This document shows positions 1-64,000 of a DNA stretch of 64,000 bases, in pieces. Origin of the DNA: Candidatus Peribacteria bacterium (GTDB taxonomy: Bacteria > Patescibacteriota > Gracilibacteria > Peribacterales > Peribacteraceae); NCBI GenBank assembly GCA_943350395.1, contig CALRAD010000001.1, positions 35,860-99,859 of the forward strand, read 5' to 3'. Under the pieces are notes generated by a model. It was not told the origin of the DNA and ran no database searches. It saw nothing but the letters and a program-made list of their open reading frames with translations. The translations under genes were made by a program, and so were the position numbers. How positions within the stretch are numbered: the stretch's first letter is position 1; the number at the start of each line of letters is the position of its first letter.

Positions 1-55
1 GGATTGTGGGGCAACCAGCGGGTGTGGGTGAAATAAGAAGAAAGAAATGAAAGAA

Positions 56-78
56 GAGGGCTTGGAGCCCTCTTTTTT
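56..78 (+). terminator. Rho-independent terminator-like hairpin, ending a gene that lies upstream of the window
   Basis: GAGGGC-ttgga-GCCCTC stem-loop (56-72) followed directly by T6 (73-78). Confidence 0.5.
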
Positions 79-152
79 GATGTATCAACATACTTCCGTG
101 ATATTCCTGTTTACGGTACCATTTCCCCCTTTACCTTGATGCAGGCCAATCC

Positions 153-2789
153 ATGGAATCACAATCGCCAATCTACATACCCGACCGCCCGAGACTGATT
201 GTCAATAATGGAACAGTGCTTGCTGAAGAATTCGTACGATTGCTTAAAGACTGGAGACAGCAGCTCAATCAAATTTTCAGCAAGAAGAGCAACGAAGACA
301 GCAGCTGGCCACCTGAGGATCCTCTGAAATGTTTTCGTCAGTATTTTAATAGACCTGTTCTCGCTCGCGAACTTGCGCTTGAAATCGCCAGTATCATCAC
401 TGAAATCGAAGCCGATGGCGGTCGATTTGGGGACAAAATCCTGTATCCACATCAGTTAGGGCAACTCAAGTGGCTCGTAATGGCTCTCATTGAAGATGGA
501 AGCTCGTTCCTCATTGAGAATGCTCCCGGAACCGGAAAGACATTGGTTTTAGGCATCATCATGCATGCTGCAACACGGCTTCAGATTCGAGGAATTATGA
601 AAGAGAATGTGATATTTGCCACACATAAGCCCTTCACGCTCGCACAGCAAGCCTTCAGTCCGGAAGACCGACTCCGTCGTCTGGCATTGCCTCCGACCTA
701 CGCTGACATCAGCGAAGAATGGACATATTTCCAATCGGTCTTCGGAAAAGAAACGAACATCACAGGTAAAAAAGAAGACTGGAGGAAGCTTCGTCTCGAA
801 CGCATCCGAAGCTTGCAAGAAGCGAAAGAAAGAATTCGCACCGTGATGTTCAGAGAAGGGAAAGCGAATCCGAAAGAAGATTCCGCATTCGAAGCGGGCC
901 TTGCGATGTCCGCAAGACTTCTCTGCGCGGAGGGCGCTCTGATCGACGACATCGACGGCGGACAAATGATTCTCCCACTGTCGGAACGTGACATAGCGTA
1001 CGACGAAGGAGTATTCGGATTTTCGGGTGATGCCGGCAAAGGCATTCCCAACTGGTATGCCGATGCAGGATTCGTCCTCACGCGCAAAGGAGGAGAAAGC
1101 AATGCGGATCAATTGATCGAGAAAGCTGCAGGACGAGAAAAAATGCATCAAGTTCGAGTTGCGATGCTACTAGCAAGATCAATCCTCTCTTGCCAAAAAA
1201 GTCTGCATGAAATATTGGAAAATACCGGCCTTATCCTGATCGATGAGGGGAGAAACTCCACGACTGCCTTCCAGGAAGCGATCGATAAAATCAGAAAGAA
1301 AAAGAGGGATGCCGCGATCGTGTGCATGGCAACGGCTCTCAGAGTCACCAACGGCACCGAGAGTCGGCCACATGCAGATCGCTTCTCTCTCCTGCTGAGC
1401 ACCGAAGAAGCTATCGAAGCAGGTGTGCTTCCGAATGTCGGAGTCGACGTCTTCCCGGGCGTATCAGAACCTCTGTACCCCTCCGACAGCGTCCAAGGAC
1501 TGGAGCAATTGATCAAGAGGCACTTCACAGACTTAGAAATACCAAAAATGATCAAGCAACCGCAATCGTACGAATGCAACAGCGTCGTCGTCGTGGCACC
1601 CGACAGCATCGAAGCGACTGTACGAAGACTCCGCGAAGAGTATGCCGCACGCGGTCTTCCAGCTGTCGTCATACCATTTAACAACAGCAAAAAGTACAAC
1701 GGTGGAAATATTCATCCTCCCAAGAGCGATAGAATCTTTGCAGGAATGCTCGATGAAGTACACGATGAACATGGAAAATTGATCCCGAAAATTCTCGTGT
1801 CTGCACCGGTAAACATTGCCGATGCACTTAGCCTGACAAACCTAAGAAACGTGACGATCGGAACCTCGAAAAATGTCGGCATAAGAACAATCAGAAGAAT
1901 TTTCAACAGGTTGGAACACTCGAATCTTCACAAGTCAGTCGGATCGAACTATCGCGGATATTTCCGTCAACAATTGACAAAGGAAACTCTACCAGAAGAA
2001 ACGTTGTTCCATATCCTTGGCATGGATGCGGGACTTGATAAAGACTTGGAGAAACACGGAAATATTCGCTGGGTCGGACTTCAGGCGCTGCTTGGCAAAA
2101 AGAAAAGAACTCAGGACAAGAAACTCGTTCAAACAATGAAAGCGACACACATCCCGTTTACAAAAGAAGCATTCGCCCGAAGAGGCACTGCAGAAAGCCA
2201 ATCTTTATTGCAATCGGAGCACGAACGAAGAATGGCAATGATCAGCCGTACAGAGCGGAAAGGACTGACAGCAAAGGAAATGATGGAAGCTCCTGAATGG
2301 CAAGCTCTGATCGCGTTGTGCCCCATGGCACGAAAGGATTGGAAGAACGAACAAACGAGAAGCGAGTTCAGGAAGATGCTCCTGTCTGTTGCAAACCTGC
2401 TTGCAACGCCGTTCATGCAAGATCGAAACTGGGGAGCGTGGGAAGGAAGGCTTCTTTCTGCATTGGAAAAATCTTTCGATGATCCGGAGTCCTGGCTTGA
2501 AACCGTGCAGAAAAAACTAGCCTTGGGTATCAATTTTGGAACGTACTGGGACAAGAAGCCTACACTCACACTTCCCAAAGTGAACATCGAAGAAGACGTT
2601 GAATCGACAAATTCCGATCATTGCGATGATCCTGATGCAGACCTTGAAGCGGATGATGCTATTGAAGCGATCGAACTCGAGACAGGCGAAGATGACATGA
2701 GCCAATATCTTGAGGGCGATGCCTTGTTTAGCGACGATGACCTAACAAGTGACGAGGATTTCTCTTCCGATTTCCCCTTCGATCAATAA
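153..2789 (+). CDS. Divergent superfamily-2 (ResIII/SNF2-like) helicase-family protein with a very acidic C-terminal tail
   Basis: 878-aa ORF. LYPHQLGQLKWLV is followed by the Walker A-like ENAPGTGKTLV. The motif II-like sequence is LILIDEGRN. A second RecA-like half is suggested by VVVVAPDS...KILVSAP...TIRRIF. The last ~60 aa are D/E-rich (DDPDADLEADDAIEAIELETGEDD...). Confidence 0.6.
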   Translation: MESQSPIYIPDRPRLIVNNGTVLAEEFVRLLKDWRQQLNQIFSKKSNEDSSWPPEDPLKCFRQYFNRPVLARELALEIASIITEIEADGGRFGDKILYPHQLGQLKWLVMALIEDGSSFLIENAPGTGKTLVLGIIMHAATRLQIRGIMKENVIFATHKPFTLAQQAFSPEDRLRRLALPPTYADISEEWTYFQSVFGKETNITGKKEDWRKLRLERIRSLQEAKERIRTVMFREGKANPKEDSAFEAGLAMSARLLCAEGALIDDIDGGQMILPLSERDIAYDEGVFGFSGDAGKGIPNWYADAGFVLTRKGGESNADQLIEKAAGREKMHQVRVAMLLARSILSCQKSLHEILENTGLILIDEGRNSTTAFQEAIDKIRKKKRDAAIVCMATALRVTNGTESRPHADRFSLLLSTEEAIEAGVLPNVGVDVFPGVSEPLYPSDSVQGLEQLIKRHFTDLEIPKMIKQPQSYECNSVVVVAPDSIEATVRRLREEYAARGLPAVVIPFNNSKKYNGGNIHPPKSDRIFAGMLDEVHDEHGKLIPKILVSAPVNIADALSLTNLRNVTIGTSKNVGIRTIRRIFNRLEHSNLHKSVGSNYRGYFRQQLTKETLPEETLFHILGMDAGLDKDLEKHGNIRWVGLQALLGKKKRTQDKKLVQTMKATHIPFTKEAFARRGTAESQSLLQSEHERRMAMISRTERKGLTAKEMMEAPEWQALIALCPMARKDWKNEQTRSEFRKMLLSVANLLATPFMQDRNWGAWEGRLLSALEKSFDDPESWLETVQKKLALGINFGTYWDKKPTLTLPKVNIEEDVESTNSDHCDDPDADLEADDAIEAIELETGEDDMSQYLEGDALFSDDDLTSDEDFSSDFPFDQ

Positions 2790-2797
2790 ATACACTC

Positions 2798-3574
2798 ATG
2801 GAAAACTACGTACCAAAACCCGGCGATATCCTCATCAGAAGGCTCATTGATCGAACTCCGGATCCCCTAGTCGTAAACAACAAATTGACCGAAGCAGGCA
2901 AGCGGGTCAAAAACAATTGCAAACTGCTTGCTGAAGAATTTCGGCTGGAACTGTTGCATTTTCTGATCGATGGAGAACAAAGCGTGACTGCCATGAGCGA
3001 TCACTTTGGAATGACTCAACCTGCTGTGTCTTATCACCTTGATCTACTCAAGACCGCTGGACTGTTCTCTGATCGAAAAGACGGCAGATTCATCAATTAC
3101 TCAATCTGCGAATCAGGCAGAAGGATTCTCGAAAATGCTGCAGATTTTTTCAGAACTTTCGGTTCCAACGACAATGAACATGGAGTCGACACACCGTATG
3201 AAAGCAGCCAGAAAGAAGAGCCAGTCGATCGACATGCATTGCTGTTTTCCATCGTCCAAGCATTCAAAGATGACATGCGATTTCTCATTTTCAATCTACT
3301 GAAAGAACAGGAACTGAACGTCGAGACGATGTGCGGTGAACTGAAGCAGAGCCAACCTGCGGTTTCCCATCATCTTGCGCTACTTCGAGAGGCCAATCTG
3401 CTTTCTATGAGAAAAGAGCATCGACACAATTTCTATTCCATTCCTCCGAAAGCAAGAAATACGCTCGCTCTTGTTGCCGAGCAGCTCGATTGTATCGCTT
3501 TGCAAGCGATCGGAGCTGCTCTTCCCGATACGGAAGCGACGCCAAGCAAGAAGAATAAGCGTAGACTGAGGTAG
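2798..3574 (+). CDS. Transcriptional regulator with two tandem ArsR/SmtB-type winged-helix domains
   Basis: Two internal copies of the ArsR signature: SVTAMSDHFGMTQPAVSYHLDLLKTAGL...RFINYSI and NVETMCGELKQSQPAVSHHLALLREANL...HNFYSI. Starts 9 nt after the helicase stop. Confidence 0.75.
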   Translation: MENYVPKPGDILIRRLIDRTPDPLVVNNKLTEAGKRVKNNCKLLAEEFRLELLHFLIDGEQSVTAMSDHFGMTQPAVSYHLDLLKTAGLFSDRKDGRFINYSICESGRRILENAADFFRTFGSNDNEHGVDTPYESSQKEEPVDRHALLFSIVQAFKDDMRFLIFNLLKEQELNVETMCGELKQSQPAVSHHLALLREANLLSMRKEHRHNFYSIPPKARNTLALVAEQLDCIALQAIGAALPDTEATPSKKNKRRLR

Positions 3575-3575
3575 C

Positions 3576-4037
3576 ATGTCCGACCCCTACCTCGATCATC
3601 TTCCAAGTCGCGAGCGTGAGAAGATCCGAAAGAGACTTCGCAGCCCTGCAGAATATGAAAGACTTCGCGAAAAGGTGAAAGGACCCGAAGATCTTGAGCG
3701 AGAAATGACAAAGAATGCAGAGTTTGCCGAAGCAAAGCTGGCTCTGGAGAATGAACCAAGGGTTCGAGAGAAAGCCAAAGAACAAATCAAGGCGTTCATT
3801 CAGGAAAAAGGTCTGGACAGCGCACTCGAACATTCTTCGGAATCAATCAAAGATTCGATGACAAAAGGATCATTTGATATCACGGTGGACACGAAGGGGC
3901 ATGAACCGAAGCTTGCCGTAAAAATACAGAATCAGTCGAAAGGCTCAGACCAAATACCTAGTGGCAATGTCTCAGAAGTATTCAGTCTAAAGCCAGCATT
4001 GCAGCAGCAAATACTTGATTTATTCAGATCTTCATAA
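3576..4037 (+). CDS. Hypothetical K/E/R-rich charged protein
   Basis: 153-aa ORF starting 2 nt after the previous stop. No recognisable motif. Charged N-terminal half that looks helical. Confidence 0.55.
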   Translation: MSDPYLDHLPSREREKIRKRLRSPAEYERLREKVKGPEDLEREMTKNAEFAEAKLALENEPRVREKAKEQIKAFIQEKGLDSALEHSSESIKDSMTKGSFDITVDTKGHEPKLAVKIQNQSKGSDQIPSGNVSEVFSLKPALQQQILDLFRSS

Positions 4038-4102
4038 TTGCATTGAGCCCTGAAATATGAGACTATAAGTGAATACTTTTTTTGATCAGTGAATATAGTT
4101 TT

Positions 4103-4414
4103 CTAGAAAATATTTGAATGTTGATTCATGAAATCCAAAAGATGATCATCCTGTGCAGCCCTATTCCTAGAGGTTTTTCCGCACTTCAGGCATCTGTAGA
4201 CGATCACAAATCCTTTCTTACTCTCTTGATCAACCGAGACAGGTTCGAGGAGACCAAGGCAGGAAGAAAGTCGATCCCCAGGCCCGTCCCTATCTACATG
4301 CTTCGAGTACAAGCATTTGGGGCAATGATCTCGATAGGTTCCCTTCCCGAGCGGATTTACCTGCTCTCCGCAATGTTCGCAGACAAACAATTCTTCTCTC
4401 GGGATGAATGGCAT
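4103..4414 (-). CDS. RNHCP-domain zinc-binding protein
   Basis: CEHCG...YRDHCPKCLYSKHVD...YRCLKCGK matches the RNHCP-domain Cys/His pattern. Lies 3 nt downstream of ychF. Confidence 0.6.
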   Translation of the reverse strand: MPFIPREELFVCEHCGEQVNPLGKGTYRDHCPKCLYSKHVDRDGPGDRLSSCLGLLEPVSVDQESKKGFVIVYRCLKCGKTSRNRAAQDDHLLDFMNQHSNIF

Positions 4415-4417
4415 AGG

Positions 4418-5512
4418 CTAAACATTGAAACGGAAGTGCATCACGTCGCCGTCTTTGACAACATATTCTTTGCCTTCCACTCGAAGCTTTCCTGCCTCTT
4501 TCGCCTTCGCTTCTCCTCCGCAGGCAATAAAATCAGCAAAGCTGATTGTCTCTGCTCTGATGAACCCTTTCTCGAAGTCCGTGTGAATCACGCCCGCTGC
4601 TTCGGGTGCAGTTGCGCCCTTCTTCACCGTCCACGCTCGAACTTCTTTTACTCCTGCCGTGAAGTACGTCTGAAGACCAAGGGCATCGTAGGCTCCATGG
4701 ATCAGACGATCCAATCCTGATGTCGCTATACCAAGCTCCTTAAGCATCCCAAGTGCATCCTCGGGGCTCAGTTCGATCAGTTCTTCTTCGAGTTTCGCAG
4801 AAACCAAGACGGCAGTATCGGATTCCGAAAGTCCTGCCTTTGCTTTCGCCTCTGAGATTGGCAGCACTGCAATCGACTTCTCGTCTGTGTTCAGGGCGTA
4901 AATCATCTTCTTAGAAGTAAGCAACTCCAAGCCTTTGAGAATCGGCTGTAGTTCTTTATCAATGACAACAGTCGATGCAAGCTTTCCCGAATCGAGAGCA
5001 GACTTTACTTTCGTAAGTACATCGAGTTCCTTCACAAGTTCTTTGTTTCCCGACCTCGCTCCACCGTCGATCTTCGAAATCTTCTTCGACACTTTGTCGA
5101 GATCGGCGATGATGAGCTCTGCCTCGATAATTTCTCTATCTCGCTTCGGGTCGATCGTACCCTCGACGTGGATGATCTCTCCGCCATCAAAAATTCTGAC
5201 GACATGACAGATGGCATCAACTTCACGAATATGCGACAAAAAGGCGTTCCCCAGTCCTTCTCCTTTGCTTGCACCCTTCACAAGACCTGCAATATCAACG
5301 AACTCAACAATGGCTGGAACGACTTTCTCCGGAGTAATAATCGCCGCAAGTTGCTGCAGTCTTTCGTCGGGTACTTCGACGATGCCGATATTCGGCTCGA
5401 TGGTGCAGAACGGATAGTTCGCCGCCTGAGCTCCATGGCTGCGCGTGAGTGCATTAAAGAGCGTTGATTTTCCAACGTTTGGGAGGCCTACGATTCCGAT
5501 TTTGAGAGACAA
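4418..5512 (-). CDS. ychF: Ribosome-binding ATPase YchF
   Basis: KIGIVGLPNVGKSTLFNALT, NYPFCTIEPN and the C-terminal TGS-like VVKDGDVMHFRFNV. I chose the TTG at 5512 (gives M-SLKIGIVG, 364 aa). The ORF track's ATG at 5542 adds 10 aa and is an alternative start. Confidence 0.9.
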   Translation of the reverse strand: MSLKIGIVGLPNVGKSTLFNALTRSHGAQAANYPFCTIEPNIGIVEVPDERLQQLAAIITPEKVVPAIVEFVDIAGLVKGASKGEGLGNAFLSHIREVDAICHVVRIFDGGEIIHVEGTIDPKRDREIIEAELIIADLDKVSKKISKIDGGARSGNKELVKELDVLTKVKSALDSGKLASTVVIDKELQPILKGLELLTSKKMIYALNTDEKSIAVLPISEAKAKAGLSESDTAVLVSAKLEEELIELSPEDALGMLKELGIATSGLDRLIHGAYDALGLQTYFTAGVKEVRAWTVKKGATAPEAAGVIHTDFEKGFIRAETISFADFIACGGEAKAKEAGKLRVEGKEYVVKDGDVMHFRFNV

Positions 5513-5552
5513 GCCGCGGTATCCTAGCAGAAATACGTACACGCGCGAAGCG

Positions 5553-5690
5553 CCTCATCCCCTAACCCCTTCTCCCGCTGAGGCTGGGGAGAAGGGGGAG
5601 CCCTTATCATTCTTGAGCAAACTTTTTCTTAGTAGCGGTGCCCCCCTCTCCCCAAGCGCATCAGCGCTGGGAGAGGGGTCGGGGGTGAGG
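5553..5690. repeat. GC-rich palindromic MITE/REP-like element, family 1, copy A
   Basis: Imperfect terminal inverted repeats: CCTCATCCCCTAACCCC ... GGGGTCGGGGGTGAGG. Internal hairpins: CCCCTTCTCCC-gctgaggctg-GGGAGAAGGGG and CCCCTCTCCC-caagcgcatcagcgct-GGGAGAGGGG. Fills the queA-ychF spacer. Confidence 0.7.
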
Positions 5691-5695
5691 CAAAA

Positions 5696-6730
5696 TCAGA
5701 GGATCAGCATACCGTCTCCGAAAGAAAAAAGCCTCATCTTCTGGTCAATCGCCTGCTTGTATAGCTCAAGTAATTTCTTCCTCCCTGTAAAAGCCGAAAC
5801 AAGCATCAGGAGGCTCGATTTGGGCACATGAAAATTCGTGATGAGCGAATCGACAAAGTGCAGCTTTGAATCTTCTGTCAGAAAAAGCTTCGTTGACCCC
5901 TGCGGTCTTGTAATCACGCCCTTATATGATGCCGATTCCAATGTGCGAACGGTTGTCGTTCCAACTGCGACAATATTTCTCCCTTCTTTTTTCGCCAATG
6001 CCAGTCTCTCCGCAGTCTCTTGATCGATTGAATAGAATTCCTCGTGTAAAATACATTTTTTTACCTGATCTTCAGTGAGAGGTGCAAACGTTCCGAGCCC
6101 TACATGAAGCGTAATATACTCAACTGATCTTCCTGATTGTATAACTTTTTTGATCAATTCCTGAGTGAAATGAAGACCGGCTGTTGGAGCAGCCACGGAG
6201 CCCTGATCTAAGGCATAAACAGTCTGATACTCGCTACGTCTTCTTGCTTCGGGAAGTGGTGAATCTTTCATATACGGAGGCAAAGGTGTTTCTCCATGCA
6301 GAAGAAGATTCTGGATCAATTCTTCGATGGGAAATGACGGCGTAAGGATTGCCTGCTGATCATGACGATGCTTGACTGTAAATGAGAGGCCTTTCGCCCA
6401 TCGTAAAATATCTCCTTGCTTAAGAGAGCCCGAAGCTAAGACGCGAATGGCACTTCCGACAGTCTCGAGATACAAAGCCGAGATCAGTCCTCCCGTATAC
6501 TTTTTCAGTGTCATTTTTGCAGGAATAACTTTGGTTTTATTGAAGACGACAACGCAGTTTTGAGGAAGGTAGTCACAAATGCTTGCAAACGAATCGAACG
6601 ATACTGCATCACTTGTTCGATCGTAGACAAGCAAACGCGCCGAGTCCCTCGGAGAGACGGGCTCTTTTGCAATCAGTTCAGACGGAAACTTGTAGTCATA
6701 CGCCGAAAGAATACTTTCAAACGTGGGCAT
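5696..6730 (-). CDS. queA: S-adenosylmethionine:tRNA ribosyltransferase-isomerase
   Basis: FDYKFPSELIAKEPVSPRDSARLLVYDR, LPPYM, TAGLHFT and VGTTTVRTLES. The start is set at the ATG at 6730 (MPTFES), directly after the proS stop. Confidence 0.9.
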   Translation of the reverse strand: MPTFESILSAYDYKFPSELIAKEPVSPRDSARLLVYDRTSDAVSFDSFASICDYLPQNCVVVFNKTKVIPAKMTLKKYTGGLISALYLETVGSAIRVLASGSLKQGDILRWAKGLSFTVKHRHDQQAILTPSFPIEELIQNLLLHGETPLPPYMKDSPLPEARRRSEYQTVYALDQGSVAAPTAGLHFTQELIKKVIQSGRSVEYITLHVGLGTFAPLTEDQVKKCILHEEFYSIDQETAERLALAKKEGRNIVAVGTTTVRTLESASYKGVITRPQGSTKLFLTEDSKLHFVDSLITNFHVPKSSLLMLVSAFTGRKKLLELYKQAIDQKMRLFSFGDGMLIL

Positions 6731-6731
6731 G

Positions 6732-8273
6732 TTAGTACGCTTTCGCAACGTAAATTCTCTTCGCAAATGCACTAGGTTTTCCGGAGACGGGATCCATCAT
6801 CCCATTGGCATCTTCTTTCCCGTCAAATGCGAAGCAGCGATACGTTCCTCCCGAAGTCTCCGCCTTCAGCTTCTCTACTGTCTCTTTCGTCCCATCCCAC
6901 GCAACGAGTGCCCACTGACCCGCTTCGAGCGCAGCTTTCAGGTCTGCAAAATTCTCCGGTTCTGCAATATTCTTCGATCTCTTTTCCAGTGCTCTTGCGA
7001 ACAGAGTCTTCTGATCCTCGTCTAGCATCTTTTCGACTGCCTTCGGTGCATCCGACAAAGACACCTTCTGCGCATCATCACGGCTTCTGATGCGACTCTT
7101 GATCATGCAGGAATTCTCCGCAAGATCTCGAGCACCAAGCTCAATTCGAATAGGCGTACCCATTCTAATCTGATGGAATGTTTTATCTCCAAGGCGCGCA
7201 TCCCTCGCATCAATACGAACAGTGATCTCTCCTGCGGTCTCCTCGAATCCATTGGCTCTGCCATGCACCGCATAGATCGTTTTCGATTTGCTGATGGACA
7301 CTGCAAGATCTCGCACTGCCTTCAAGACTTTTTCATTCTCTGCGGCATCAGGACCAAAAATCGGGAGAATACACACTTGGACTGCCGCAGCCTTTGGCGG
7401 AATCACAATGCCGTCATCGTCTCCATGCGTCATGATCATCGCTCCGATCAGGCGTGAGCTCACCGCCCAAGAATCGTAGTACGGAACGGTGCGCTCTTCT
7501 TTCTCATTCAGGAATGACACGCGCGGGCTGCCATCAGCATCGATCAGAAAGTTCTGCGACAGCATGTGACTTGTTCCCATCTGCAGTGCCTTGCCATCCT
7601 GCATCATACTCTCGATGGTGAACGTGTTATCAGCACCCGCAAACTTCTCGTGACTCGGCTTGTCGCCTCGGATCACAGGAATCGCAAGCACTTCTTCGCA
7701 AAGCTCTGCAAAAAGATCGAGAATACCGAGCGTAAATGTCCTGCACTGTTCTTTTGTCGCAAAAAGACAATGACCTTCGTGCCAGTAAAACTCCGTCGTC
7801 CGAAGAAATGCCCTCGGGCGCTTCTCCCACCGAACAACACTTCCCCACTGGTTTACAAGTAGCGGCAAATCCCTGTAGCTCTGTACTTTTCCAGATCGTC
7901 CGTACCAGTCCACGAACAAAAGCTCGGACGTCGGTCGAACGTAATACGGCTCTGGGAGCTTGCTCCCGCCTGCATGCGTCACAACTGCCGCTTCCGGTGC
8001 AAAACCCTCTACGTGCTCTTTCTCACGGAGAAAGAAGCTCTCCGGGATGAGTGTCGGAAGCAAGATATTCTCGACTCCCATGGCACGAAATCTCGGATCC
8101 AAAAAATCTCTGATCGACTGCCAAAGACGCGTTCCAAGCGGACCGAATGTGATGCAGCCAGTAACCGGAGACTCGTCATACAGATCCGGCGCATGTGCAA
8201 TGACATCCTGATACCACTGCGGAAAATTCAGTGCGCGGGGTGTGATGAGTTGTTTCGCCATAGAACAGGGCAT
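6732..8273 (-). CDS. proS: Prolyl-tRNA synthetase, archaeal/eukaryotic-like type
   Basis: FPQWYQDVI...GCITFGPLGTRLW, FAPEAAVVTHAGG, RPTSE and WEKRPRAFLRTTEFYWHEGH. The start may instead be the MAKQ at 8261. Confidence 0.9.
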   Translation of the reverse strand: MPCSMAKQLITPRALNFPQWYQDVIAHAPDLYDESPVTGCITFGPLGTRLWQSIRDFLDPRFRAMGVENILLPTLIPESFFLREKEHVEGFAPEAAVVTHAGGSKLPEPYYVRPTSELLFVDWYGRSGKVQSYRDLPLLVNQWGSVVRWEKRPRAFLRTTEFYWHEGHCLFATKEQCRTFTLGILDLFAELCEEVLAIPVIRGDKPSHEKFAGADNTFTIESMMQDGKALQMGTSHMLSQNFLIDADGSPRVSFLNEKEERTVPYYDSWAVSSRLIGAMIMTHGDDDGIVIPPKAAAVQVCILPIFGPDAAENEKVLKAVRDLAVSISKSKTIYAVHGRANGFEETAGEITVRIDARDARLGDKTFHQIRMGTPIRIELGARDLAENSCMIKSRIRSRDDAQKVSLSDAPKAVEKMLDEDQKTLFARALEKRSKNIAEPENFADLKAALEAGQWALVAWDGTKETVEKLKAETSGGTYRCFAFDGKEDANGMMDPVSGKPSAFAKRIYVAKAY

Positions 8274-8306
8274 AGGTTATAGGTTATAGGCTGAGCAATC
8301 TAGGAC

Positions 8307-8335
8307 TTTCGCAGAGAGCGAATTGTTCCTATACT
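8307..8335 (+). promoter_or_regulatory. Putative sigma70-like promoter upstream of tRNA-Asn
   Basis: TTTCGC-17 nt-TATACT. Similar TTTC/TATACT-type boxes occur upstream of the fusA leader and of rpoC. Confidence 0.25.
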
Positions 8336-8365
8336 CTGCCAGCGTTCGTTCCTTAGAAAAGACTA

Positions 8366-8446
8366 TTCCCCTGCCTGCAGGCCGACCTGTCCCCCGAAGC
8401 CCAGAGGCAAAGGGGGAAGCTCCGCATCAGCGGAGCGAAGGATCCA
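8366..8446. repeat. Degenerate family-1 palindromic element, copy D
   Basis: TCCCCC...GGGGGA stem, plus a perfect GCTCCGC-atca-GCGGAGC hairpin (8419-8436). This resembles the gcatcagc hairpin in copy A. Confidence 0.4.
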
Positions 8447-8493
8447 CCTTTGGCTGAATAGTAACTACTACGCGCTCTTTTACTCTCATTCAT

Positions 8494-8568
8494 TCCCCTG
8501 TAGCTCAACGGTAGAGCACCTCGCTGTTAACGAGGGGGTTACTGGTTCGAATCCAGTCGGGGGAGCCA
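8494..8568 (+). tRNA. tRNA-Asn (anticodon GTT), with encoded CCA
   Basis: Cloverleaf folded by hand. Acceptor TCCCCTG/CGGGGGA, D arm GCTC/GAGC, anticodon arm CCTCG-ctGTTaa-CGAGG, T arm ACTGG-ttcgaat-CCAGT, discriminator G, then CCA. Confidence 0.9.
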
Positions 8569-8574
8569 TTCTCT

Positions 8575-9063
8575 ATGACGGATTATCAATCACTGTTGCG
8601 CGCGTTCAATAAGGAAGGTCTGAAGTACCTTATCGTCGGTGGTGTTGCCGTCAATTTGCACGGGTATCCGCGTTTTACGAATGACATTGATATTCTCCTT
8701 GCACTCGATCATGAAAACTTGGCAAAGATGGCACGAATCATGCAGGACTTTGGGTATCAACAGAGACTTCCTATCTCCATTCAGGAGTTGGATGATTCTG
8801 ATAAAGTTCGCACGCTAATCAAGGAAAAAGGTCTCGTTGCGTATTCGTTCATACACGTGACTGAGCCGCAATTTAACATTGATGTGTTGGTTGGACAGTC
8901 CGCGGAATTTGAAAAATTCTCTGCTCACAGAATGAAAGCTGAAGTCTGGGGGCTCGAAGTTCCTGTGGTTTCCATCGACGATCTTATTGCGATGAAAAAG
9001 GATTCTGATCGTGAAAAAGATATACAGGATGTTGTCGCTCTTCTAGAATTGAAAGGCTTATGA
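8575..9063 (+). CDS. Minimal nucleotidyltransferase-fold protein (MNT/DUF6036-like)
   Basis: VGGVAVNLHGYPRFTNDIDIL fits the G[GS]-x(9-13)-DxD NTase signature. The C-terminal part reads IDDLIAMKKDSDREKDIQDV. The ATG lies 7 nt after the tRNA CCA end. Confidence 0.55.
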   Translation: MTDYQSLLRAFNKEGLKYLIVGGVAVNLHGYPRFTNDIDILLALDHENLAKMARIMQDFGYQQRLPISIQELDDSDKVRTLIKEKGLVAYSFIHVTEPQFNIDVLVGQSAEFEKFSAHRMKAEVWGLEVPVVSIDDLIAMKKDSDREKDIQDVVALLELKGL

Positions 9064-9227
9064 AAACATCCAAGCCTCGCACATCGGGTTTTGAGAAAGA
9101 GCACCTTCGGCGCATGAAGTATGCATCCGTTGAGAGCAAATTTCATGCGTTAACTGAAATGGTGCGCTTTGCAGAGGAAGCTCAAAAGAGCTGCAAAAAG
9201 CGTGGAGCAAAGTGTTTTCCCTTGTAG
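9060..9227 (+). CDS. Small 55-aa ORF translationally coupled to the NTase gene (possible partner protein)
   Basis: ATGA start/stop overlap at 9060-9063. Product: MKTSKPRTSGFEKEHLRRMKYASVESKFHALTEMVRFAEEAQKSCKKRGAKCFPL. It falls below the ORF-track length cut-off. Confidence 0.3.
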   Translation: MKTSKPRTSGFEKEHLRRMKYASVESKFHALTEMVRFAEEAQKSCKKRGAKCFPL

Positions 9228-9265
9228 AACACACCGCTGTTTAAGTATCCGATCAAATTATTCTC

Positions 9266-9817
9266 ATGGGACGCGCTTATAAGAATTTTTGGGCATTAAA
9301 CACTGATGAAGCAGTTGCAGCAGGCATTCTAAGGAATTCTATTCCCAAAAATCTTGAAGTGTTTATGCCACTCAATGCTCAAATGAAAGATACGGATTTG
9401 GTTTTAATGAATATGGATACAAAAAAGGCGCTGAAGATTCAGGTCAAAGGCAGCAGGGCATATGAACCACGGAAAAGTGAAATAGAAGACCATGGAGCTG
9501 GTTCTACAGGATGGTTTTATTTCAAGAAAGACGTCGTTCACAAAAATACGGCCGACTATTTTATTTTTCTAATCTACGTCATAGAAGAAAACAAAAAATC
9601 AGGTAGGAGAACTATCTCACCTCACACCTTAACAATATCCACATTTGAACTAGGAAGATTATGTAAGAAATATAAGCAAGTAGGAAAGGGCGACCGATAT
9701 AATTTTTTCTTTTGGATTAATCCACTCAAGAAAACCTCATTTGAGATGAGGAATGAAAAGTTTGATACATCAACGTATTTAGATGAGAGAGGTCTAAAAA
9801 AGCTTTGTCAGCTCTAG
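9266..9817 (+). CDS. Hypothetical protein, possibly with a PD-(D/E)xK nuclease fold
   Basis: 183-aa ORF in visibly AT-rich DNA. TDEAVAAG ... DTDLVL ... KIQVKGS loosely fits an E...D...(E/Q)xK arrangement. The functional call is weak. Confidence 0.35.
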   Translation: MGRAYKNFWALNTDEAVAAGILRNSIPKNLEVFMPLNAQMKDTDLVLMNMDTKKALKIQVKGSRAYEPRKSEIEDHGAGSTGWFYFKKDVVHKNTADYFIFLIYVIEENKKSGRRTISPHTLTISTFELGRLCKKYKQVGKGDRYNFFFWINPLKKTSFEMRNEKFDTSTYLDERGLKKLCQL

Positions 9818-9899
9818 AAAAAGCCACGTCGGGGAGCATATCCGCCCTACTACGCCTCGTAGGTCTTTTTCAATGTTAGAAGATCGAGTTTCTTCATCT

Positions 9900-10778
9900 T
9901 CAGTAATGCCTGCGTGACGCGGCGATTTTCTCTTGATCGCCGCTCTGCATCATCGTTTCCAAGTCAACAGGCGAAACCTGCCATGAGAGACCATACTTGT
10001 CCTTGAGCCATCCGCACTGCTCGGCTTCGGGGACGGCGGAGAGTAAGTTCCAGTAATAGTCGATTTCTTTCTGGTCCTTGCAACGAACCAGAAGCGAAAT
10101 TGCTTCGCTGAAACCGAACTTGTGCATGTGGCCGCTGTCCATCGCCGTGAACCACTGACCCTGCAGCATGAACTCGGCAAACATGAGCTTTGCCGCTGGC
10201 TCCGGTGATGCGCCTGGTGGATAAGGAGCAGTCAGACCGCGCTTAGAATCCTTGAAAACTGACACATAGAAATCGATCGCTTCATTTGCTTTCCCCGTGA
10301 TGTCACCCGTAAACATGAGTGATGGGGTGATGAACGGACGCGACTCGCGTTCCGGCTTCGTCAGCATCAGCTGCCAGTTCACACCGAATTTGTCCTGAAT
10401 CCATCCGTAATGATCGCTGAACGGATACGTGTCGAGCGGCATAAGAACTTTGCCGCCATCAGAAAGTTTGCACCAGAGCGCATCCAGATTCTTGCGTGCA
10501 TCTTTATCATTCGACGGGTCGAAGTTCAGCATGAAGGAAATCGATGGGTTGAGCTTGAAATACGGTCCCGCACTGATCCCCATGAACGAATATCCAGCAA
10601 GATCGAACGAGACGATGTCGCAATCCCCTGACGGTGTGTCTCGAAGCACAGCCGTGTGTGTGATTTTCGAACCGGCTGCCTGTGGTGAGCTTGTCGAACT
10701 ACCGAAGGCGGCAACATAAAACTCCGCGGCTTGTACCGCTTCCTTATTGAACCAGAGATGGGGAACAATTTTTTGCAT
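9900..10778 (-). CDS. VOC-superfamily protein with duplicated PhnB/3-demethylubiquinone methyltransferase-like domains
   Basis: KIVPHLWFNKEAVQAAEFYVAAFG, and a second half ITPSLMFTGD...EAIDFYVSVF. Each half contains DKFGVNWQ / DKYGLSWQ. Confidence 0.65.
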   Translation of the reverse strand: MQKIVPHLWFNKEAVQAAEFYVAAFGSSTSSPQAAGSKITHTAVLRDTPSGDCDIVSFDLAGYSFMGISAGPYFKLNPSISFMLNFDPSNDKDARKNLDALWCKLSDGGKVLMPLDTYPFSDHYGWIQDKFGVNWQLMLTKPERESRPFITPSLMFTGDITGKANEAIDFYVSVFKDSKRGLTAPYPPGASPEPAAKLMFAEFMLQGQWFTAMDSGHMHKFGFSEAISLLVRCKDQKEIDYYWNLLSAVPEAEQCGWLKDKYGLSWQVSPVDLETMMQSGDQEKIAASRRHY

Positions 10779-10918
10779 AATTCAAAGATACCAACAGTAT
10801 AGACGACCGGAAGAAAACATTCTTTCAAAGATTTCGTTCAATGACGAAGCAACCGCCTTCAAGATGGTACTGGACTGGGATGATGCGGGAACATTACCAC
10901 TTGCGGTTTTGCAACACA

Positions 10919-11848
10919 CTACTGGTTAGGGACTCTCGTGGAGAGAGGAGGAATGACCATCTGAAGATCAGCCAGATCTATCGTATCCCCGTCCTTCAAG
11001 ACCTTCAGCTCTTGTTGATCTCTCAGGATTCGTACATCTTCATCACCGATCACGGTTGCGATGACTTTATGAGCAGTCCAGTTGAGAATGAGTGCAGTTC
11101 TATCCTTAATCCCGAAGCACAGTTGCTGCGGATGCTTTTTTGAAACGCCAAGTAAACGCTCGGCGCGACCTTCTCTCAGATGATGTTGATCGATCACCGC
11201 CCATGGAACGAAACCAAACCCCTCGTCTAGTTCAGCCTCAAACAATCCTTTTCTGATCATGAGCTTGCTCATGGCGGATGCTCCGGCAGAACTGCCGCCA
11301 ATCAGTCCTCCTCTCTCGGAAAACTTCTGCAATGCCTTATGAAATTTCGTGTTGCGATAGAGATCGACAAGATCGCCTTGATCGCCACCATTCAACCAGA
11401 CAGCTGTTGCATCGTTCAGATCTTCGACAAATTCATCCTTGTCGGCTTCTTCTGCTTCATCTGCATGAATAATTTTTGCCTTTCCCACTTCGTGTTGCCA
11501 CTTCCAGTAAGAATCGATGTTTTTATCATGTTTCGCATCTTTACTCGCACTAGGGCACACAAGTACTTTCCCCTGCTTTCCTCCGGCCATTTTCACAAAC
11601 TTTCTGTGAACTGCTTCGGGCAGATGACCGCCGCCGCCAATCAAAAACCTGCGTGGCGGAGTCTCAGAAACGGCTTCCAGCAAGTCTTCCGATCGTGCAA
11701 CATTCGCAGAGATCGCGAGGAGCACACCGGCTGCAATCTTGCAATACATGTGTCGAAATTTTTCTGATAATTTGGGCTGCGGGGCTGAAGTTATTATCGG
11801 CTCCGAAGCCTCGAGTGAGAGAGTATTACTTTTCGTAATCTCTACCAT
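10919..11848 (-). CDS. Peptidase S51 (cyanophycinase-like) family protein with an N-terminal hydrophobic anchor
   Basis: LIGGGGHLP, GGDQGDL and GGSSAGASAM (nucleophile elbow). Hydrophobic N-terminal segment KIAAGVLLAISANVA. Confidence 0.65.
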   Translation of the reverse strand: MVEITKSNTLSLEASEPIITSAPQPKLSEKFRHMYCKIAAGVLLAISANVARSEDLLEAVSETPPRRFLIGGGGHLPEAVHRKFVKMAGGKQGKVLVCPSASKDAKHDKNIDSYWKWQHEVGKAKIIHADEAEEADKDEFVEDLNDATAVWLNGGDQGDLVDLYRNTKFHKALQKFSERGGLIGGSSAGASAMSKLMIRKGLFEAELDEGFGFVPWAVIDQHHLREGRAERLLGVSKKHPQQLCFGIKDRTALILNWTAHKVIATVIGDEDVRILRDQQELKVLKDGDTIDLADLQMVIPPLSTRVPNQ

Positions 11849-11912
11849 ACCCTTGAGTGTGGAAGTGCTCCGTCACTCTGTCAAGATTTCCAAACAGTGA
11901 TACACTTGCTTT

Positions 11913-12365
11913 ATGTCTCCCGTTCGCAATCTCATTCCCATCGGCTCTCTCGTCCTCGGCATCATTTTCGCTCTCGTTCTTCATTCAAATTTTCCGCTGC
12001 AAACTGTCATCGAGTATCCTTGGACACTCCTCGGCATTCCGTTGATCGTCTTCGGCCTTCTGCAATTTACACTGTCCGTATCGCATTTTGTTCGACACAA
12101 AACGGACATTCGACCGTCAGGAAAGCCGACGACGCTCATTGTGAACGGTCCCTTTCGGTATACGCGAAACCCGATCTACCTGGCGAATATGATTGTTCTT
12201 TTGGGCGTGTGCCTTCTTCTTGGTTCTGTCGCATCGTTCATCGTCATCCCTCTCTACTTCGTCATCGTGAATTCGTTCATCGTTCCGTTTGAGGAAGCTA
12301 TGCTCGTCACGGTTTTCTCGGAACAATACAATGAATACACGAAGCGGGTGCGTCGCTGGCTCTAG
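11913..12365 (+). CDS. Isoprenylcysteine carboxyl methyltransferase (ICMT)/phospholipid methyltransferase-family membrane protein
   Basis: LIVNGPFRYTRNPIYLANMIVLLG...EEAML..F...Y..Y, with several TM segments. Confidence 0.7.
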   Translation: MSPVRNLIPIGSLVLGIIFALVLHSNFPLQTVIEYPWTLLGIPLIVFGLLQFTLSVSHFVRHKTDIRPSGKPTTLIVNGPFRYTRNPIYLANMIVLLGVCLLLGSVASFIVIPLYFVIVNSFIVPFEEAMLVTVFSEQYNEYTKRVRRWL

Positions 12366-12385
12366 AATCGTGTCATACTTCAGCC

Positions 12386-13390
12386 ATGCGGATACAACTC
12401 ATGCTTCTCGGGTGTATTGCACTGACAGGGTGCAAAGCTCTAGTTCCGCCTAATGTGGCTTCGGATCAAGCGATGGAAGCATCAACATTTGCTTCCGAAA
12501 TTGCGATCGAACAAGTTCCAAGCGTACTCTCGATCGATCACCTCTCGTCGATGCGACTCGTAGGGAGCGATTTTGTGCTAGAAAATACCCTCGATGACAA
12601 TGATGCCTACGCGAGACATGCAATTTCTTACAGGAGTAATGGACTCAAAATCAGCGGAATCCTCAACATTCCAAAAGGTAAAGGTCCGTTCCCTCTTCTC
12701 ATCTTCAACCACGGATACATCGATCCAACTGTGTACACAAGAGGCCGAGGACTGAAGCGCGAACAGGATTACATGGCAAGACATGGATTCGCCGTTCTTC
12801 ATACGGATTACCGTGGTCACCGCGAAAGCGACCCGAGTCCGGATACCCGCGAGATCTACGATGCGGGCTTCGAGTATGCAATGGACAGTATGAATGCCAT
12901 TTACGCCATCCGAGCTGCCGCATTGCCGACAATCGATACAAAGCGTATCGGTATGCTCGGTCACTCGCTCGGCGGAGGCGTGACCCTGAATGTTCTGACG
13001 AGTCATCCTGAGCTCGTCTCCGCAGCCGTGCTGTATGCACCAGTACACAGTGATGCATGGGAGAACTTCGTGAGATGGCGAAAAGAACGACCGGAGGGCG
13101 ACCGGACGGTTGCAGCACTCGGCACACGTGAAGGAAATCCATCGGCATGGGACTCACTCTCCTCGCTGTCGCGTCTACGTGAAATCAAAACACCCGTGCT
13201 GCTGTTTCACGGCACGAACGACAAAGATGTGCCGATCGCTTGGTCCGAGTTTCTCCACGAGAAACTCACATCATTCGGAAAAAAGTCAACATACGTCGTC
13301 TACGAAGGTGAAGGACACGAGTATGCCGGACAGTGGCAAGATTTCATGAGGACATCTGGCAAATTCTTATCTGTGCATTTGGCACAGTAG
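12386..13390 (+). CDS. Alpha/beta hydrolase (S9 prolyl oligopeptidase/dienelactone hydrolase-like), probable lipoprotein
   Basis: N-terminal LLGCIALTGC lipobox-like sequence, GMLGHSLGGG (GxSxG), LLFHGTNDKDVP and GEGHEY. Confidence 0.7.
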   Translation: MRIQLMLLGCIALTGCKALVPPNVASDQAMEASTFASEIAIEQVPSVLSIDHLSSMRLVGSDFVLENTLDDNDAYARHAISYRSNGLKISGILNIPKGKGPFPLLIFNHGYIDPTVYTRGRGLKREQDYMARHGFAVLHTDYRGHRESDPSPDTREIYDAGFEYAMDSMNAIYAIRAAALPTIDTKRIGMLGHSLGGGVTLNVLTSHPELVSAAVLYAPVHSDAWENFVRWRKERPEGDRTVAALGTREGNPSAWDSLSSLSRLREIKTPVLLFHGTNDKDVPIAWSEFLHEKLTSFGKKSTYVVYEGEGHEYAGQWQDFMRTSGKFLSVHLAQ

Positions 13391-13411
13391 AGAAGGTATA
13401 CAATTCATCTC

Positions 13412-14743
13412 ATGCAGAAAACCGATCTCACCACGTTCCTGATCCCCTTCGTCTATTTCATCGCGGGAGCAACGAGCCTCGCCGGAGTCGCAACCACGTT
13501 CTTCTACAAGGATGACATCGGGCTTTCGATCGCACAGGTGCAGATCCTCGGTTCGATCGCCATCCTCCCCTGGAGCATCAAGCCGATCTACGGGATGATT
13601 TCCGATCGTGTGCCCATCTGGAAACTGCGACGAAAACCATACCTCTTCTTCGCAGGACTCTGCGGATCTGCAGGCTATTTTCTGATGGCGACGACCGTGA
13701 TGGGGTTTGCGGGTGCGGTCACCGCAAGTCTTCTGTCTGCTCTCGGCTTTGCCCTGGCGGACGTCATTGTAGACGGCATCGTCGCCGAACGAAGTAGGAC
13801 GCAGAAAGAAGCAGGGAAACTGCAAACAATTTGTCGCGCCTCTCTCATGACCGGAGCGATCGTCGTTTCCTATCTCTCCGGAGTCCTGGTCGAAAGCATC
13901 GGAGCTCGGAACGTTTTCTTCATCACGGGAAGTCTGCCGATCTTGACCTCTATTTTTGCGCTCCTCATGGAGGAATCTCCCGATACAACAGTGCTGAAAA
14001 CAAGCATCCGAGATTTTTTGAAGAACATCAAAGCCCTGTGCACACCGGCACTTCTTTGGTCGATCCTGTTTCTCTTTCTCTGGAGATCGACCCCAACGAG
14101 CGGCGGAGCCTTCAGTTACTTTTTAATCGATGAACTCAAATTCAAGCCGGAGTTCTTCGGAACGCTTTCACTCGTGAGCAACCTCACCGCGATCCTCGGC
14201 ATCGTGATCTTCAGAAAATTCCTCTTGAGTCTTCCGCTCCGCACACTCTTCCTCTGGATCGTGATCCTGAGCATCGTACTCTCGCTGCCAACCCTCGGAC
14301 TCGTCTACGGCTGGTACGCACTCCTCGGCATGAGCCCCGAATTCTTCGCAATCGCCGATACGGCGATCGGCGGAGCATTGCAGGAAATCGGCTTCTTGCC
14401 ACTCCTGGTTCTCGCTGCAAGACTCTGTCCGAAGGGAATGGAGGCGACGATGTTTGCGCTCCTTGCAAGCGTCATGAACATCGGGCTTGCGGTAAGCGAT
14501 CTCGGGGGTGCTGCACTCACGACGATCTTCCACGTACACGGCGCAACGGACGCCCTTGCATCAGATTACGCAAATCTTGACATCGTAATGTGGATCGCCA
14601 TCCTCTCGAGTGCATTGCCGCTCCCGCTTCTCCGGTTCCTGCCGGAAACGCGCGAAACGAGCGAATGGAAAGCGGCCGATTCTCCATCCGGGATTGCAAG
14701 CGGGATCAACGCTCTCGATCCTCTGAAGAGCGACATCGTGTAA
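13412..14743 (+). CDS. Folate-biopterin transporter (BT1) family MFS protein
   Basis: FYKDDIGLSIAQVQILGSIAILPWSIKPIYGMISDRVPI is typical of BT1. About 12 hydrophobic segments. Confidence 0.7.
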   Translation: MQKTDLTTFLIPFVYFIAGATSLAGVATTFFYKDDIGLSIAQVQILGSIAILPWSIKPIYGMISDRVPIWKLRRKPYLFFAGLCGSAGYFLMATTVMGFAGAVTASLLSALGFALADVIVDGIVAERSRTQKEAGKLQTICRASLMTGAIVVSYLSGVLVESIGARNVFFITGSLPILTSIFALLMEESPDTTVLKTSIRDFLKNIKALCTPALLWSILFLFLWRSTPTSGGAFSYFLIDELKFKPEFFGTLSLVSNLTAILGIVIFRKFLLSLPLRTLFLWIVILSIVLSLPTLGLVYGWYALLGMSPEFFAIADTAIGGALQEIGFLPLLVLAARLCPKGMEATMFALLASVMNIGLAVSDLGGAALTTIFHVHGATDALASDYANLDIVMWIAILSSALPLPLLRFLPETRETSEWKAADSPSGIASGINALDPLKSDIV

Positions 14744-14769
14744 AGGGCGAAGAAGAGTAGAATGCCGCC

Positions 14770-15612
14770 ATGTCGATGCGTTCACAGTTTTCCTGGAAAC
14801 ACGGCGTTCGCGTCGTCCTTGCGATGGGCTTCGCCGATTTTCTTCTCAAATACCGAGGATCATTTTTAGGTTTTCTTTGGTCGTTCATCATTCCGCTGTT
14901 CAAATTTTTCGTTATCTTCCATGTCTTCAATCCGTTCATTAAGAATATCCCCTCTTATCATCTCTACCTCTTTCTCGGCCTCATCCTCTGGGAACACTTT
15001 TCTCTCGTAACAGGCAACTGCATGACGATGCTCCACGAGAAAGCGGCAATCATCCAGAAAGTGGTTTTCCCGAGAATACTTCTCATTCTTTCCGTCGGAT
15101 GGACTCATGTACTCATCCTCTTCTGCTATTTCATCATCTTCCTCGGCATCGCACTGCTGATGGGAATAGCGCCAACGCCGGGACTTCTCTATATTCCGGT
15201 GCTCTTCGTGCAAGCAACACTTATTAGTCTGTCGATCGGTATGCTCCTCAGCTCCTACGCGTTGAAGTATCGCGACCTACAACACCTATGGAGCATTGCC
15301 CTGCAAGTCTTCTTCTGGCTCACTCCCGTCATCTATCCCTACACACCGAAAGCGACCGTTACGCAGGATTTCTTCAACCTCTTCTCCGGATCCTTGAAAG
15401 TATCTCTGTGGTCTCTCTTCGACATCTTCATTCGCTTCCAGCCGCTCTCGATACTCCTCCATGACGCGAGAAGATCCATCCTGTATCCCGATACGCTCGG
15501 CGTTCCGAGCATTCTCCACACAATCGTGTTCAGTATCATCTGCCTGCTGCTCTTTGGTCTCGGAGCAATGGTTTTCCACAAACGAAGCCGCTACTTTGTT
15601 CAGGAATACTGA
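14770..15612 (+). CDS. ABC-2 type polysaccharide/teichoic-acid export permease (Wzm/TagG-like)
   Basis: 6-TM ABC-2 pattern (LGFLWSFIIPLFKFFVIF...). 1-nt TGATG overlap with the downstream ATPase gene. Confidence 0.8.
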   Translation: MSMRSQFSWKHGVRVVLAMGFADFLLKYRGSFLGFLWSFIIPLFKFFVIFHVFNPFIKNIPSYHLYLFLGLILWEHFSLVTGNCMTMLHEKAAIIQKVVFPRILLILSVGWTHVLILFCYFIIFLGIALLMGIAPTPGLLYIPVLFVQATLISLSIGMLLSSYALKYRDLQHLWSIALQVFFWLTPVIYPYTPKATVTQDFFNLFSGSLKVSLWSLFDIFIRFQPLSILLHDARRSILYPDTLGVPSILHTIVFSIICLLLFGLGAMVFHKRSRYFVQEY

Positions 15613-16334
15613 TGAATCTCTCCGCTGTCTCCTGCAACGGCATCCATAAGACGTACGAACAGTACGTCTTTCCGTCGACAATGCTGCAAGATCATATTCT
15701 GCGCTGGCGCACGCATCGGCGGCGCTGGTCACTGAAGGTGCTGGAAAATATTTCTCTCTCTGTCGACAAAGGGGAGTGGGTGGGTCTGTACGGACCGAAT
15801 GGCAGCGGAAAAACAACACTCCTGCGTATCTTGGCAGGCTTGCTGCCTCAGGACACCGGAACGGTCTCCGCCAACGGTCGACTCTCTTGCTTCTTCGATT
15901 TGGGTGTCGGCTTCCATCCGGAGAGATCAGCCGTCGAAAATATCTACCTGCACGGGTTGATCCACGGGGTTGATCCTGCAACTATCGAGGGGCAAACGAA
16001 CGACATCATCGAACGTGCAGGAGTGTCTACTCACCGCGACCTTCCCATTAAGTGCTACAGCACCGGAATGAGATTGCGTCTCGCGTTCATCACCATCATG
16101 AGAACGGAGTCCGACATTTACCTGCTTGACGAAATACTGGCGGTGGGCGATGAAGCGTTTAAAAGCATCTGCAAGGAGGAAATGGACTCACTGCGCTCAA
16201 GAGGGAAAACAGTGATTATCGTTCACCATGGACTGAAGAGCCTCGAAAAAATCTGCAATCGGATTCTCTTCATGAATGCCGGAAAAATCGTGCGTGAAGA
16301 CTGCGGTCCTTGGAAGCCTTCACTATCGGAATAG
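15612..16334 (+). CDS. ABC transporter ATP-binding protein (Wzt/TagH-like, nucleotide-binding domain only)
   Basis: Walker A LYGPNGSGKTTLL, signature YSTGMRLRLAF, Walker B IYLLDEILAVGDEAF. At 240 aa it has no extra C-terminal domain. Confidence 0.85.
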   Translation: MNLSAVSCNGIHKTYEQYVFPSTMLQDHILRWRTHRRRWSLKVLENISLSVDKGEWVGLYGPNGSGKTTLLRILAGLLPQDTGTVSANGRLSCFFDLGVGFHPERSAVENIYLHGLIHGVDPATIEGQTNDIIERAGVSTHRDLPIKCYSTGMRLRLAFITIMRTESDIYLLDEILAVGDEAFKSICKEEMDSLRSRGKTVIIVHHGLKSLEKICNRILFMNAGKIVREDCGPWKPSLSE

Positions 16335-19300
16335 CCGTTCTTTCATCAGTTTGCCGATGACCTCAGGGGAATGGGTCTTTCTCATGTCGACTGCAGCTCT
16401 CGCACCGAGTGCCGACGCAAATGACCGATCATCAAAAAGGCGCCTCATGGCTGCAGCTGCTTCGCTGATATCGGGGTCAGCCCAAACATTGCCTTTACGA
16501 TAGGGAGGATAATGTTTAGAAAGAGGAATAAGTTTGTAGCCGATCGGCATGCTGTTTGCTTCCGTCATATATTCGGCATTGCCGGAATAATTTGTGGCAA
16601 TTACGGGCTTTCCGAGGAACATCGCTTCAGCAATCGTGAGACCGAAGCCTTCCGAACGGTGCAGTGAAACATACGCATCAGAGCAGCGAAGAAGATCGTC
16701 AACCTGTTGATTTGTAAAAAAAGAGCTGAGAAAGAGAATATTATGTCCATGTGCATGTTCTGAAAGACGAGCGTGAAGCAAGGGGTTTTCTTTCGCGTTG
16801 CTGAATTTCAAGACAAGTTGAACGTTCTCATCCGGAGAGAATGCGTTCTTAAAAGCTTCGATGACTGCTTCGGGGTTCTTACGCTCGGCGACGCTCTGAC
16901 AGTTGAAGACGAACAAGAAAACGAATGCATCTTTACCGATGCCGAAGTGTTCCCGTCCGAACTGCTGTCCTTCGGAAACGTATACGGGATGAGGGATCAC
17001 ATGGACGGGACAATCCACACAGAATGCGATCGCATCCGCTGAGAAACGACTGGGTGTCCAAATTTCATCGAACCACTTTGCTGCGAAACGGTACTGACGC
17101 GGGAAACGCGACAGTTCCCACACCCAGTACGCGATGCTCCTGTAACACGTCAACACCGAAGGATCTTCAGCTCTCAAAAAAGAAGCAAGACGATCCGCAT
17201 TCATATGCAGAAGGGTGGTTCCGTAGGTGTACTCGGATGTAAAACGAGATTGGAGCGCAGTCTGCACTCTGTCTTCAAAGGGAGATTCAAGATTATGAAG
17301 CGTCAAAGGAATGCCTGCTTTTTCGGCAGCCAAAACGTGCAACCGGGATGCCTGTCCGACCCCTGTACCTGATGTGAATGAACCAACCACATTGATCCCT
17401 GCGGGACGCGGGACGCACACTTTTTTTCTTTGACTGCGGGGCAGAAGATCACGCATGGAGAAATGGCTTCGAACCAACATGAAAAAACTGCGAGGCAGTA
17501 GTCGGCGGGCACACTCGGTACAAAAACGATACCAACGGAATGAATTCCGTCGCATAAAAATTTCATGAACAGACAATGTGGAGTGAATCTTCCGAATGCG
17601 TTTCAACGATGAAAAAAACTCTTCCGGAACATCGGGAAACACCGAGCGACGCTCCGAAGAGTGTAGCCATTCTGCAAATTGATCCCCAAAATGGGGAAAT
17701 TGCCGGGAAAGAACCATGCTGCCCTTCCACAGCAGAGAATGAGCATTGCTCAGAGGAAAGCCGGAATTCGTACGCGTATGCTCGGAATGCAGCCATTCAA
17801 CATACGAACCGACGCCGGTTGCAAAAGGGTTGCCAAAGCGCATTCTTTGGTGAAAAGACAGCATGTGAAAATGTCGACGCGCAAAGGCTGGAATATGCAT
17901 ACCACTACGAAATCGTGCGAACAAATAGGGAATATTTTTGGTGTCATTCCATCCATGACGTTGAAGAGCGTCTGCATACTGCTGTAGCAAGGGTTGAAGA
18001 GCAGGATACTTCTCAAGACTACGATCACTGTGATCGTACTTACACATTCGATCCGGTGTATCAGGTCTGAAGCCACTGAAGTGATAGAAGGTCAGAGGGC
18101 TGCCATTCACCATCCAACGTTTGTCCTGCCAGGCAACATTGCGCTCGTGCAAATTCCAGTACGCGACATTGCACGATGCATCTCGTAGAACGGTGACATC
18201 GGGAAAAATAACGGGGGCAAGATCCATCCATCGCTGATCGAAGAAGACATTCCGATTTGGCTCCTCGGTGCAATCATCCGTCACCTTCCGCTGCCACCAA
18301 TGCAGAAAATCCAAAGTCACAGAATTTCTGGATAGACCGATGAATCCGAGATTGAAGACACCGACTCGCAGCACATCATGTTCGGAAGGCCGAAGACCGT
18401 CCTGAATCGGTGTGAGCACATGCGGAGTGAGAACAATCGAATGCGAAGCAAGTGCAGTTTGTACCGAAAAAAGAGGGGCTTCGACGAGAATATCCGGATC
18501 GAGGTAGACAATCTGATCGGCGGAACGATTCTCAAAAATCCACTGAAGAAAAAAGGGCTTCACCGCAGTATGCAACTCGCGCATGCCATATCGAAAGCAA
18601 AATGAATCTCGATCGGGAAGAGGAATATCGCAGACGGGAACAATCGTAAACGTTTCATTAAGACCGGAAAATCCCTCTCCGAGATCGTCTACCAGAAGAA
18701 CAATGAGCTCGGCATCGGGATGCTGCACATGGAGTGAAGACGCAAGCACGCGAGCATAAGCGAGAAAATTTCTGGAAACGATCGTACAGAATGTCATCTT
18801 CTTTGTTGTCTGAACTACGGGAGCAATTGCGGGCACGACAGCTGAAGCATGTTTCTCTCTTCTCAAGAGACGTCGTATTTTTGGCTCCAAAACACGCAGA
18901 AAACGAGTGAGCTTCCAGCTTCTGGAATGCCACACCCGATGAAGATCGCTTTCAAGCAATTTCATTTCCTTCCCGAGTGAATCACGAACAAAGCGGGAGA
19001 GAGCGAGTTCCCTCTCGACATCACCGAAACGCGCAAGAAGCAGACTTTTTTCATTCCTCAATTGTTCCAGCGATTGCTCCTGAATACGCCTTGCAGCCTT
19101 CTCCTGCTTCAGCATATTCTCCAGTTCTTGCTGCACAGCACTGGACACTTGACGAGAACTTTCTTCTTCCCTGTGTACCTCCGCCACTTCGATCGCAAGT
19201 TTGATGCGCTCCTCCTCCAATGACTGGACATGACGACGCACGACATCCGGCAGTTCTAGCTGAAGAAGAAACGAACGAAGAAGAGGTTTTTTCTCAAGCA

Positions 19301-19964
19301 AGGCCTTGTCGACAAGAATGCCAAGACCGAAGAATCCCGGAATCGGAGTCCACAAAAAATTTCGCTTGCTTTGCAACAGGAAGTCTTCGACGGCCGTAAG
19401 AACTCCGTTTCGAATGGAATGTTCTGAAGCCGCATTCCAGTGAGCAGGATTCATACCGTGCCCTGACAGAAGATCGTTTTGGCCAGGGACAATGCCCTTC
19501 TTGTCATACGGCTGACGAAATGTGTAAGGAACAGCGTCTGGATCGCAATATTGATCACGACGTGCGTACGGCCATCCCACATCATGAAGAATCGTGAGAG
19601 GAAAAGTGTCCGAAGGAGCAATGCGACTGTCGAGCTTCTGTAATTCATGGAAGACGGTATACCAGTTGTGATCACCGTCGATGAGAACGGCATCGAAAAG
19701 GCCTTCAATATGTGCGAGTGCATCCAGACTGGTTTCCTCAAAAAATCGTAGAGTGTCGGCGTATTCCATGCGCCACTCGAACACATCGAACTGCGGACTG
19801 GGATCGATGGCAAACAGCACGCCCGATCTCATTCTTGCATACGCGATAAGATTCTTCGTATTGCGACCGGAGCCAGACCCAATCTCGAGCATCGATGTCA
19901 CCCCGGCGGCTTCAAAAAGCGGTAGGATTAGATTTTGCCAAAAATGATCCAAACTGGCATGCAC
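16323..19964 (-). CDS. Multidomain glycan-biosynthesis protein: class I SAM methyltransferase, ~100-aa coiled coil, GT-A-like domain, C-terminal GT4 (GT-B) glycosyltransferase
   Basis: N-terminus: LEIGSGSGRNT...VLIDGDHNWYTV. Heptad-rich aa ~243-345 (nt 18930-19238): SLEEERIKLAIEVAEVHREEE...LRNEKSLLLARFGDVEREL. Centre: FCTIVSRNFLAYARVLASSL...LLVDD. C-terminus: SLHRSEGFGLTIAEAMFLGKPVIATNYSGNAEY. Confidence 0.7.
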   Translation of the reverse strand: MHASLDHFWQNLILPLFEAAGVTSMLEIGSGSGRNTKNLIAYARMRSGVLFAIDPSPQFDVFEWRMEYADTLRFFEETSLDALAHIEGLFDAVLIDGDHNWYTVFHELQKLDSRIAPSDTFPLTILHDVGWPYARRDQYCDPDAVPYTFRQPYDKKGIVPGQNDLLSGHGMNPAHWNAASEHSIRNGVLTAVEDFLLQSKRNFLWTPIPGFFGLGILVDKALLEKKPLLRSFLLQLELPDVVRRHVQSLEEERIKLAIEVAEVHREEESSRQVSSAVQQELENMLKQEKAARRIQEQSLEQLRNEKSLLLARFGDVERELALSRFVRDSLGKEMKLLESDLHRVWHSRSWKLTRFLRVLEPKIRRLLRREKHASAVVPAIAPVVQTTKKMTFCTIVSRNFLAYARVLASSLHVQHPDAELIVLLVDDLGEGFSGLNETFTIVPVCDIPLPDRDSFCFRYGMRELHTAVKPFFLQWIFENRSADQIVYLDPDILVEAPLFSVQTALASHSIVLTPHVLTPIQDGLRPSEHDVLRVGVFNLGFIGLSRNSVTLDFLHWWQRKVTDDCTEEPNRNVFFDQRWMDLAPVIFPDVTVLRDASCNVAYWNLHERNVAWQDKRWMVNGSPLTFYHFSGFRPDTPDRMCKYDHSDRSLEKYPALQPLLQQYADALQRHGWNDTKNIPYLFARFRSGMHIPAFARRHFHMLSFHQRMRFGNPFATGVGSYVEWLHSEHTRTNSGFPLSNAHSLLWKGSMVLSRQFPHFGDQFAEWLHSSERRSVFPDVPEEFFSSLKRIRKIHSTLSVHEIFMRRNSFRWYRFCTECARRLLPRSFFMLVRSHFSMRDLLPRSQRKKVCVPRPAGINVVGSFTSGTGVGQASRLHVLAAEKAGIPLTLHNLESPFEDRVQTALQSRFTSEYTYGTTLLHMNADRLASFLRAEDPSVLTCYRSIAYWVWELSRFPRQYRFAAKWFDEIWTPSRFSADAIAFCVDCPVHVIPHPVYVSEGQQFGREHFGIGKDAFVFLFVFNCQSVAERKNPEAVIEAFKNAFSPDENVQLVLKFSNAKENPLLHARLSEHAHGHNILFLSSFFTNQQVDDLLRCSDAYVSLHRSEGFGLTIAEAMFLGKPVIATNYSGNAEYMTEANSMPIGYKLIPLSKHYPPYRKGNVWADPDISEAAAAMRRLFDDRSFASALGARAAVDMRKTHSPEVIGKLMKERLFR

Positions 19965-20010
19965 AGGCGTCGGATACTACCACAGGAAACGATTGTGCTA
20001 GGGTAACTCC

Positions 20011-20877
20011 ATGACCCACGAAGAACTTATTCTCCGGAAGGAAGCAATTGTACGCGAGTACGGACCATGGACCGCACACAACATCCGCCTGCCGAACGAA
20101 CTATGGACTCTGCGCGCCGAAGACGAACCTATGAGCCGCATCCGTTCCCGTCGCTATCTGCAAATCGTATCGGATCTTCTTCGGCGACCGATCGCAGAGC
20201 TACGAGTGCTGGATCTGGGATGTCTTGAGGGAGGTTTCAGCATTGAATTCGGGCTCTGGGGTGCAGAAGTCGTGGGCATCGACGGCAGAAAAGCGAATAT
20301 CGCAAAAGCGGAATTCGCACGCGATGCGCTGAATCTTCAAAACGTCACGTTCATACAAAACGACATCCGAACTCTGTGCCCCGAAATACACGGATATTTC
20401 GACGTGATTCTGTGTCTCGGCGTGTTCTACCATTTGCCGTCTCTCGATCTCATTCCTTTTCTCAGAAAACTACGATCAGTATGCAAGAACCTGTGCATCA
20501 TCGATACGCATATCAGTCTTATGCCCGAAGAAACGTTCATGAGCGAAAAGATCGAATGGAAAGGACGCACGTTCTTAGAACACAGACGCTCCGCAACACC
20601 TAAGCAAATCGAAGGGGCGTTGTGGGCGGCACTCACGAACGAAGACAGTTTCTGGTTAACCGAAGCTTCATTGCTGCGAGCGCTGCACTATGCAGATTTT
20701 ACGAGCGTTCATGAATGCTTACATCCTCCAGTCGCAAGCACTCCGAAAGACCGAAAAACATATATCGCTTGTGCAGGTACAGATATGACTCCCAAGGGAA
20801 TGTGTCCTCGAGAAAAAATGCAACCTTTTGAATACAGCCATTACGAAGAGGGGGAAGATCCGTTGCAAAAAAAATAG
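20011..20877 (+). CDS. Class I SAM-dependent methyltransferase
   Basis: VLDLGCLEGGFSIEFGLWGAEVVGIDGR (motif I) and FDVILCLGVFYHL. Confidence 0.75.
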   Translation: MTHEELILRKEAIVREYGPWTAHNIRLPNELWTLRAEDEPMSRIRSRRYLQIVSDLLRRPIAELRVLDLGCLEGGFSIEFGLWGAEVVGIDGRKANIAKAEFARDALNLQNVTFIQNDIRTLCPEIHGYFDVILCLGVFYHLPSLDLIPFLRKLRSVCKNLCIIDTHISLMPEETFMSEKIEWKGRTFLEHRRSATPKQIEGALWAALTNEDSFWLTEASLLRALHYADFTSVHECLHPPVASTPKDRKTYIACAGTDMTPKGMCPREKMQPFEYSHYEEGEDPLQKK

Positions 20878-20890
20878 AGAAGCAGGTACG

Positions 20891-21601
20891 ATGAACTGCC
20901 TCCTTCGTGTTATGGAACAATCGAATACAAAGCACGGCACACTTGAATACGTCATCACCGGACCCGGACGATCGGGAACGACGTTCCTAGCCCACGTTTT
21001 TCAGAAAGCCGGCTATGATCTTGGAGGAGTACAATCGGAAGCAATAGGGAAGAATCAGCCGATTGGCGGAGGACTGGAAGATGTTGATTTCGCAATGGTC
21101 AATATACGTTTGCAGAAGCAACTCGATATTCTCTGGAAGACAAAGAATCCGGATGAATCCACAATGCCCGATATCAACCACATTGCGGAGCAAGAACGAT
21201 CATCATTCGATCGCGCATGGCCGAGCGTCGTGAAAGATCCCCGCTTCTGCGATACGGCATGCTTCTGGATTGCAGCAGGGTACAAACCGAAACATGTCTT
21301 CCTGTGTATGAGAAACCCCGCAGAGCGCAACGCATCCATCACCCAAATGATGACGGGCGTCTCCCCCGAAGAAATCCGATATATCAACAGCATCCAGAAA
21401 ACGTATTTTCAGTACTTCAGTGTCTACACGTTCATCCTGCTCTGCCTCGAACACGACATTCCACTCACGTTGGTACATTACCCCCGCATCGGCACAGACA
21501 AAGCGTATGCAAACAAGATCTTGCAGCCCTTCATGAAAAATCCGGCAGAAGTCATTGCGAATGTCTGGGATTCATCCATGTACCATCAAAAAAAATCATG
21601 A
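20891..21601 (+). CDS. Sulfotransferase-family protein
   Basis: 5'-PSB-like loop ITGPGRSGTTFL and 3'-PB-like FLCMRNPAERNASI. The start is set at ATG 20891 (MNCLL), because the ORF-track start at 20828 overlaps the previous gene. Confidence 0.6.
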   Translation: MNCLLRVMEQSNTKHGTLEYVITGPGRSGTTFLAHVFQKAGYDLGGVQSEAIGKNQPIGGGLEDVDFAMVNIRLQKQLDILWKTKNPDESTMPDINHIAEQERSSFDRAWPSVVKDPRFCDTACFWIAAGYKPKHVFLCMRNPAERNASITQMMTGVSPEEIRYINSIQKTYFQYFSVYTFILLCLEHDIPLTLVHYPRIGTDKAYANKILQPFMKNPAEVIANVWDSSMYHQKKS

Positions 21602-22203
21602 CTGTGTCATCAACTTCATCGGCACGGGATGTTTTCTGCTCGATCTATGCACGCGATGCGTGGAAAGGAGGATCTGGAGAAGGGTCGCGCGCGGAAAATA
21701 CACTGATCTACCGTGAGTATCTGCAACAATTTCTCAAAGAAAAAAACATACGTACCGTTGTCGATTTCGGCTGCGGTGACTGGCAATTCTCGAAACTCAT
21801 CGACTGGAGCAACACACACTACCTCGGTGTCGACATTGTTCCGGAAGTCATTCGAAAAAACCGAGATGTGTTTGGAAGAGATCGCATCGATTTTGCAATC
21901 GTCGACGGTCCGAAATCAGCGCTTCCGGAAGCAGATTTACTTATCGTCAAAGACGTACTGCAACATTGGCCTACAACCGACGTTCAGTCTTTCTTGACCA
22001 CACTCAGTCGCTTCCGTTTCGCACTCATTACCAATTGCATCGATACCGCAACCAATACGGATTGCGAACTCGGAGGGTACAGAGGCATTGACCTTCGCTC
22101 TCCACCTTTCTCACTTTCGTGCACGGAAGTTTTGAATTTCGAATGGCATTCAGACTATCACGGCAAAAGCTTCCGTAAGGCAACATTTCTCTTTGCACGA
22201 TAA
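21598..22203 (+). CDS. Class I SAM-dependent methyltransferase-like protein
   Basis: VVDFGCGDWQFSKLI...YLGVDIV...LLIVKDVLQHW. The start is set at ATG 21598 (ATGA overlap with the sulfotransferase stop). The track ORF 21217-22203 is a read-through extension. Confidence 0.6.
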   Translation: MTVSSTSSARDVFCSIYARDAWKGGSGEGSRAENTLIYREYLQQFLKEKNIRTVVDFGCGDWQFSKLIDWSNTHYLGVDIVPEVIRKNRDVFGRDRIDFAIVDGPKSALPEADLLIVKDVLQHWPTTDVQSFLTTLSRFRFALITNCIDTATNTDCELGGYRGIDLRSPPFSLSCTEVLNFEWHSDYHGKSFRKATFLFAR

Positions 22204-23463
22204 CTGTGTCACACAAATTTTGCCGTATTCCCGAAGACGAAGAAGCAGTGACTCCTCAAATGAAATGCCCTCATCACCGGCAATGTTCATCGGAGCACTG
22301 AGAACCGAACGAAGAGGGTGTATGCGAAAAAGCGTACAATCAAATCCCCTTTCAGAGCTGCTTTCGATGCCGTCTCCTGTTTTGAACACGACAGCAACAG
22401 TATGCGGATCCATTGCAGTCAATAACTGTTGAAGAGCATCCCTCGGCAGAGAGACGTGAGCAGACCTCATCCAAAGGTATTCGGTATTACACTCTAAAAC
22501 AATCCGAGTACATGCGAGTCGAATACGCATATCCTGTTGCTCTGCATGAACAGAAGAGTGTTGTATCGATCGGAAAGGCAGATTCATCAATGAAGAACGA
22601 AGCGCGGAATCGACCGTACTATTCGGCAATACCGTGCAAACGTGCAGATGAATCAAAGCGGGATCAAACCTCATGTTCGAGAGTTCATTCAAGATGCTTG
22701 AAGTTGCAGTCTCAGTCGCTTCTTCGGCAATAATACCGATCGTCACTGGATTGAAGAAAATCGCAGCATCATTACAATAGGTAAAATGCGAGCTTGCCTT
22801 ATGCTTCTGCAACATGCTGTCTGCATGAATGAAGTAAAAACTTTTAGTATCCGCACGTTTGCCGATAAAACCGAGTGAGACTGCACGACGATAGAAATCC
22901 CAATCCTCCATGATGTGAGGAATGCTCCGATAGCCCTTCGACAGCACGAGTGCATCACGACGGATAAGTGCGTGAGAGCAGATATAATTCGAGCGCGAGA
23001 GAAGTGCAGGATCAAAATCTGGTGAACGACGGAAAACGTCGCTGTCACCAAATTTCTGCACGTCGCCGTACGAAAATCCTACACAATTGTCCGTACACGC
23101 TTCGTAACATTTCTCGATGTAGTCGTCCGCAAGGTAGTCGTCCGCATCGAGAAAAAGAACAAAAGATCCGTGCGTATGCCGGGTTCCCGCATTTCTCGTC
23201 ATCGATAAATCCCTATGTTCAACTCGCAAATACGAGACTCCTTTTGAAACGTACGATAAGGCAACGTTTTTCGTGTCGTCGCTCGACGCATCGTCAATGA
23301 CAAGAATCTCATGCGGCTTCAGGGTCTGTCGAAGCACGCTCTCAATCGCACGCGACAAATACTGACCGTAATTATGACAAGGTATGACAACCGAGACATC
23401 AACGATTCGGGATGCACGACGCGGAAACATCTTCCGCAGAAACTGATGCAGGAAAGTGATCAT
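22150..23463 (-). CDS. Family 2 glycosyltransferase with a long C-terminal extension
   Basis: VSVVIPCHNYGQYLSRAIESVLRQT...ILVIDDASSDDT and LFLDADDYL (DxD). ATG 23463 forms an ATGA overlap with the upstream GT4 stop. Confidence 0.8.
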   Translation of the reverse strand: MITFLHQFLRKMFPRRASRIVDVSVVIPCHNYGQYLSRAIESVLRQTLKPHEILVIDDASSDDTKNVALSYVSKGVSYLRVEHRDLSMTRNAGTRHTHGSFVLFLDADDYLADDYIEKCYEACTDNCVGFSYGDVQKFGDSDVFRRSPDFDPALLSRSNYICSHALIRRDALVLSKGYRSIPHIMEDWDFYRRAVSLGFIGKRADTKSFYFIHADSMLQKHKASSHFTYCNDAAIFFNPVTIGIIAEEATETATSSILNELSNMRFDPALIHLHVCTVLPNSTVDSALRSSLMNLPFRSIQHSSVHAEQQDMRIRLACTRIVLECNTEYLWMRSAHVSLPRDALQQLLTAMDPHTVAVVFKTGDGIESSSERGFDCTLFRIHPLRSVLSAPMNIAGDEGISFEESLLLRLREYGKICVTQLSCKEKCCLTEAFAVIV

Positions 23464-24356
23464 AGGAGAACGGAAGCATACATATCGGTTGTCGCCCGCA
23501 TCACCTTGCCCCAGTCGCGCCCCTGCATCCTTGCGGCATTCTGCAACGATGCATCGCGGACAAAATCGGGATGATCGGTGCACCAGCGCAAAGCTTCGCG
23601 AAGCCCTGCAAGCGAGACATCCTCCACAATCAAACCGTTTACTCCTTGCTCGATGAGCTCCCGTGCGATACCGACAGGAAACGTGACCGGAAATTTACCA
23701 CAAGCCATCGCTTCAAGAAGCGGTCTCGGCGAACCTTCGGCTTGTGATGCGCACACGAGCACGTCGATGTCACGATAGAAATTCGGCATCGCATCGTGCG
23801 GAAGGGAACCGTCAGCAGTGAGAAGAGTACCAAGACGCTCGCAGGCTGATACCACGAAAGAGTACTGCTTTACCGGATCACTCGTCTTTCCTGCAAAACC
23901 GAAAACGATCGGACCTTCACGGGAAGGAAAAGGTTTGAACAGAGCAGTATCGATGCCTTCTGGAGTATGGAACACTGGCGCCGGAAGAGTGGAAAGCATA
24001 TTCGCCAATAGACAATTCGGAACACTTACGGCATGTGCCTCGCTCAGATGTTTTTGAGACAGATCTTCGGGTGACAATCCTGCAAGCTGCCAACGGAAGC
24101 TATAGACGCTCTTGATGACCTTGATTCTTCCATCGAGAAACGGCAGATGCATACGCTCAGCAAAATAGAATACATGCAAGAGGTCAAACGTCGACACATC
24201 AATCGAAGCGATGTCGCAGGAAGCAAGAATGTCAAAACGAAAGCGATCCGATGCATGCAAAGCAATGGCTTTTGCGATCGTCTCAAACGCCCATCCCCTC
24301 TTGTCGATCAAGAGAAGAATGCGCGGAAGAGCCTTTGATGATGACATTAACGCCAT
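23460..24356 (-). CDS. Family 4 (GT-B, group 1) glycosyltransferase
   Basis: VLVCASQAEGSPRPLLEAMACGKFPVTFPVGIARELIEQGVNG (E-x7-E region). The start is ATG 24356 or 24347, overlapping the upstream stop. Confidence 0.75.
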   Translation of the reverse strand: MALMSSSKALPRILLLIDKRGWAFETIAKAIALHASDRFRFDILASCDIASIDVSTFDLLHVFYFAERMHLPFLDGRIKVIKSVYSFRWQLAGLSPEDLSQKHLSEAHAVSVPNCLLANMLSTLPAPVFHTPEGIDTALFKPFPSREGPIVFGFAGKTSDPVKQYSFVVSACERLGTLLTADGSLPHDAMPNFYRDIDVLVCASQAEGSPRPLLEAMACGKFPVTFPVGIARELIEQGVNGLIVEDVSLAGLREALRWCTDHPDFVRDASLQNAARMQGRDWGKVMRATTDMYASVLL

Positions 24357-25699
24357 TCTGCCGAAGAAAGAAGATGCTTGCAGCGGCAATCCCAATCGAC
24401 GAGTGCCTGATACTTTTCCCGAACCACCCAAGTGTGATAGAAATCCTGATCAAAATTCCAAAGCGGAGGAGCGCTTCTGAAGATCGAACGACGAATGACC
24501 TCACCTCGCATCACGACACATCCGAATCCGTTGCCTCCGACTTGTTGTACGCCCGCATCGTCAAGCGCATCGACGGGCTTCCCTTGTTCATTCCAACTCC
24601 AGACGACAGCTTGATCGCGATGCCGATGACGGTAGTGAGCCGAGACGCTGAGCGTGTCATAACTCATCTGCGATGCAAGCTTCCAAAAAACATCCGCTGG
24701 AGGAATAACGTCATCTTCAAGAAACAGAACAAGAGGGGTCCGTACTTTTCTGGAAAAAATATTGTATATCGTTGCACATGCATCCCTCACTTCCTGCGCC
24801 ACCACATCTCGCGGCAGATCGGCAATCCCGTTCCTTGCGACATGCTGTCGAAGGTAACTGATGTTTGGGTAATCGCAATTGGCAATCCACGATCGAACGC
24901 CCGCACTGAATGCAGAATCGTGCGACGTGTCGAGAACCACAAGATGCACGAGAGCATGCGAAAAGATTTGTTGGTCGAGAAATTGACGCATCGATGGCCA
25001 GGCAAATGAACGACCGGAGAGCGAAAGACAAAACGTCGTCGGTTCCGTAAGAAAGCCCGATCGCATAGCATAAGGAATCGTTTGTTCGTACTCTCTATGC
25101 ATGTTTGTATCGTGGATTCGGTAGAAATGAAGTCCGGCACTACGAACGGCCGTCCAGCCAAGCGAGAGAATCCGTCTCCAGGTGATCCAATCGGCATGCT
25201 GCTTTGGAGCTTCGCACCATCCACCTGCCTGCACCAACGCATCTCTGCGTACCATCGATACGGCACTCATATGATTGCTGCGGTCAAAGATTCTCCAATC
25301 AAAAGCATCAGGCCTCCGGAGAAAGTCTGACCTGCTTCCGAAACACTGATGATCGGGATACGCAATGGCGGCGGCAGGAGCATTCTGCAACGCCACAATG
25401 CCTTCCGCGAGGTAATCCGGATGCAACCTGTCATCCGCGTCCAGAGAGACCAGAAATTCGGCACGGATGTTCTTCAGTGCAGCATTTCTTGCCTGACCGA
25501 CATTCCTCCACTCGCCACGCAGATACGTAACGCCGCTCGAGGCATACCGCAACGCTACTTCCTTCGTCTCATCAACCGAAGAATCATCGACGACCACAAC
25601 GAATGCGGGCGGAATGCTTTGCCGGATCACGCTCTCGATGGCCTCGGCAAGGAAGCGACCATAATTGTGACTGACAATAATGACCGCGACATTGACCAT
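24347..25699 (-). CDS. Family 2 glycosyltransferase with a C-terminal extension
   Basis: VAVIIVSHNYGRFLAEAIESVIRQS...VVVDDSSVDET and SLDADDRLHPDY. Confidence 0.8.
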   Translation of the reverse strand: MVNVAVIIVSHNYGRFLAEAIESVIRQSIPPAFVVVVDDSSVDETKEVALRYASSGVTYLRGEWRNVGQARNAALKNIRAEFLVSLDADDRLHPDYLAEGIVALQNAPAAAIAYPDHQCFGSRSDFLRRPDAFDWRIFDRSNHMSAVSMVRRDALVQAGGWCEAPKQHADWITWRRILSLGWTAVRSAGLHFYRIHDTNMHREYEQTIPYAMRSGFLTEPTTFCLSLSGRSFAWPSMRQFLDQQIFSHALVHLVVLDTSHDSAFSAGVRSWIANCDYPNISYLRQHVARNGIADLPRDVVAQEVRDACATIYNIFSRKVRTPLVLFLEDDVIPPADVFWKLASQMSYDTLSVSAHYRHRHRDQAVVWSWNEQGKPVDALDDAGVQQVGGNGFGCVVMRGEVIRRSIFRSAPPLWNFDQDFYHTWVVREKYQALVDWDCRCKHLLSSAEWR

Positions 25700-25806
25700 A
25701 GTACGATCCTACAGTGTTTGACGTGTGCACAAAACAGTCACACGATCATCGCCGGGACGAGAAACACTTGACTCGCAAATTTTTATGATCAGAATCTTCA
25801 TTCAGT

Positions 25807-26166
25807 ATGAAGACTGGACTCTTCATCGGCCGATTTCAGCCTTTTCATGAAGGGCATGCAAAATGCGTCCAACATATTCTTGCGGAGAATGATCGATGCA
25901 TCATCCTGCTCCGCAATACTAATCCAAGCGACAAAAATCCTTTCGATGCGGCGAAAAGGAAAGCATTGATTCGCATGCAATTCAAGAATGACGAACGCAT
26001 TGTCATTCGGGAGATCGACGATCCGGATGCCGACCTCACCGTCTATATCGGACGCGATGTCGGATACGACTTGATCCGGCTCGATGCAGCGAGCGAAGCG
26101 ATTTCCGCAACGGATATCCGAAAGTCTCTCTACGAGAGTACCAAGAAAATTCCGACAACATCATGA
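25807..26166 (+). CDS. Minimal (119-aa) HxGH/ISxT nucleotidyltransferase (cytidylyltransferase superfamily)
   Basis: GLFIGRFQPFHEGH and ISATDIRK. ATGA overlap with the downstream APS kinase gene. Confidence 0.65.
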   Translation: MKTGLFIGRFQPFHEGHAKCVQHILAENDRCIILLRNTNPSDKNPFDAAKRKALIRMQFKNDERIVIREIDDPDADLTVYIGRDVGYDLIRLDAASEAISATDIRKSLYESTKKIPTTS

Positions 26167-26696
26167 CACAACAACCCTTTCCCATTCTCTGGCTCACCGG
26201 CAACAGCGGGGCCGGGAAAACGACACTTGCTGAAGGCTTCGAGCAACACTGGAACAAACGACATTCCGATGAACATCACCCATGGTCAAGGCGAATCCTC
26301 GTCCTTGATGGCGATGAAATGCGTTCGACGATTTCGACCGAAAATTCTCTCTCAAAAGAAGGACGTCGTCTGCATAACCTCAGAGTCGCACGGCTTGCCG
26401 ACCTTATGCAAAGAAAAGGATTTTTGGTCGTCGTCGCCGTCATCGCACCGTTTCAAGACGTGCGCGAGGAGATCGATGCACTCTGTTGCCCGCTCTGGAT
26501 TTACATTAAAAGAAGCTCGCCAGTCGCAGCCGATCGCCCCTACGAAATACCGAAGAATGCAGCACTTACGATCGACAACGATCTCCTGACAAAGGAAGAA
26601 GGACTCGTAACCCTGCTGACATACGCCAGAGGCTATGAAACAGGCAGAGTGATGAAAAAGCCTCAAAAAGGACTTCAAAACCTGATTCGAGCCTGA
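26163..26696 (+). CDS. cysC: Adenylylsulfate (APS) kinase
   Basis: WLTGNSGAGKTTLA (P-loop), VLDGDEMR, EGRRLHNLRVARLADLM and VVVAVIAPF. Confidence 0.8.
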   Translation: MTQQPFPILWLTGNSGAGKTTLAEGFEQHWNKRHSDEHHPWSRRILVLDGDEMRSTISTENSLSKEGRRLHNLRVARLADLMQRKGFLVVVAVIAPFQDVREEIDALCCPLWIYIKRSSPVAADRPYEIPKNAALTIDNDLLTKEEGLVTLLTYARGYETGRVMKKPQKGLQNLIRA

Positions 26697-26705
26697 TCCA
26701 GCTTA

Positions 26706-26733
26706 TTGACAAAACTGTAAAAACATATAAAAT
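26706..26733 (+). promoter_or_regulatory. Putative sigma70-type promoter for the SLH-sortase gene
   Basis: TTGACA (26706-26711), 16-nt spacer, TAAAAT (26728-26733). The ATG at 26745 would leave a leader of only ~5 nt. Confidence 0.35.
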
Positions 26734-26744
26734 ATACATCCTTT

Positions 26745-27929
26745 ATGCGCATTCTATCCATTGTGGTCACTGCCTGTGTGCTCGGCTCCGGCCTGATGCC
26801 AACGGTACTCGCTGCGGAGAATATCTATGCCTTTCAGGAATCGGTCAGCGCACTCCAGCAAGACGGCGTGATCGATGCGGGTGCGATTCAAAATCTTCGC
26901 TTGTCACAAGGTATTAATCGGGCGGAAGCGCTGAAAGTTATTCTGAAGGCACAGCCGAAATTTTCATCGAGCCTGAGCACCGTCGGCAATTCGATGCCTC
27001 CCCTCTCGCTCTTCACCGATGTTGATCAACGGAGCTGGTACGCACCATACGTCGAAGTCGGCTTCCGGTCACGATTGATCAAAGGCTATCCGGACGGGAA
27101 ACTCCGACCGCAGTACGGAGTGACTGTCGAGGAAGCAGCGGCAATGATCACGCGATCCTTCGGCGAAGATACGGAGAACGCGGCATTTCAAACACATGCG
27201 GATCTTTGGAACCGAGAAGGACAATGGTACACGGGTGCGCTCAGCGTTCTCATCTCCAGAAATGCAATCCTTCAAGGAAGTGAACTCTCGCCCGGAATGG
27301 CTCTGACCCGCGGAGATTTCTTCGAAATCCTACAGCGAATGCGCCGCGCCCACGGCGTCGACGGACCGATTCCGGCTGCAGTGACGACGCAACCTACCGA
27401 ACAGTCATACGTGGGCGATGGCGCATCCGCTCCACAGGGAAACGTACAAGTTGTACAAGATGCAGCTGCACTGCAGTATGCATCCGGCAAACCATTTGCG
27501 ATTTCAATCCCGAGTCTTGGTATCACTGACCTCACGGTCACGCACCCCGAAGACGCATTCAGCCAAAAGGGCGTTCTCTCCATCCTCAAAGACGGTGTCG
27601 GACATCTCTTCGCCTATCCCGGAGAAGGCAGCAAGGTGATGATTTACGGGCACAGCAGCGGCTATCCTTGGGATGTTTCAAAGTACACAAAGATTTTTCG
27701 AACGATCAACAAAATTGAAATCGGATCTCGCCTGTACGTCACGTATCAAGGAAAAGTATTCGTCTACCAGGTGACGGAAAAGAAAATCGTTCCCGCAAAA
27801 GACCGATCTCTGTTCGAACCAGACGAGAGCGGCGAATCGCTCCTGCTCTATACGTGTTGGCCGCCCGACAGCATCTCTCAAAGATATACCGTACGTGCAG
27901 TGCCGGTGGAGACGATCGCATTAAAGTAG
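26745..27929 (+). CDS. Secreted SLH-like repeat protein fused to a C-terminal sortase domain
   Basis: Signal peptide MRILSIVVTACVLGSGLMPTVLAAE. SLH-like FTDVDQRSWYAPYVEVGFRSRLIKGYPDGKLRPQYGVTVEEAAAMITRSF. Sortase His (VMIYGHSSG), Cys (LLLYTCWP) and Arg (RYTVRAV). Confidence 0.7.
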   Translation: MRILSIVVTACVLGSGLMPTVLAAENIYAFQESVSALQQDGVIDAGAIQNLRLSQGINRAEALKVILKAQPKFSSSLSTVGNSMPPLSLFTDVDQRSWYAPYVEVGFRSRLIKGYPDGKLRPQYGVTVEEAAAMITRSFGEDTENAAFQTHADLWNREGQWYTGALSVLISRNAILQGSELSPGMALTRGDFFEILQRMRRAHGVDGPIPAAVTTQPTEQSYVGDGASAPQGNVQVVQDAAALQYASGKPFAISIPSLGITDLTVTHPEDAFSQKGVLSILKDGVGHLFAYPGEGSKVMIYGHSSGYPWDVSKYTKIFRTINKIEIGSRLYVTYQGKVFVYQVTEKKIVPAKDRSLFEPDESGESLLLYTCWPPDSISQRYTVRAVPVETIALK

Positions 27930-27957
27930 CGGCAATCTCTTCCGCAGCTCTACTGTT

Positions 27958-30900
27958 TTATTTCAATCTGTCCCACCAGACCTCTCCAAGAGTTGGCTCT
28001 TCTGTGGAAGAAGCATCGTTTTTCACCGACTCTTTCGAGAGAACGATGCCGAGGAATTCAATCAACATGCGCCTCGTAAGCGGCTTGAAACGAAGTTCTC
28101 CGGAAGCCTGCAGATCCACATTCGGATCGTCGAGAAGATCTCTCGCAATGGAGAAAGACAATTCCTGCTGTAGATTCTCGGCCTCCTGCGGCGTAATCAC
28201 GCTTCGGTGAACGTAGAGATTGAGTGCGGCTGAGGCAAGAAGTTTTGACGCATCCCGCATATTGAAAGCAGATTCCGGCTTTCTCAGATCCTGGAGGAGG
28301 AGATCCGGCGCAAATGAAAACAAAGAGAGATCGAATGCGCGTTCATGATCCTGGCTTCTGTAGAAAACGCGAGACACGAAGCTCAAGTCGCGAGACAAAC
28401 CAGAGAGCAAATCTCTCTGGACTCTCGAACCGACGGATCCTTCGAGCGGAGCAGACTCCTGGAGCACGGCCTGCTTGGCACTTGGAGGAGGCAAGCAGCG
28501 CAATACAAGAAGCGTTCGTAGTATTTCGAAAAGTGACACGGGCTCATCGAGTTTGATCTTCGTTTTTCCCTTGCTGACGCCAAACTCCGTGGGCTTACTC
28601 GTGCCGGTCAGTAGCCACAGTGTCTTCGAATCCGCATTCAACGTTCCTCGAGACAATAGCGCACGGATCACCGGCTCAAGAGCGTCGCCCGGAAGCATGT
28701 CGCTGAACGTGACATCATCCGCACGATCGGCATCAGTCGACAGACACTCGAGTGCAGGAAGTGCTGCAAAGTCTGAGAGGAAGTTTTTCTCTTCCTGTGC
28801 ATCCTCCTGTTCCCCTTGAAGACTCTTGTCGAAGACAATTGGAAGTAAGCTGATGTGTCCCGCTTGGAACGACGCTTTCGTCAGCATCGTCGCAGCTTCA
28901 TCGAGATCGATTCCCTGCTCAAGCCCCAGCACTCGAAGGAAACTCTGTGGCAAAATTCCGAGAGAAGAAAGCGTGGAATAATCGGTGACAAGTAGATTGT
29001 TCTCCGGAAGATCTGTTGGGAGAGGGCCAATACGTACTTGTTTCTCCTCAGGAATCTTCATTGCCGCTTTCAGAAGAGCAATAGCTTCTCGTCTCGTGAC
29101 GGGTGCGGAAAGATCTGCAGCCGGACCACGAGGGGTCAGACGTGCAGCCGGAAGGTCAGCTGACAGAAGAGAATAGACGAGAACGGCATTGCTCGTAAGA
29201 GGACTGACAGGAAGATCGATGAGCGGAAGTATGGTGCCATTTTTGGTGAAACCCTGAGGAGAAGACAGCAAAGGCACACATTGGGTCCGTGCAAGCAACG
29301 TCAGGAAATCCCCCCGACTGACCAAATCCCGCTCCAGATTGATACCGTCAAGCACAGGAAGCGAGAATGCATCTTCAAGTCGACCAAGCAGAGCGAGCGA
29401 GTCCGATGTATCCGAACCCTTCACGGCTGACGCTCCTACCGAAAGACAAGGCTTGTAATCCAAAAGTGCTTCCCTGCGGAAACCGAAAGAAATGGATGTC
29501 ATGGAATCGAGACGAACAATATGCCCAGATGAGATTATGTTGCCTGTCGGACTGAATGAATCCAGTACAAGCGATCCTGTTTCGACGATGATTGCGTATC
29601 CCCGCTCATCGCTCCTCTCGAGCTCGAATGTCGTATCCCCATCTGGAGAGAGAGTCTGTGAAAACCGTACGGATTTACCAGAAGCCGTACTGCCCGACGC
29701 CGTGACAACAAGGCCGCCAAACTCATACTTCTCGCGGAGATCTTTCACGCCGTTGCCGTTGATGTCTTCGAATGCCGATACCATGATAAATCCGGATTCG
29801 GTGAGTTTCACCGGTTTTGGAGGTCTCCACATGCTTCCTCCCGCCGTCGTTGCCGCGGAACTTGCGCCTCCACCTCCTCCGCTGCCTCCCGTAAAACCGC
29901 AGGTGGAGCTGAGCGTAAAAGTCTGTTCACTGCTTCTGGTAGATTTCAAACCCGTATCGATTGCTGCAACACTCCAGTAGTAGGTATTGCCACACGGAAG
30001 ATTTTTCAGAAGCGTGGTTCTGCTTTGACCGTTCGGCACGACTCGCGAAACCCAGTTTGGACTCGCGGTTCTCTTCGAAATATGACTGTTGGAATTACTT
30101 CCTGTTCCCACCTGCAACTGGTACTGCAGTTGGCGTGCCGTACTCTGCGTATCCGAACCCGAACCCCACGAGAGACGGACTTGAGCCATCGTATAAAAAA
30201 CCGTGACGCGAATATGGTCGACCCAACCAAGACTGCCACCAATGATGTTATCCTGCGCTGCAATTGCGACACCGAAGTCGACAGCATTGATCTGCGCCGG
30301 AGTCCACGTCGTCCCCCAGAGATCACCTCCGCTTCCGTAGCTGACCACCGTCTCACTTGTCGGCCATGTCGTCGCCAGACTCCTGTCGGTGGAACCAATC
30401 GAACCACTCTTGATGACACGAACCGCATAATCTTTCACACTTCCCGAAATCTGCCTCTTCTCAACCTCGACAATGATGCCGAGAATCGTCGCTGTCGTCG
30501 GAACATTGATATTAAAACCCGTCGCCGTGAGATAGTGACCAATCGAACTGGGCGCACCCAAGCTGATCGTTGCATAAACATCGTTACTGGAATAAACATC
30601 GCTCATGCTTCCCCAAGCGATGCTTCCGACAGCACTGTTGTCCGTACTTCCGGTCGGATTTTTTGGACTCGGAGACACAAGAGCGCCGGTAAGAGTAGCG
30701 AGCGTCGATGCGGTCGGTGCGGTATTGGCACTCGTCGCAGCCTGATCGCTCGTATAATGACGGTTTGCCTGACCTGTATCACCACCGGAATAATCGCCGT
30801 TGCCACGCACGTAATCGACATCGCCATCATTATCGATATCACCAATCGCCGACATAAAGACATCGTCTCCCGGTTGAGTAATAGCTCCAAGAGAAGTGAA

Positions 30901-32067
30901 AACGCCTGTTCCGTCATTCAGAAAAATTTCTGATCCTCCACTGGAACCGATATCCGAACCGTTCAAGGTATAGTCGAGATCACCGTCATTGTCGATATCG
31001 GCAAGTGCAACGCTATTCGTCGCCGTCACCGTTCCGTAGCTATTTCCTGCAGAAAATGTTCCTGCTCCGTTATTAATGTACACGGTAGATGTTCCGTTGC
31101 CTGCGACTATCAGGTCGATGTTGCCATCGGCATTCAAATCGCCGGGCGCAAAGTATGCGACATCCACGCTTCCGAAAGTGGAAAGTTGAACGAACGAACC
31201 CGTACCGCTGTTGCGCATTACTTTTCCGCTGGTTGCCGCTCCGGGCGGAGCAAGAATCAGATCGAGATACCCGTCACTATCGACATCAAAAGATGCAAGG
31301 GTATACGACGCAGGAAGCGGTGACGCGGCAGCCGTAAAGTTGCCATGTCCGTCATTGATATATACGGCTTGCGTAAGAACGCTTGAACCATTGGTCACGA
31401 CAATATCGAGTGTCGTATTGTTGTCGACATCAACCAAAAGAATGTCGTTCCATGCAGCAATATTCATGGAAATGCAGGTGAAACTTGCCGATCCGTTATT
31501 AATGCATTTCGCATTGGCAGCCGCACCCGCGCCCGGAGAAGCGAACACCAGATCCAGATCGCCATCGCCGTCAATGTCACCGGCAGCAAAATCGAGAAAT
31601 GCTTGCGAACTGCCGAAGGTGGAACTGCTGAAAACGCCTGATCCGTTATTCAGATAGAGATCGAGAGAACCAGGAAGAGTCGTATTATTTCCTGCGATGT
31701 AATCGAGATCACCGTCATTGTCGAAGTCACCCATCACGACATCGATCGTATCGTTCGCCTCGGACGTTGTGCTGCTTAAGGTAAACGACATCGCATACAC
31801 AGTGGCGATGAACTGGAGGAAGAGAATCAGCAGTGAAACCGACAGAATGCTTGCCATGATGATCTCGAGCTTCGGCGGCAGCCTCGGATGCAAGCTCTCG
31901 ACATCGGCAAGAGACATTCTGTTCACACGCAGGTGATTGAAAATATCGATCCACTCCACAACAACAGCAATCATCATAATGGCGATGCCGACCGATAAGC
32001 TCATGAATGCACGAATATGAGTGATCGTGAGCAGCATCGCATCGATATCGCTGCTTCCGATCGGCAC
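27958..32067 (-). CDS. Giant surface protein with seven FG-GAP/VCBS-type repeats (putative beta-propeller) and an SLH-like C-terminal region
   Basis: Repeats: DFDNDGDLDY, GDIDGDGDLDLV, VDVDNNTTLDIV, FDVDSDGYLDLI, GDLNADGNIDLI, ADIDNDGDLDY, GDIDNDGDVDYV. A signal-peptide-like MASILSVSLLILFLQFIATVYA suggests an alternative start at 31857. C-terminal SLH-like pieces: VTRREAIALLKAAM, SRGDFLTLLART. Confidence 0.75.
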   Translation of the reverse strand: MPIGSSDIDAMLLTITHIRAFMSLSVGIAIMMIAVVVEWIDIFNHLRVNRMSLADVESLHPRLPPKLEIIMASILSVSLLILFLQFIATVYAMSFTLSSTTSEANDTIDVVMGDFDNDGDLDYIAGNNTTLPGSLDLYLNNGSGVFSSSTFGSSQAFLDFAAGDIDGDGDLDLVFASPGAGAAANAKCINNGSASFTCISMNIAAWNDILLVDVDNNTTLDIVVTNGSSVLTQAVYINDGHGNFTAAASPLPASYTLASFDVDSDGYLDLILAPPGAATSGKVMRNSGTGSFVQLSTFGSVDVAYFAPGDLNADGNIDLIVAGNGTSTVYINNGAGTFSAGNSYGTVTATNSVALADIDNDGDLDYTLNGSDIGSSGGSEIFLNDGTGVFTSLGAITQPGDDVFMSAIGDIDNDGDVDYVRGNGDYSGGDTGQANRHYTSDQAATSANTAPTASTLATLTGALVSPSPKNPTGSTDNSAVGSIAWGSMSDVYSSNDVYATISLGAPSSIGHYLTATGFNINVPTTATILGIIVEVEKRQISGSVKDYAVRVIKSGSIGSTDRSLATTWPTSETVVSYGSGGDLWGTTWTPAQINAVDFGVAIAAQDNIIGGSLGWVDHIRVTVFYTMAQVRLSWGSGSDTQSTARQLQYQLQVGTGSNSNSHISKRTASPNWVSRVVPNGQSRTTLLKNLPCGNTYYWSVAAIDTGLKSTRSSEQTFTLSSTCGFTGGSGGGGGASSAATTAGGSMWRPPKPVKLTESGFIMVSAFEDINGNGVKDLREKYEFGGLVVTASGSTASGKSVRFSQTLSPDGDTTFELERSDERGYAIIVETGSLVLDSFSPTGNIISSGHIVRLDSMTSISFGFRREALLDYKPCLSVGASAVKGSDTSDSLALLGRLEDAFSLPVLDGINLERDLVSRGDFLTLLARTQCVPLLSSPQGFTKNGTILPLIDLPVSPLTSNAVLVYSLLSADLPAARLTPRGPAADLSAPVTRREAIALLKAAMKIPEEKQVRIGPLPTDLPENNLLVTDYSTLSSLGILPQSFLRVLGLEQGIDLDEAATMLTKASFQAGHISLLPIVFDKSLQGEQEDAQEEKNFLSDFAALPALECLSTDADRADDVTFSDMLPGDALEPVIRALLSRGTLNADSKTLWLLTGTSKPTEFGVSKGKTKIKLDEPVSLFEILRTLLVLRCLPPPSAKQAVLQESAPLEGSVGSRVQRDLLSGLSRDLSFVSRVFYRSQDHERAFDLSLFSFAPDLLLQDLRKPESAFNMRDASKLLASAALNLYVHRSVITPQEAENLQQELSFSIARDLLDDPNVDLQASGELRFKPLTRRMLIEFLGIVLSKESVKNDASSTEEPTLGEVWWDRLK

Positions 32068-32215
32068 AAAACGCTGCGCAAGCGTGACACCCGTCAGGAC
32101 GGCGGCAAGTAAGCCCGTAATGATGACGAAATATCGACGCAGAATTGATATGGGTATTTCTTTTTATTGTAGCACAAAACACGCCAAAAAACCAGACCTA
32201 AACACGTCGTTTCCG

Positions 32216-32590
32216 TTACTTCTGGGCCGGGAGCAACCGCTCCACCATCTCGACAAGCGACTTAATCGTCATGTCCTTCTTCACGAAGTAATCGTCGACT
32301 CCAAGTTCTTTGCCGCGATCTCTGTTTGCCTGATCATCAAAGTTCGTGAGCATCACGATTGGAAAAGAACGAATTGCCTTCGGAAGTTTTTCAAGAACCC
32401 CAAATCCGTCGAGAACGGGCATATTGATGTCGAGGAGCACGAGATCCGGCTTGTCTTTGGCAATCAAATCGAGCGCTTCCTGCCCATTGGAGGCCGTTCG
32501 TACATCGTACGTATCAGTCGAAAACTTCCGGAGATAGAGATCCCGGAGCACCGTGTCGTCTTCCGCAATGATGATTTTCCCTTTCGACAT
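32216..32590 (-). CDS. Stand-alone response-regulator receiver (CheY-like) protein
   Basis: KIIIAEDD...PDLVLLDINMPVLDGF...PIVMLTN...DYFVKK. The start is set at ATG 32590 (MSKGK). Confidence 0.8.
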   Translation of the reverse strand: MSKGKIIIAEDDTVLRDLYLRKFSTDTYDVRTASNGQEALDLIAKDKPDLVLLDINMPVLDGFGVLEKLPKAIRSFPIVMLTNFDDQANRDRGKELGVDDYFVKKDMTIKSLVEMVERLLPAQK

Positions 32591-32632
32591 AAGGAACATT
32601 CTACCCTCTTTCGGCTCTAAACGCAATGACCC

Positions 32633-33409
32633 TCAGGAAAACGACACTCGGGTGTACACCGTGATATCGGCACCTCCGAGCATTTTCCCAACGGTCTGAC
32701 TCGGATCCTTTGCGAAAGGCTGTGTAAGGAGCGCATTCTCTTCCCTAAACTTCTTCTCCTTCCCAAGCATGATCTTCTCGAGGATTTCAGGTGGTTTCTT
32801 ATCGCCCTTCATCTGCTCCTTCCAGATTTCTTTCTCCTTACTCACAGAATCCGCCAACACCTCTTCAGGTCGCACATACAGAGGGTTCATTGCGGCGGCA
32901 TGCATAGCAGTATCAGATGCTTGTTCTTTCGTTCCGGCGGTGAGTCCAACGATCACCCCGATCTTCCTGTTACTGTGCACGTACGTGCCGAGAACGGGAG
33001 CGCTCGCCTCTTTCGTCTCCGCAAGAGAGATGTTCTCCCCAAGCTCGAGCACGGCTGCAGGCACTTTCTCAGAAGCGTAAGCGTCGAATGCCGCCTTGCC
33101 CTTTTTCAGAAGAACATCGGCAAGATCCTGTCCGAATTTTTGAAAGACTTCGGAACGGCCGACAAAATCCGTCTCGCAGCGAACCTGCACGAGTGCGGCT
33201 TTCTTGCCGTCTGTTGCGATGAAGATCGCACCTTCAGTTTGCTCCCTTCCGGCCTTCTTCACAGCTTGCGCCTTTCCCTTCTTGCGAAGGAGATCGATCG
33301 CAAGCTCAGGGTCACCTTTCGCCTCTTCCAAGGCATTCTTGGCGTCCAAAATACCGACACCCGTTCGGGCGCGGAGAGCAGCGACATCGGAGGCAGCAAC
33401 AGGAGACAT
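32633..33409 (-). CDS. tsf: Elongation factor Ts
   Basis: VAALRARTGVGILDAKNALEEAKGDPELAIDLLRKKG and VRCETDFV. Confidence 0.9.
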   Translation of the reverse strand: MSPVAASDVAALRARTGVGILDAKNALEEAKGDPELAIDLLRKKGKAQAVKKAGREQTEGAIFIATDGKKAALVQVRCETDFVGRSEVFQKFGQDLADVLLKKGKAAFDAYASEKVPAAVLELGENISLAETKEASAPVLGTYVHSNRKIGVIVGLTAGTKEQASDTAMHAAAMNPLYVRPEEVLADSVSKEKEIWKEQMKGDKKPPEILEKIMLGKEKKFREENALLTQPFAKDPSQTVGKMLGGADITVYTRVSFS

Positions 33410-33446
33410 AGGATTGGGGTGAAGGCTAAGAATGAAGTTTCAAAAA

Positions 33447-34151
33447 TTATTTCTGCTGAGCGGGTTCTTTGTCATCTTTTGCTCCCGAGAGCTCTGCTTC
33501 GATCGTCTGCAATATCAAGTCGAGAGATTTGACAGCATCGTCATTTGCCGGAATGAAAACTTTAAAATTGTCGGGATCGGCATTGCTGTCACAAATCCCA
33601 TAGACTGGGATCCCAAGCTTTCTGGCCTCAAGAACGGCAACATGGTCGCGTACCGCATCAACGACGAAAACGGCATCGGGCAAACCTTTCATCTGCGCAA
33701 CACCAGAGAATCCGGCATCCAGCTTTGCGAGCTCTTTTCTGTGTGCTGTCTGCTCTTTCTTCGTGTACTTCTCGATGTCACCGGTCTTGAATGACTGCTG
33801 CAAATCGAGGTAATACTTGATACGGTTCTTGATCGTCTGCCAATTCGTGAGGAGTCCCGGCACCCACTTCTTCGTCACGACCGGCTGACCAAGAGCGCTG
33901 CTGACGCGTTCAATTGCTGCAAGGCTCTGGAGCTTCGTGGATACGAAAAGAATCGTCTTGCCGGACTTCTGCAGAGACCTCATCTCATCGCATGTCTTCT
34001 TCAGTGCATCGTGCGTCTTCTGGAGATCAAAGATGTGAATGCCTCGACGAACGCCAAACAGCTGATTCTTCATCTTCGGATTCCACTTCTCTTTACGGTG
34101 ACCGAAGTGACAAGCGGCAGTGATCAACTCTTTGGGGGATGGAATAGACAT
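33447..34151 (-). CDS. rpsB: 30S ribosomal protein S2
   Basis: LITAACHFGHRKEKWNPKM...GIHIFDLQKT and VVDAVRDHVAVLEARKLGIPV. The start is set at ATG 34151 (MSIPSPKEL). Confidence 0.9.
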   Translation of the reverse strand: MSIPSPKELITAACHFGHRKEKWNPKMKNQLFGVRRGIHIFDLQKTHDALKKTCDEMRSLQKSGKTILFVSTKLQSLAAIERVSSALGQPVVTKKWVPGLLTNWQTIKNRIKYYLDLQQSFKTGDIEKYTKKEQTAHRKELAKLDAGFSGVAQMKGLPDAVFVVDAVRDHVAVLEARKLGIPVYGICDSNADPDNFKVFIPANDDAVKSLDLILQTIEAELSGAKDDKEPAQQK

Positions 34152-34202
34152 AGAACAGGGTAAGGGAAAGAAAAAATTGCGATGATGCGACTTCCTTGGG
34201 GT

Positions 34203-34281
34203 CTGCTCCCTGACGTCTTCTCGCTCTGATGCGGAGGATTTCCCTTTCGGGATCAGGACCGCGCGATCGGTCGGGGAGGAA
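34203..34281. repeat. Possible degenerate family-1 element (copy E) in the rpsB leader
   Basis: CGGTCGGGGAGGAA resembles the copy B end CGGCGGGGAGGAG, and there is a gatgcggagg hairpin half. Similarity is weak. Confidence 0.3.
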
Positions 34282-34358
34282 ATTACTGCGATGCAGCGAA
34301 TGGATCTTATAGACAAGCAGCAAGCATCGCAAGCCTCTGTACCATCAAAATCAATCTA

Positions 34359-35765
34359 TCATCTCAATCTCTCGACGAGCGACGCAATTGTCACTCTCTC
34401 TTGTTTCAGAGTATCTCTGTCTCTAATCGTCACCGTATCGACCTCTCCCTGTGCGGGATCTTCTCCAAGTGTTCCGAAATCGACCGTGATGCATTTCGGC
34501 GTACCGATTTCGTCTTGGCGTCGATAGCGCTTGCCGATGGATCCGGTCACGTCGAAATCGACATTGAGGGCTGTTTCTTGAACAATTTTTTTGTACAACT
34601 CTTGCGCCTTCGCCATGAGATGTTCTTTCTTGGAGAGTGGAAGAATTGCGATGTCGACGGGTGCGACTTTTGGCGTGAATTTCATCACCGTTCTGGTGTC
34701 GTCGTCCCCCACTTTCTCTTCCATGTAGGCATCGAGAAGTACGGCGAGCGCAACACGGTCGGAACCGAACGACGGCTCCATTACATGCGGTGTGATCTTT
34801 CTGGTCGGTTCATCCGGATCGGTGTACTGCAGGCTCTGCCCAGAAAATTTCTCATGCTGCTTCAAGTCAAAATCAGTTCTGTACGCAGCAGCGGCGCAGA
34901 GCTCTCCCCAACCCCACGGAAACTTGTACTCGATGTCCGTCGTGCCTTTCGAGTAGTGTGAGAGTTCGTCTTTTTCATGATCTCTAAACCGGAGATTCTC
35001 AGGCGCTATGCCAAGCGTATCGACAAGAAACGACCAGCTTGCCTTCTTCCACTCGGCGAAAATATCTTCCCACTTCTGTTTATCTGGATCGAAAAAATAT
35101 TCGATTTCCATCTGCTCAAATTCACGCGTGCGAAACGTGAAATTGCCCGGTGTGATCTCGTTTCGGAACGCCTTGCCGATCTGACCGATGCCAAACGGCA
35201 GACGCTTTCGCATCGTATCGACGACATTCTTGAAGTTGACGAAAATACCTTGCGCGGTTTCTGGACGAAGATAAACGAGAGCCGCCTCTTCTTCGACCAC
35301 TCCTTGGTGCGTCTTGAACATCAGATTGAATTTTTTGGCTTCGGTCCAAGCGAACTTGCCGCACGAAGGACATGCAATTTTCTCTGCATTCAGCATCGGC
35401 TGCACCTGTTCGAGCTTGAGAACAGCGACCGCCTCGACGCCGAGCTTGTCCTCCAGAAGCTTGTCTCCTCGGAATCGCTGCTTGCAATTTTTGCAATCCA
35501 CGAGAGGATCGGTGAAGGAACTGACATGCCCGCTCGCCTCCCACACTTTTGGATTCATGAGAATCGACGCATCGAGACCGACCATGTCCGCTCTGTCTCT
35601 GATAAACGTTTTCCACCAGAGCTGCTTCACTCGATTTTTAAGTTCCACGCCAAGCGGTCCGTAATCCCACGTATTGGCGAGTCCTCCGTAAATCTCGGAG
35701 CCTGGGAAAATAAATCCACGGCGCTTGCAGAGAGAAACGAGCTCGTCGAGTGTGCTTGCTGGCAT
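34359..35765 (-). CDS. glyQS: Glycyl-tRNA synthetase, alpha2 (GlyQS) type
   Basis: LCKRRGFIFPGSEIYGGLANTWDYGPLGVELKN, YLRPETAQG, FRNEITPGNFTFRTREFEQMEIEYF and PSFGSDR. The start is set at ATG 35765. Confidence 0.9.
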   Translation of the reverse strand: MPASTLDELVSLCKRRGFIFPGSEIYGGLANTWDYGPLGVELKNRVKQLWWKTFIRDRADMVGLDASILMNPKVWEASGHVSSFTDPLVDCKNCKQRFRGDKLLEDKLGVEAVAVLKLEQVQPMLNAEKIACPSCGKFAWTEAKKFNLMFKTHQGVVEEEAALVYLRPETAQGIFVNFKNVVDTMRKRLPFGIGQIGKAFRNEITPGNFTFRTREFEQMEIEYFFDPDKQKWEDIFAEWKKASWSFLVDTLGIAPENLRFRDHEKDELSHYSKGTTDIEYKFPWGWGELCAAAAYRTDFDLKQHEKFSGQSLQYTDPDEPTRKITPHVMEPSFGSDRVALAVLLDAYMEEKVGDDDTRTVMKFTPKVAPVDIAILPLSKKEHLMAKAQELYKKIVQETALNVDFDVTGSIGKRYRRQDEIGTPKCITVDFGTLGEDPAQGEVDTVTIRDRDTLKQERVTIASLVERLR

Positions 35766-35827
35766 AGGCAGAGTGTAGGGAAGGTGATGAAAGTTGGGAA
35801 GCATTCCTCGCTTTTCTGCCTTGTTTC

Positions 35828-35836
35828 TGCTATAAT
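35828..35836 (+). promoter_or_regulatory. Extended -10 promoter element (TGCTATAAT) upstream of the PrsW-like gene
   Basis: TGnTATAAT match located 16 nt upstream of the ATG at 35852. No clear -35 box. Confidence 0.3.
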
Positions 35837-35851
35837 CAGAAGATTCTCTCT

Positions 35852-37417
35852 ATGCAGATCCTGCTCGCCATCGGCTCGCTCATCGCCGCCATCGTCCTCA
35901 TCAAGATCTGGACAGGAGCCATGAAGGTGAAGGTGATCGACAATGAATCGCTTGCCTCGGTTGAGGCAACACACCCGTATCTGCCGAAACTCGGCGCAAT
36001 AGCTGCTTCGTTCGTCATCGCAGGGCTGCTATTCGTACTGTCTCTAAAATACGGCAAAAATACGTCGATCGCTTCACTCTGGGGCAGCGCAGCATTCTAC
36101 CGAACAATCTTCGTCTTCCTCGCCATCTGCATGCTCGGAGTCTTCGAAAGAGGACGCTGGCACGGATCCAAAGATCGCTACGAATACTTTTTCGCATTCG
36201 TCCTCGGCACGATCGTCACTTGGATCCTCATCGCCTTCAAGCGAGCATTCTTCGAAACCGGTGTACAGCAGGATCCATTCCTCATGGCACTCGGCATTAC
36301 GTGTGTCGTGATCGGATGGCGGTTCCTGTTCGGTCCGTGGAAAGCGTCCATCAAGGCGACGGTACTCGGGACGTTTCTCTTCTGGGTGATCTACGCGATC
36401 CTGCGGTTTAAAACAAAACAAGAACTGATCGCAACCGGACTCGCAAGCATCGTTGCAATCATCCCGGTACTTGTGTGGAGCAAACTGTTTCTCGGGTACC
36501 ACAAACAACGACTCAGCATCGTGATCCTCGCATTCTTCGCAGGCATGCTCTCGACGGTGCCGATTCTGTTCTACAGCGAACTGACAATGCGATCGATTCA
36601 GCTGAATTTCTTCATCTTCAAAATTGTTCCGATCAACTACGGAACTTCCTCGACGGAATTCGTCTCCCAGAGCGTCTTCAAATCTTTCTCAGGAACATCG
36701 TCCATTGTGCTCACCACTCTCGTCACGTACTTGATGGTTGGCGTGATCGAAGAAATCAGCAAATACTGGGTGCTTCGGCATTCAAGCAAAGAATTCTTCC
36801 GCTCCATCGATGATGCCCTGCAACTAGCGATCGTCGTCGCCATCGGTTTCGCATTCGCCGAGAACCTCGTGAATCCGACGTACTTCGTCGGTTTCGTGCG
36901 CGATTACCTGATGACACCAGCAAGCCCGGAGTGGGGTTCGTTCATCGGCAACGTCATCGGGCGCTCGGTCCTGACGAACATGGTGCATATCGTCTCTACG
37001 GGCGTACTCGGGTACTACTTTGGTCTCGCTTTCTTTGCGTCTCCGCTGATTCGCGCACAGTTTGCGGAAGGCTCGACTCATCCGATCATCTCTGTGATTC
37101 ACCGGATGTTAAATATTCCCTCCGAATCGATTTACGCAAAGACGCAGATGGCACTCGGACTTTTCTTCGCGATCGTGCTCCACGGAGTCTTCGACTTCAC
37201 GGTGAGCTTGTCCGAGGTGCTGCCAAATCATCCGACAACGGTCGGTGCGCTTCTTGGGCAAGACCAAGGATCGTTCCTGCATAACATCGCAATTACCCTT
37301 GTGCCTTCCGTTCTGTACGTCGTGGGAGGATTTTGGCTCCTTGTGACACTCTTTGAATGGAAGGAGGATAGAAAGGAATTTGGGGCAGTCGTCGAGACGC
37401 AAACGTTTGTCTCTTAA
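35852..37417 (+). CDS. PrsW-family intramembrane protease-like protein with an extended N-terminus
   Basis: Polytopic membrane protein with EEISKYWVL (EExxK), GFAFAENL and VLHGVFDF (HxxxD). Confidence 0.65.
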   Translation: MQILLAIGSLIAAIVLIKIWTGAMKVKVIDNESLASVEATHPYLPKLGAIAASFVIAGLLFVLSLKYGKNTSIASLWGSAAFYRTIFVFLAICMLGVFERGRWHGSKDRYEYFFAFVLGTIVTWILIAFKRAFFETGVQQDPFLMALGITCVVIGWRFLFGPWKASIKATVLGTFLFWVIYAILRFKTKQELIATGLASIVAIIPVLVWSKLFLGYHKQRLSIVILAFFAGMLSTVPILFYSELTMRSIQLNFFIFKIVPINYGTSSTEFVSQSVFKSFSGTSSIVLTTLVTYLMVGVIEEISKYWVLRHSSKEFFRSIDDALQLAIVVAIGFAFAENLVNPTYFVGFVRDYLMTPASPEWGSFIGNVIGRSVLTNMVHIVSTGVLGYYFGLAFFASPLIRAQFAEGSTHPIISVIHRMLNIPSESIYAKTQMALGLFFAIVLHGVFDFTVSLSEVLPNHPTTVGALLGQDQGSFLHNIAITLVPSVLYVVGGFWLLVTLFEWKEDRKEFGAVVETQTFVS

Positions 37418-37461
37418 TGTGGGGCGGAGGTAGAATATAAAAACATTTCCCCCGCAGATAC

Positions 37462-39066
37462 ATGACAAACCGAACGCGTCTCTTCAGTTGCATCACGCTC
37501 GTGTCTTTCCTCTTCCCGATGATCGTATCAGCTCGTCCGATCAGCGAGATCGTGAACCCGTCACTGCAGACCGTATCAAGATCAAACTTCCTCACATGGT
37601 CCTTCGAAACGCTCAGTATTCAGAAGACAAATGCCAATTGCACGCTGCCGTTCACAAGGTTTCCTCGCGGTCTAAAATCGGTGCTCTGTGCTGCGCTCGA
37701 TCAGGGTGCTCTCGACGCATTCCCATCGGGAAATGGATACACGCTTGGCAAGACCATCACGCATGGCGAAGCACTGCAAGTGGTGACGGCACTCCTCAAT
37801 AAGCAGGAGAACGCGAACGTGTCCGCATTCAAAGACGTCAAAACGAATGCAGAGAAACAAGCAGTGATGAATGCGATTGCACTCAAGTGGATGACTCCGA
37901 CGAAATCCAATCTGTTCGGTCTCAGTCGTCCACTTTCGGGGAGCGAGGCACTCACGCTCCTCTCTGCCGCATCCACACAATCAACTGCGAAAACACAGAC
38001 AATCACGATCAGCCTGCCGACGCAGGGACAGAGCACTGTTCCGAAGAGCGAACTTCTGGAAGCGGTGTGGCAACTCATCAACCGCGACTTCCTGAGGAAC
38101 GAAAAGATCGATTCGACGGAGGCAGGCTATAAAGCCATCGAAGCTCTCGTCGATTCCCTCAAGGATCCGTACTCCAATTTTTTCAGGCCTGCGAGCGCAA
38201 GTGACTTCCAGTCGCAGATCAAAGGTGAACTGAGTGGCATTGGCGCGAACATCGAAGACATCGACGGCATGATCACCGTCGTCTCACCGCTCCCGGGTTC
38301 GCCCGCCGAGAAAGCAGGCATTCAAGCGAAAGACCAAATTCTTGAAGCAAACGGCACCGTACTCTCCGGACTCGGAGTCGAGAAAGCCGTTACGTTTATC
38401 CGCGGAGAGATCGGCACCTCCGTCACGCTCAAGATTCGAAGAAACGGCACGGAAATCACGATCACCATCGTGAGAAATCTCATTTCAATTCCGGAAATCC
38501 AAGTGAAATGGCAAGGAGACATCGCCGTCGTGCAACTTGCGCAATTCGGCGAGACGACTGACAAGCAGATCCGCACGGTCTTTGCGAATATCGCAAAGCA
38601 AAACCCGCACGGAATTATTCTGGATCTTCGCAATAATGGTGGCGGACTTCTGACTGCGGCAGATGCCGTTGTCAGCAATTTTGTACCGAAAGGCACCGTC
38701 GTTGCAAAAGTGCAGGGCAAAACAGAGACAACAGTCGAGAAAACCCAAGACGAAGCGACAATCGAATCGGGCATCAAGATGGTCGTGCTGATCAATAAAG
38801 GATCCGCAAGCGCATCTGAGATCGTCGCAGGTGCACTTCAGGATCATAAGAGAGCAACCATTGTGGGAGTCCAGAGCTTCGGCAAAGGAACCGTACAGGA
38901 AGTGATCAGCTTTAGGAGCGGAGAAGCACTCAAGCTCACGATTGCCGAATGGCTAACTCCACTCGGTCGCAAACTCGATAATCTCGGGGTGAAACCAGAC
39001 ATTGTCGTCGAGAAGGAAGGCACTCGCGATGACCAGCTACAGCGGGCGCTTGAACTCCTGCGATAG
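37462..39066 (+). CDS. S41 carboxy-terminal processing peptidase with a PDZ domain
   Basis: PDZ: GIGANIEDIDGMITVVSPLPGSPAEKAGIQAKDQILEANG. Catalytic region: ILDLRNNGGGLL, VLINKGSASASEIVAGALQD, GVQSFGKGTVQ. Confidence 0.85.
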   Translation: MTNRTRLFSCITLVSFLFPMIVSARPISEIVNPSLQTVSRSNFLTWSFETLSIQKTNANCTLPFTRFPRGLKSVLCAALDQGALDAFPSGNGYTLGKTITHGEALQVVTALLNKQENANVSAFKDVKTNAEKQAVMNAIALKWMTPTKSNLFGLSRPLSGSEALTLLSAASTQSTAKTQTITISLPTQGQSTVPKSELLEAVWQLINRDFLRNEKIDSTEAGYKAIEALVDSLKDPYSNFFRPASASDFQSQIKGELSGIGANIEDIDGMITVVSPLPGSPAEKAGIQAKDQILEANGTVLSGLGVEKAVTFIRGEIGTSVTLKIRRNGTEITITIVRNLISIPEIQVKWQGDIAVVQLAQFGETTDKQIRTVFANIAKQNPHGIILDLRNNGGGLLTAADAVVSNFVPKGTVVAKVQGKTETTVEKTQDEATIESGIKMVVLINKGSASASEIVAGALQDHKRATIVGVQSFGKGTVQEVISFRSGEALKLTIAEWLTPLGRKLDNLGVKPDIVVEKEGTRDDQLQRALELLR

Positions 39067-39067
39067 C

Positions 39068-39661
39068 ATGTCACCTCTCATCCTTGCGTCGGCAAGTCCT
39101 CAACGAAAAACACTGCTCTCTGGTCTTGGACTGCAGTTTCACATCATCCCGAGCGGGGTCGAAGAGGACGATCATCCGGAATTCGATCCCCGGAAGCGCT
39201 CTCAAGATCTCGCAAGGCTTAAGGCACTCGACGTGCATGCCTTGCATACGGATGCGATTGTAATCGGATGCGATACGCTGGTCGTAGTCGGGGAGACGCC
39301 CCAGCGGGACGTCTCTACATTGCTTGAAAAACCGAAAAATGACGCGGACGCACGAAGGATGCTGCTTCTCCAAAGCGGCAAGACTTCGCTCGTTCATTCG
39401 GCCGTCTGCGTCGTTGATGAGTCAGGCAAAACACACGAAGGAATTTCTTCCTCAAACGTGACATTCAAGAAACTCAGTGAGAAAGAAATAGACTGGTGGA
39501 TAGCCACAAAACTCTGGCAGGGTCGATCCGGCGGATTTCAGATCGACGGGCTTGGGCAACTCATGATCCAGTCCATCACGGGTGACTGGACAGGGATCGT
39601 GGGGCTACCGGTATTTTTGCTTGGCGAACTGCTGGAAAAAGCCGGATACACTTTCCGGTAA
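39068..39661 (+). CDS. maf: Maf-like nucleoside triphosphate pyrophosphatase
   Basis: LILASASPQRKTLLSGLG, IGCDTLVV and GGFQIDGLG. The start is set at ATG 39068. Confidence 0.85.
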   Translation: MSPLILASASPQRKTLLSGLGLQFHIIPSGVEEDDHPEFDPRKRSQDLARLKALDVHALHTDAIVIGCDTLVVVGETPQRDVSTLLEKPKNDADARRMLLLQSGKTSLVHSAVCVVDESGKTHEGISSSNVTFKKLSEKEIDWWIATKLWQGRSGGFQIDGLGQLMIQSITGDWTGIVGLPVFLLGELLEKAGYTFR

Positions 39662-39672
39662 ACTGTTCGGAT

Positions 39673-39888
39673 CTATCGATTCGAATAGAACTTGTTCTTC
39701 CTGTTCTCTGCTCTGTATCCCTCGCGCTTGAGTGCGCGGATACGCTGCAAACGCTTGGTACGCTTCTTCTTGTAGGTCCTGCGCTCGCGAAGAACCTTCA
39801 CTAAACGAGACTTCTGCGCCTGCTGCTTGAAGCGCGTCTGGAGACGGTCGTTTGATTCATCGCCTTTCTTGATTGCGTAAATTGCCAT
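39673..39888 (-). CDS. rpsU: 30S ribosomal protein S21
   Basis: 71-aa very basic ORF with ESNDRLQTRFKQQAQKSRLVKVLRERRTYKKK, typical of S21. Confidence 0.75.
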   Translation of the reverse strand: MAIYAIKKGDESNDRLQTRFKQQAQKSRLVKVLRERRTYKKKRTKRLQRIRALKREGYRAENRKNKFYSNR

Positions 39889-39948
39889 AAAAATAGAATA
39901 GGGAGCTGACGTAGGGTAAGCGAGTTTTGTGCTTCGCGCAAGGCAATC

Positions 39949-40953
39949 CTAAGCTCCTAGGAGAGTGACTTCCTCATCGACCATCCCTGCCTTCCTGAAA
40001 CGCTCCCATGTCTTCGGTCCGCCTTCGACGAGAATCGAGGAAATGCCATAAAATGACACCTTTGACGTGAGAAGCATTGTCCAAAGAATAGACCAGTCAA
40101 ATGTTTCTTCTTTCATGAGACATTCCATCACGACTGCCCCCCTGCTTTCGATCTCAGATTTTTTCTGTCGATCTGCATCGGGAGCACAGATCACGATTGT
40201 TCGTGAAACATGCTCATCGCTTATAACAGTTGCGGTCAGAGGGATTTGAAGTTTCGAATCGAGAATGATGCGGTACGGCTGCATTCGTTCCCCTCCCCCC
40301 TCGGGGGAGGGGTTAGGGGTGGGGGAACGTACCGTCAGTCTGGAATTATCAGTCAGTATCGTTCCGACACCAACCAAAATTGCATCGTGCCGTGCACGCA
40401 AAAATGTATGCGCCCACGAATTTTGCTTCTCACTCGTGATCTTCATCATCGAGCGATCATCATTCGCGATTTTTCCATCGACTGTTCGTGCGATCTTCAG
40501 TGTAATCCACGGTCGATGATTTTTTTGGAGAGAAACAAAACCGCGATTAAGCCTTAGGCATTCATCTTCAAGCACAGGACCGAGCACCTCGATACCTGCT
40601 TTTCTGAGTGCTTCGACTCCCCTCCCCGCGACAGCGGGGTTCGGATCACACATACCGAAGACAACATGTTTGATGCCTGATTTGATGATTCTATCCGTAC
40701 ACGGAGGAGTCTTCTTCTCTGTATGACAACACGGTTCCAGATTCACATAGAGTATGTCATTTGAACTAATTTTTTGTTCATTCTTTTCGAGCAGATCACA
40801 CTCTGCATGAGCTTTTCCAAATTCTCTGTGAAAACCTTCCGACAGCACTTTGCCGTCACGCACGATGATAGCGCCAACCATGGGATTGATACCTGTCTTT
40901 CCTCTGCCCTTCTCGGCAAGTTCGAGACACCGGCGCATGAAAAGAGTATGCAT
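39949..40953 (-). CDS. ribD: Bifunctional riboflavin-biosynthesis deaminase/reductase RibD
   Basis: Deaminase motifs HAECDLL and NLEPCCH...PPC. Reductase motifs ITLKIARTVDGKI, LRARHDAILVGVGTILTD and ILVEGGPKT. Confidence 0.85.
   Translation of the reverse strand: MHTLFMRRCLELAEKGRGKTGINPMVGAIIVRDGKVLSEGFHREFGKAHAECDLLEKNEQKISSNDILYVNLEPCCHTEKKTPPCTDRIIKSGIKHVVFGMCDPNPAVAGRGVEALRKAGIEVLGPVLEDECLRLNRGFVSLQKNHRPWITLKIARTVDGKIANDDRSMMKITSEKQNSWAHTFLRARHDAILVGVGTILTDNSRLTVRSPTPNPSPEGGGERMQPYRIILDSKLQIPLTATVISDEHVSRTIVICAPDADRQKKSEIESRGAVVMECLMKEETFDWSILWTMLLTSKVSFYGISSILVEGGPKTWERFRKAGMVDEEVTLLGA
40288..40327. repeat. Family-1 palindromic element fragment (copy C), in frame inside ribD
   Basis: 9-bp hairpin CCCCTCCCC-cctcg-GGGGAGGGG, followed by GGGGTTAGGGGTGGGGG. 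That segment is the reverse complement of the copy A/B left end ...CCCCTAACCCC. It encodes SPTPNPSPEGGGE. Confidence 0.6.
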
Positions 40954-41064
40954 AGAGGAAGTGATTATAGCTCTTCTCTATACAGCCATCATTTTGTGTT
41001 CAATACGTTGAATTCGATGTTCATGATCGTCGAACCGATCTTTCGACTGGGAATGGCAATACAA

Positions 41065-41490
41065 TTATTGATTCCTAGCCTTCTCCAGAGCCTTTTGTAG
41101 CACCGATGTTGGTCGCTCCCCGCTTTGCGGGGTGGCTGTCTCGGCATGATGCTGAGCAGCACCAGTGCTCGAGACGAGCCGGTGATGCCGATGTGCATTT
41201 AAAACTTTTCTATAGCCTCCTTCGCCGTTCTCAAGAAACTTTGCGACACGCGTAACAGTTGTCGTGCTTGCTCCGGTCCTCTTCGCAATTTCTCTATACG
41301 TGACGCCCTGCGCAAGTAGCTTCGCCACTTCAAAGCGCTCACTCCATGCCTGGAGCTCTGAGAGCGTTCCAATATCACGCAGAAAATTAGCCATGTCCTC
41401 TTCTGTCTTGCACTGAGTCATCGCAGAGCACAGAGCCTTGAACCAAGGCTCACGCTTGAAGCTGTCTTCAGTGAAACGACGTTTGGACAT
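41065..41490 (-). CDS. TrpR/YerC-YecD family DNA-binding protein
   Basis: RFEVAKLLAQGVTYREIAKRTGASTTTVTRVAKFLENGEGGY. The start is set at ATG 41490 (MSKRRF). Confidence 0.7.
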   Translation of the reverse strand: MSKRRFTEDSFKREPWFKALCSAMTQCKTEEDMANFLRDIGTLSELQAWSERFEVAKLLAQGVTYREIAKRTGASTTTVTRVAKFLENGEGGYRKVLNAHRHHRLVSSTGAAQHHAETATPQSGERPTSVLQKALEKARNQ

Positions 41491-41637
41491 GGTGAGGAAA
41501 AGAATGCTTGCACCCCGTAGCTCAGTAAGCGGGAATAGGAACAATATACACGCAGAGCGAAGGGGTGTCAATGTGGTATCTCGTTAAAACACTCTATTCA
41601 AGAAAAATGGCTCCTAAGAGCCATAGTTCAATGAATG

Positions 41638-43734
<2,097 letters not shown>

Positions 43735-43738
43735 AAAA

Positions 43739-43840
43739 CTAACGAGAAAGTGAAATAAAGAACTCTTGCCCCTCGAAGCTCTGAACGAACGTAGTGAGAG
43801 AAGAGCGAAGTGGGGTATTGCGTACGTTTTTTAAGTCCAT
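43739..43840 (-). CDS. 33-codon upstream ORF that begins with the duplicated fusA start
   Basis: Product [33 protein letters not shown]. Its TAG stop lies 4 nt before the fusA ATG. Translation is not established. Confidence 0.25.
43763..43815. repeat. Family-2 short repeat, copy 2
   Basis: CTCTTGCCCCTCGAAGCTC...GAGCGAAGTGGGG matches the reverse complement of 48939-48976. The 19-nt end has 1 mismatch, the 13-nt end is identical, and 15 extra nt lie in between. Confidence 0.7.
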
Positions 43841-43871
43841 AAAAAGAGATGGCGAATGTTAAAGCCGAGGC

Positions 43872-43899
43872 AGTATAGGGAAAGAATGAAGCGATGAAA
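43872..43899 (-). promoter_or_regulatory. Putative promoter for the fusA leader
   Basis: Minus strand TTTCAT-16 nt-TATACT, about 30 nt upstream of the upstream-ORF ATG. Confidence 0.25.
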
Positions 43900-43976
43900 A
43901 TACCAATTTTTGCAAAAGAACAAGCTCACTCCATAAGTAAAGCCTCTCAAAAATGTCATGATGCGAGGAAGCAAGC

Positions 43977-44007
43977 AAAAAATTCAAGAAGCGTATTTTT
44001 ATACGCT
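43977..44007 (-). terminator. Possible terminator hairpin downstream of rpsG
   Basis: Minus strand AGCGTAT-aaaa-ATACGCT, then tcttgaa, then T6. The T tract is separated from the stem, so this is not canonical. Confidence 0.3.
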
Positions 44008-44058
44008 GAATGAATTTTTGTGCGCAGCTGACGGAGCAGCATGCATTTTTCAGAGGCT

Positions 44059-44517
44059 TTAGCCCATCTTGGCAAAGTGCGCGTATGCCTTATTCGCCTG
44101 CGCCATCTTGTAGACATCTTCTTTCTTCTTCACGGCTGCGCCTTGTTCTGCAGAAGCTTCGAGAAGTTCGAGTGCGAGCTTCTCAGCCATGGGCATACCC
44201 TTTCTTGAACGAGCAGCAATGAGGATCCAACGAATCGAGAGTGATTGCTGACGCTTCGCAGGAACTTCAGTTGGTACCTGGAAGATCGCACCGGCAACAC
44301 GCTTTGGGCGGACTTCCACGAGTGGAGTCGTATTGAGGAGTGCCTTGCTGAAAACATCCATCGGAGCTTCTTTTGTTCGCGTCTTAATGATGTCGATGGC
44401 ATCGGAAAAAATCCGACGCGCGATGGACTTCTTGCCTTGCGTCATGAGACAGCAAATGAACTTCTCGATGAGCGGGTCGGAACCCTTAGGGATGTACTGT
44501 TTTGGGAGAGTGGCCAT
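44059..44517 (-). CDS. rpsG: 30S ribosomal protein S7
   Basis: LIEKFICCLMTQGKKSIARRIF, VEVRPKRVAGAIFQVP and KKKEDVYKMAQANKAYAHF. Confidence 0.95.
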   Translation of the reverse strand: MATLPKQYIPKGSDPLIEKFICCLMTQGKKSIARRIFSDAIDIIKTRTKEAPMDVFSKALLNTTPLVEVRPKRVAGAIFQVPTEVPAKRQQSLSIRWILIAARSRKGMPMAEKLALELLEASAEQGAAVKKKEDVYKMAQANKAYAHFAKMG

Positions 44518-44560
44518 ACGAGTGAAAAGTTACGAAGTGGAAAAATGAAAAAGTACAGAA

Positions 44561-44980
44561 TTATTTCTTCGGTTTCTTTGCGCCGTACAGAGAGCGACCT
44601 TGTTTGCGGTCACGCACGCCTTCAGTATCGAGCACACCGCGAACGATGTGGTAACGGACACCCGGAAGGTCTTTCACACGGCCTCCGCGAACGAGGACAA
44701 CAGAGTGTTCCTGCAAATTGTGACCCTCTCCCATGATGTACGCCGTAATTTCCTCACCGTTCGTGAGACGCACACGGGCGATCTTTCGGAGAGCAGAGTT
44801 CGGTTTCTTCGGCGTCATTGTCGTCACTTTGAGACAGACACCGCGCTTCACAGGCGCTCCTTTCTTGAGTCTCACGCGTTTCATGGTGAGAGCGTTCCAA
44901 GTGTGCTGGAGGTTAGGAGCCTTGGTACGGCGTTTTTGACTGACTCTGCCGTGACGAACGAGTTGGTTGATGGTTGGCAT
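44561..44980 (-). CDS. rpsL: 30S ribosomal protein S12
   Basis: [20 protein letters not shown] and [30 protein letters not shown]. Confidence 0.95.
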
Positions 44981-45036
44981 AACGGGGCTAGATCTTAGAG
45001 GATAGAAATCAGACGGTAAAGAGCAGAAATAATGGC

Positions 45037-48000
45037 TTACTTCTTCTTTTTCTTGAGAGCAGCTTCCTCTGCACGATCTTCATCGTATTTCTTGCGGAAT
45101 GTTTCCCCTGCAGGGATGAGGCGACCGATGATCACGTTCTCTTTCAGTCCCTTGAGGTAATCGACGTTTCCGGTGGTGGCAGCTTCCACAAGCACACGGA
45201 TCGTCTCCTGGAAAGAGGCTCCTGCAAGCCATGATTCGGTTGCAAGTGAAACGCGAGTCAGACCCAAAAGCAGCTGTTCGTAGGTCGCTTCTTTCTTGTC
45301 CTTCTTGGCCTTCAGCTTCGAAAGCACATCATTTGCGCGACGAACGTCGGCGATATCGACGACTTCTCCGGCAAGGAGATTCGTGTCTCCTCCGTCGACG
45401 ATTCTAACCTTGCTGAACATCTTTCTGCCGATGATCTCGAGGTGCTTGTCGTTGATCGTCTGACCCTGCGAAGCGTAGATATGCTGCACTTCCTGCACGA
45501 TGTAATTCTGTACAGCGTAACTTCCCTGCTTCTCCAAGAGTTCCTGCAAGTTGTAGTGACCGGCATTCAGTGCCTGACCCGCTCTCACGACGTCTGCGTT
45601 CTTGACGAGGAGCGTCTCGCGGCTGGTGAACTCGTACGTGCGCTCCTGAATTTCACCGTGTTTTACGACAATCTTGCCTTGGCTCACCTCGGAAACTCTT
45701 CCGGGAATCGTAATCTTAATCGTGGACTTGTCCGAAATCGCCTTGGCGATCACGAGTCTCTCTTTCACTTCATCGCCCTTCTTCACCATGACTTGATATC
45801 CGGCGGGCACGAAGTACGTGTCTTGCCCGAGATCCACACCGGTAACGATTACCGTTGATACCCCGCTCTTGTGACTAACTTTCACCTGACCGTCGATATC
45901 GGAAAGAGTGGCCGGCGTCCTCGGGGGACGTGCCTCAAGAATTTCCTCGACTCGAGTGAGACCTTGCGTGATATCACTGCCTTCGGCGACTCCTCCCATG
46001 TGGAAGGTTCTCATCGTAAGCTGTGTTCCAGGCTCACCGATAGACTGTGCGGCAATGATGCCCACCGGCGTTCCGATCTTGACGGGCTTATTGTCAGATA
46101 AGTCTCTGCCGTAACACTTGATGCAGATGCCTCCGTCGGCGTGACACGTGATCACGGATCTCACGAGCACTTCGTTCACCTTGTGCTGATTGATAAGTGC
46201 GATGAGATCTGCGTCGATATCGTCATTGCGCTTGGCAATCACTTCTTTGCCGACCAAAAGATCTTCATTCAGCGTGCGACCGAAGATGCGGTTCTCGAAT
46301 TTCTCACCGATGCGCTCGGAATCGGCTCGCGTGATTTTGTGACCGAACGTCGATTCGCAATCCTCTTTCTTGATGACGATATCCTGCACGGCATCGACCA
46401 AGCGACGCGTCAGGTAACCGGCCTCGGCGGTCTTGAGAGCAGTGTCAGACTTTCCTTTGCGACCTCCGTGTGTTGCGATGAAGTACTCGAGAATCGTGAA
46501 GCCTTCTTTCAAGTTGCTCTGGATCGGAAGCTCGATCGTGCGACCGGATGGGTTTGCAACAAGACCTTTCATACCTGCAAGCTGTGTAATCTGACCCCAG
46601 TTACCGCGAGCTCCCGAGTCGATCATGTACGTGATGCTGTTCGTGGGAACGTCGGTGAACGACTTGATCATCGTCGACGCAATGTCTCCTTTCGCCTTGC
46701 TCCAAATGCGGATGGCATGGTGATAGCGCTCGTCGGCGGTGATCCAACCTTTCCAGTACTGGTTGTTGATCTTACGAACTTTTTCGTTTGCCTCGTCGAG
46801 GATCGCATCTTTCTCTTTCGGAACAAGCACATCGGTGATCGCAATAGAGATGCCGGATTTCGTCGCATACTTGAATCCGATGTTCTTGATGTCATTGGCC
46901 AATTTCGATGTGCGGTCCGTACCGATGACTTCAAGTGCGCGTGCAATCATCTTACTGAGGACTCCTTTCTTGAGGGTCTCGTTGATGATACCAAGCTCGG
47001 ACGGAATGATCTCCTGGAAGAGCAGTCGACCGGCAGTCGTTTCGATCGTATCGAACTCACCCTCGCCTTTCGGGAATCTGACGAGAATTTTTGCGCGCAG
47101 ATCCACGATGCCGTGTTCGTACGCAAGAATGGCTTCGTTCGAACAGCTGAACTTCATCCCGTCGCCTTTCAAGCCCGAATGCATCGACGTCAGGAAGTAA
47201 CAACCGAGCACCATGTCCTGAACCGGCGTGATGATCGGCTCGCCGGCAGAAGGCTTGAGAACGTTTTTTGCAGCATTCATGAGCTCTCTGGCTTCCGTCT
47301 GCGCAGGTTCGGAAAGCGGAACGTGCACGGCCATCTGGTCACCGTCGAAGTCGGCGTTGAACGCCGTACACACAAGTGGATGCAGCTGAATGGCAAGACC
47401 TTCGACGAGTCTCGGCATGAACGCCTGAATACCAAGGCGGTGCAGTGTCGGAGCGCGGTTTAAAAGCACGAATTTATTTTCAATAACCTCTTCCAGAATA
47501 TCCCATACTTTTTTACTTCCATCCAACACCATGCGCTCTGCACTTTTTACATTGTGAGCAAGTTCATCTCGGATGAGGCGACCGATCACGAACGGCTTGA
47601 AGAGTTTCATCGCCATTTCTTTCGGAAGTCCGCACTGATTCAAATTGAGATCCGGACCGACGACGATCACAGAGCGACCGGAGTAATCCACGCGCTTTCC
47701 GAGAAGGTTCTGACGGAAACGACCTTGCTTGCCTTTCAACATGTCCGAAAGCGAACGAAGTTTCCTCCTGTCGCCTGCGGTAAAGAGGGCTTTGCCTGCG
47801 CGCGCGGAATTGTTGAGGAGCGTATCCACTGCTTCTTGGAGCATGCGCTTCTCATTTCGGTTGATGACTTCAGGAGCACCGATACTCATGAGTTTCTTTA
47901 AGCGATTATTTCTGTTGATCACACGACGATAGAGATCGTTCAAGTCAGATGCGGCAAAACGACCACCATCGAGCTGCACCATCGGACGAAGATCCGGAGG

Positions 48001-48915
48001 CAACACGGGAATTCTTGTCATCACCATCCACTCGGGCTTGATGCCCGCTTGCTTGAGAGACTGCACGAGCTTCAAGCACTTCATGACTTTCTTGAGTCGC
48101 TGACCGCTGCTCTGGAGTCTCTGCTTCTGGAGATCATCAACCAGTTTTTCGTTGTCGATCGCCGCAATGATCTCTCGAAGCGACTCGGCGCCGGTTCCGG
48201 CGCGGAAGAGATGACCGAACTTCATGTTCATTTCGCGGAACTTGAGCTCGCTGAGCACAGATCCGACATGCAGATTTTCGAGATCGGCGAGTGCATCTTT
48301 GTGGTTGATCTTGAGCATCTCGAGCTTGTCTGCAGTTGCCTTATCGAGAGCATCGAGCTGATCGCGCGTCGGCTTCCCTTCTTTCATTGTCTTCTGCTCG
48401 TCATCATGCTCGCGCTTGATCTGATTCCTGCGTGCATCGTACTCCTGGAGAAGTTCCTTCGTTGCTCCGGCTTTTCCTTCCTCGTCGACCGTCACGACGA
48501 TATACGCGGAGAAGTAGACAATCTGCTCGAGTGTCTTGATCGAAATATCGAGAAGAAGTCCGAGGCGCGAAGGCGAAGATCGGAGGAACCAAATATGAGT
48601 GACCGGGACCGCAAGGTTGATGTGTCCCATGCGCTCGCGACGAACGATACTGCGTGTCACTTCGACTCCGCATTTCTCGCAGACGACACCGTTGTAGCGA
48701 ATGCCTTTGTACTTTCCGCAAAAACACTGGAAGTTCTTGGTGGGACCGAAGATGCGCTCGCAGAAGAGTCCATCGGGTTCAGCGCGCTGCGTTCGATAGT
48801 TCACGGTCTCGGGCTTCGTGACCTCACCTCGAGACCACGTAAGAATATCCTCGGGGCTTGCGACACTCAGTGCAACTGCATCGAACGAATCGGACGTGCG
48901 GGGGGTGAACGCCAT
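45037..48915 (-). CDS. rpoC: DNA-directed RNA polymerase subunit beta'
   Basis: Zn-finger region [35 protein letters not shown] and a complete N-terminus ([30 protein letters not shown]). Confidence 0.95.
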
Positions 48916-48938
48916 ACGAGTGAGAGGAAAGGAGTGGA

Positions 48939-48976
48939 CCCCACTTCGCTCCTGAGGGAGCTACGAGGGGCAAGAG
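48939..48976. repeat. Family-2 short repeat, copy 1 (inverted relative to copy 2)
   Basis: CCCCACTTCGCTCCTGAGGGAGCTACGAGGGGCAAGAG, lying 24-61 nt upstream of the rpoC ATG. Confidence 0.7.
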
Positions 48977-49099
48977 ATAAAAGTATCAACGGGAGCAGGC
49001 ATTCTGCCTGCGTGTATGCGAATATGTTCACACACGAAGGAATGAAGCGCCGACCGGTGCGTTCGTCTGAAACGCTGGAGGCACTCCGATGATGGGCAG

Positions 49100-49127
49100 A
49101 TCATAGCGATAAAAACGCCATCGTAAA
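49100..49127 (-). promoter_or_regulatory. Putative rpoC promoter
   Basis: Minus strand TTTACG-16 nt-TATGAT. It would give a ~180-nt leader. Confidence 0.25.
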
Positions 49128-49134
49128 GTTATTA

Positions 49135-49155
49135 TTGAACACTAAAATTGTTCAA
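49135..49155. promoter_or_regulatory. Operator-like inverted repeat TTGAACA-N7-TGTTCAA
   Basis: Perfect 7-bp arms (8 bp with the flanking A/T), located just upstream of the putative -35 of rpoC. Confidence 0.35.
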
Positions 49156-49170
49156 TTATCGATTACCCGC

Positions 49171-49193
49171 AGCTGAGACGCAGCGTCTCAGCT
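49171..49193. repeat. Perfect 11-bp-arm palindrome overlapping the stop codon of the zinc-ribbon ORF
   Basis: AGCTGAGACGC-a-GCGTCTCAGCT. No T tract follows it on the minus strand. Confidence 0.6.
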
Positions 49194-49550
49194 CCGAGGC
49201 GCATCCATCGTACCGAACATCTTCTCGAACGATCCATCGTAGGACTTGAGTGCGGAGCGGAGTGTTGTCATCTCATCTTCACTGAGGGACAAGGTCGACG
49301 ATGCATTGAGCATGGCACTACGAGTGTCTGCCGGAGACTCGATCTTATTTTGCTCTGTGAGATTCACATGCAACACGATGAACGCAGAGCAACTCTCGCA
49401 CTTGAGTTGCAGCAGCATGAAATCATCTCCGGTCAGTTTGACGGAGGGAAAATCGACACTGATATTCGTGCCGCATTGCGGACAGCGCATTTGCTCTCTG
49501 ATACGAGTGAGAATCTGATGTAGGGAATGAGGATTCACTTCCATGATCAT
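49188..49550 (-). CDS. Hypothetical zinc-ribbon protein
   Basis: 120-aa ORF with CPQCG...(24 aa)...CESC. Confidence 0.45.
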   Translation of the reverse strand: MIMEVNPHSLHQILTRIREQMRCPQCGTNISVDFPSVKLTGDDFMLLQLKCESCSAFIVLHVNLTEQNKIESPADTRSAMLNASSTLSLSEDEMTTLRSALKSYDGSFEKMFGTMDAPRS

Positions 49551-49657
49551 TATTCTACTAGAAAAATAGGAAATTTGTCAGATTCTTAGACCCCAGTTTC
49601 GAATTCCTTCAATGCGACCTTTCGATCTGGAAAAAAACTCACGCTACGATATGTGCC

Positions 49658-50329
49658 ATGCCAGCGAAGAAAAAAATAACAGGCGATGATGTGCGAATCT
49701 CAAAGAAGCCGAAAACAAAAAAGCTTGCGAGAGCGGTGACTACCGCAAAGCGAAGTAGTGTAAGCAAGATCGTTCCGATGCGAGCAGAAAAAACAAAACG
49801 TGAATGGCATCTCGGGATGCATCTCCTCATCGCGGGTTCCGCGATCGGGCTGCTCATGCTCCTTGGCATTGTAGATCGGGTGACGTTTTCGACACTCCGG
49901 AGTGGCGCTTCGCAGTCTATGCCGCTCACGATCGGGCTCGAACACAAAAACCCTCTCACGCTCTCCCTCGTCATCGCACGCAAGAGCGAAATCGGATACG
50001 TGTCGATTCTGAGCGGCTCCGATGAGCAGATCCGCATCTCTGTTCCGTCGACATGGAAGCGAATAGAAGTGAGCGGCGCACCACTCTCTGCATTCATACA
50101 GGATATTCCCGTCATCGGATACACACGGTGGACACTGCCGCCCGGTGCCGGCATCAAGATGACTCTCGATAACGTGCCGACTGCTCTCTTTTTCGAGAGC
50201 CCATCGGAGTCCACCACAGAGATCGATCTGCAAACAATAGACCTGGACGGTTCCGTAGGAACAGAAAAACGCGTTATCCTCCTCAAAGATAAGGCACTTG
50301 CAAGGTTGTGGGGAAGTGAAGAAGAGTGA
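49658..50329 (+). CDS. Hypothetical single-pass membrane protein with a basic N-terminus
   Basis: K-rich N-terminus, then the TM segment LGMHLLIAGSAIGLLMLLGIV. GTGA/ATG coupling to the next gene. The antisense 302-aa ORF is judged spurious. Confidence 0.45.
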   Translation: MPAKKKITGDDVRISKKPKTKKLARAVTTAKRSSVSKIVPMRAEKTKREWHLGMHLLIAGSAIGLLMLLGIVDRVTFSTLRSGASQSMPLTIGLEHKNPLTLSLVIARKSEIGYVSILSGSDEQIRISVPSTWKRIEVSGAPLSAFIQDIPVIGYTRWTLPPGAGIKMTLDNVPTALFFESPSESTTEIDLQTIDLDGSVGTEKRVILLKDKALARLWGSEEE

Positions 50330-51081
50330 ACTATACTCGGTGCATGTTCATCCTCCCCATCCGCACCGATCTTCTTCGGGCAGGTTCCAATCTGACGTCC
50401 GAACTTCTGAGGAACGTCACACTGCAACCGGATGACATCGTCATCATTTCGTCGAAAGCGATAGCAACTGCCGAAGGAGCAGCAATGAAACTGCAAGACG
50501 CAATCCCCTCTGCGGAAGCAATAAAGTATGCAAAGCTCTGCAATCAAGATCCACGATTCACGGAATGCATACTTCGGGAAATGAAACGAATGAACGGAAT
50601 CGTCGCAAACGCAAGACCGTACGTGCTTCTCACTTCACTCAAGCCAAGCGGCATGCACAAAGGAAGAATTCTGTGTCCGAATGCAGGGCTTGACCTGTCA
50701 AATACGGACGCAGGTTCTGCAATCGGCTGGCCTCTTGACCCTGTCCGATCAGCACAAAAACTTCGAGAGTCTCTCGGGGTTCCTGTCATTATTTCCGACT
50801 CCTGCAGCAGACCGTCTCGTCTCGGTGTCACTGCATTCGCACTCGTATGCGCCGGGATCGATCCACTTCGAAGCGAAGTAGGCAATGCCGATCTCTTCGG
50901 AAAAAAAATGCTTGTGACGGTCGAGGCGATTGCCGATCAGCTTGCGACTGCAGCAAATGCCGTCATGGGTAATACGGCACAGTGCATTCCTGCAGCGATC
51001 ATCAGAAATCACGGAGTCCCGACATCGGACTTCTGCGGTTGGGTGGAGGGAATAGAGGAGGAAGAGGATATGTTCAGCTAA
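50326..51081 (+). CDS. CofE-like (F420-0:gamma-glutamyl ligase family) protein
   Basis: IVIISSKAIATAEG, LCPNAGLDLSN, ISDSCSRPSRLGVTAFAL and VEAIADQLATAANAVMGN. The start is GTG 50326 (GTGA overlap) or ATG 50344. Confidence 0.7.
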   Translation: MNYTRCMFILPIRTDLLRAGSNLTSELLRNVTLQPDDIVIISSKAIATAEGAAMKLQDAIPSAEAIKYAKLCNQDPRFTECILREMKRMNGIVANARPYVLLTSLKPSGMHKGRILCPNAGLDLSNTDAGSAIGWPLDPVRSAQKLRESLGVPVIISDSCSRPSRLGVTAFALVCAGIDPLRSEVGNADLFGKKMLVTVEAIADQLATAANAVMGNTAQCIPAAIIRNHGVPTSDFCGWVEGIEEEEDMFS

Positions 51082-51176
51082 ATGTAGAATGTACAATGTA
51101 GAATGTAGAATTCTAAAGTATCTCCAAGATTTGTCTGCGCCATTCTTAATTCTACATTCTAAATTCTACATTTTTT
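51081..51176. repeat. Heptamer-array inverted repeat forming a long hairpin
   Basis: AATGTAG/AATGTAC occurs x4 in tandem (51081-51108). The reverse-complement heptamers ATTCTAC/ATTCTAA occur x3 (51149-51169). Positions 51086-51112 can pair with 51148-51174 (about 27 bp, 2 mismatches, one G-U pair). The element ends in T6 and stops 4 nt before the next ATG. Confidence 0.8.
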
Positions 51177-51179
51177 CGC

Positions 51180-51893
51180 ATGGTCACCCCGTTCTATTCC
51201 CTCACCTGTACAAAGAAAGAGCTAATTGCTCCAAACGTGTACGAACTGAGATTCGAAAAACCTGCGACGCTGCTCTTCAAACCCGGACAGTTTCTCCTGT
51301 TCAATGTGCCTCTGGTTGCAAATCCGGCAGACATCCAGCCGCGTGCCTGTTCGATCGCCTCGACTCCGGACGAACAAGATCTCCTCTTCGTCGTGAAACT
51401 GAAACAGGGCGGACGAATGAGTGAGTGGATCGAGAAGAGTCTCGCGGTCGGTTCGATCATCACGATGAAAGGTCCCTTCGGTCTCTTCCTCCTTCGACCG
51501 AACGACCACGACATTCTTTTTGCCGCAACGGGAGCCGGGATTGCACCATTCCGGTCGCAGATACTGCATTCACTGAATGCAGGAGAGACACGGACAATGC
51601 ATCTCTTCTTCGGAGTACGAAACATCGAGGATCTCTTCTGGCACAAAGAATTTGAATCACTTCAAGAACGCCACAATAATTTTCATCTGCATCTCTGTTT
51701 CAGTGGAGAGCACGCGAACGTATCAGGAGAAACAGGTCGAATACAAAAATTCTTGCCAAACTTCATCAAGAATACAGAAACCACGGATCTCTATGTCTGC
51801 GGTGCACCGGAGATGGTCGCGGATATCAAGAAGATGGGACTCGAAACGTTGGGTCTGCCGAAGCAGAATGTGCATGCAGAAGGATACATTTGA
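51180..51893 (+). CDS. Ferredoxin-NADP reductase-like FAD/NAD(P)-binding oxidoreductase
   Basis: RACSIAS (RxYS-type FAD motif), MKGPFG, FAATGAGIAPF and LYVCGAPEMV. Confidence 0.75.
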   Translation: MVTPFYSLTCTKKELIAPNVYELRFEKPATLLFKPGQFLLFNVPLVANPADIQPRACSIASTPDEQDLLFVVKLKQGGRMSEWIEKSLAVGSIITMKGPFGLFLLRPNDHDILFAATGAGIAPFRSQILHSLNAGETRTMHLFFGVRNIEDLFWHKEFESLQERHNNFHLHLCFSGEHANVSGETGRIQKFLPNFIKNTETTDLYVCGAPEMVADIKKMGLETLGLPKQNVHAEGYI

Positions 51894-52481
51894 TCAGAAC
51901 TTCATCTCTCCGCTTTCAATCATTTGAAGCGCTTTCGGGTACCACTCGCACTCGAGAGCCTGCACGCGCACCTTGAGCGTGTCATGCGTATCCCCTGGCA
52001 TTACTGAACACTTTTTTTGTACAAGTATTGTGCCTGTATCTACGCCTTCATCGATCAGGTGAATCGTCATCCCCGACTCTCTGTCTCCTGCCTCAAGCAC
52101 GAGATCATGTGCCTTCGCACCCGGGTACTTCGGAAGCAATGCCGGATGAACATTGATAATTCTATTTTTCCACGCACGAACAAACCACGGGGAGAGAATG
52201 AACATCCAACCCATACATGCGAGGAGTGGTTTTAAGTCAGGAGAACAAAGAGCTTGAATCGCAGCATTCAGTCGCTTGTCATACGCCTCTCGATCTTCGC
52301 CTTCTCTCTTCTCGATCACACTCACAGGGATCTTATATTTGTTTGCATGTTCAATACATCCTCGATCAGTTCTGTCCGTGATCAGCCCAAGACATTTCGC
52401 ATGAAGCGATCCGTCAGAAATTCTCTCCAAAACGGCTTTGAAGACGGTGCCTTTTGAAGAACTGAGGACGATGAAGTTCAT
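51894..52481 (-). CDS. purN: Phosphoribosylglycinamide formyltransferase
   Basis: RIINVHPALLPKYPG, SGMTIHLIDEGVDTG and a length of 195 aa. Confidence 0.75.
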   Translation of the reverse strand: MNFIVLSSSKGTVFKAVLERISDGSLHAKCLGLITDRTDRGCIEHANKYKIPVSVIEKREGEDREAYDKRLNAAIQALCSPDLKPLLACMGWMFILSPWFVRAWKNRIINVHPALLPKYPGAKAHDLVLEAGDRESGMTIHLIDEGVDTGTILVQKKCSVMPGDTHDTLKVRVQALECEWYPKALQMIESGEMKF

Positions 52482-52506
52482 AGGGAGAGGATAGCATATG
52501 AGCAGT

Positions 52507-52691
52507 CCTCATCCCCTAGCCCCTTCTCCGGTCCTCTCTCGGCCCTGCGGGGCCACTCTCTCCGCTGAGGCGGAGAAAGAAAGCGGATAAGTTTTTTCCT
52601 GGAGAAGGGGGAGCCCGTGCATTTCTCAATACATGACTTCCTCTCTCCAGTCGATGGAGAGAGGTGCCCCGCTCGGCGGGGAGGAGTGAGG
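52507..52691. repeat. GC-rich palindromic MITE/REP-like element, family 1, copy B
   Basis: The left end CCTCATCCCCTAGCCCCTTCTCC is near-identical to copy A, and it shares the internal GGAGAAGGGGGAGCCC. Hairpins: TCTCCGC-tgag-GCGGAGA, CTCTCTCCA-gtcga-TGGAGAGAG, CCCCGC-tcg-GCGGGG. Right end GGGGAGGAGTGAGG. Confidence 0.75.
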
Positions 52692-52695
52692 ACCG

Positions 52696-53811
52696 TCAGA
52701 GAATCTTCAAAAATTCATCAAACAAATAATTTGCATCCTCCGGTCCAGGCGTTGCTTCCGGATGAAACTGCACGGAGAAAAACTTTCCCGACTCATGACG
52801 TATGCCTTCGATCGTTTCATCGTTGGCGTTTGTGAACCATGTCTGCCAACCAACAGGAAGCTTCGTGCCGTCAACGGCAAAGCCATGATTTTGGCTCGTG
52901 ATAATGCATTTCTTCGTCGGCTTGCCATTCTCCCACAGCAGACACGGCTGGTTCACACCTCGATGACCGTACTTCAACTTGTAGGTGTCACCGCCGATCG
53001 CAAGTGCTAGAAGCTGGTTCCCAAGACAAATGCCAAACGTCGGGATCCCCTTCCCCAGTGCCCACTTAATTTGCTCGATCGTCTTATCACACTTCTTCGG
53101 ATCGCCGGGACCATTGCTGATGAAGAGTCCGTCGTATTTCAACGTCGACGTTGCGAGATCGTAATCCCACGGAACTCGATGCACCGTCACTCCCCTCTTC
53201 AGCCACGAGCGAAGAATATTTCGTTTGATACCACAGTCGTAGGCGATGATGCTCTTGATCGATCCCATCGGAAAATCTTCATTCCTGGGCTCGTAGGTCA
53301 CGACATCTCGTGAACTTACTTCGGCAACGAGATTCTCCTCATTCGGATCTTCGATGAGCTTCGCTTTCAGCTCATTGGTAATGACGTCATCCTGCACAAT
53401 GCGCCCGAGCATCACGCCGGTCTCTCGAAGCTTCTTCGTGAGTGCTCTCGTATCGATCCCCGAAATCCCGGGAATTTTGTGATGCACCATCCACTCATGT
53501 AATGAACTCACCGCCGTGAAATGACTGTAATCCCTGCTCTCACTGCTGACGATAATCCCACGCACGTGAATATCCTCGCTCTCGTAATTCTTCGAAAAAC
53601 CATACTCGTTCTTCTCCTCACTCGGCACGCCGTAATTGCCGATCAAGGGATATGTAAACGTGAGAATCTGCCCACGGTAACTGGGATCCGTCATCGACTC
53701 TGGATAGCCAGCCATGCCCGTGTTGAACACAACCTCCCCGTCGCTGTCGACCGCTGCTCCAAACGACTGACCACGGAACACCGTGCCGTCTTTAAGAATC
53801 AGGGTCGCCAT
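52696..53811 (-). CDS. carA: Carbamoyl-phosphate synthase small (glutaminase) subunit
   Basis: ATLILKDGTVFRGQSFGA, MTDPSYRGQILTFTYPLIGNYG, GICLGNQLLA and SQNHGFAV. The start is set at ATG 53811. Confidence 0.9.
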   Translation of the reverse strand: MATLILKDGTVFRGQSFGAAVDSDGEVVFNTGMAGYPESMTDPSYRGQILTFTYPLIGNYGVPSEEKNEYGFSKNYESEDIHVRGIIVSSESRDYSHFTAVSSLHEWMVHHKIPGISGIDTRALTKKLRETGVMLGRIVQDDVITNELKAKLIEDPNEENLVAEVSSRDVVTYEPRNEDFPMGSIKSIIAYDCGIKRNILRSWLKRGVTVHRVPWDYDLATSTLKYDGLFISNGPGDPKKCDKTIEQIKWALGKGIPTFGICLGNQLLALAIGGDTYKLKYGHRGVNQPCLLWENGKPTKKCIITSQNHGFAVDGTKLPVGWQTWFTNANDETIEGIRHESGKFFSVQFHPEATPGPEDANYLFDEFLKIL

Positions 53812-53842
53812 AGAAATCTGACGCATCCTATTGCACTCTGCT

Positions 53843-54139
53843 TCAAGCTGCAACCTTGTGTTCCAATCTGACGATCCGCCGACCGTGGTCATCCAAACGA
53901 TCTTGATGTTGCTGCACCTGATCCTTCTTGGCATCCAGCACATCAGCACGGAGATTCTCGATCAGAAATTCCGTGTGATCCATCATTCGTTTTTCGATTC
54001 CATGCACCTCTTCAAACACTTTACCCATCGTATCCATCAATAGAGCAATGTCCTTTTTTGTTGTCGAAGAAGCATCGTCTTTCTTCATAAGGAAGAGCCT
54101 ATCGCCAAGGTTCAAGAAATGCAAAGACTTTATCGTCAA
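53843..54139 (-). CDS. Hypothetical coiled-coil protein (last gene of the ORFan operon)
   Basis: 98-aa ORF with an ATGA overlap with the upstream ORF. No recognisable motif. Confidence 0.5.
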   Translation of the reverse strand: MTIKSLHFLNLGDRLFLMKKDDASSTTKKDIALLMDTMGKVFEEVHGIEKRMMDHTEFLIENLRADVLDAKKDQVQQHQDRLDDHGRRIVRLEHKVAA

Positions 54140-54468
54140 AATTTCTTCGAAATCGCATCCAATTTTTCCTGATCCACCGCTGCCGACTCCTGCTCTTTCT
54201 CACGCAAAGACTGCGTCTTCGCAGTTCTGGTAAATCCCTTCACCCCCGACTTGAACGCAAGAAACGCTTCCTCAAATTTCTTGTAGGCGACTGCGTACCG
54301 CTTCATTCTAGCTTCATGCTCAGTTGGAGTTTCTGCTGCATATTTGATATCGAGCAGCGGAATAGACGCAAGCAAAAGATCGGGCTCGATCTCTGCCATG
54401 AGAGAGTCGTAGATCTGCTTACTGATCTCATCTTGCTGCTGAATTGAAGGGGGGAGCGGGGTGGGCAT
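54136..54468 (-). CDS. Hypothetical protein
   Basis: 110-aa ORF, 11 nt downstream of the previous gene. Looks helical and charged. No recognisable motif. Confidence 0.5.
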   Translation of the reverse strand: MPTPLPPSIQQQDEISKQIYDSLMAEIEPDLLLASIPLLDIKYAAETPTEHEARMKRYAVAYKKFEEAFLAFKSGVKGFTRTAKTQSLREKEQESAAVDQEKLDAISKKF

Positions 54469-54479
54469 GGCAATAGAAA

Positions 54480-54842
54480 TTAGTGGTGACCTCCTCCGCT
54501 GGCACCGGCGGTTGCGAATAACGAGGAAGGCTTATTCAAGAGCTTGAAAATTGCAACTCTGAAAGTATCAATTGGCTGCACGATGGCTTTATCAATCCCC
54601 TGTGTAATCAAACCAATACCGTTATTCAAGCCTGCAATACCTGCCTCGGTTACACCGATAGGAAAATCAACTGCTGTTGCCGTCGTATGCTTCAGAAGAT
54701 CCCACGTTTTGCTGACTACTCCCGTTACATTATCGACAACCGTTTTCGATTCTGGAGAACGTCCGCTCCTCGGGCTGATGAAAGCATTGAAATTGCCCAT
54801 CAGTCCATCGGTTGCCGTTGAGGAAGTGTGAGCTGTGGACAT
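54480..54842 (-). CDS. Hypothetical protein ending in GGGHH
   Basis: 120-aa ORF. Gly/Ile-rich segment GVTEAGIAGLNNGIGLITQGI and C-terminus AGASGGGHH. Confidence 0.5.
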   Translation of the reverse strand: MSTAHTSSTATDGLMGNFNAFISPRSGRSPESKTVVDNVTGVVSKTWDLLKHTTATAVDFPIGVTEAGIAGLNNGIGLITQGIDKAIVQPIDTFRVAIFKLLNKPSSLFATAGASGGGHH

Positions 54843-54859
54843 AGAGAAAAATCTTACGA

Positions 54860-55672
54860 TTAGAGACCCGTCTTCGAGACAAGGAACTGAAGAAGCTTCA
54901 TGAGTCCTTCTGATACCTTAATTGACGTTCCAACAATTCCATTCGTATAGAAAGCACCTAAGCCAAGAACAGTCATTAAACCTACAGACTTGGGATGTGC
55001 TTTCAATGCATCGATATAATGAGACGGAAGTGACAAAATTCCAGAAATAAGTTTTTTTCCTCCACCGTAGACCTGCTCAAGAATGTTCTTAGTTTCACCG
55101 GGGGTCTCATGCAAGAGATCGTGAAGATGTTCATTGGTGAATTGCCCTACTCTGTGCAAAGTATTCACTGTTCCCTTTGCAACATTCAGCCCTGCAGTCA
55201 TTCCCAATTTCGGAAGATATGTTGCAGTTTCCCATACACTTCGCACGCCTTCCTTGGCAGCTCCTCCAACTGCACGCACACCTTTATCCAGGAGCGAGAA
55301 ACCGGGGATTTTCTTCAAGACTTTGTTCCAACCGAAATCCGCAACCTTCGCAGTGCCTGCAACAACGGTTGTCACAACAGGATTGACTACAAATGCTGTC
55401 GTGAGTGCTGCTTTTCCTAATGTACCTCCGGATGGGACATCTGGCAGCTTTGAATAGGATAAAAGTGGCTTATATTCGGTTACAATGCCATGAATCTCTG
55501 CATCGCCTCCCTTATGTATTTCATGACCGACCGCCGCATGTACTTTGTCGTGCGTATCTTTCGCTCCGCCTTCCACCTTGGCCTTCGCTTTGGCGTCGGT
55601 CTCGCCGGCGGCTTTGTGGCCATGTTCGGCGTGTGCCTTTGGTGCCTCTGGGGGTGCGGATGGGTGTGACAT
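54860..55672 (-). CDS. Hypothetical membrane-associated protein with a His-rich N-terminus
   Basis: 270 aa. The N-terminal ~64 aa read HAEHGHKAAG...HDKVHAAVGHEIHKGGDAEIHG. Hydrophobic stretches: AALTTAFVVNPVVTTVVAG and VGLMTVLGLGAFYTNGIVG. Confidence 0.55.
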   Translation of the reverse strand: MSHPSAPPEAPKAHAEHGHKAAGETDAKAKAKVEGGAKDTHDKVHAAVGHEIHKGGDAEIHGIVTEYKPLLSYSKLPDVPSGGTLGKAALTTAFVVNPVVTTVVAGTAKVADFGWNKVLKKIPGFSLLDKGVRAVGGAAKEGVRSVWETATYLPKLGMTAGLNVAKGTVNTLHRVGQFTNEHLHDLLHETPGETKNILEQVYGGGKKLISGILSLPSHYIDALKAHPKSVGLMTVLGLGAFYTNGIVGTSIKVSEGLMKLLQFLVSKTGL

Positions 55673-55684
55673 AGAATTGCGAAA

Positions 55685-58600
55685 TTAATGCGCGGGATGC
55701 GCTCCATGATCGTCTTTTTTATCATCGTGTTTCTCGTCATGCTTATCCTCATGTTTCGGTGCAGCAACTTTTTTCTGAAGTGTATTTCCAAACCAACCGA
55801 TGACTCCCCCACCGGCATCTTTTATCCGACCGTAGAGATATCTGCCTCCTCCGTAGACAGCAGCACCTCCAAGAATGACAGGAGCAGAAATAATGCTGGT
55901 GATTGTGCTCACGACCGCTCCGGCTCCGACAAGATTGAGTCCTGCAGCAAGCAGAGCAACGACAGCAACAGGTTCGGTTGTCTTGACCGCAAGTTTTGCG
56001 ATTTCGGCAGCTGTAAATTTGGTACCGGAAAGTGCTGCATCTTTGGCCGCACCTTTGAACGTTGCACCGAACTTCGGACCGCTGTGACTCTTCGTATGCT
56101 CCCACTCCTTCCTTACCTTCTCGGCAAACGCTTCGCGAATGATTTCGAAAGCTTTCTTCAGTTGCTCGATTCTTGCTTCCTTTCCTTTATCGTACGCATC
56201 TTTCGATTCTGAAACTTCTTTCTTCATCGCAACGTAACGGGATGCAGCCTTGTACTTTTTCTCAGCATCCTCATACTCACTTTCCTTATCTGGATCACCG
56301 GTTTTATTTGCATCCGTCTTCGTCTTTTCCCATCGTTTCTTCGCATCCTCCGATTCTCTCTTGTAATCCTCAACGTCAAATTTATCAGGCTTAGAACCTG
56401 CAAGAAGATTGGCAATTTCAACATTTTTTTCATGTCCTTTCAGATGAGACATGTTTTTGAGTTTCTCCTGCGCTTGCTCGAACAAAATTTTATCCGCGTC
56501 ATCGTTCGTGCTCTCCCACTTTTGTTGTGCCGCTTCTTCATCCTGCTGAAGAACAGCAAAAGAATCGTCACTGAATCCGAATTGCACATCAAGGATATCC
56601 AACCTCTTCTGCTTGGCATCACGCTCTTCTTTGGCTTTTTTCTCCGTGTCAGTTTCTTGATTTTCATAATAATCGATTGCAAAAATATCTCTGGCAGATG
56701 ATGCCAATTTCACCGAAACCAAGGGCGGTGTTTTTATTTTGTCCAATTTTTCTTTTGCTTTTTTGGCTTTTGACTCCTGACCGTCTTCCCCTTGAATTTC
56801 GGATTTGATCTCGCTCAATTCGCGAAGAATTTCATCAGACTGCCTCTGGAAACGACCTGCAGCTCTCTTCGCTTTTGCATTCGTATCCTTTGAAACGGAA
56901 TCCGTGCGTGAACTCGTATCACTTTCGATACCCCTCTGTTCATCGAGAGACGAATCGACTTCATTCTTCCTACGTTCAAGGTCAGACAGCTTTCTTTTAA
57001 GTTCTACAAGTTTCTGCTTTTCTTCTTCAAAATCCCTTTCTGCTTTTTCAACATCCTCTTTCTTGGCAGCAGGCGGCGGAGGCAACTTAGCTCCGAGCAA
57101 ACTCTTCATCGCACTCTCCTGTAATCGAAGAGCCATCTCTTCCTGAGTGGCAATGCTCGTATCGTGAAGAACGTGTTCATCAAACTTCATGACTTTCATC
57201 CAATGCTTGTGATCATCGGTAAGATCTTCCGCGGCGATCTTTCGCCTGAAGACATCACCCATGAACAATGCCCTTGAATCGTCGGCATGCTCCGTGACAG
57301 CGGTAGTTACACGCAAGTGTCCGTGATCATCGAATTCGAGACCCTTGGGCTTCTTCGTACCGATATAGAATCTTCGTCCGGCTTCCCAAAGACCCGCAAT
57401 GACGAGCGGTGTTGGACCGAGAAGCGGTGTGAGAACTCCCGCAGAAGCGAGCGAAGTGCCTGTAAGCTGCGCTTGCCGCTTGCGAGCGTGCTCGTAAGCA
57501 AGAAGCTTGCCATATTCCTCGGATACCTCATGAAGCTTACGAAGCTTTTTAATTTTGTCAGCTGCTTCTGGATCTTCCTTGTCCTCCTTCTCGATATGAA
57601 AACTGCTGACCACCTCCGTTTCGCGCGGCTTCAAAGGACGATCCTCAGATTTCTTTTTTGCCAAGGCCGCAATCGTCGCATTGAATTTCACAAAACAATA
57701 TTTCGTATAGTTTTCCTCCGATCCAAGATACGGAACTTCGGCAGGACTGCAGTGTGCATACTCGGCCATCAGAGAAATCAATTCCTTCTCTTCAACCGTA
57801 TCGATCAGACTTTTCCCATGAACTGCGTGATGATGTTCAATTTTATGCCGCAAGTCTTTGACGGATGTTTTGTTTTCGTCAACCGCGGCTCCAAGATCCC
57901 AGAGCTCAGTGACGTATGCAGTATTCACTGCCAACTTATAGCGTTTATTATCAAGGTAATTTCTTCCTGCCAATGTGACCAGCGGCAATGCAGCCGGAAC
58001 GAGTGGAGCAGCAAGATTCGTGATGGCATTTCCACCGAAAGCGAGGGCTCCACTTAGTGAATGACCGAGAACGGCATCCGCTGCAAGGAATCCTCCTTCA
58101 GCCTCCGCGAAACCGACAACGCCTCCCAAAGCAGTACGTCCCAAACGATCCGCAGCAGGAACAATCGCTCCTTTCTCGCGACGCTTTCGATACCCGCCGA
58201 CAAGCGTTTTGTGCGGATGATCCGAAAAGAGTTCGTCTGCGGGTACTCCGAGCTTGCTGTTCAGTTCCAAAATCCGTTTTCCGACGGCTGCAGTTGTTTT
58301 CTTCGGATACCACGGCATGTTCTTCAGCCTCACTCCTGCAGCGAGACCGAATGCTTTCACTCCGCCTGGGATTGCCGCAAGCCTCTCACCCACATTCCAT
58401 CCCTTGCGTGCGTAAGCCCGAACTTCGGAGAAGATGGAAACTAAATCCGACATGATTTCATCCCACTTTGCTTTTTCGATCGGAAAATAACTGCTTGGCG
58501 GATAGTGCAAAAGCGTCATCATCACGCCAATTTCTTTCAACGTATTCGTCGAAGCTACAGGATAAGCCTTTTCACCCGCAAGAAAATTGAGATGCGCAAC

Positions 58601-59701
58601 AAAAAGATCACACACTTCCTTCGCCTTTGGATGCTTGGCCTCTTTTCCGTTGAGAGCAGACTTTAGTGATTTCCGAAAATCTGCATCATTAAAAAGCAGC
58701 ATTCCGCGAATTTTGTCAGCTGTCTCGCCTAATTCATAATGCTGTGCATCAAGCTTATCCTCAACAGTTTCTTCATAGTCGCCAACTTCAACTTCGTCAT
58801 CGGACGCAGGAGCTGCAGGAATTTCCGAATCGGAATTGGAGGATGTATCTATTCCCGCATCGGAATCAAAAGAAAAGTCTGCGGACGAGTCTGGTGCTGC
58901 AGGAAATTCTGAATCAGAATCGGGAGCAAGAGGAATGCTTGCATCTGATTCGGGAGGAAGCGTGATGCCTTCCTTCGAATCAGGAGGTGTTTCGATTTCA
59001 GCATCGGAATCTAGAAAAATCGTCTTTTCGCCATGCCCTGTGTCAATTTCTGCATCAGAATCAAAATCACTGGAATCATGTACATCAAACTTACGTTCTG
59101 CATCGCTGTCGTCCACAAGAGGCTCAAAATCATCATCTGCGAGAACTGGGGAAGGATTGGCATGCTGCCAAAGCTGACGCAACGCAAGAATCAAATCGTT
59201 TCGAAAATCCGTCGCAGCGGCAAGGTTGGGTGATTGCAAGGCGTTCAATCGCGATTGTGCTAAAAATTCATCAACCTCATGCAAATCATCAATCAAGACC
59301 AAGCTATCCGAGTCAGGTGAGATAAGATTCTCAAATCTGCTTACATATCTGCAAAGCAATTCAACGATCCTGATTGCGTCGTCATCCCAAAGGCTACGTG
59401 ATGCAAAAGACAATTTCAGCTGATCGCCGATCGCACCATCGTCATGAGCAAGCTCCCTTTTCACTTCGGACCAATCTCGACCGAATTCGTCGTGTAGCGC
59501 ACGAATTTTTTCAGCCGGCGATTCCGCGCTCTGCCGTGGGGCTGTTTCATCGTGAAAGTCTCGATAAATACGGCTTCGCTCATCATCCCTGACACCCTCG
59601 ACCCTGTCTTCCGCAGAATGATCGGATGATTCGGGCAACGATTCTCCACCTTCCTTCTTAGGAAGTTCATCGTCCGGCCGTTGTTTTTTTGGATCGTTCA
59701 T
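55685..59701 (-). CDS. Giant (1338-aa) hypothetical protein with acidic decapeptide repeats, a coiled coil, Gly-rich hydrophobic hairpins and a His/Asp/Lys-rich tail
   Basis: Long uninterrupted ORF. DSDAEI-type repeats at aa ~197-303. Coiled coil KKEDVEKAERDFEEEKQKLVELKRKLSDLERRKNEVD. Hydrophobic hairpin VAVVALLAAGLNLVGAGAVVSTITSIISAPVILGGAAVYGG. Tail KHEDKHDEKHDDKKDDHGAHPAH. No enzymatic motif recognised. Confidence 0.7.
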   Translation of the reverse strand: MNDPKKQRPDDELPKKEGGESLPESSDHSAEDRVEGVRDDERSRIYRDFHDETAPRQSAESPAEKIRALHDEFGRDWSEVKRELAHDDGAIGDQLKLSFASRSLWDDDAIRIVELLCRYVSRFENLISPDSDSLVLIDDLHEVDEFLAQSRLNALQSPNLAAATDFRNDLILALRQLWQHANPSPVLADDDFEPLVDDSDAERKFDVHDSSDFDSDAEIDTGHGEKTIFLDSDAEIETPPDSKEGITLPPESDASIPLAPDSDSEFPAAPDSSADFSFDSDAGIDTSSNSDSEIPAAPASDDEVEVGDYEETVEDKLDAQHYELGETADKIRGMLLFNDADFRKSLKSALNGKEAKHPKAKEVCDLFVAHLNFLAGEKAYPVASTNTLKEIGVMMTLLHYPPSSYFPIEKAKWDEIMSDLVSIFSEVRAYARKGWNVGERLAAIPGGVKAFGLAAGVRLKNMPWYPKKTTAAVGKRILELNSKLGVPADELFSDHPHKTLVGGYRKRREKGAIVPAADRLGRTALGGVVGFAEAEGGFLAADAVLGHSLSGALAFGGNAITNLAAPLVPAALPLVTLAGRNYLDNKRYKLAVNTAYVTELWDLGAAVDENKTSVKDLRHKIEHHHAVHGKSLIDTVEEKELISLMAEYAHCSPAEVPYLGSEENYTKYCFVKFNATIAALAKKKSEDRPLKPRETEVVSSFHIEKEDKEDPEAADKIKKLRKLHEVSEEYGKLLAYEHARKRQAQLTGTSLASAGVLTPLLGPTPLVIAGLWEAGRRFYIGTKKPKGLEFDDHGHLRVTTAVTEHADDSRALFMGDVFRRKIAAEDLTDDHKHWMKVMKFDEHVLHDTSIATQEEMALRLQESAMKSLLGAKLPPPPAAKKEDVEKAERDFEEEKQKLVELKRKLSDLERRKNEVDSSLDEQRGIESDTSSRTDSVSKDTNAKAKRAAGRFQRQSDEILRELSEIKSEIQGEDGQESKAKKAKEKLDKIKTPPLVSVKLASSARDIFAIDYYENQETDTEKKAKEERDAKQKRLDILDVQFGFSDDSFAVLQQDEEAAQQKWESTNDDADKILFEQAQEKLKNMSHLKGHEKNVEIANLLAGSKPDKFDVEDYKRESEDAKKRWEKTKTDANKTGDPDKESEYEDAEKKYKAASRYVAMKKEVSESKDAYDKGKEARIEQLKKAFEIIREAFAEKVRKEWEHTKSHSGPKFGATFKGAAKDAALSGTKFTAAEIAKLAVKTTEPVAVVALLAAGLNLVGAGAVVSTITSIISAPVILGGAAVYGGGRYLYGRIKDAGGGVIGWFGNTLQKKVAAPKHEDKHDEKHDDKKDDHGAHPAH

Positions 59702-59707
59702 ATTTTT

Positions 59708-62700
59708 TTATTGTAATTTTTCTAAGGAGCCTTCTGCACTCTTGAGCCTGCTTCTCACTTTCGGTTCCAAAGCATTGAATGTGCCCTTCGCTTTCGTCTT
59801 GAAACGTTCACAAGCTTCCGGACTCGGATCCCACTGATTTCCAAACCATTCACCGACGGTTCGCCATGGACGTGAAAGCGGCAACTGCTTTGAATCTTTA
59901 AAGTATTTCAGATTGAATTCCTCCAAGCTCATCTCTGCATATCCATTATTCTTGAGCACTGAAAATTCAAGTACCCATGAAATGGTATCGTGCAGAAGCG
60001 GAGCAAGCTCTCCGGCAGCTTTATAGAGCTTCAAAAGCTCGACTTCCGCAGCAGGATTCTGCAATCCCTTCAAGCTGAGAAGCGGATCTTTGTCGATCAC
60101 ACCCTTTGAAAGAATCTGTACGACGGCGCGATCGATGAGATATTGGATCCTTGCACGTTCCACATCGTTTGCACTCGTTCGAAGCTGGAGAAGAGGACGA
60201 AGATCATCGGCTTTTTTCAACGAAGGCAAGATCCTGTCGGCAACGTTCTTGATGTTCGGAACATTGACTCCCTGCAGGTAATTATGGAATTCGTCTTTGT
60301 TACCATCGTAATTTTTTGCGTTAAGCGAAGCCAACGTATTGTCAAATTTCTCACGCAGCTTGGTAGAACGACCTCTTGCCTTTCTGATCTCGCCAAGAAG
60401 ATCCTTTTGCGATTGAAGATCGGTATTGTCAAACGGAGCCTCCTCTGCCTGCGCCAATTCGTCATCATCAATCTGCTTCACTTCCTCGTGTTTCTCCAAA
60501 TCCTGCTCACTCACATCCGGAGGTTCCACACCAGCCAACATCCATTTCGCCCTCGGATGATTCAAGGCAAGACCCAATTCATCAGGCATACCGACATCCG
60601 GTACTGAGAATGCTGCAAACAGTTTTTCCCTGTCACGAATATCACCGCTTGTGACTCTCTTCACTTCTGGACTGTTGCCTCGTCTGCTGCGCAATGCATC
60701 GAGATAATTTTGTGCATCCTTCACTTTCAGCGTCAAATCCATGCCCTGCGGATTGTCCTTGTTCGAAAGCATGCTTTCGAGAAGCACGTTGGTGGTGAGC
60801 GTCGAAAGATACTCTTCGTATTTTTTGTACTCATCGGGTTGCAGAGTTACTTTCGCTTCCTGCTTCAAACCATCGGTGTACTTCGCCAGTTCGTAGACGG
60901 TGTAATCCTTGGCTTTTTCGTAGGAGAGGAAAGAGGTCAAATACGCCGACCAATCGGCGGCACCCCCCATAAACGTTCCGTTGTTCTGGTCCGCATAATC
61001 TTTGAGCGCTCCGCTCAGAACTCGATCCTGACCGATCACAGAGAGAATCTCAGCGTTGTTATAGCGCGAGCGAATGTAATCATATGCTTGGACAAGATTG
61101 ACATCCCTCGCTGCAACGTTAAATTTCATAGTAGCAGGATCAAAATCTACCGGCCAAGTAACATCAAGGCGCTTCTTCGATGTGTAGTTTTTGTTGTCTC
61201 TGTTGTTGAAAATTTCCTGAGCACGATCTGCAGCCATGAAAGAGAAAATTTCGCGTTTTAACAATTCATAACGCAACATTCGTTCTGCCGGATCTTTTGT
61301 ATCTTTCTCGATGAACTCCTTCGTATTCGGGTCTTGCGTCGGCAATTCAATTCCAATTTGTGTCAGCCATTTGTCGACGAGATTTTCATGTCTGGCACCG
61401 AGCGGCTTTGCCGCGTTGTTCATCAAGGCGACGAGATCCGTACGGAACGTGTGAACTTGTGACACCTCTTGAATATCGATGTTCTCGACGCGCTTTCCGA
61501 AGAAGGCGAAGAAAGCCGCCTCGAAGCCCTGCAAAATCCTGCCGGTCACTCCATGGGCGCGCATTTCGCGATACAACTCGAGCGCCTTTCGCTCGCGCAC
61601 GAAATCCACACCCGCTTTCCCTTTCTCGAACACCCAATTCAAGCCTTGCGGAGTCTGGCTGACCAATACTCCCGCTTCGCTGCAAAGTTTCTTGAGCAAT
61701 ACCCATGACGCCTGTAGATCCTCGACAACTTCTGCTTTGAACTTAAATCCGCTGACAATTGCCCACTTTTTGAAAGACTCTATCGACTCCATGGAATTAT
61801 CGACAACATCGCCAATAAGGAGAGGGGTCTGGTCAATGGCGTGCTCAACCTTCACCTGCAGGAAGGAAGCTCCCTGTTCAAATTTATTTTTTGCAGAAGC
61901 ACCAAGCACTCCCAATTTTGCCCATCCCAATTCGCTGAACGTTGTCTCGTCGAGAGCCGCATTCACAGCCGGAGTCGGACGCTCGAAGATGAGAACATCC
62001 TCCATCGTGAACTGACCACCCGGACGCTTCTTCGCCGCATCCTTGAGTTTCTTGGCAATGCCCATATCGGCAATATAGTTTTCGTTGAAATTGACGTAAC
62101 GCTTCCGTAAATGTGTGGCTCCGAGCGCGGCGCGCTGCTCAGGTGTTCCTCCACCGAGCGCATTGCGATCAGCAGTTTGAATGCAGAGATATTCGAGTGC
62201 CTTGAGCATCGTCTCGTATCCCTGCTTCCGGAGTTCTGCTCCGGGGAATTGATTGGCAGATGCGATGCCGATGGCGGCAACGACTTTATTGACTCTGAGT
62301 GAAGACGGAATGCCTGCAGTGAAATCGCTTCCTCCATTACTCTTCACTTTGTCTCTCCAGTCGAGAAGTTGACCGATACCAATCGGACTCTTCGGATTCA
62401 TAAGTTCGGCGACAGCGACGCGTCCCGGTTCATCATCAAGATTGAATTGCTTCTCCTTGCGACTCGAACGAACGAATTGTTCGAGTGAAGAACTGCGCTC
62501 ATTTTCAGGAACAAAGCGCATATTCATGCGGTCGAGAACGCCTTTTCCGGTTGCCCGTTTTACGGCGATATCAAGACCGACGAAAGCGGGAATACCGATG
62601 AGAACGTTTCGCCACATTCCTTCAGCTTTCCATGCACGGTAGATTGCATAGAGGGCTCCGAAAGCCAATCCGCCGGCAAGCAATTGCTCCGCTCGATCAC

Positions 62701-64000
62701 CGCTGTTGAACATATCGCTGAGCGTGTCCATCGCTGTGCGAACAGTGCTAAGAAGATCCTTGGAATGACCGCCACGTTCTAGCTGCTTTCGAACGACATT
62801 TTTATCCTGCACTTGATGCGCAAGATGCTGATGGATGAGACGCACGTAAAGAGATGCCTGCATCGATGTCATCGGAACATCGACTGTCTTATCCACTCCC
62901 TTCTCCTTAGTCTTGAAGGCATAGGTCTGATCTTTGTCCTGAGTGTAAGCAGCAACCAACGCTTTGGAAGCACCCTTTCTATTGAATGCGGGATCGTCGT
63001 AGAGAATGGCTGAAAGAATGACACCTGCTTTCGCCTTATCATTGATGAGATCATCGACACTGAGAGATACTCCTTTCTTGGTGCGCATATCACTCAAAAT
63101 CTGCGTCAGCGCATGAGGAATGACACGAATACCCGTATCGTTCGTCATAGGCTGCAAGATATCCCTGCCGCTCATCGTCTCTGCCTGGTTCACGCGACCA
63201 ACGTAGTCCGCAACCGGATCTGCAAGATCGGGGTTTTGTAAGGCGTATGCCTGAGGATTCTCCAAATATTTTTTTGCATCAACCATGCCTTTTGTCATCG
63301 CAAGATAGAAAGCCACATTGCGAATATGCTGATTCGGTTGAATGGAAAAATTTGTACCCTTCTCAAGATCCTCATAGACAGCCTTTGCCGTATCAAGAAG
63401 CATCGCCGCCTGCCTTGCCTTCTCTGCAGGAGTGGATGCAGGACCAATTGCCTTACCAATAAGATCAACCTCACTCTGAAGATCCCTCAATTGCTTGAAG
63501 GCATTCTCCATGTGGTTGTCTCCGGTTGCCGGCCAGGTTTCCAGTGTCTCGATTGCCGATCTAGCTCTGTAGAGAGCCTTATTTTTCATGATCAAGTCAT
63601 AAAGATTTTTGTCATCTGCCTGAGGTATAACGTTATCAGGAAGACTGGCAATCCAATCCCACCAGATGCCGACAAGCTTGCCTCCGGCAACAAATACAAC
63701 CTTCCTCGACTCACTGGTAATAAGTGCAACTAGCTCTTTCTCCTTTAGAGCTTTCTTTTCTACATTGCCAACTGGTACGCCAATCGCATTGCGAAGGTCA
63801 GCCTCAATTATATTGATGCCTTTGGCAGCCAACGCGGCACGCAATGCCGCAATATTTAAAATTGTTCCAATAAATGATTTTGCGATCATATCTTTTGCCT
63901 CACTTTCACCAAGAAGCTTGTCATACGCAGCCTTCACTTCAGCGGGAGCAAGATGATCTCCGGTCATCAACTTATTCCATTCCTGCCGTGCACCCGTTTG
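59708..64000 (-). CDS. Giant (over 1430 aa, 5'-partial) hypothetical protein with one central hydrophobic hairpin
   Basis: The track ORF starts at a TTG at 63970, but the frame stays open to the window edge (QTGARQEWNK upstream), so the gene probably starts beyond 64000. Hydrophobic hairpin LLAGGLAFGALYAIYRAWKAEGMWRNVLIGIPAFVGLDIAV (nt 62561-62683). No recognisable domain. Confidence 0.7.
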   Translation of the reverse strand, partial: QTGARQEWNKLMTGDHLAPAEVKAAYDKLLGESEAKDMIAKSFIGTILNIAALRAALAAKGINIIEADLRNAIGVPVGNVEKKALKEKELVALITSESRKVVFVAGGKLVGIWWDWIASLPDNVIPQADDKNLYDLIMKNKALYRARSAIETLETWPATGDNHMENAFKQLRDLQSEVDLIGKAIGPASTPAEKARQAAMLLDTAKAVYEDLEKGTNFSIQPNQHIRNVAFYLAMTKGMVDAKKYLENPQAYALQNPDLADPVADYVGRVNQAETMSGRDILQPMTNDTGIRVIPHALTQILSDMRTKKGVSLSVDDLINDKAKAGVILSAILYDDPAFNRKGASKALVAAYTQDKDQTYAFKTKEKGVDKTVDVPMTSMQASLYVRLIHQHLAHQVQDKNVVRKQLERGGHSKDLLSTVRTAMDTLSDMFNSGDRAEQLLAGGLAFGALYAIYRAWKAEGMWRNVLIGIPAFVGLDIAVKRATGKGVLDRMNMRFVPENERSSSLEQFVRSSRKEKQFNLDDEPGRVAVAELMNPKSPIGIGQLLDWRDKVKSNGGSDFTAGIPSSLRVNKVVAAIGIASANQFPGAELRKQGYETMLKALEYLCIQTADRNALGGGTPEQRAALGATHLRKRYVNFNENYIADMGIAKKLKDAAKKRPGGQFTMEDVLIFERPTPAVNAALDETTFSELGWAKLGVLGASAKNKFEQGASFLQVKVEHAIDQTPLLIGDVVDNSMESIESFKKWAIVSGFKFKAEVVEDLQASWVLLKKLCSEAGVLVSQTPQGLNWVFEKGKAGVDFVRERKALELYREMRAHGVTGRILQGFEAAFFAFFGKRVENIDIQEVSQVHTFRTDLVALMNNAAKPLGARHENLVDKWLTQIGIELPTQDPNTKEFIEKDTKDPAERMLRYELLKREIFSFMAADRAQEIFNNRDNKNYTSKKRLDVTWPVDFDPATMKFNVAARDVNLVQAYDYIRSRYNNAEILSVIGQDRVLSGALKDYADQNNGTFMGGAADWSAYLTSFLSYEKAKDYTVYELAKYTDGLKQEAKVTLQPDEYKKYEEYLSTLTTNVLLESMLSNKDNPQGMDLTLKVKDAQNYLDALRSRRGNSPEVKRVTSGDIRDREKLFAAFSVPDVGMPDELGLALNHPRAKWMLAGVEPPDVSEQDLEKHEEVKQIDDDELAQAEEAPFDNTDLQSQKDLLGEIRKARGRSTKLREKFDNTLASLNAKNYDGNKDEFHNYLQGVNVPNIKNVADRILPSLKKADDLRPLLQLRTSANDVERARIQYLIDRAVVQILSKGVIDKDPLLSLKGLQNPAAEVELLKLYKAAGELAPLLHDTISWVLEFSVLKNNGYAEMSLEEFNLKYFKDSKQLPLSRPWRTVGEWFGNQWDPSPEACERFKTKAKGTFNALEPKVRSRLKSAEGSLEKLQ

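What the first reader, a model, noticed from the sequence alone, without database searches (positions are those of the whole stretch)
53843..64000. Tightly packed six-gene operon of ORFan proteins led by two giant proteins; best candidate for an undescribed system
Six consecutive minus-strand ORFs (over 1430 aa partial, then 1338, 270, 120, 110 and 98 aa) are separated by only 6, 12, 17 and 11 nt and one ATGA overlap. The operon ends 31 nt upstream of carA. Across roughly 3,300 residues I recognise no catalytic or known structural signature: no P-loop, no HExxH, no obvious signal peptide, no LPXTG. The proteins look largely helical and charged. They carry isolated Gly/Ala-rich hydrophobic hairpins, a coiled coil, acidic repeats and His-rich ends. 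The DNA looks slightly more AT-rich than the flanking housekeeping genes (by eye, not computed). The neighbourhood has no secretion ATPase, phage or mobile-element gene to explain the operon. One hypothesis is a membrane-embedded envelope or host-contact apparatus of an episymbiotic bacterium. The function is genuinely unknown.
Basis: partly seen in the sequence, partly recalled or inferred. Interest (0 to 1): 0.75.

Follow-up and report, generated by a model that had tools for sequence, protein, structure and literature searches.

The report
Conserved giant-protein operon of Peribacteria
A tightly packed operon in an uncultured Peribacteria (CPR) genome encodes two giant and three small proteins that are real and conserved across that class but match no known family or fold; they most likely form a membrane-anchored structural complex, so this is a true but functionally open lead.

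Summary
The six minus-strand ORFs exist as described. The window is from a Candidatus Peribacteria (CPR) MAG. The first giant is 1696 aa in full, and 1430 aa of it lie in the window. "ORFan" is wrong. Exhaustive HMMER finds 58 clusters of giant g1 homologues (21-42% identity), and every member that carries a name is Peribacteria. In eight related loci the order g1-g2-g3-g4(-g5) recurs with very short gaps. It usually lies between a surface-anchored LTD/SNase nuclease and carA. dN/dS of 0.06-0.24 shows g1-g5 are real genes. The sixth ORF is a real small gene but is variable and is not part of the module. Pfam, NCBIfam, PHROGs, PADLOC, PDB sequences, phage and plasmid tblastn, and Foldseek on a usable AlphaFold model of g1 (pLDDT 70.6, 67% helix) give no significant match. 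g2 and g3 carry conserved charge-free Gly/Ala hairpins with Lys/Arg on both flanks. g1 has none, and no protein has a signal peptide. My best reading (about 0.35) is a non-enzymatic scaffold on the cytoplasmic face of the membrane. Function is inferred from architecture only.

The parts
59708..64000 (-). g1, giant 1. This is the C-terminal 1430 of 1696 aa; the start lies about 800 nt beyond the window. The protein is soluble, mostly alpha-helical and multi-domain.
   Evidence: Searches give the ORF and its full length. One search finds 58 homologue clusters, all with E<1e-10. One search gives an AF2 model with pLDDT 70.6 and 67% helix. Searches find no Foldseek match at E<=1e-3. One search finds no charge-free hydrophobic stretch of 24 aa or more.
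61499..63451 (-). The most conserved core of the g1 family (residues ~450-1100).
   Evidence: Conservation profile of 59 sequences and alignment A2.
62549..62698 (-). A weakly hydrophobic helical hairpin in g1 (residues 701-750), followed by the motif G-x-D-I-A-x-K-R-x-T-G-K-G.
   Evidence: The Kyte-Doolittle 19-residue mean is only ~1.4, and 19 of 59 family members have no segment at or above 1.4. It is not a safe transmembrane anchor.
55685..59701 (-). g2, giant 2 (1338 aa). It has an acidic disordered N-terminus, a hairpin-anchored conserved core, a long helical spacer and a C-terminal double hydrophobic anchor.
   Evidence: Orthologues of 744-1289 aa are. dN/dS is 0.24.
58772..59134 (-). 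Asp/Ser/Pro-rich acidic repeats in g2 (residues ~190-310, DSDAEI-type). The copy number varies.
   Evidence: Sequence. A 49-aa deletion in the 90% orthologue and non-homologous acidic repeats in L012 appear.
57962..58144 (-). First Gly/Ala-rich hydrophobic region of g2 (residues 520-580).
   Evidence: The charge-free stretch covers residues 543-579, with a Lys/Arg cluster downstream.
57377..57475 (-). Central hairpin of g2 (residues 743-775), charge-free with a Pro/Gly turn. Lys/Arg counts are 4 upstream and 5 downstream.
   Evidence: It is conserved in L003, L005, L008, L011 and L012 (L006 carries a related segment).
56012..57064 (-). Lys/Glu-rich long-helix (coiled-coil-like) spacer of g2 (residues ~880-1230). 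Its length varies from ~60 to ~450 aa among orthologues.
   Evidence: Alignment. The only confident part of the g2 AF2 model is long helices at residues 881-990.
55847..56002 (-). C-terminal double hydrophobic segment of g2 (residues 1234-1285), its strongest membrane anchor.
   Evidence: Kyte-Doolittle value 2.23. It is present in every full-length orthologue and is a 43-aa charge-free stretch with basic flanks.
55688..55774 (-). His/Asp/Lys-rich C-terminal tail of g2.
   Evidence: The feature is lineage-variable and absent in L005 and L006.
54860..55672 (-). g3 (270 aa). It has a disordered Lys/Ala/His N-terminus followed by two conserved hydrophobic segments.
   Evidence: Orthologues occur in five other loci. 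dN/dS is 0.09.
54480..54842 (-). g4 (120 aa). A small Gly/Thr/Ala-rich protein whose C-terminus ends in Gly-His.
   Evidence: dN/dS is 0.06.
54136..54468 (-). g5 (110 aa). A small soluble protein with the motif IYDxLMxEIEPxL...KYxGET...RMxRY.
   Evidence: In L009 it lies on the opposite strand, upstream of g1. dN/dS is 0.09.
53843..54088 (-). g6 (81 aa from ATG; 98 aa from the doubtful TTG at 54139). It is a real small helical protein next to carA but a variable neighbour, not part of the conserved module.
   Evidence: An orthologue lies next to carA in L005. It is absent from L003, L006, L011 and L012.
61623..63522 (-). A 1.9-kb tract that is 99.1% identical in DNA to the Lake Baikal Peribacteria contig, whose flanks are 67-86% identical.
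55829..58828 (-). A 3.0-kb tract, mostly 97-99% identical to the same Baikal contig (two 100-bp windows at 93-95%).

Best explanation
g1-g5 form a vertically inherited gene module specific to Peribacteria, and they most likely build a large non-enzymatic structural complex on the cytoplasmic face of the cell membrane. In this reading, g2 (three hairpins) and g3 (two hydrophobic segments) dip into the membrane through Gly/Ala-rich, charge-free helical hairpins and leave both ends in the cytoplasm. g2 also contributes a long helical spacer of variable length and an acidic disordered N-terminal region. g1 is a soluble multi-domain alpha-helical hub of 1700-2260 aa. g4 and g5 are small accessory subunits. 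The overall design resembles bacterial polar-landmark or attachment-organelle scaffolds. The complex may organise the envelope site where the neighbouring surface-anchored nuclease sits. What is shown: the genes are real, conserved, syntenic and without detectable homologues of known function, and the hairpins and helical content are present. What is inferred: the topology, the assembly of the proteins into one complex, and the scaffold role.
For: The genes are real and under purifying selection, with dN/dS of 0.06-0.24. The g1 family has 58 clusters at 50% identity, all giant, all with E<1e-10 and with no twilight tail; every named member is Candidatus Peribacteria. The order g1-g2-g3-g4(-g5) recurs with gaps of 3-73 nt in L003, L005, L006/L007, L011 and L012, and g1-g2 adjacency is seen in L008, L009 and the P0021 contig. 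The flanks are housekeeping genes (RNase Y, carA, purN), so this is a core locus and not an island. None of the five proteins has a signal peptide or Walker A motif, and g1 shows no conserved catalytic-type motif. g2 orthologues share three charge-free stretches of 25-53 aa, most with a Pro/Gly turn and most with Lys/Arg clusters on both flanks. By the positive-inside rule (established knowledge) this pattern fits in-out-in hairpins with the large soluble parts in the cytoplasm. g1 has no such stretch. The g1 AF2 model is 67% helix and 5% strand, with three well-folded blocks. The g2 spacer forms long helices and varies in length between lineages.
Against: No experiment, expression data or homology supports any function. 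Topology rests on sequence rules alone, because DeepTMHMM was not available. Apart from the g2 C-terminal anchor, most hydrophobic segments are only moderately hydrophobic (Kyte-Doolittle 1.4-1.7). From my own knowledge, that is also typical of secreted membrane-inserting proteins. The conserved neighbour on the same strand is an extracellular nuclease only 18-86 nt upstream, which could indicate an envelope or uptake function instead. The g2 model failed (pLDDT 39.9). I could not run profile-profile searches against PDB or Pfam, so remote homology is not excluded.
Confidence: 0.35

Rival explanations
1. The module works together with the upstream surface nuclease as a trans-envelope apparatus for DNA or nucleotide scavenging. 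The anchored LTD/PKD/SNase enzyme would degrade external DNA, while g2-g4 form the membrane part and g1 and g5 the cytoplasmic part that receives or processes the products.
For: An SNase-family nuclease with a hydrophobic N-terminus (in the full-length calls) and a C-terminal membrane anchor lies on the same strand, directly or closely upstream of g1, in 7 of the 8 loci where the upstream side is visible. These are L001, L003, L005, L006/L007, L010 and L012, plus L009 and the P0021 contig with insertions. The gaps are 18-86 nt. Nucleotide-synthesis genes (carA, purN, a PyrK-like gene) lie downstream.
Against: L011 keeps g1-g4 without the nuclease. RNase Y and carA are conserved alongside just as often, so inherited synteny alone can explain the adjacency. 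In L009 the nuclease is separated from g1 by toxin-antitoxin genes and opposite-strand genes. The strongest promoter-like site in the region (TTGTCC-17-TGcTATAAT) lies in the 47-nt gap before g1 and is 100% conserved in L003, though a consensus match is not proof. No ATPase, DNA-binding or channel family was detected, and g2 is strongly acidic (net charge -55). According to PMC4736985, Peribacteria can make nucleotides de novo.
Confidence: 0.2
2. The proteins are exported without classical signals and insert into the envelope or into the host cell membrane. They would act as a translocon or effector set at the episymbiont-host contact, working like type III translocators or chlamydial Inc proteins.
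For: The 40-50-aa double hydrophobic domains rich in Gly and Ala resemble those of Inc proteins and translocators. Their moderate hydrophobicity (Kyte-Doolittle 1.4-1.7) fits secreted membrane proteins, from my own knowledge. The organism belongs to a group inferred to be symbiotic (PMC4736985). Two tracts that are nearly identical to a diverged relative suggest recent exchange of alleles.
Against: No secretion ATPase or machinery appears in the window or in any of the related loci. Basic residues on both flanks of each hairpin fit insertion into the cell's own membrane from the cytoplasm. Known Peribacteria surface proteins carry signal peptides and are often Cys-rich (PMC4736985), whereas these have 0-0.3% Cys. 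Exporting soluble domains of 1300-2260 aa without a dedicated system is unlikely (inference).
Confidence: 0.12
3. The locus is a degenerate prophage or mobile-element remnant, and the giants are tape-measure-like or conjugation proteins.
For: The proteins are long and helical with internal Gly-rich hydrophobic segments, as in tape-measure proteins. The best BFVD matches are minor tail and tape-measure proteins.
Against: Those matches are not significant: best E 5.8e-3, probability 0.20, TM-score 0.08. PHROGs give no significant hits (best E 0.01-0.07, on g3, g4 and g6 only). tblastn finds nothing in 50,697 phage and 72,556 plasmid records, and IMG/VR contains no relative. The flanks are housekeeping genes in stable synteny across 25-41% protein divergence. 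The locus has no integrase, terminase or other structural genes.
Confidence: 0.02

Closest known systems
Mycoplasma pneumoniae attachment-organelle cytoskeletal proteins (HMW1, HMW2, HMW3, P65), from my own knowledge
   Same: Both are operon-encoded sets of large proteins that lack signal peptides in a reduced-genome, surface-attaching bacterium. Both have acidic Pro/Ser-rich disordered regions, long coiled-coil or helical rods, small partner proteins and no enzymatic motifs.
   Different: There is no sequence or domain match: no EAGR box or any other Pfam hit. The phylum is different. g2 and g3 have membrane hairpins. g1 is a folded multi-domain helical protein rather than a rod.
Polar landmark scaffolds TipN (Caulobacter) and HubP/FimV (Vibrio/Pseudomonas), from my own knowledge
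   Same: Both are large membrane-anchored proteins with long coiled coils and/or arrays of acidic repeats in the cytoplasm, and both are non-enzymatic organisers.
   Different: No LysM or FimV domains are present, and Pfam/NCBIfam give no hit. The anchoring here is by three hairpins, including a C-terminal one. The proteins come as a five-gene module with a 1700-aa soluble partner.
Chlamydial Inc proteins and type III translocators (IpaB/SipB/YopB), from my own knowledge
   Same: Both have bilobed, Gly/Ala-rich hydrophobic domains of about 40-50 aa, flanked by large helical or coiled-coil soluble parts.
   Different: No type III or other dedicated secretion genes lie nearby. There is no homology. 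The proteins are much larger. The charge pattern fits insertion into the cell's own membrane.
Phage tail tape-measure proteins
   Same: Both are very long, mainly helical and have internal Gly-rich hydrophobic segments.
   Different: There is no significant fold or sequence match. The locus has no phage context and is chromosomal, vertically inherited and flanked by housekeeping genes.

Membership tests
Phage tail tape-measure protein | Sequence or profile match to tape-measure families (Pfam or PHROGs). | tested here: not met
   Pfam and PHROGs give no hit for g1 or g2. tblastn against phage genomes finds nothing.
Phage tail tape-measure protein | Location within a tail-gene cluster of a phage or prophage. 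| tested here: not met
   The neighbours are RNase Y, a nuclease, carA, purN and rpoC. The synteny is the same in diverged relatives. No relative is found in IMG/VR.
Phage tail tape-measure protein | Structural similarity to tape-measure models. | tested here: not met
   Best BFVD hit has E 5.8e-3, probability 0.20 and TM-score 0.08.
Type IV / type VII secretion systems | A VirB4/VirD4 or EssC-type ATPase, or other core components, in the cluster. | tested here: not met
   No Walker A motif is present in g1-g6. None of the eight loci has a Pfam hit for such families.
RTX toxins, LPXTG adhesins and other surface giants | An N-terminal signal peptide or a C-terminal secretion or sorting signal, plus repeat domains (RTX, Ig-like, FG-GAP). 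| tested here: not met
   There is no hydrophobic N-terminus, no LPXTG and no repeat-domain hit. By contrast, the window's FG-GAP protein at 27958-32067 is recognised by Pfam.
Chlamydial Inc proteins / type III translocators | A bilobed hydrophobic domain of about 40-60 aa. | tested here: met
   g2 residues 1244-1286 (43 aa) and the equivalent stretches in orthologues.
Chlamydial Inc proteins / type III translocators | A type III secretion system in the genome and a secretion signal or chaperone. | not testable with these tools
   Only 64 kb of the genome plus flanks were available, and none is seen there. Type III systems are not known from CPR bacteria (my own knowledge).
Mycoplasma terminal-organelle proteins (HMW1/HMW3/P65) | An EAGR box and/or homologous acidic proline-rich domains. 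| tested here: not met
   Pfam gives no hit for g1-g5 or their orthologues. Only the composition is similar.
SMC/Rad50/MukB-like coiled-coil ATPases | Walker A/B head domains flanking an antiparallel coiled coil. | tested here: not met
   There is no Walker A motif. PDB profile matches are noise, with E>=0.04.
Peribacteria g1 family (unnamed, defined here) | A full-length giant (1500-2260 aa) that aligns over the conserved core (g1 residues ~450-1100) with E<1e-10. | tested here: met
   (58 clusters).
Peribacteria g1 family (unnamed, defined here) | Followed on the same strand by homologues of g2, g3 and g4. | tested here: met
   with BLASTP confirmation. g4 in L011 and L012 is assigned by position and composition only.

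The most novel reading that the evidence does not exclude
g1-g5, possibly together with the co-located surface nuclease, form a previously undescribed macromolecular apparatus built from at least five new protein families. It would be present across the class Peribacteria and would serve a lineage-specific cell-biological role, such as a host-contact or feeding site or a polarity organelle, with no counterpart among known bacterial systems.
Probability: 0.4. Interest if true: 0.75.

Novelty: categorically new. Interest (0 to 1): 0.55.

Why it matters
How CPR bacteria organise their envelope and interact with partner cells is largely unknown, and Peribacteria have no cultured member. This module takes up about 10.9 kb. 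From my own knowledge of Peribacteria genome sizes, that is roughly 1% of a genome of about 1.2 Mb. It is kept in order across orthologues that have diverged to 25% identity, and it is under purifying selection. It is therefore unlikely to be dispensable, yet no current family or fold library recognises any of it. If it is a structural organelle or an uptake machine, it would be a new kind of bacterial cell-biological apparatus. It would also be a concrete target for cryo-ET, metaproteomics and heterologous localisation. The nearly identical DNA tracts shared with a diverged Lake Baikal population, if real, would show that the giant genes are exchanged between populations.

Tried and rejected
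Searches that found nothing:
- Word-index protein searches for g2 and g1 found only one relative at 90-92% identity. That method is too insensitive for this family.
- A concatenated g3-g6 query returned nothing, not even the proteins themselves. I treat this as a technical failure, because all four are in the collection.
- The genome-contig scan with P0003 found only itself.
With A4 the scan found no relative.
- PDB phmmer and hmmsearch for g1, g2 and g3 gave only noise from designed helical proteins and coiled coils.
- hhalign of the g1 family against the g2 family showed no relationship, with probability 0.6%.
- Rfam and tRNA scans found no RNA element in the region.
- A literature search for the accessions and for a description of this cluster found nothing.

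Technical failures:
- align_proteins failed on 59 sequences.
g2 was therefore modelled from a 2-sequence alignment and the model failed (pLDDT 39.9). I did not run a fold search on it.

Ideas rejected:
- g1 as a membrane protein: its "hairpin" is too weakly hydrophobic and is not charge-free.
- The His-rich tails as a defining feature: they are absent in L005 and L006.
- A foreign origin inferred from GC content: the difference is small and within the spread of the window's own genes.
Full report
**1. Observation**

The ORF scan reproduces the six consecutive minus-strand ORFs at the stated coordinates.
- The gaps are 6, 12, 17 and 11 nt. The carA start at 53811 lies 31 nt after the last stop.
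- The first ORF is open to the window edge. On its source contig it is 1696 aa.
- The claimed ATGA overlap is really TTGA, and it depends on a doubtful TTG start. Gene callers used a 90-aa TTG start or an 81-aa ATG start.
- The region has 47.8% GC against 50.3% for the rest of the window. GC3 is 0.42-0.51, within the range of other genes in the window.
- No signal peptide, Walker A or LPXTG is present. The only HExxH string sits in the low-complexity His tail of g2 and is not kept in the closest orthologue.

**2. Source and reality of the genes**

The window comes from a Candidatus Peribacteria MAG, GCA_943354765.1. An orthologous 14-kb contig from a deep Lake Baikal Peribacteria MAG carries the same order.

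dN/dS between the two is 0.13, 0.24, 0.09, 0.06 and 0.09 for g1-g5, and 0.09 for carA. All five are therefore protein-coding genes under purifying selection.

The sixth ORF is missing from the Baikal contig, which has an unrelated 163-nt spacer in its place. It does have an orthologue next to carA in L005. It is a real gene but a variable neighbour.

**3. Not ORFans**

Word-index searches found only the relative at 90-92% identity. An exhaustive HMMER search with g1 residues 497-1696 found 58 clusters at 50% identity.
- All have E<1e-10.
- Nearly all are 1500-2260 aa.
- Identity to g1 is 21-42%.
- Every member that carries a name is Candidatus Peribacteria.

The most conserved part is g1 residues ~450-1100.

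**4. Synteny**

I fetched contexts for seven further g1 homologues.

| Locus | g1 identity | Gene order |
|---|---|---|
| L005 | 41% | nuclease, g1, g2, g3, g4, g5, a 624-aa coiled-coil protein, g6-like, carA |
| L006/L007 | 33% | RNase Y (divergent), nuclease, g1, g2, g3, g4, carA, purN |
| L012 | Rifle | RNase Y, nuclease, g1, g2, g3, g4, g5, two extra genes, carA |
| L011 | 28% | g1, g2, g3, g4, HicA, carA, with no nuclease upstream |
| L008 | — | g1-g2 adjacency |
| L009 | — | g1-g2 adjacency |
| L010 | — | g1 with a nuclease fragment just upstream; the downstream ORF is unassigned |
| P0021 contig | — | g1-g2 adjacency |

- BLASTP confirms homology of g2, g3, g4 and g5 across loci.
- g4 in L011 and L012 is assigned only by position and composition.
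- Gaps inside the module are 3-73 nt in every locus.
- The conserved unit is therefore g1-g2-g3-g4, usually with g5. It is usually preceded by a nuclease that has an N-terminal signal and a C-terminal anchor, with LTD, PKD and SNase domains.
- The flanks are housekeeping genes, so this is a core locus inherited vertically, not an island.

**5. Searches for known relatives**

| Search | Result |
|---|---|
| Pfam, NCBIfam, PHROGs and PADLOC on g1-g6, plus Pfam on orthologues | nothing significant |
| PDB sequences, single and profile | only low-complexity helical noise |
| tblastn of g1 and g2 against phage and plasmid collections | nothing |
| IMG/VR | nothing |
| hhalign, g1 family against g2 family | unrelated |

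- AlphaFold2 on g1 residues 351-1450 with a 30-sequence alignment gave mean pLDDT 70.6 and pTM 0.44. The model is 67% helix and 5% strand, with three well-folded blocks.
- Foldseek found no PDB match at E<=1e-3; the best was E 0.15.
- It also found no significant BFVD match. The best was E 5.8e-3, probability 0.20 and TM-score 0.08, to tail and tape-measure proteins, which reflects generic long helices.
- The g2 model, from a 2-sequence alignment, failed with pLDDT 39.9.

**6. Anatomy**

- **g1:** no charge-free hydrophobic stretch of 24 aa or more. Its "hairpin" at residues 701-750 reaches only about 1.4 on the Kyte-Doolittle scale, and 19 of 59 relatives have no segment at or above that threshold. 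I read g1 as soluble or peripheral.
- **g2:** a variable acidic N-terminus with repeats whose copy number varies. This is followed by a conserved core with two charge-free Gly/Ala stretches, each with a Pro/Gly turn. Next comes a Lys/Glu-rich helical spacer that varies from ~60 to ~450 aa among orthologues. The protein ends in a strong double hydrophobic C-terminal segment.
- **Flanks of the g2 stretches:** most have Lys/Arg clusters on both sides. By the positive-inside rule this fits in-out-in hairpins, with the large soluble parts in the cytoplasm.
- **g3:** two conserved hydrophobic segments after a disordered N-terminus.
- **g4 and g5:** small proteins. g5 has a conserved helical motif.
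- **His-rich tails** occur only in some lineages.
- **Shine-Dalgarno sequences:** none precedes g2-g5. g1 has GAGGG, and a promoter-like TTGTCC-17-TGcTATAAT lies in the 47-nt gap after the nuclease. That gap is 100% identical in the Baikal contig.

**7. Mechanism**

My best reading, at about 0.35, is a non-enzymatic structural complex at the cytoplasmic face of the membrane.
- g2 and g3 act as hairpin anchors.
- The g2 helical spacer and acidic region project inward.
- g1 is a large helical hub.
- g4 and g5 are accessory subunits.

This works like polar-landmark or attachment-organelle scaffolds (TipN, HubP, Mycoplasma HMW proteins). That comparison comes from my own knowledge of architecture, and the membership tests for those families fail.

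The rivals are:
- a nuclease-coupled apparatus for DNA or nucleotide scavenging (0.2);
- an exported translocon or effector set at the host contact (0.12);
- a phage or mobile-element remnant (0.02).

The remaining probability is for functions I cannot name.

**8. Novelty and verdict**

The finding is real. It is also less exotic in one respect, because the proteins are not orphans.

None of the five families is in Pfam, NCBIfam, PHROGs or PADLOC, and none has a detectable solved relative. No paper that I could find describes the cluster. I rate it categorically new as a set of protein families and as a candidate apparatus.

Interest is moderate at 0.55, for three reasons:
- function is inferred from architecture alone;
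- CPR genomes are rich in unannotated genes;
- Peribacteria are uncultured.

Noticed in passing
window 61623-63522 and 55829-58828 (also L001 4783-5682, outside the window): DNA identity to the Lake Baikal Peribacteria contig (L003) is mosaic. Three tracts inside g1 and g2 are about 98-99% identical, while the rest of the locus is 67-86% identical. This explains the low dS of g1 (0.33) and g2 (0.16) against 1.0-2.1 for g3-g5 and carA. The cause is either recent recombination between diverged populations or chimeric MAG assembly.
   Followed up: partly
L001 2265-4856 (just beyond window coordinate 64000, same strand as the operon): An 863-aa protein with a signal peptide, LTD, PKD and SNase domains and a C-terminal membrane anchor. 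This surface-tethered nuclease is conserved immediately upstream of g1 in most Peribacteria loci (gaps 18-86 nt), but it is absent from L011.
   Followed up: partly
window 40984-41049 (-): A start-less remnant of about 27 codons that carries the C-terminal motif of g6 (DRFDDHEHRIQRIEHK). It lies 30 nt upstream of ribD, which mirrors the 31-nt spacing between g6 and carA. This suggests a small-protein family, or a decayed copy, placed in front of biosynthetic genes.
   Followed up: partly
window 26745-27929 (+) and 27958-32067 (-): A sortase fused to an SLH domain lies next to a 1369-aa FG-GAP/Ig-like protein. This is a recognisable surface-protein pair and contrasts with g1-g5, which cannot be annotated.
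   Followed up: no
window 153-2789 (+): An 878-aa ORF with no Pfam hit at E<=1e-4. It is another large unannotated protein in the window.
   Followed up: no
L005 14254-16128; L012 20856-22304 and 22419-23636; L011 19360-19866; L009 2755-3792: The ends of the module are hot spots for lineage-specific insertions. These include a 624-aa Lys/Glu coiled-coil protein, a 482-aa Arg/Tyr/Pro-rich protein, HicA and HEPN/nucleotidyltransferase toxin-antitoxin genes, and (on the P0021 contig) an IS200-type Y1 transposase between the nuclease and g1.
   Followed up: no
window 54843-54859, 55673-55684, 59702-59707 (intergenic): No Shine-Dalgarno-like sequence precedes g2-g5; the spacers are A/T-rich. Only g1 has GAGGG five bases before its ATG, directly after a TATAAT box. 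g1 may therefore have a very short leader.
   Followed up: no
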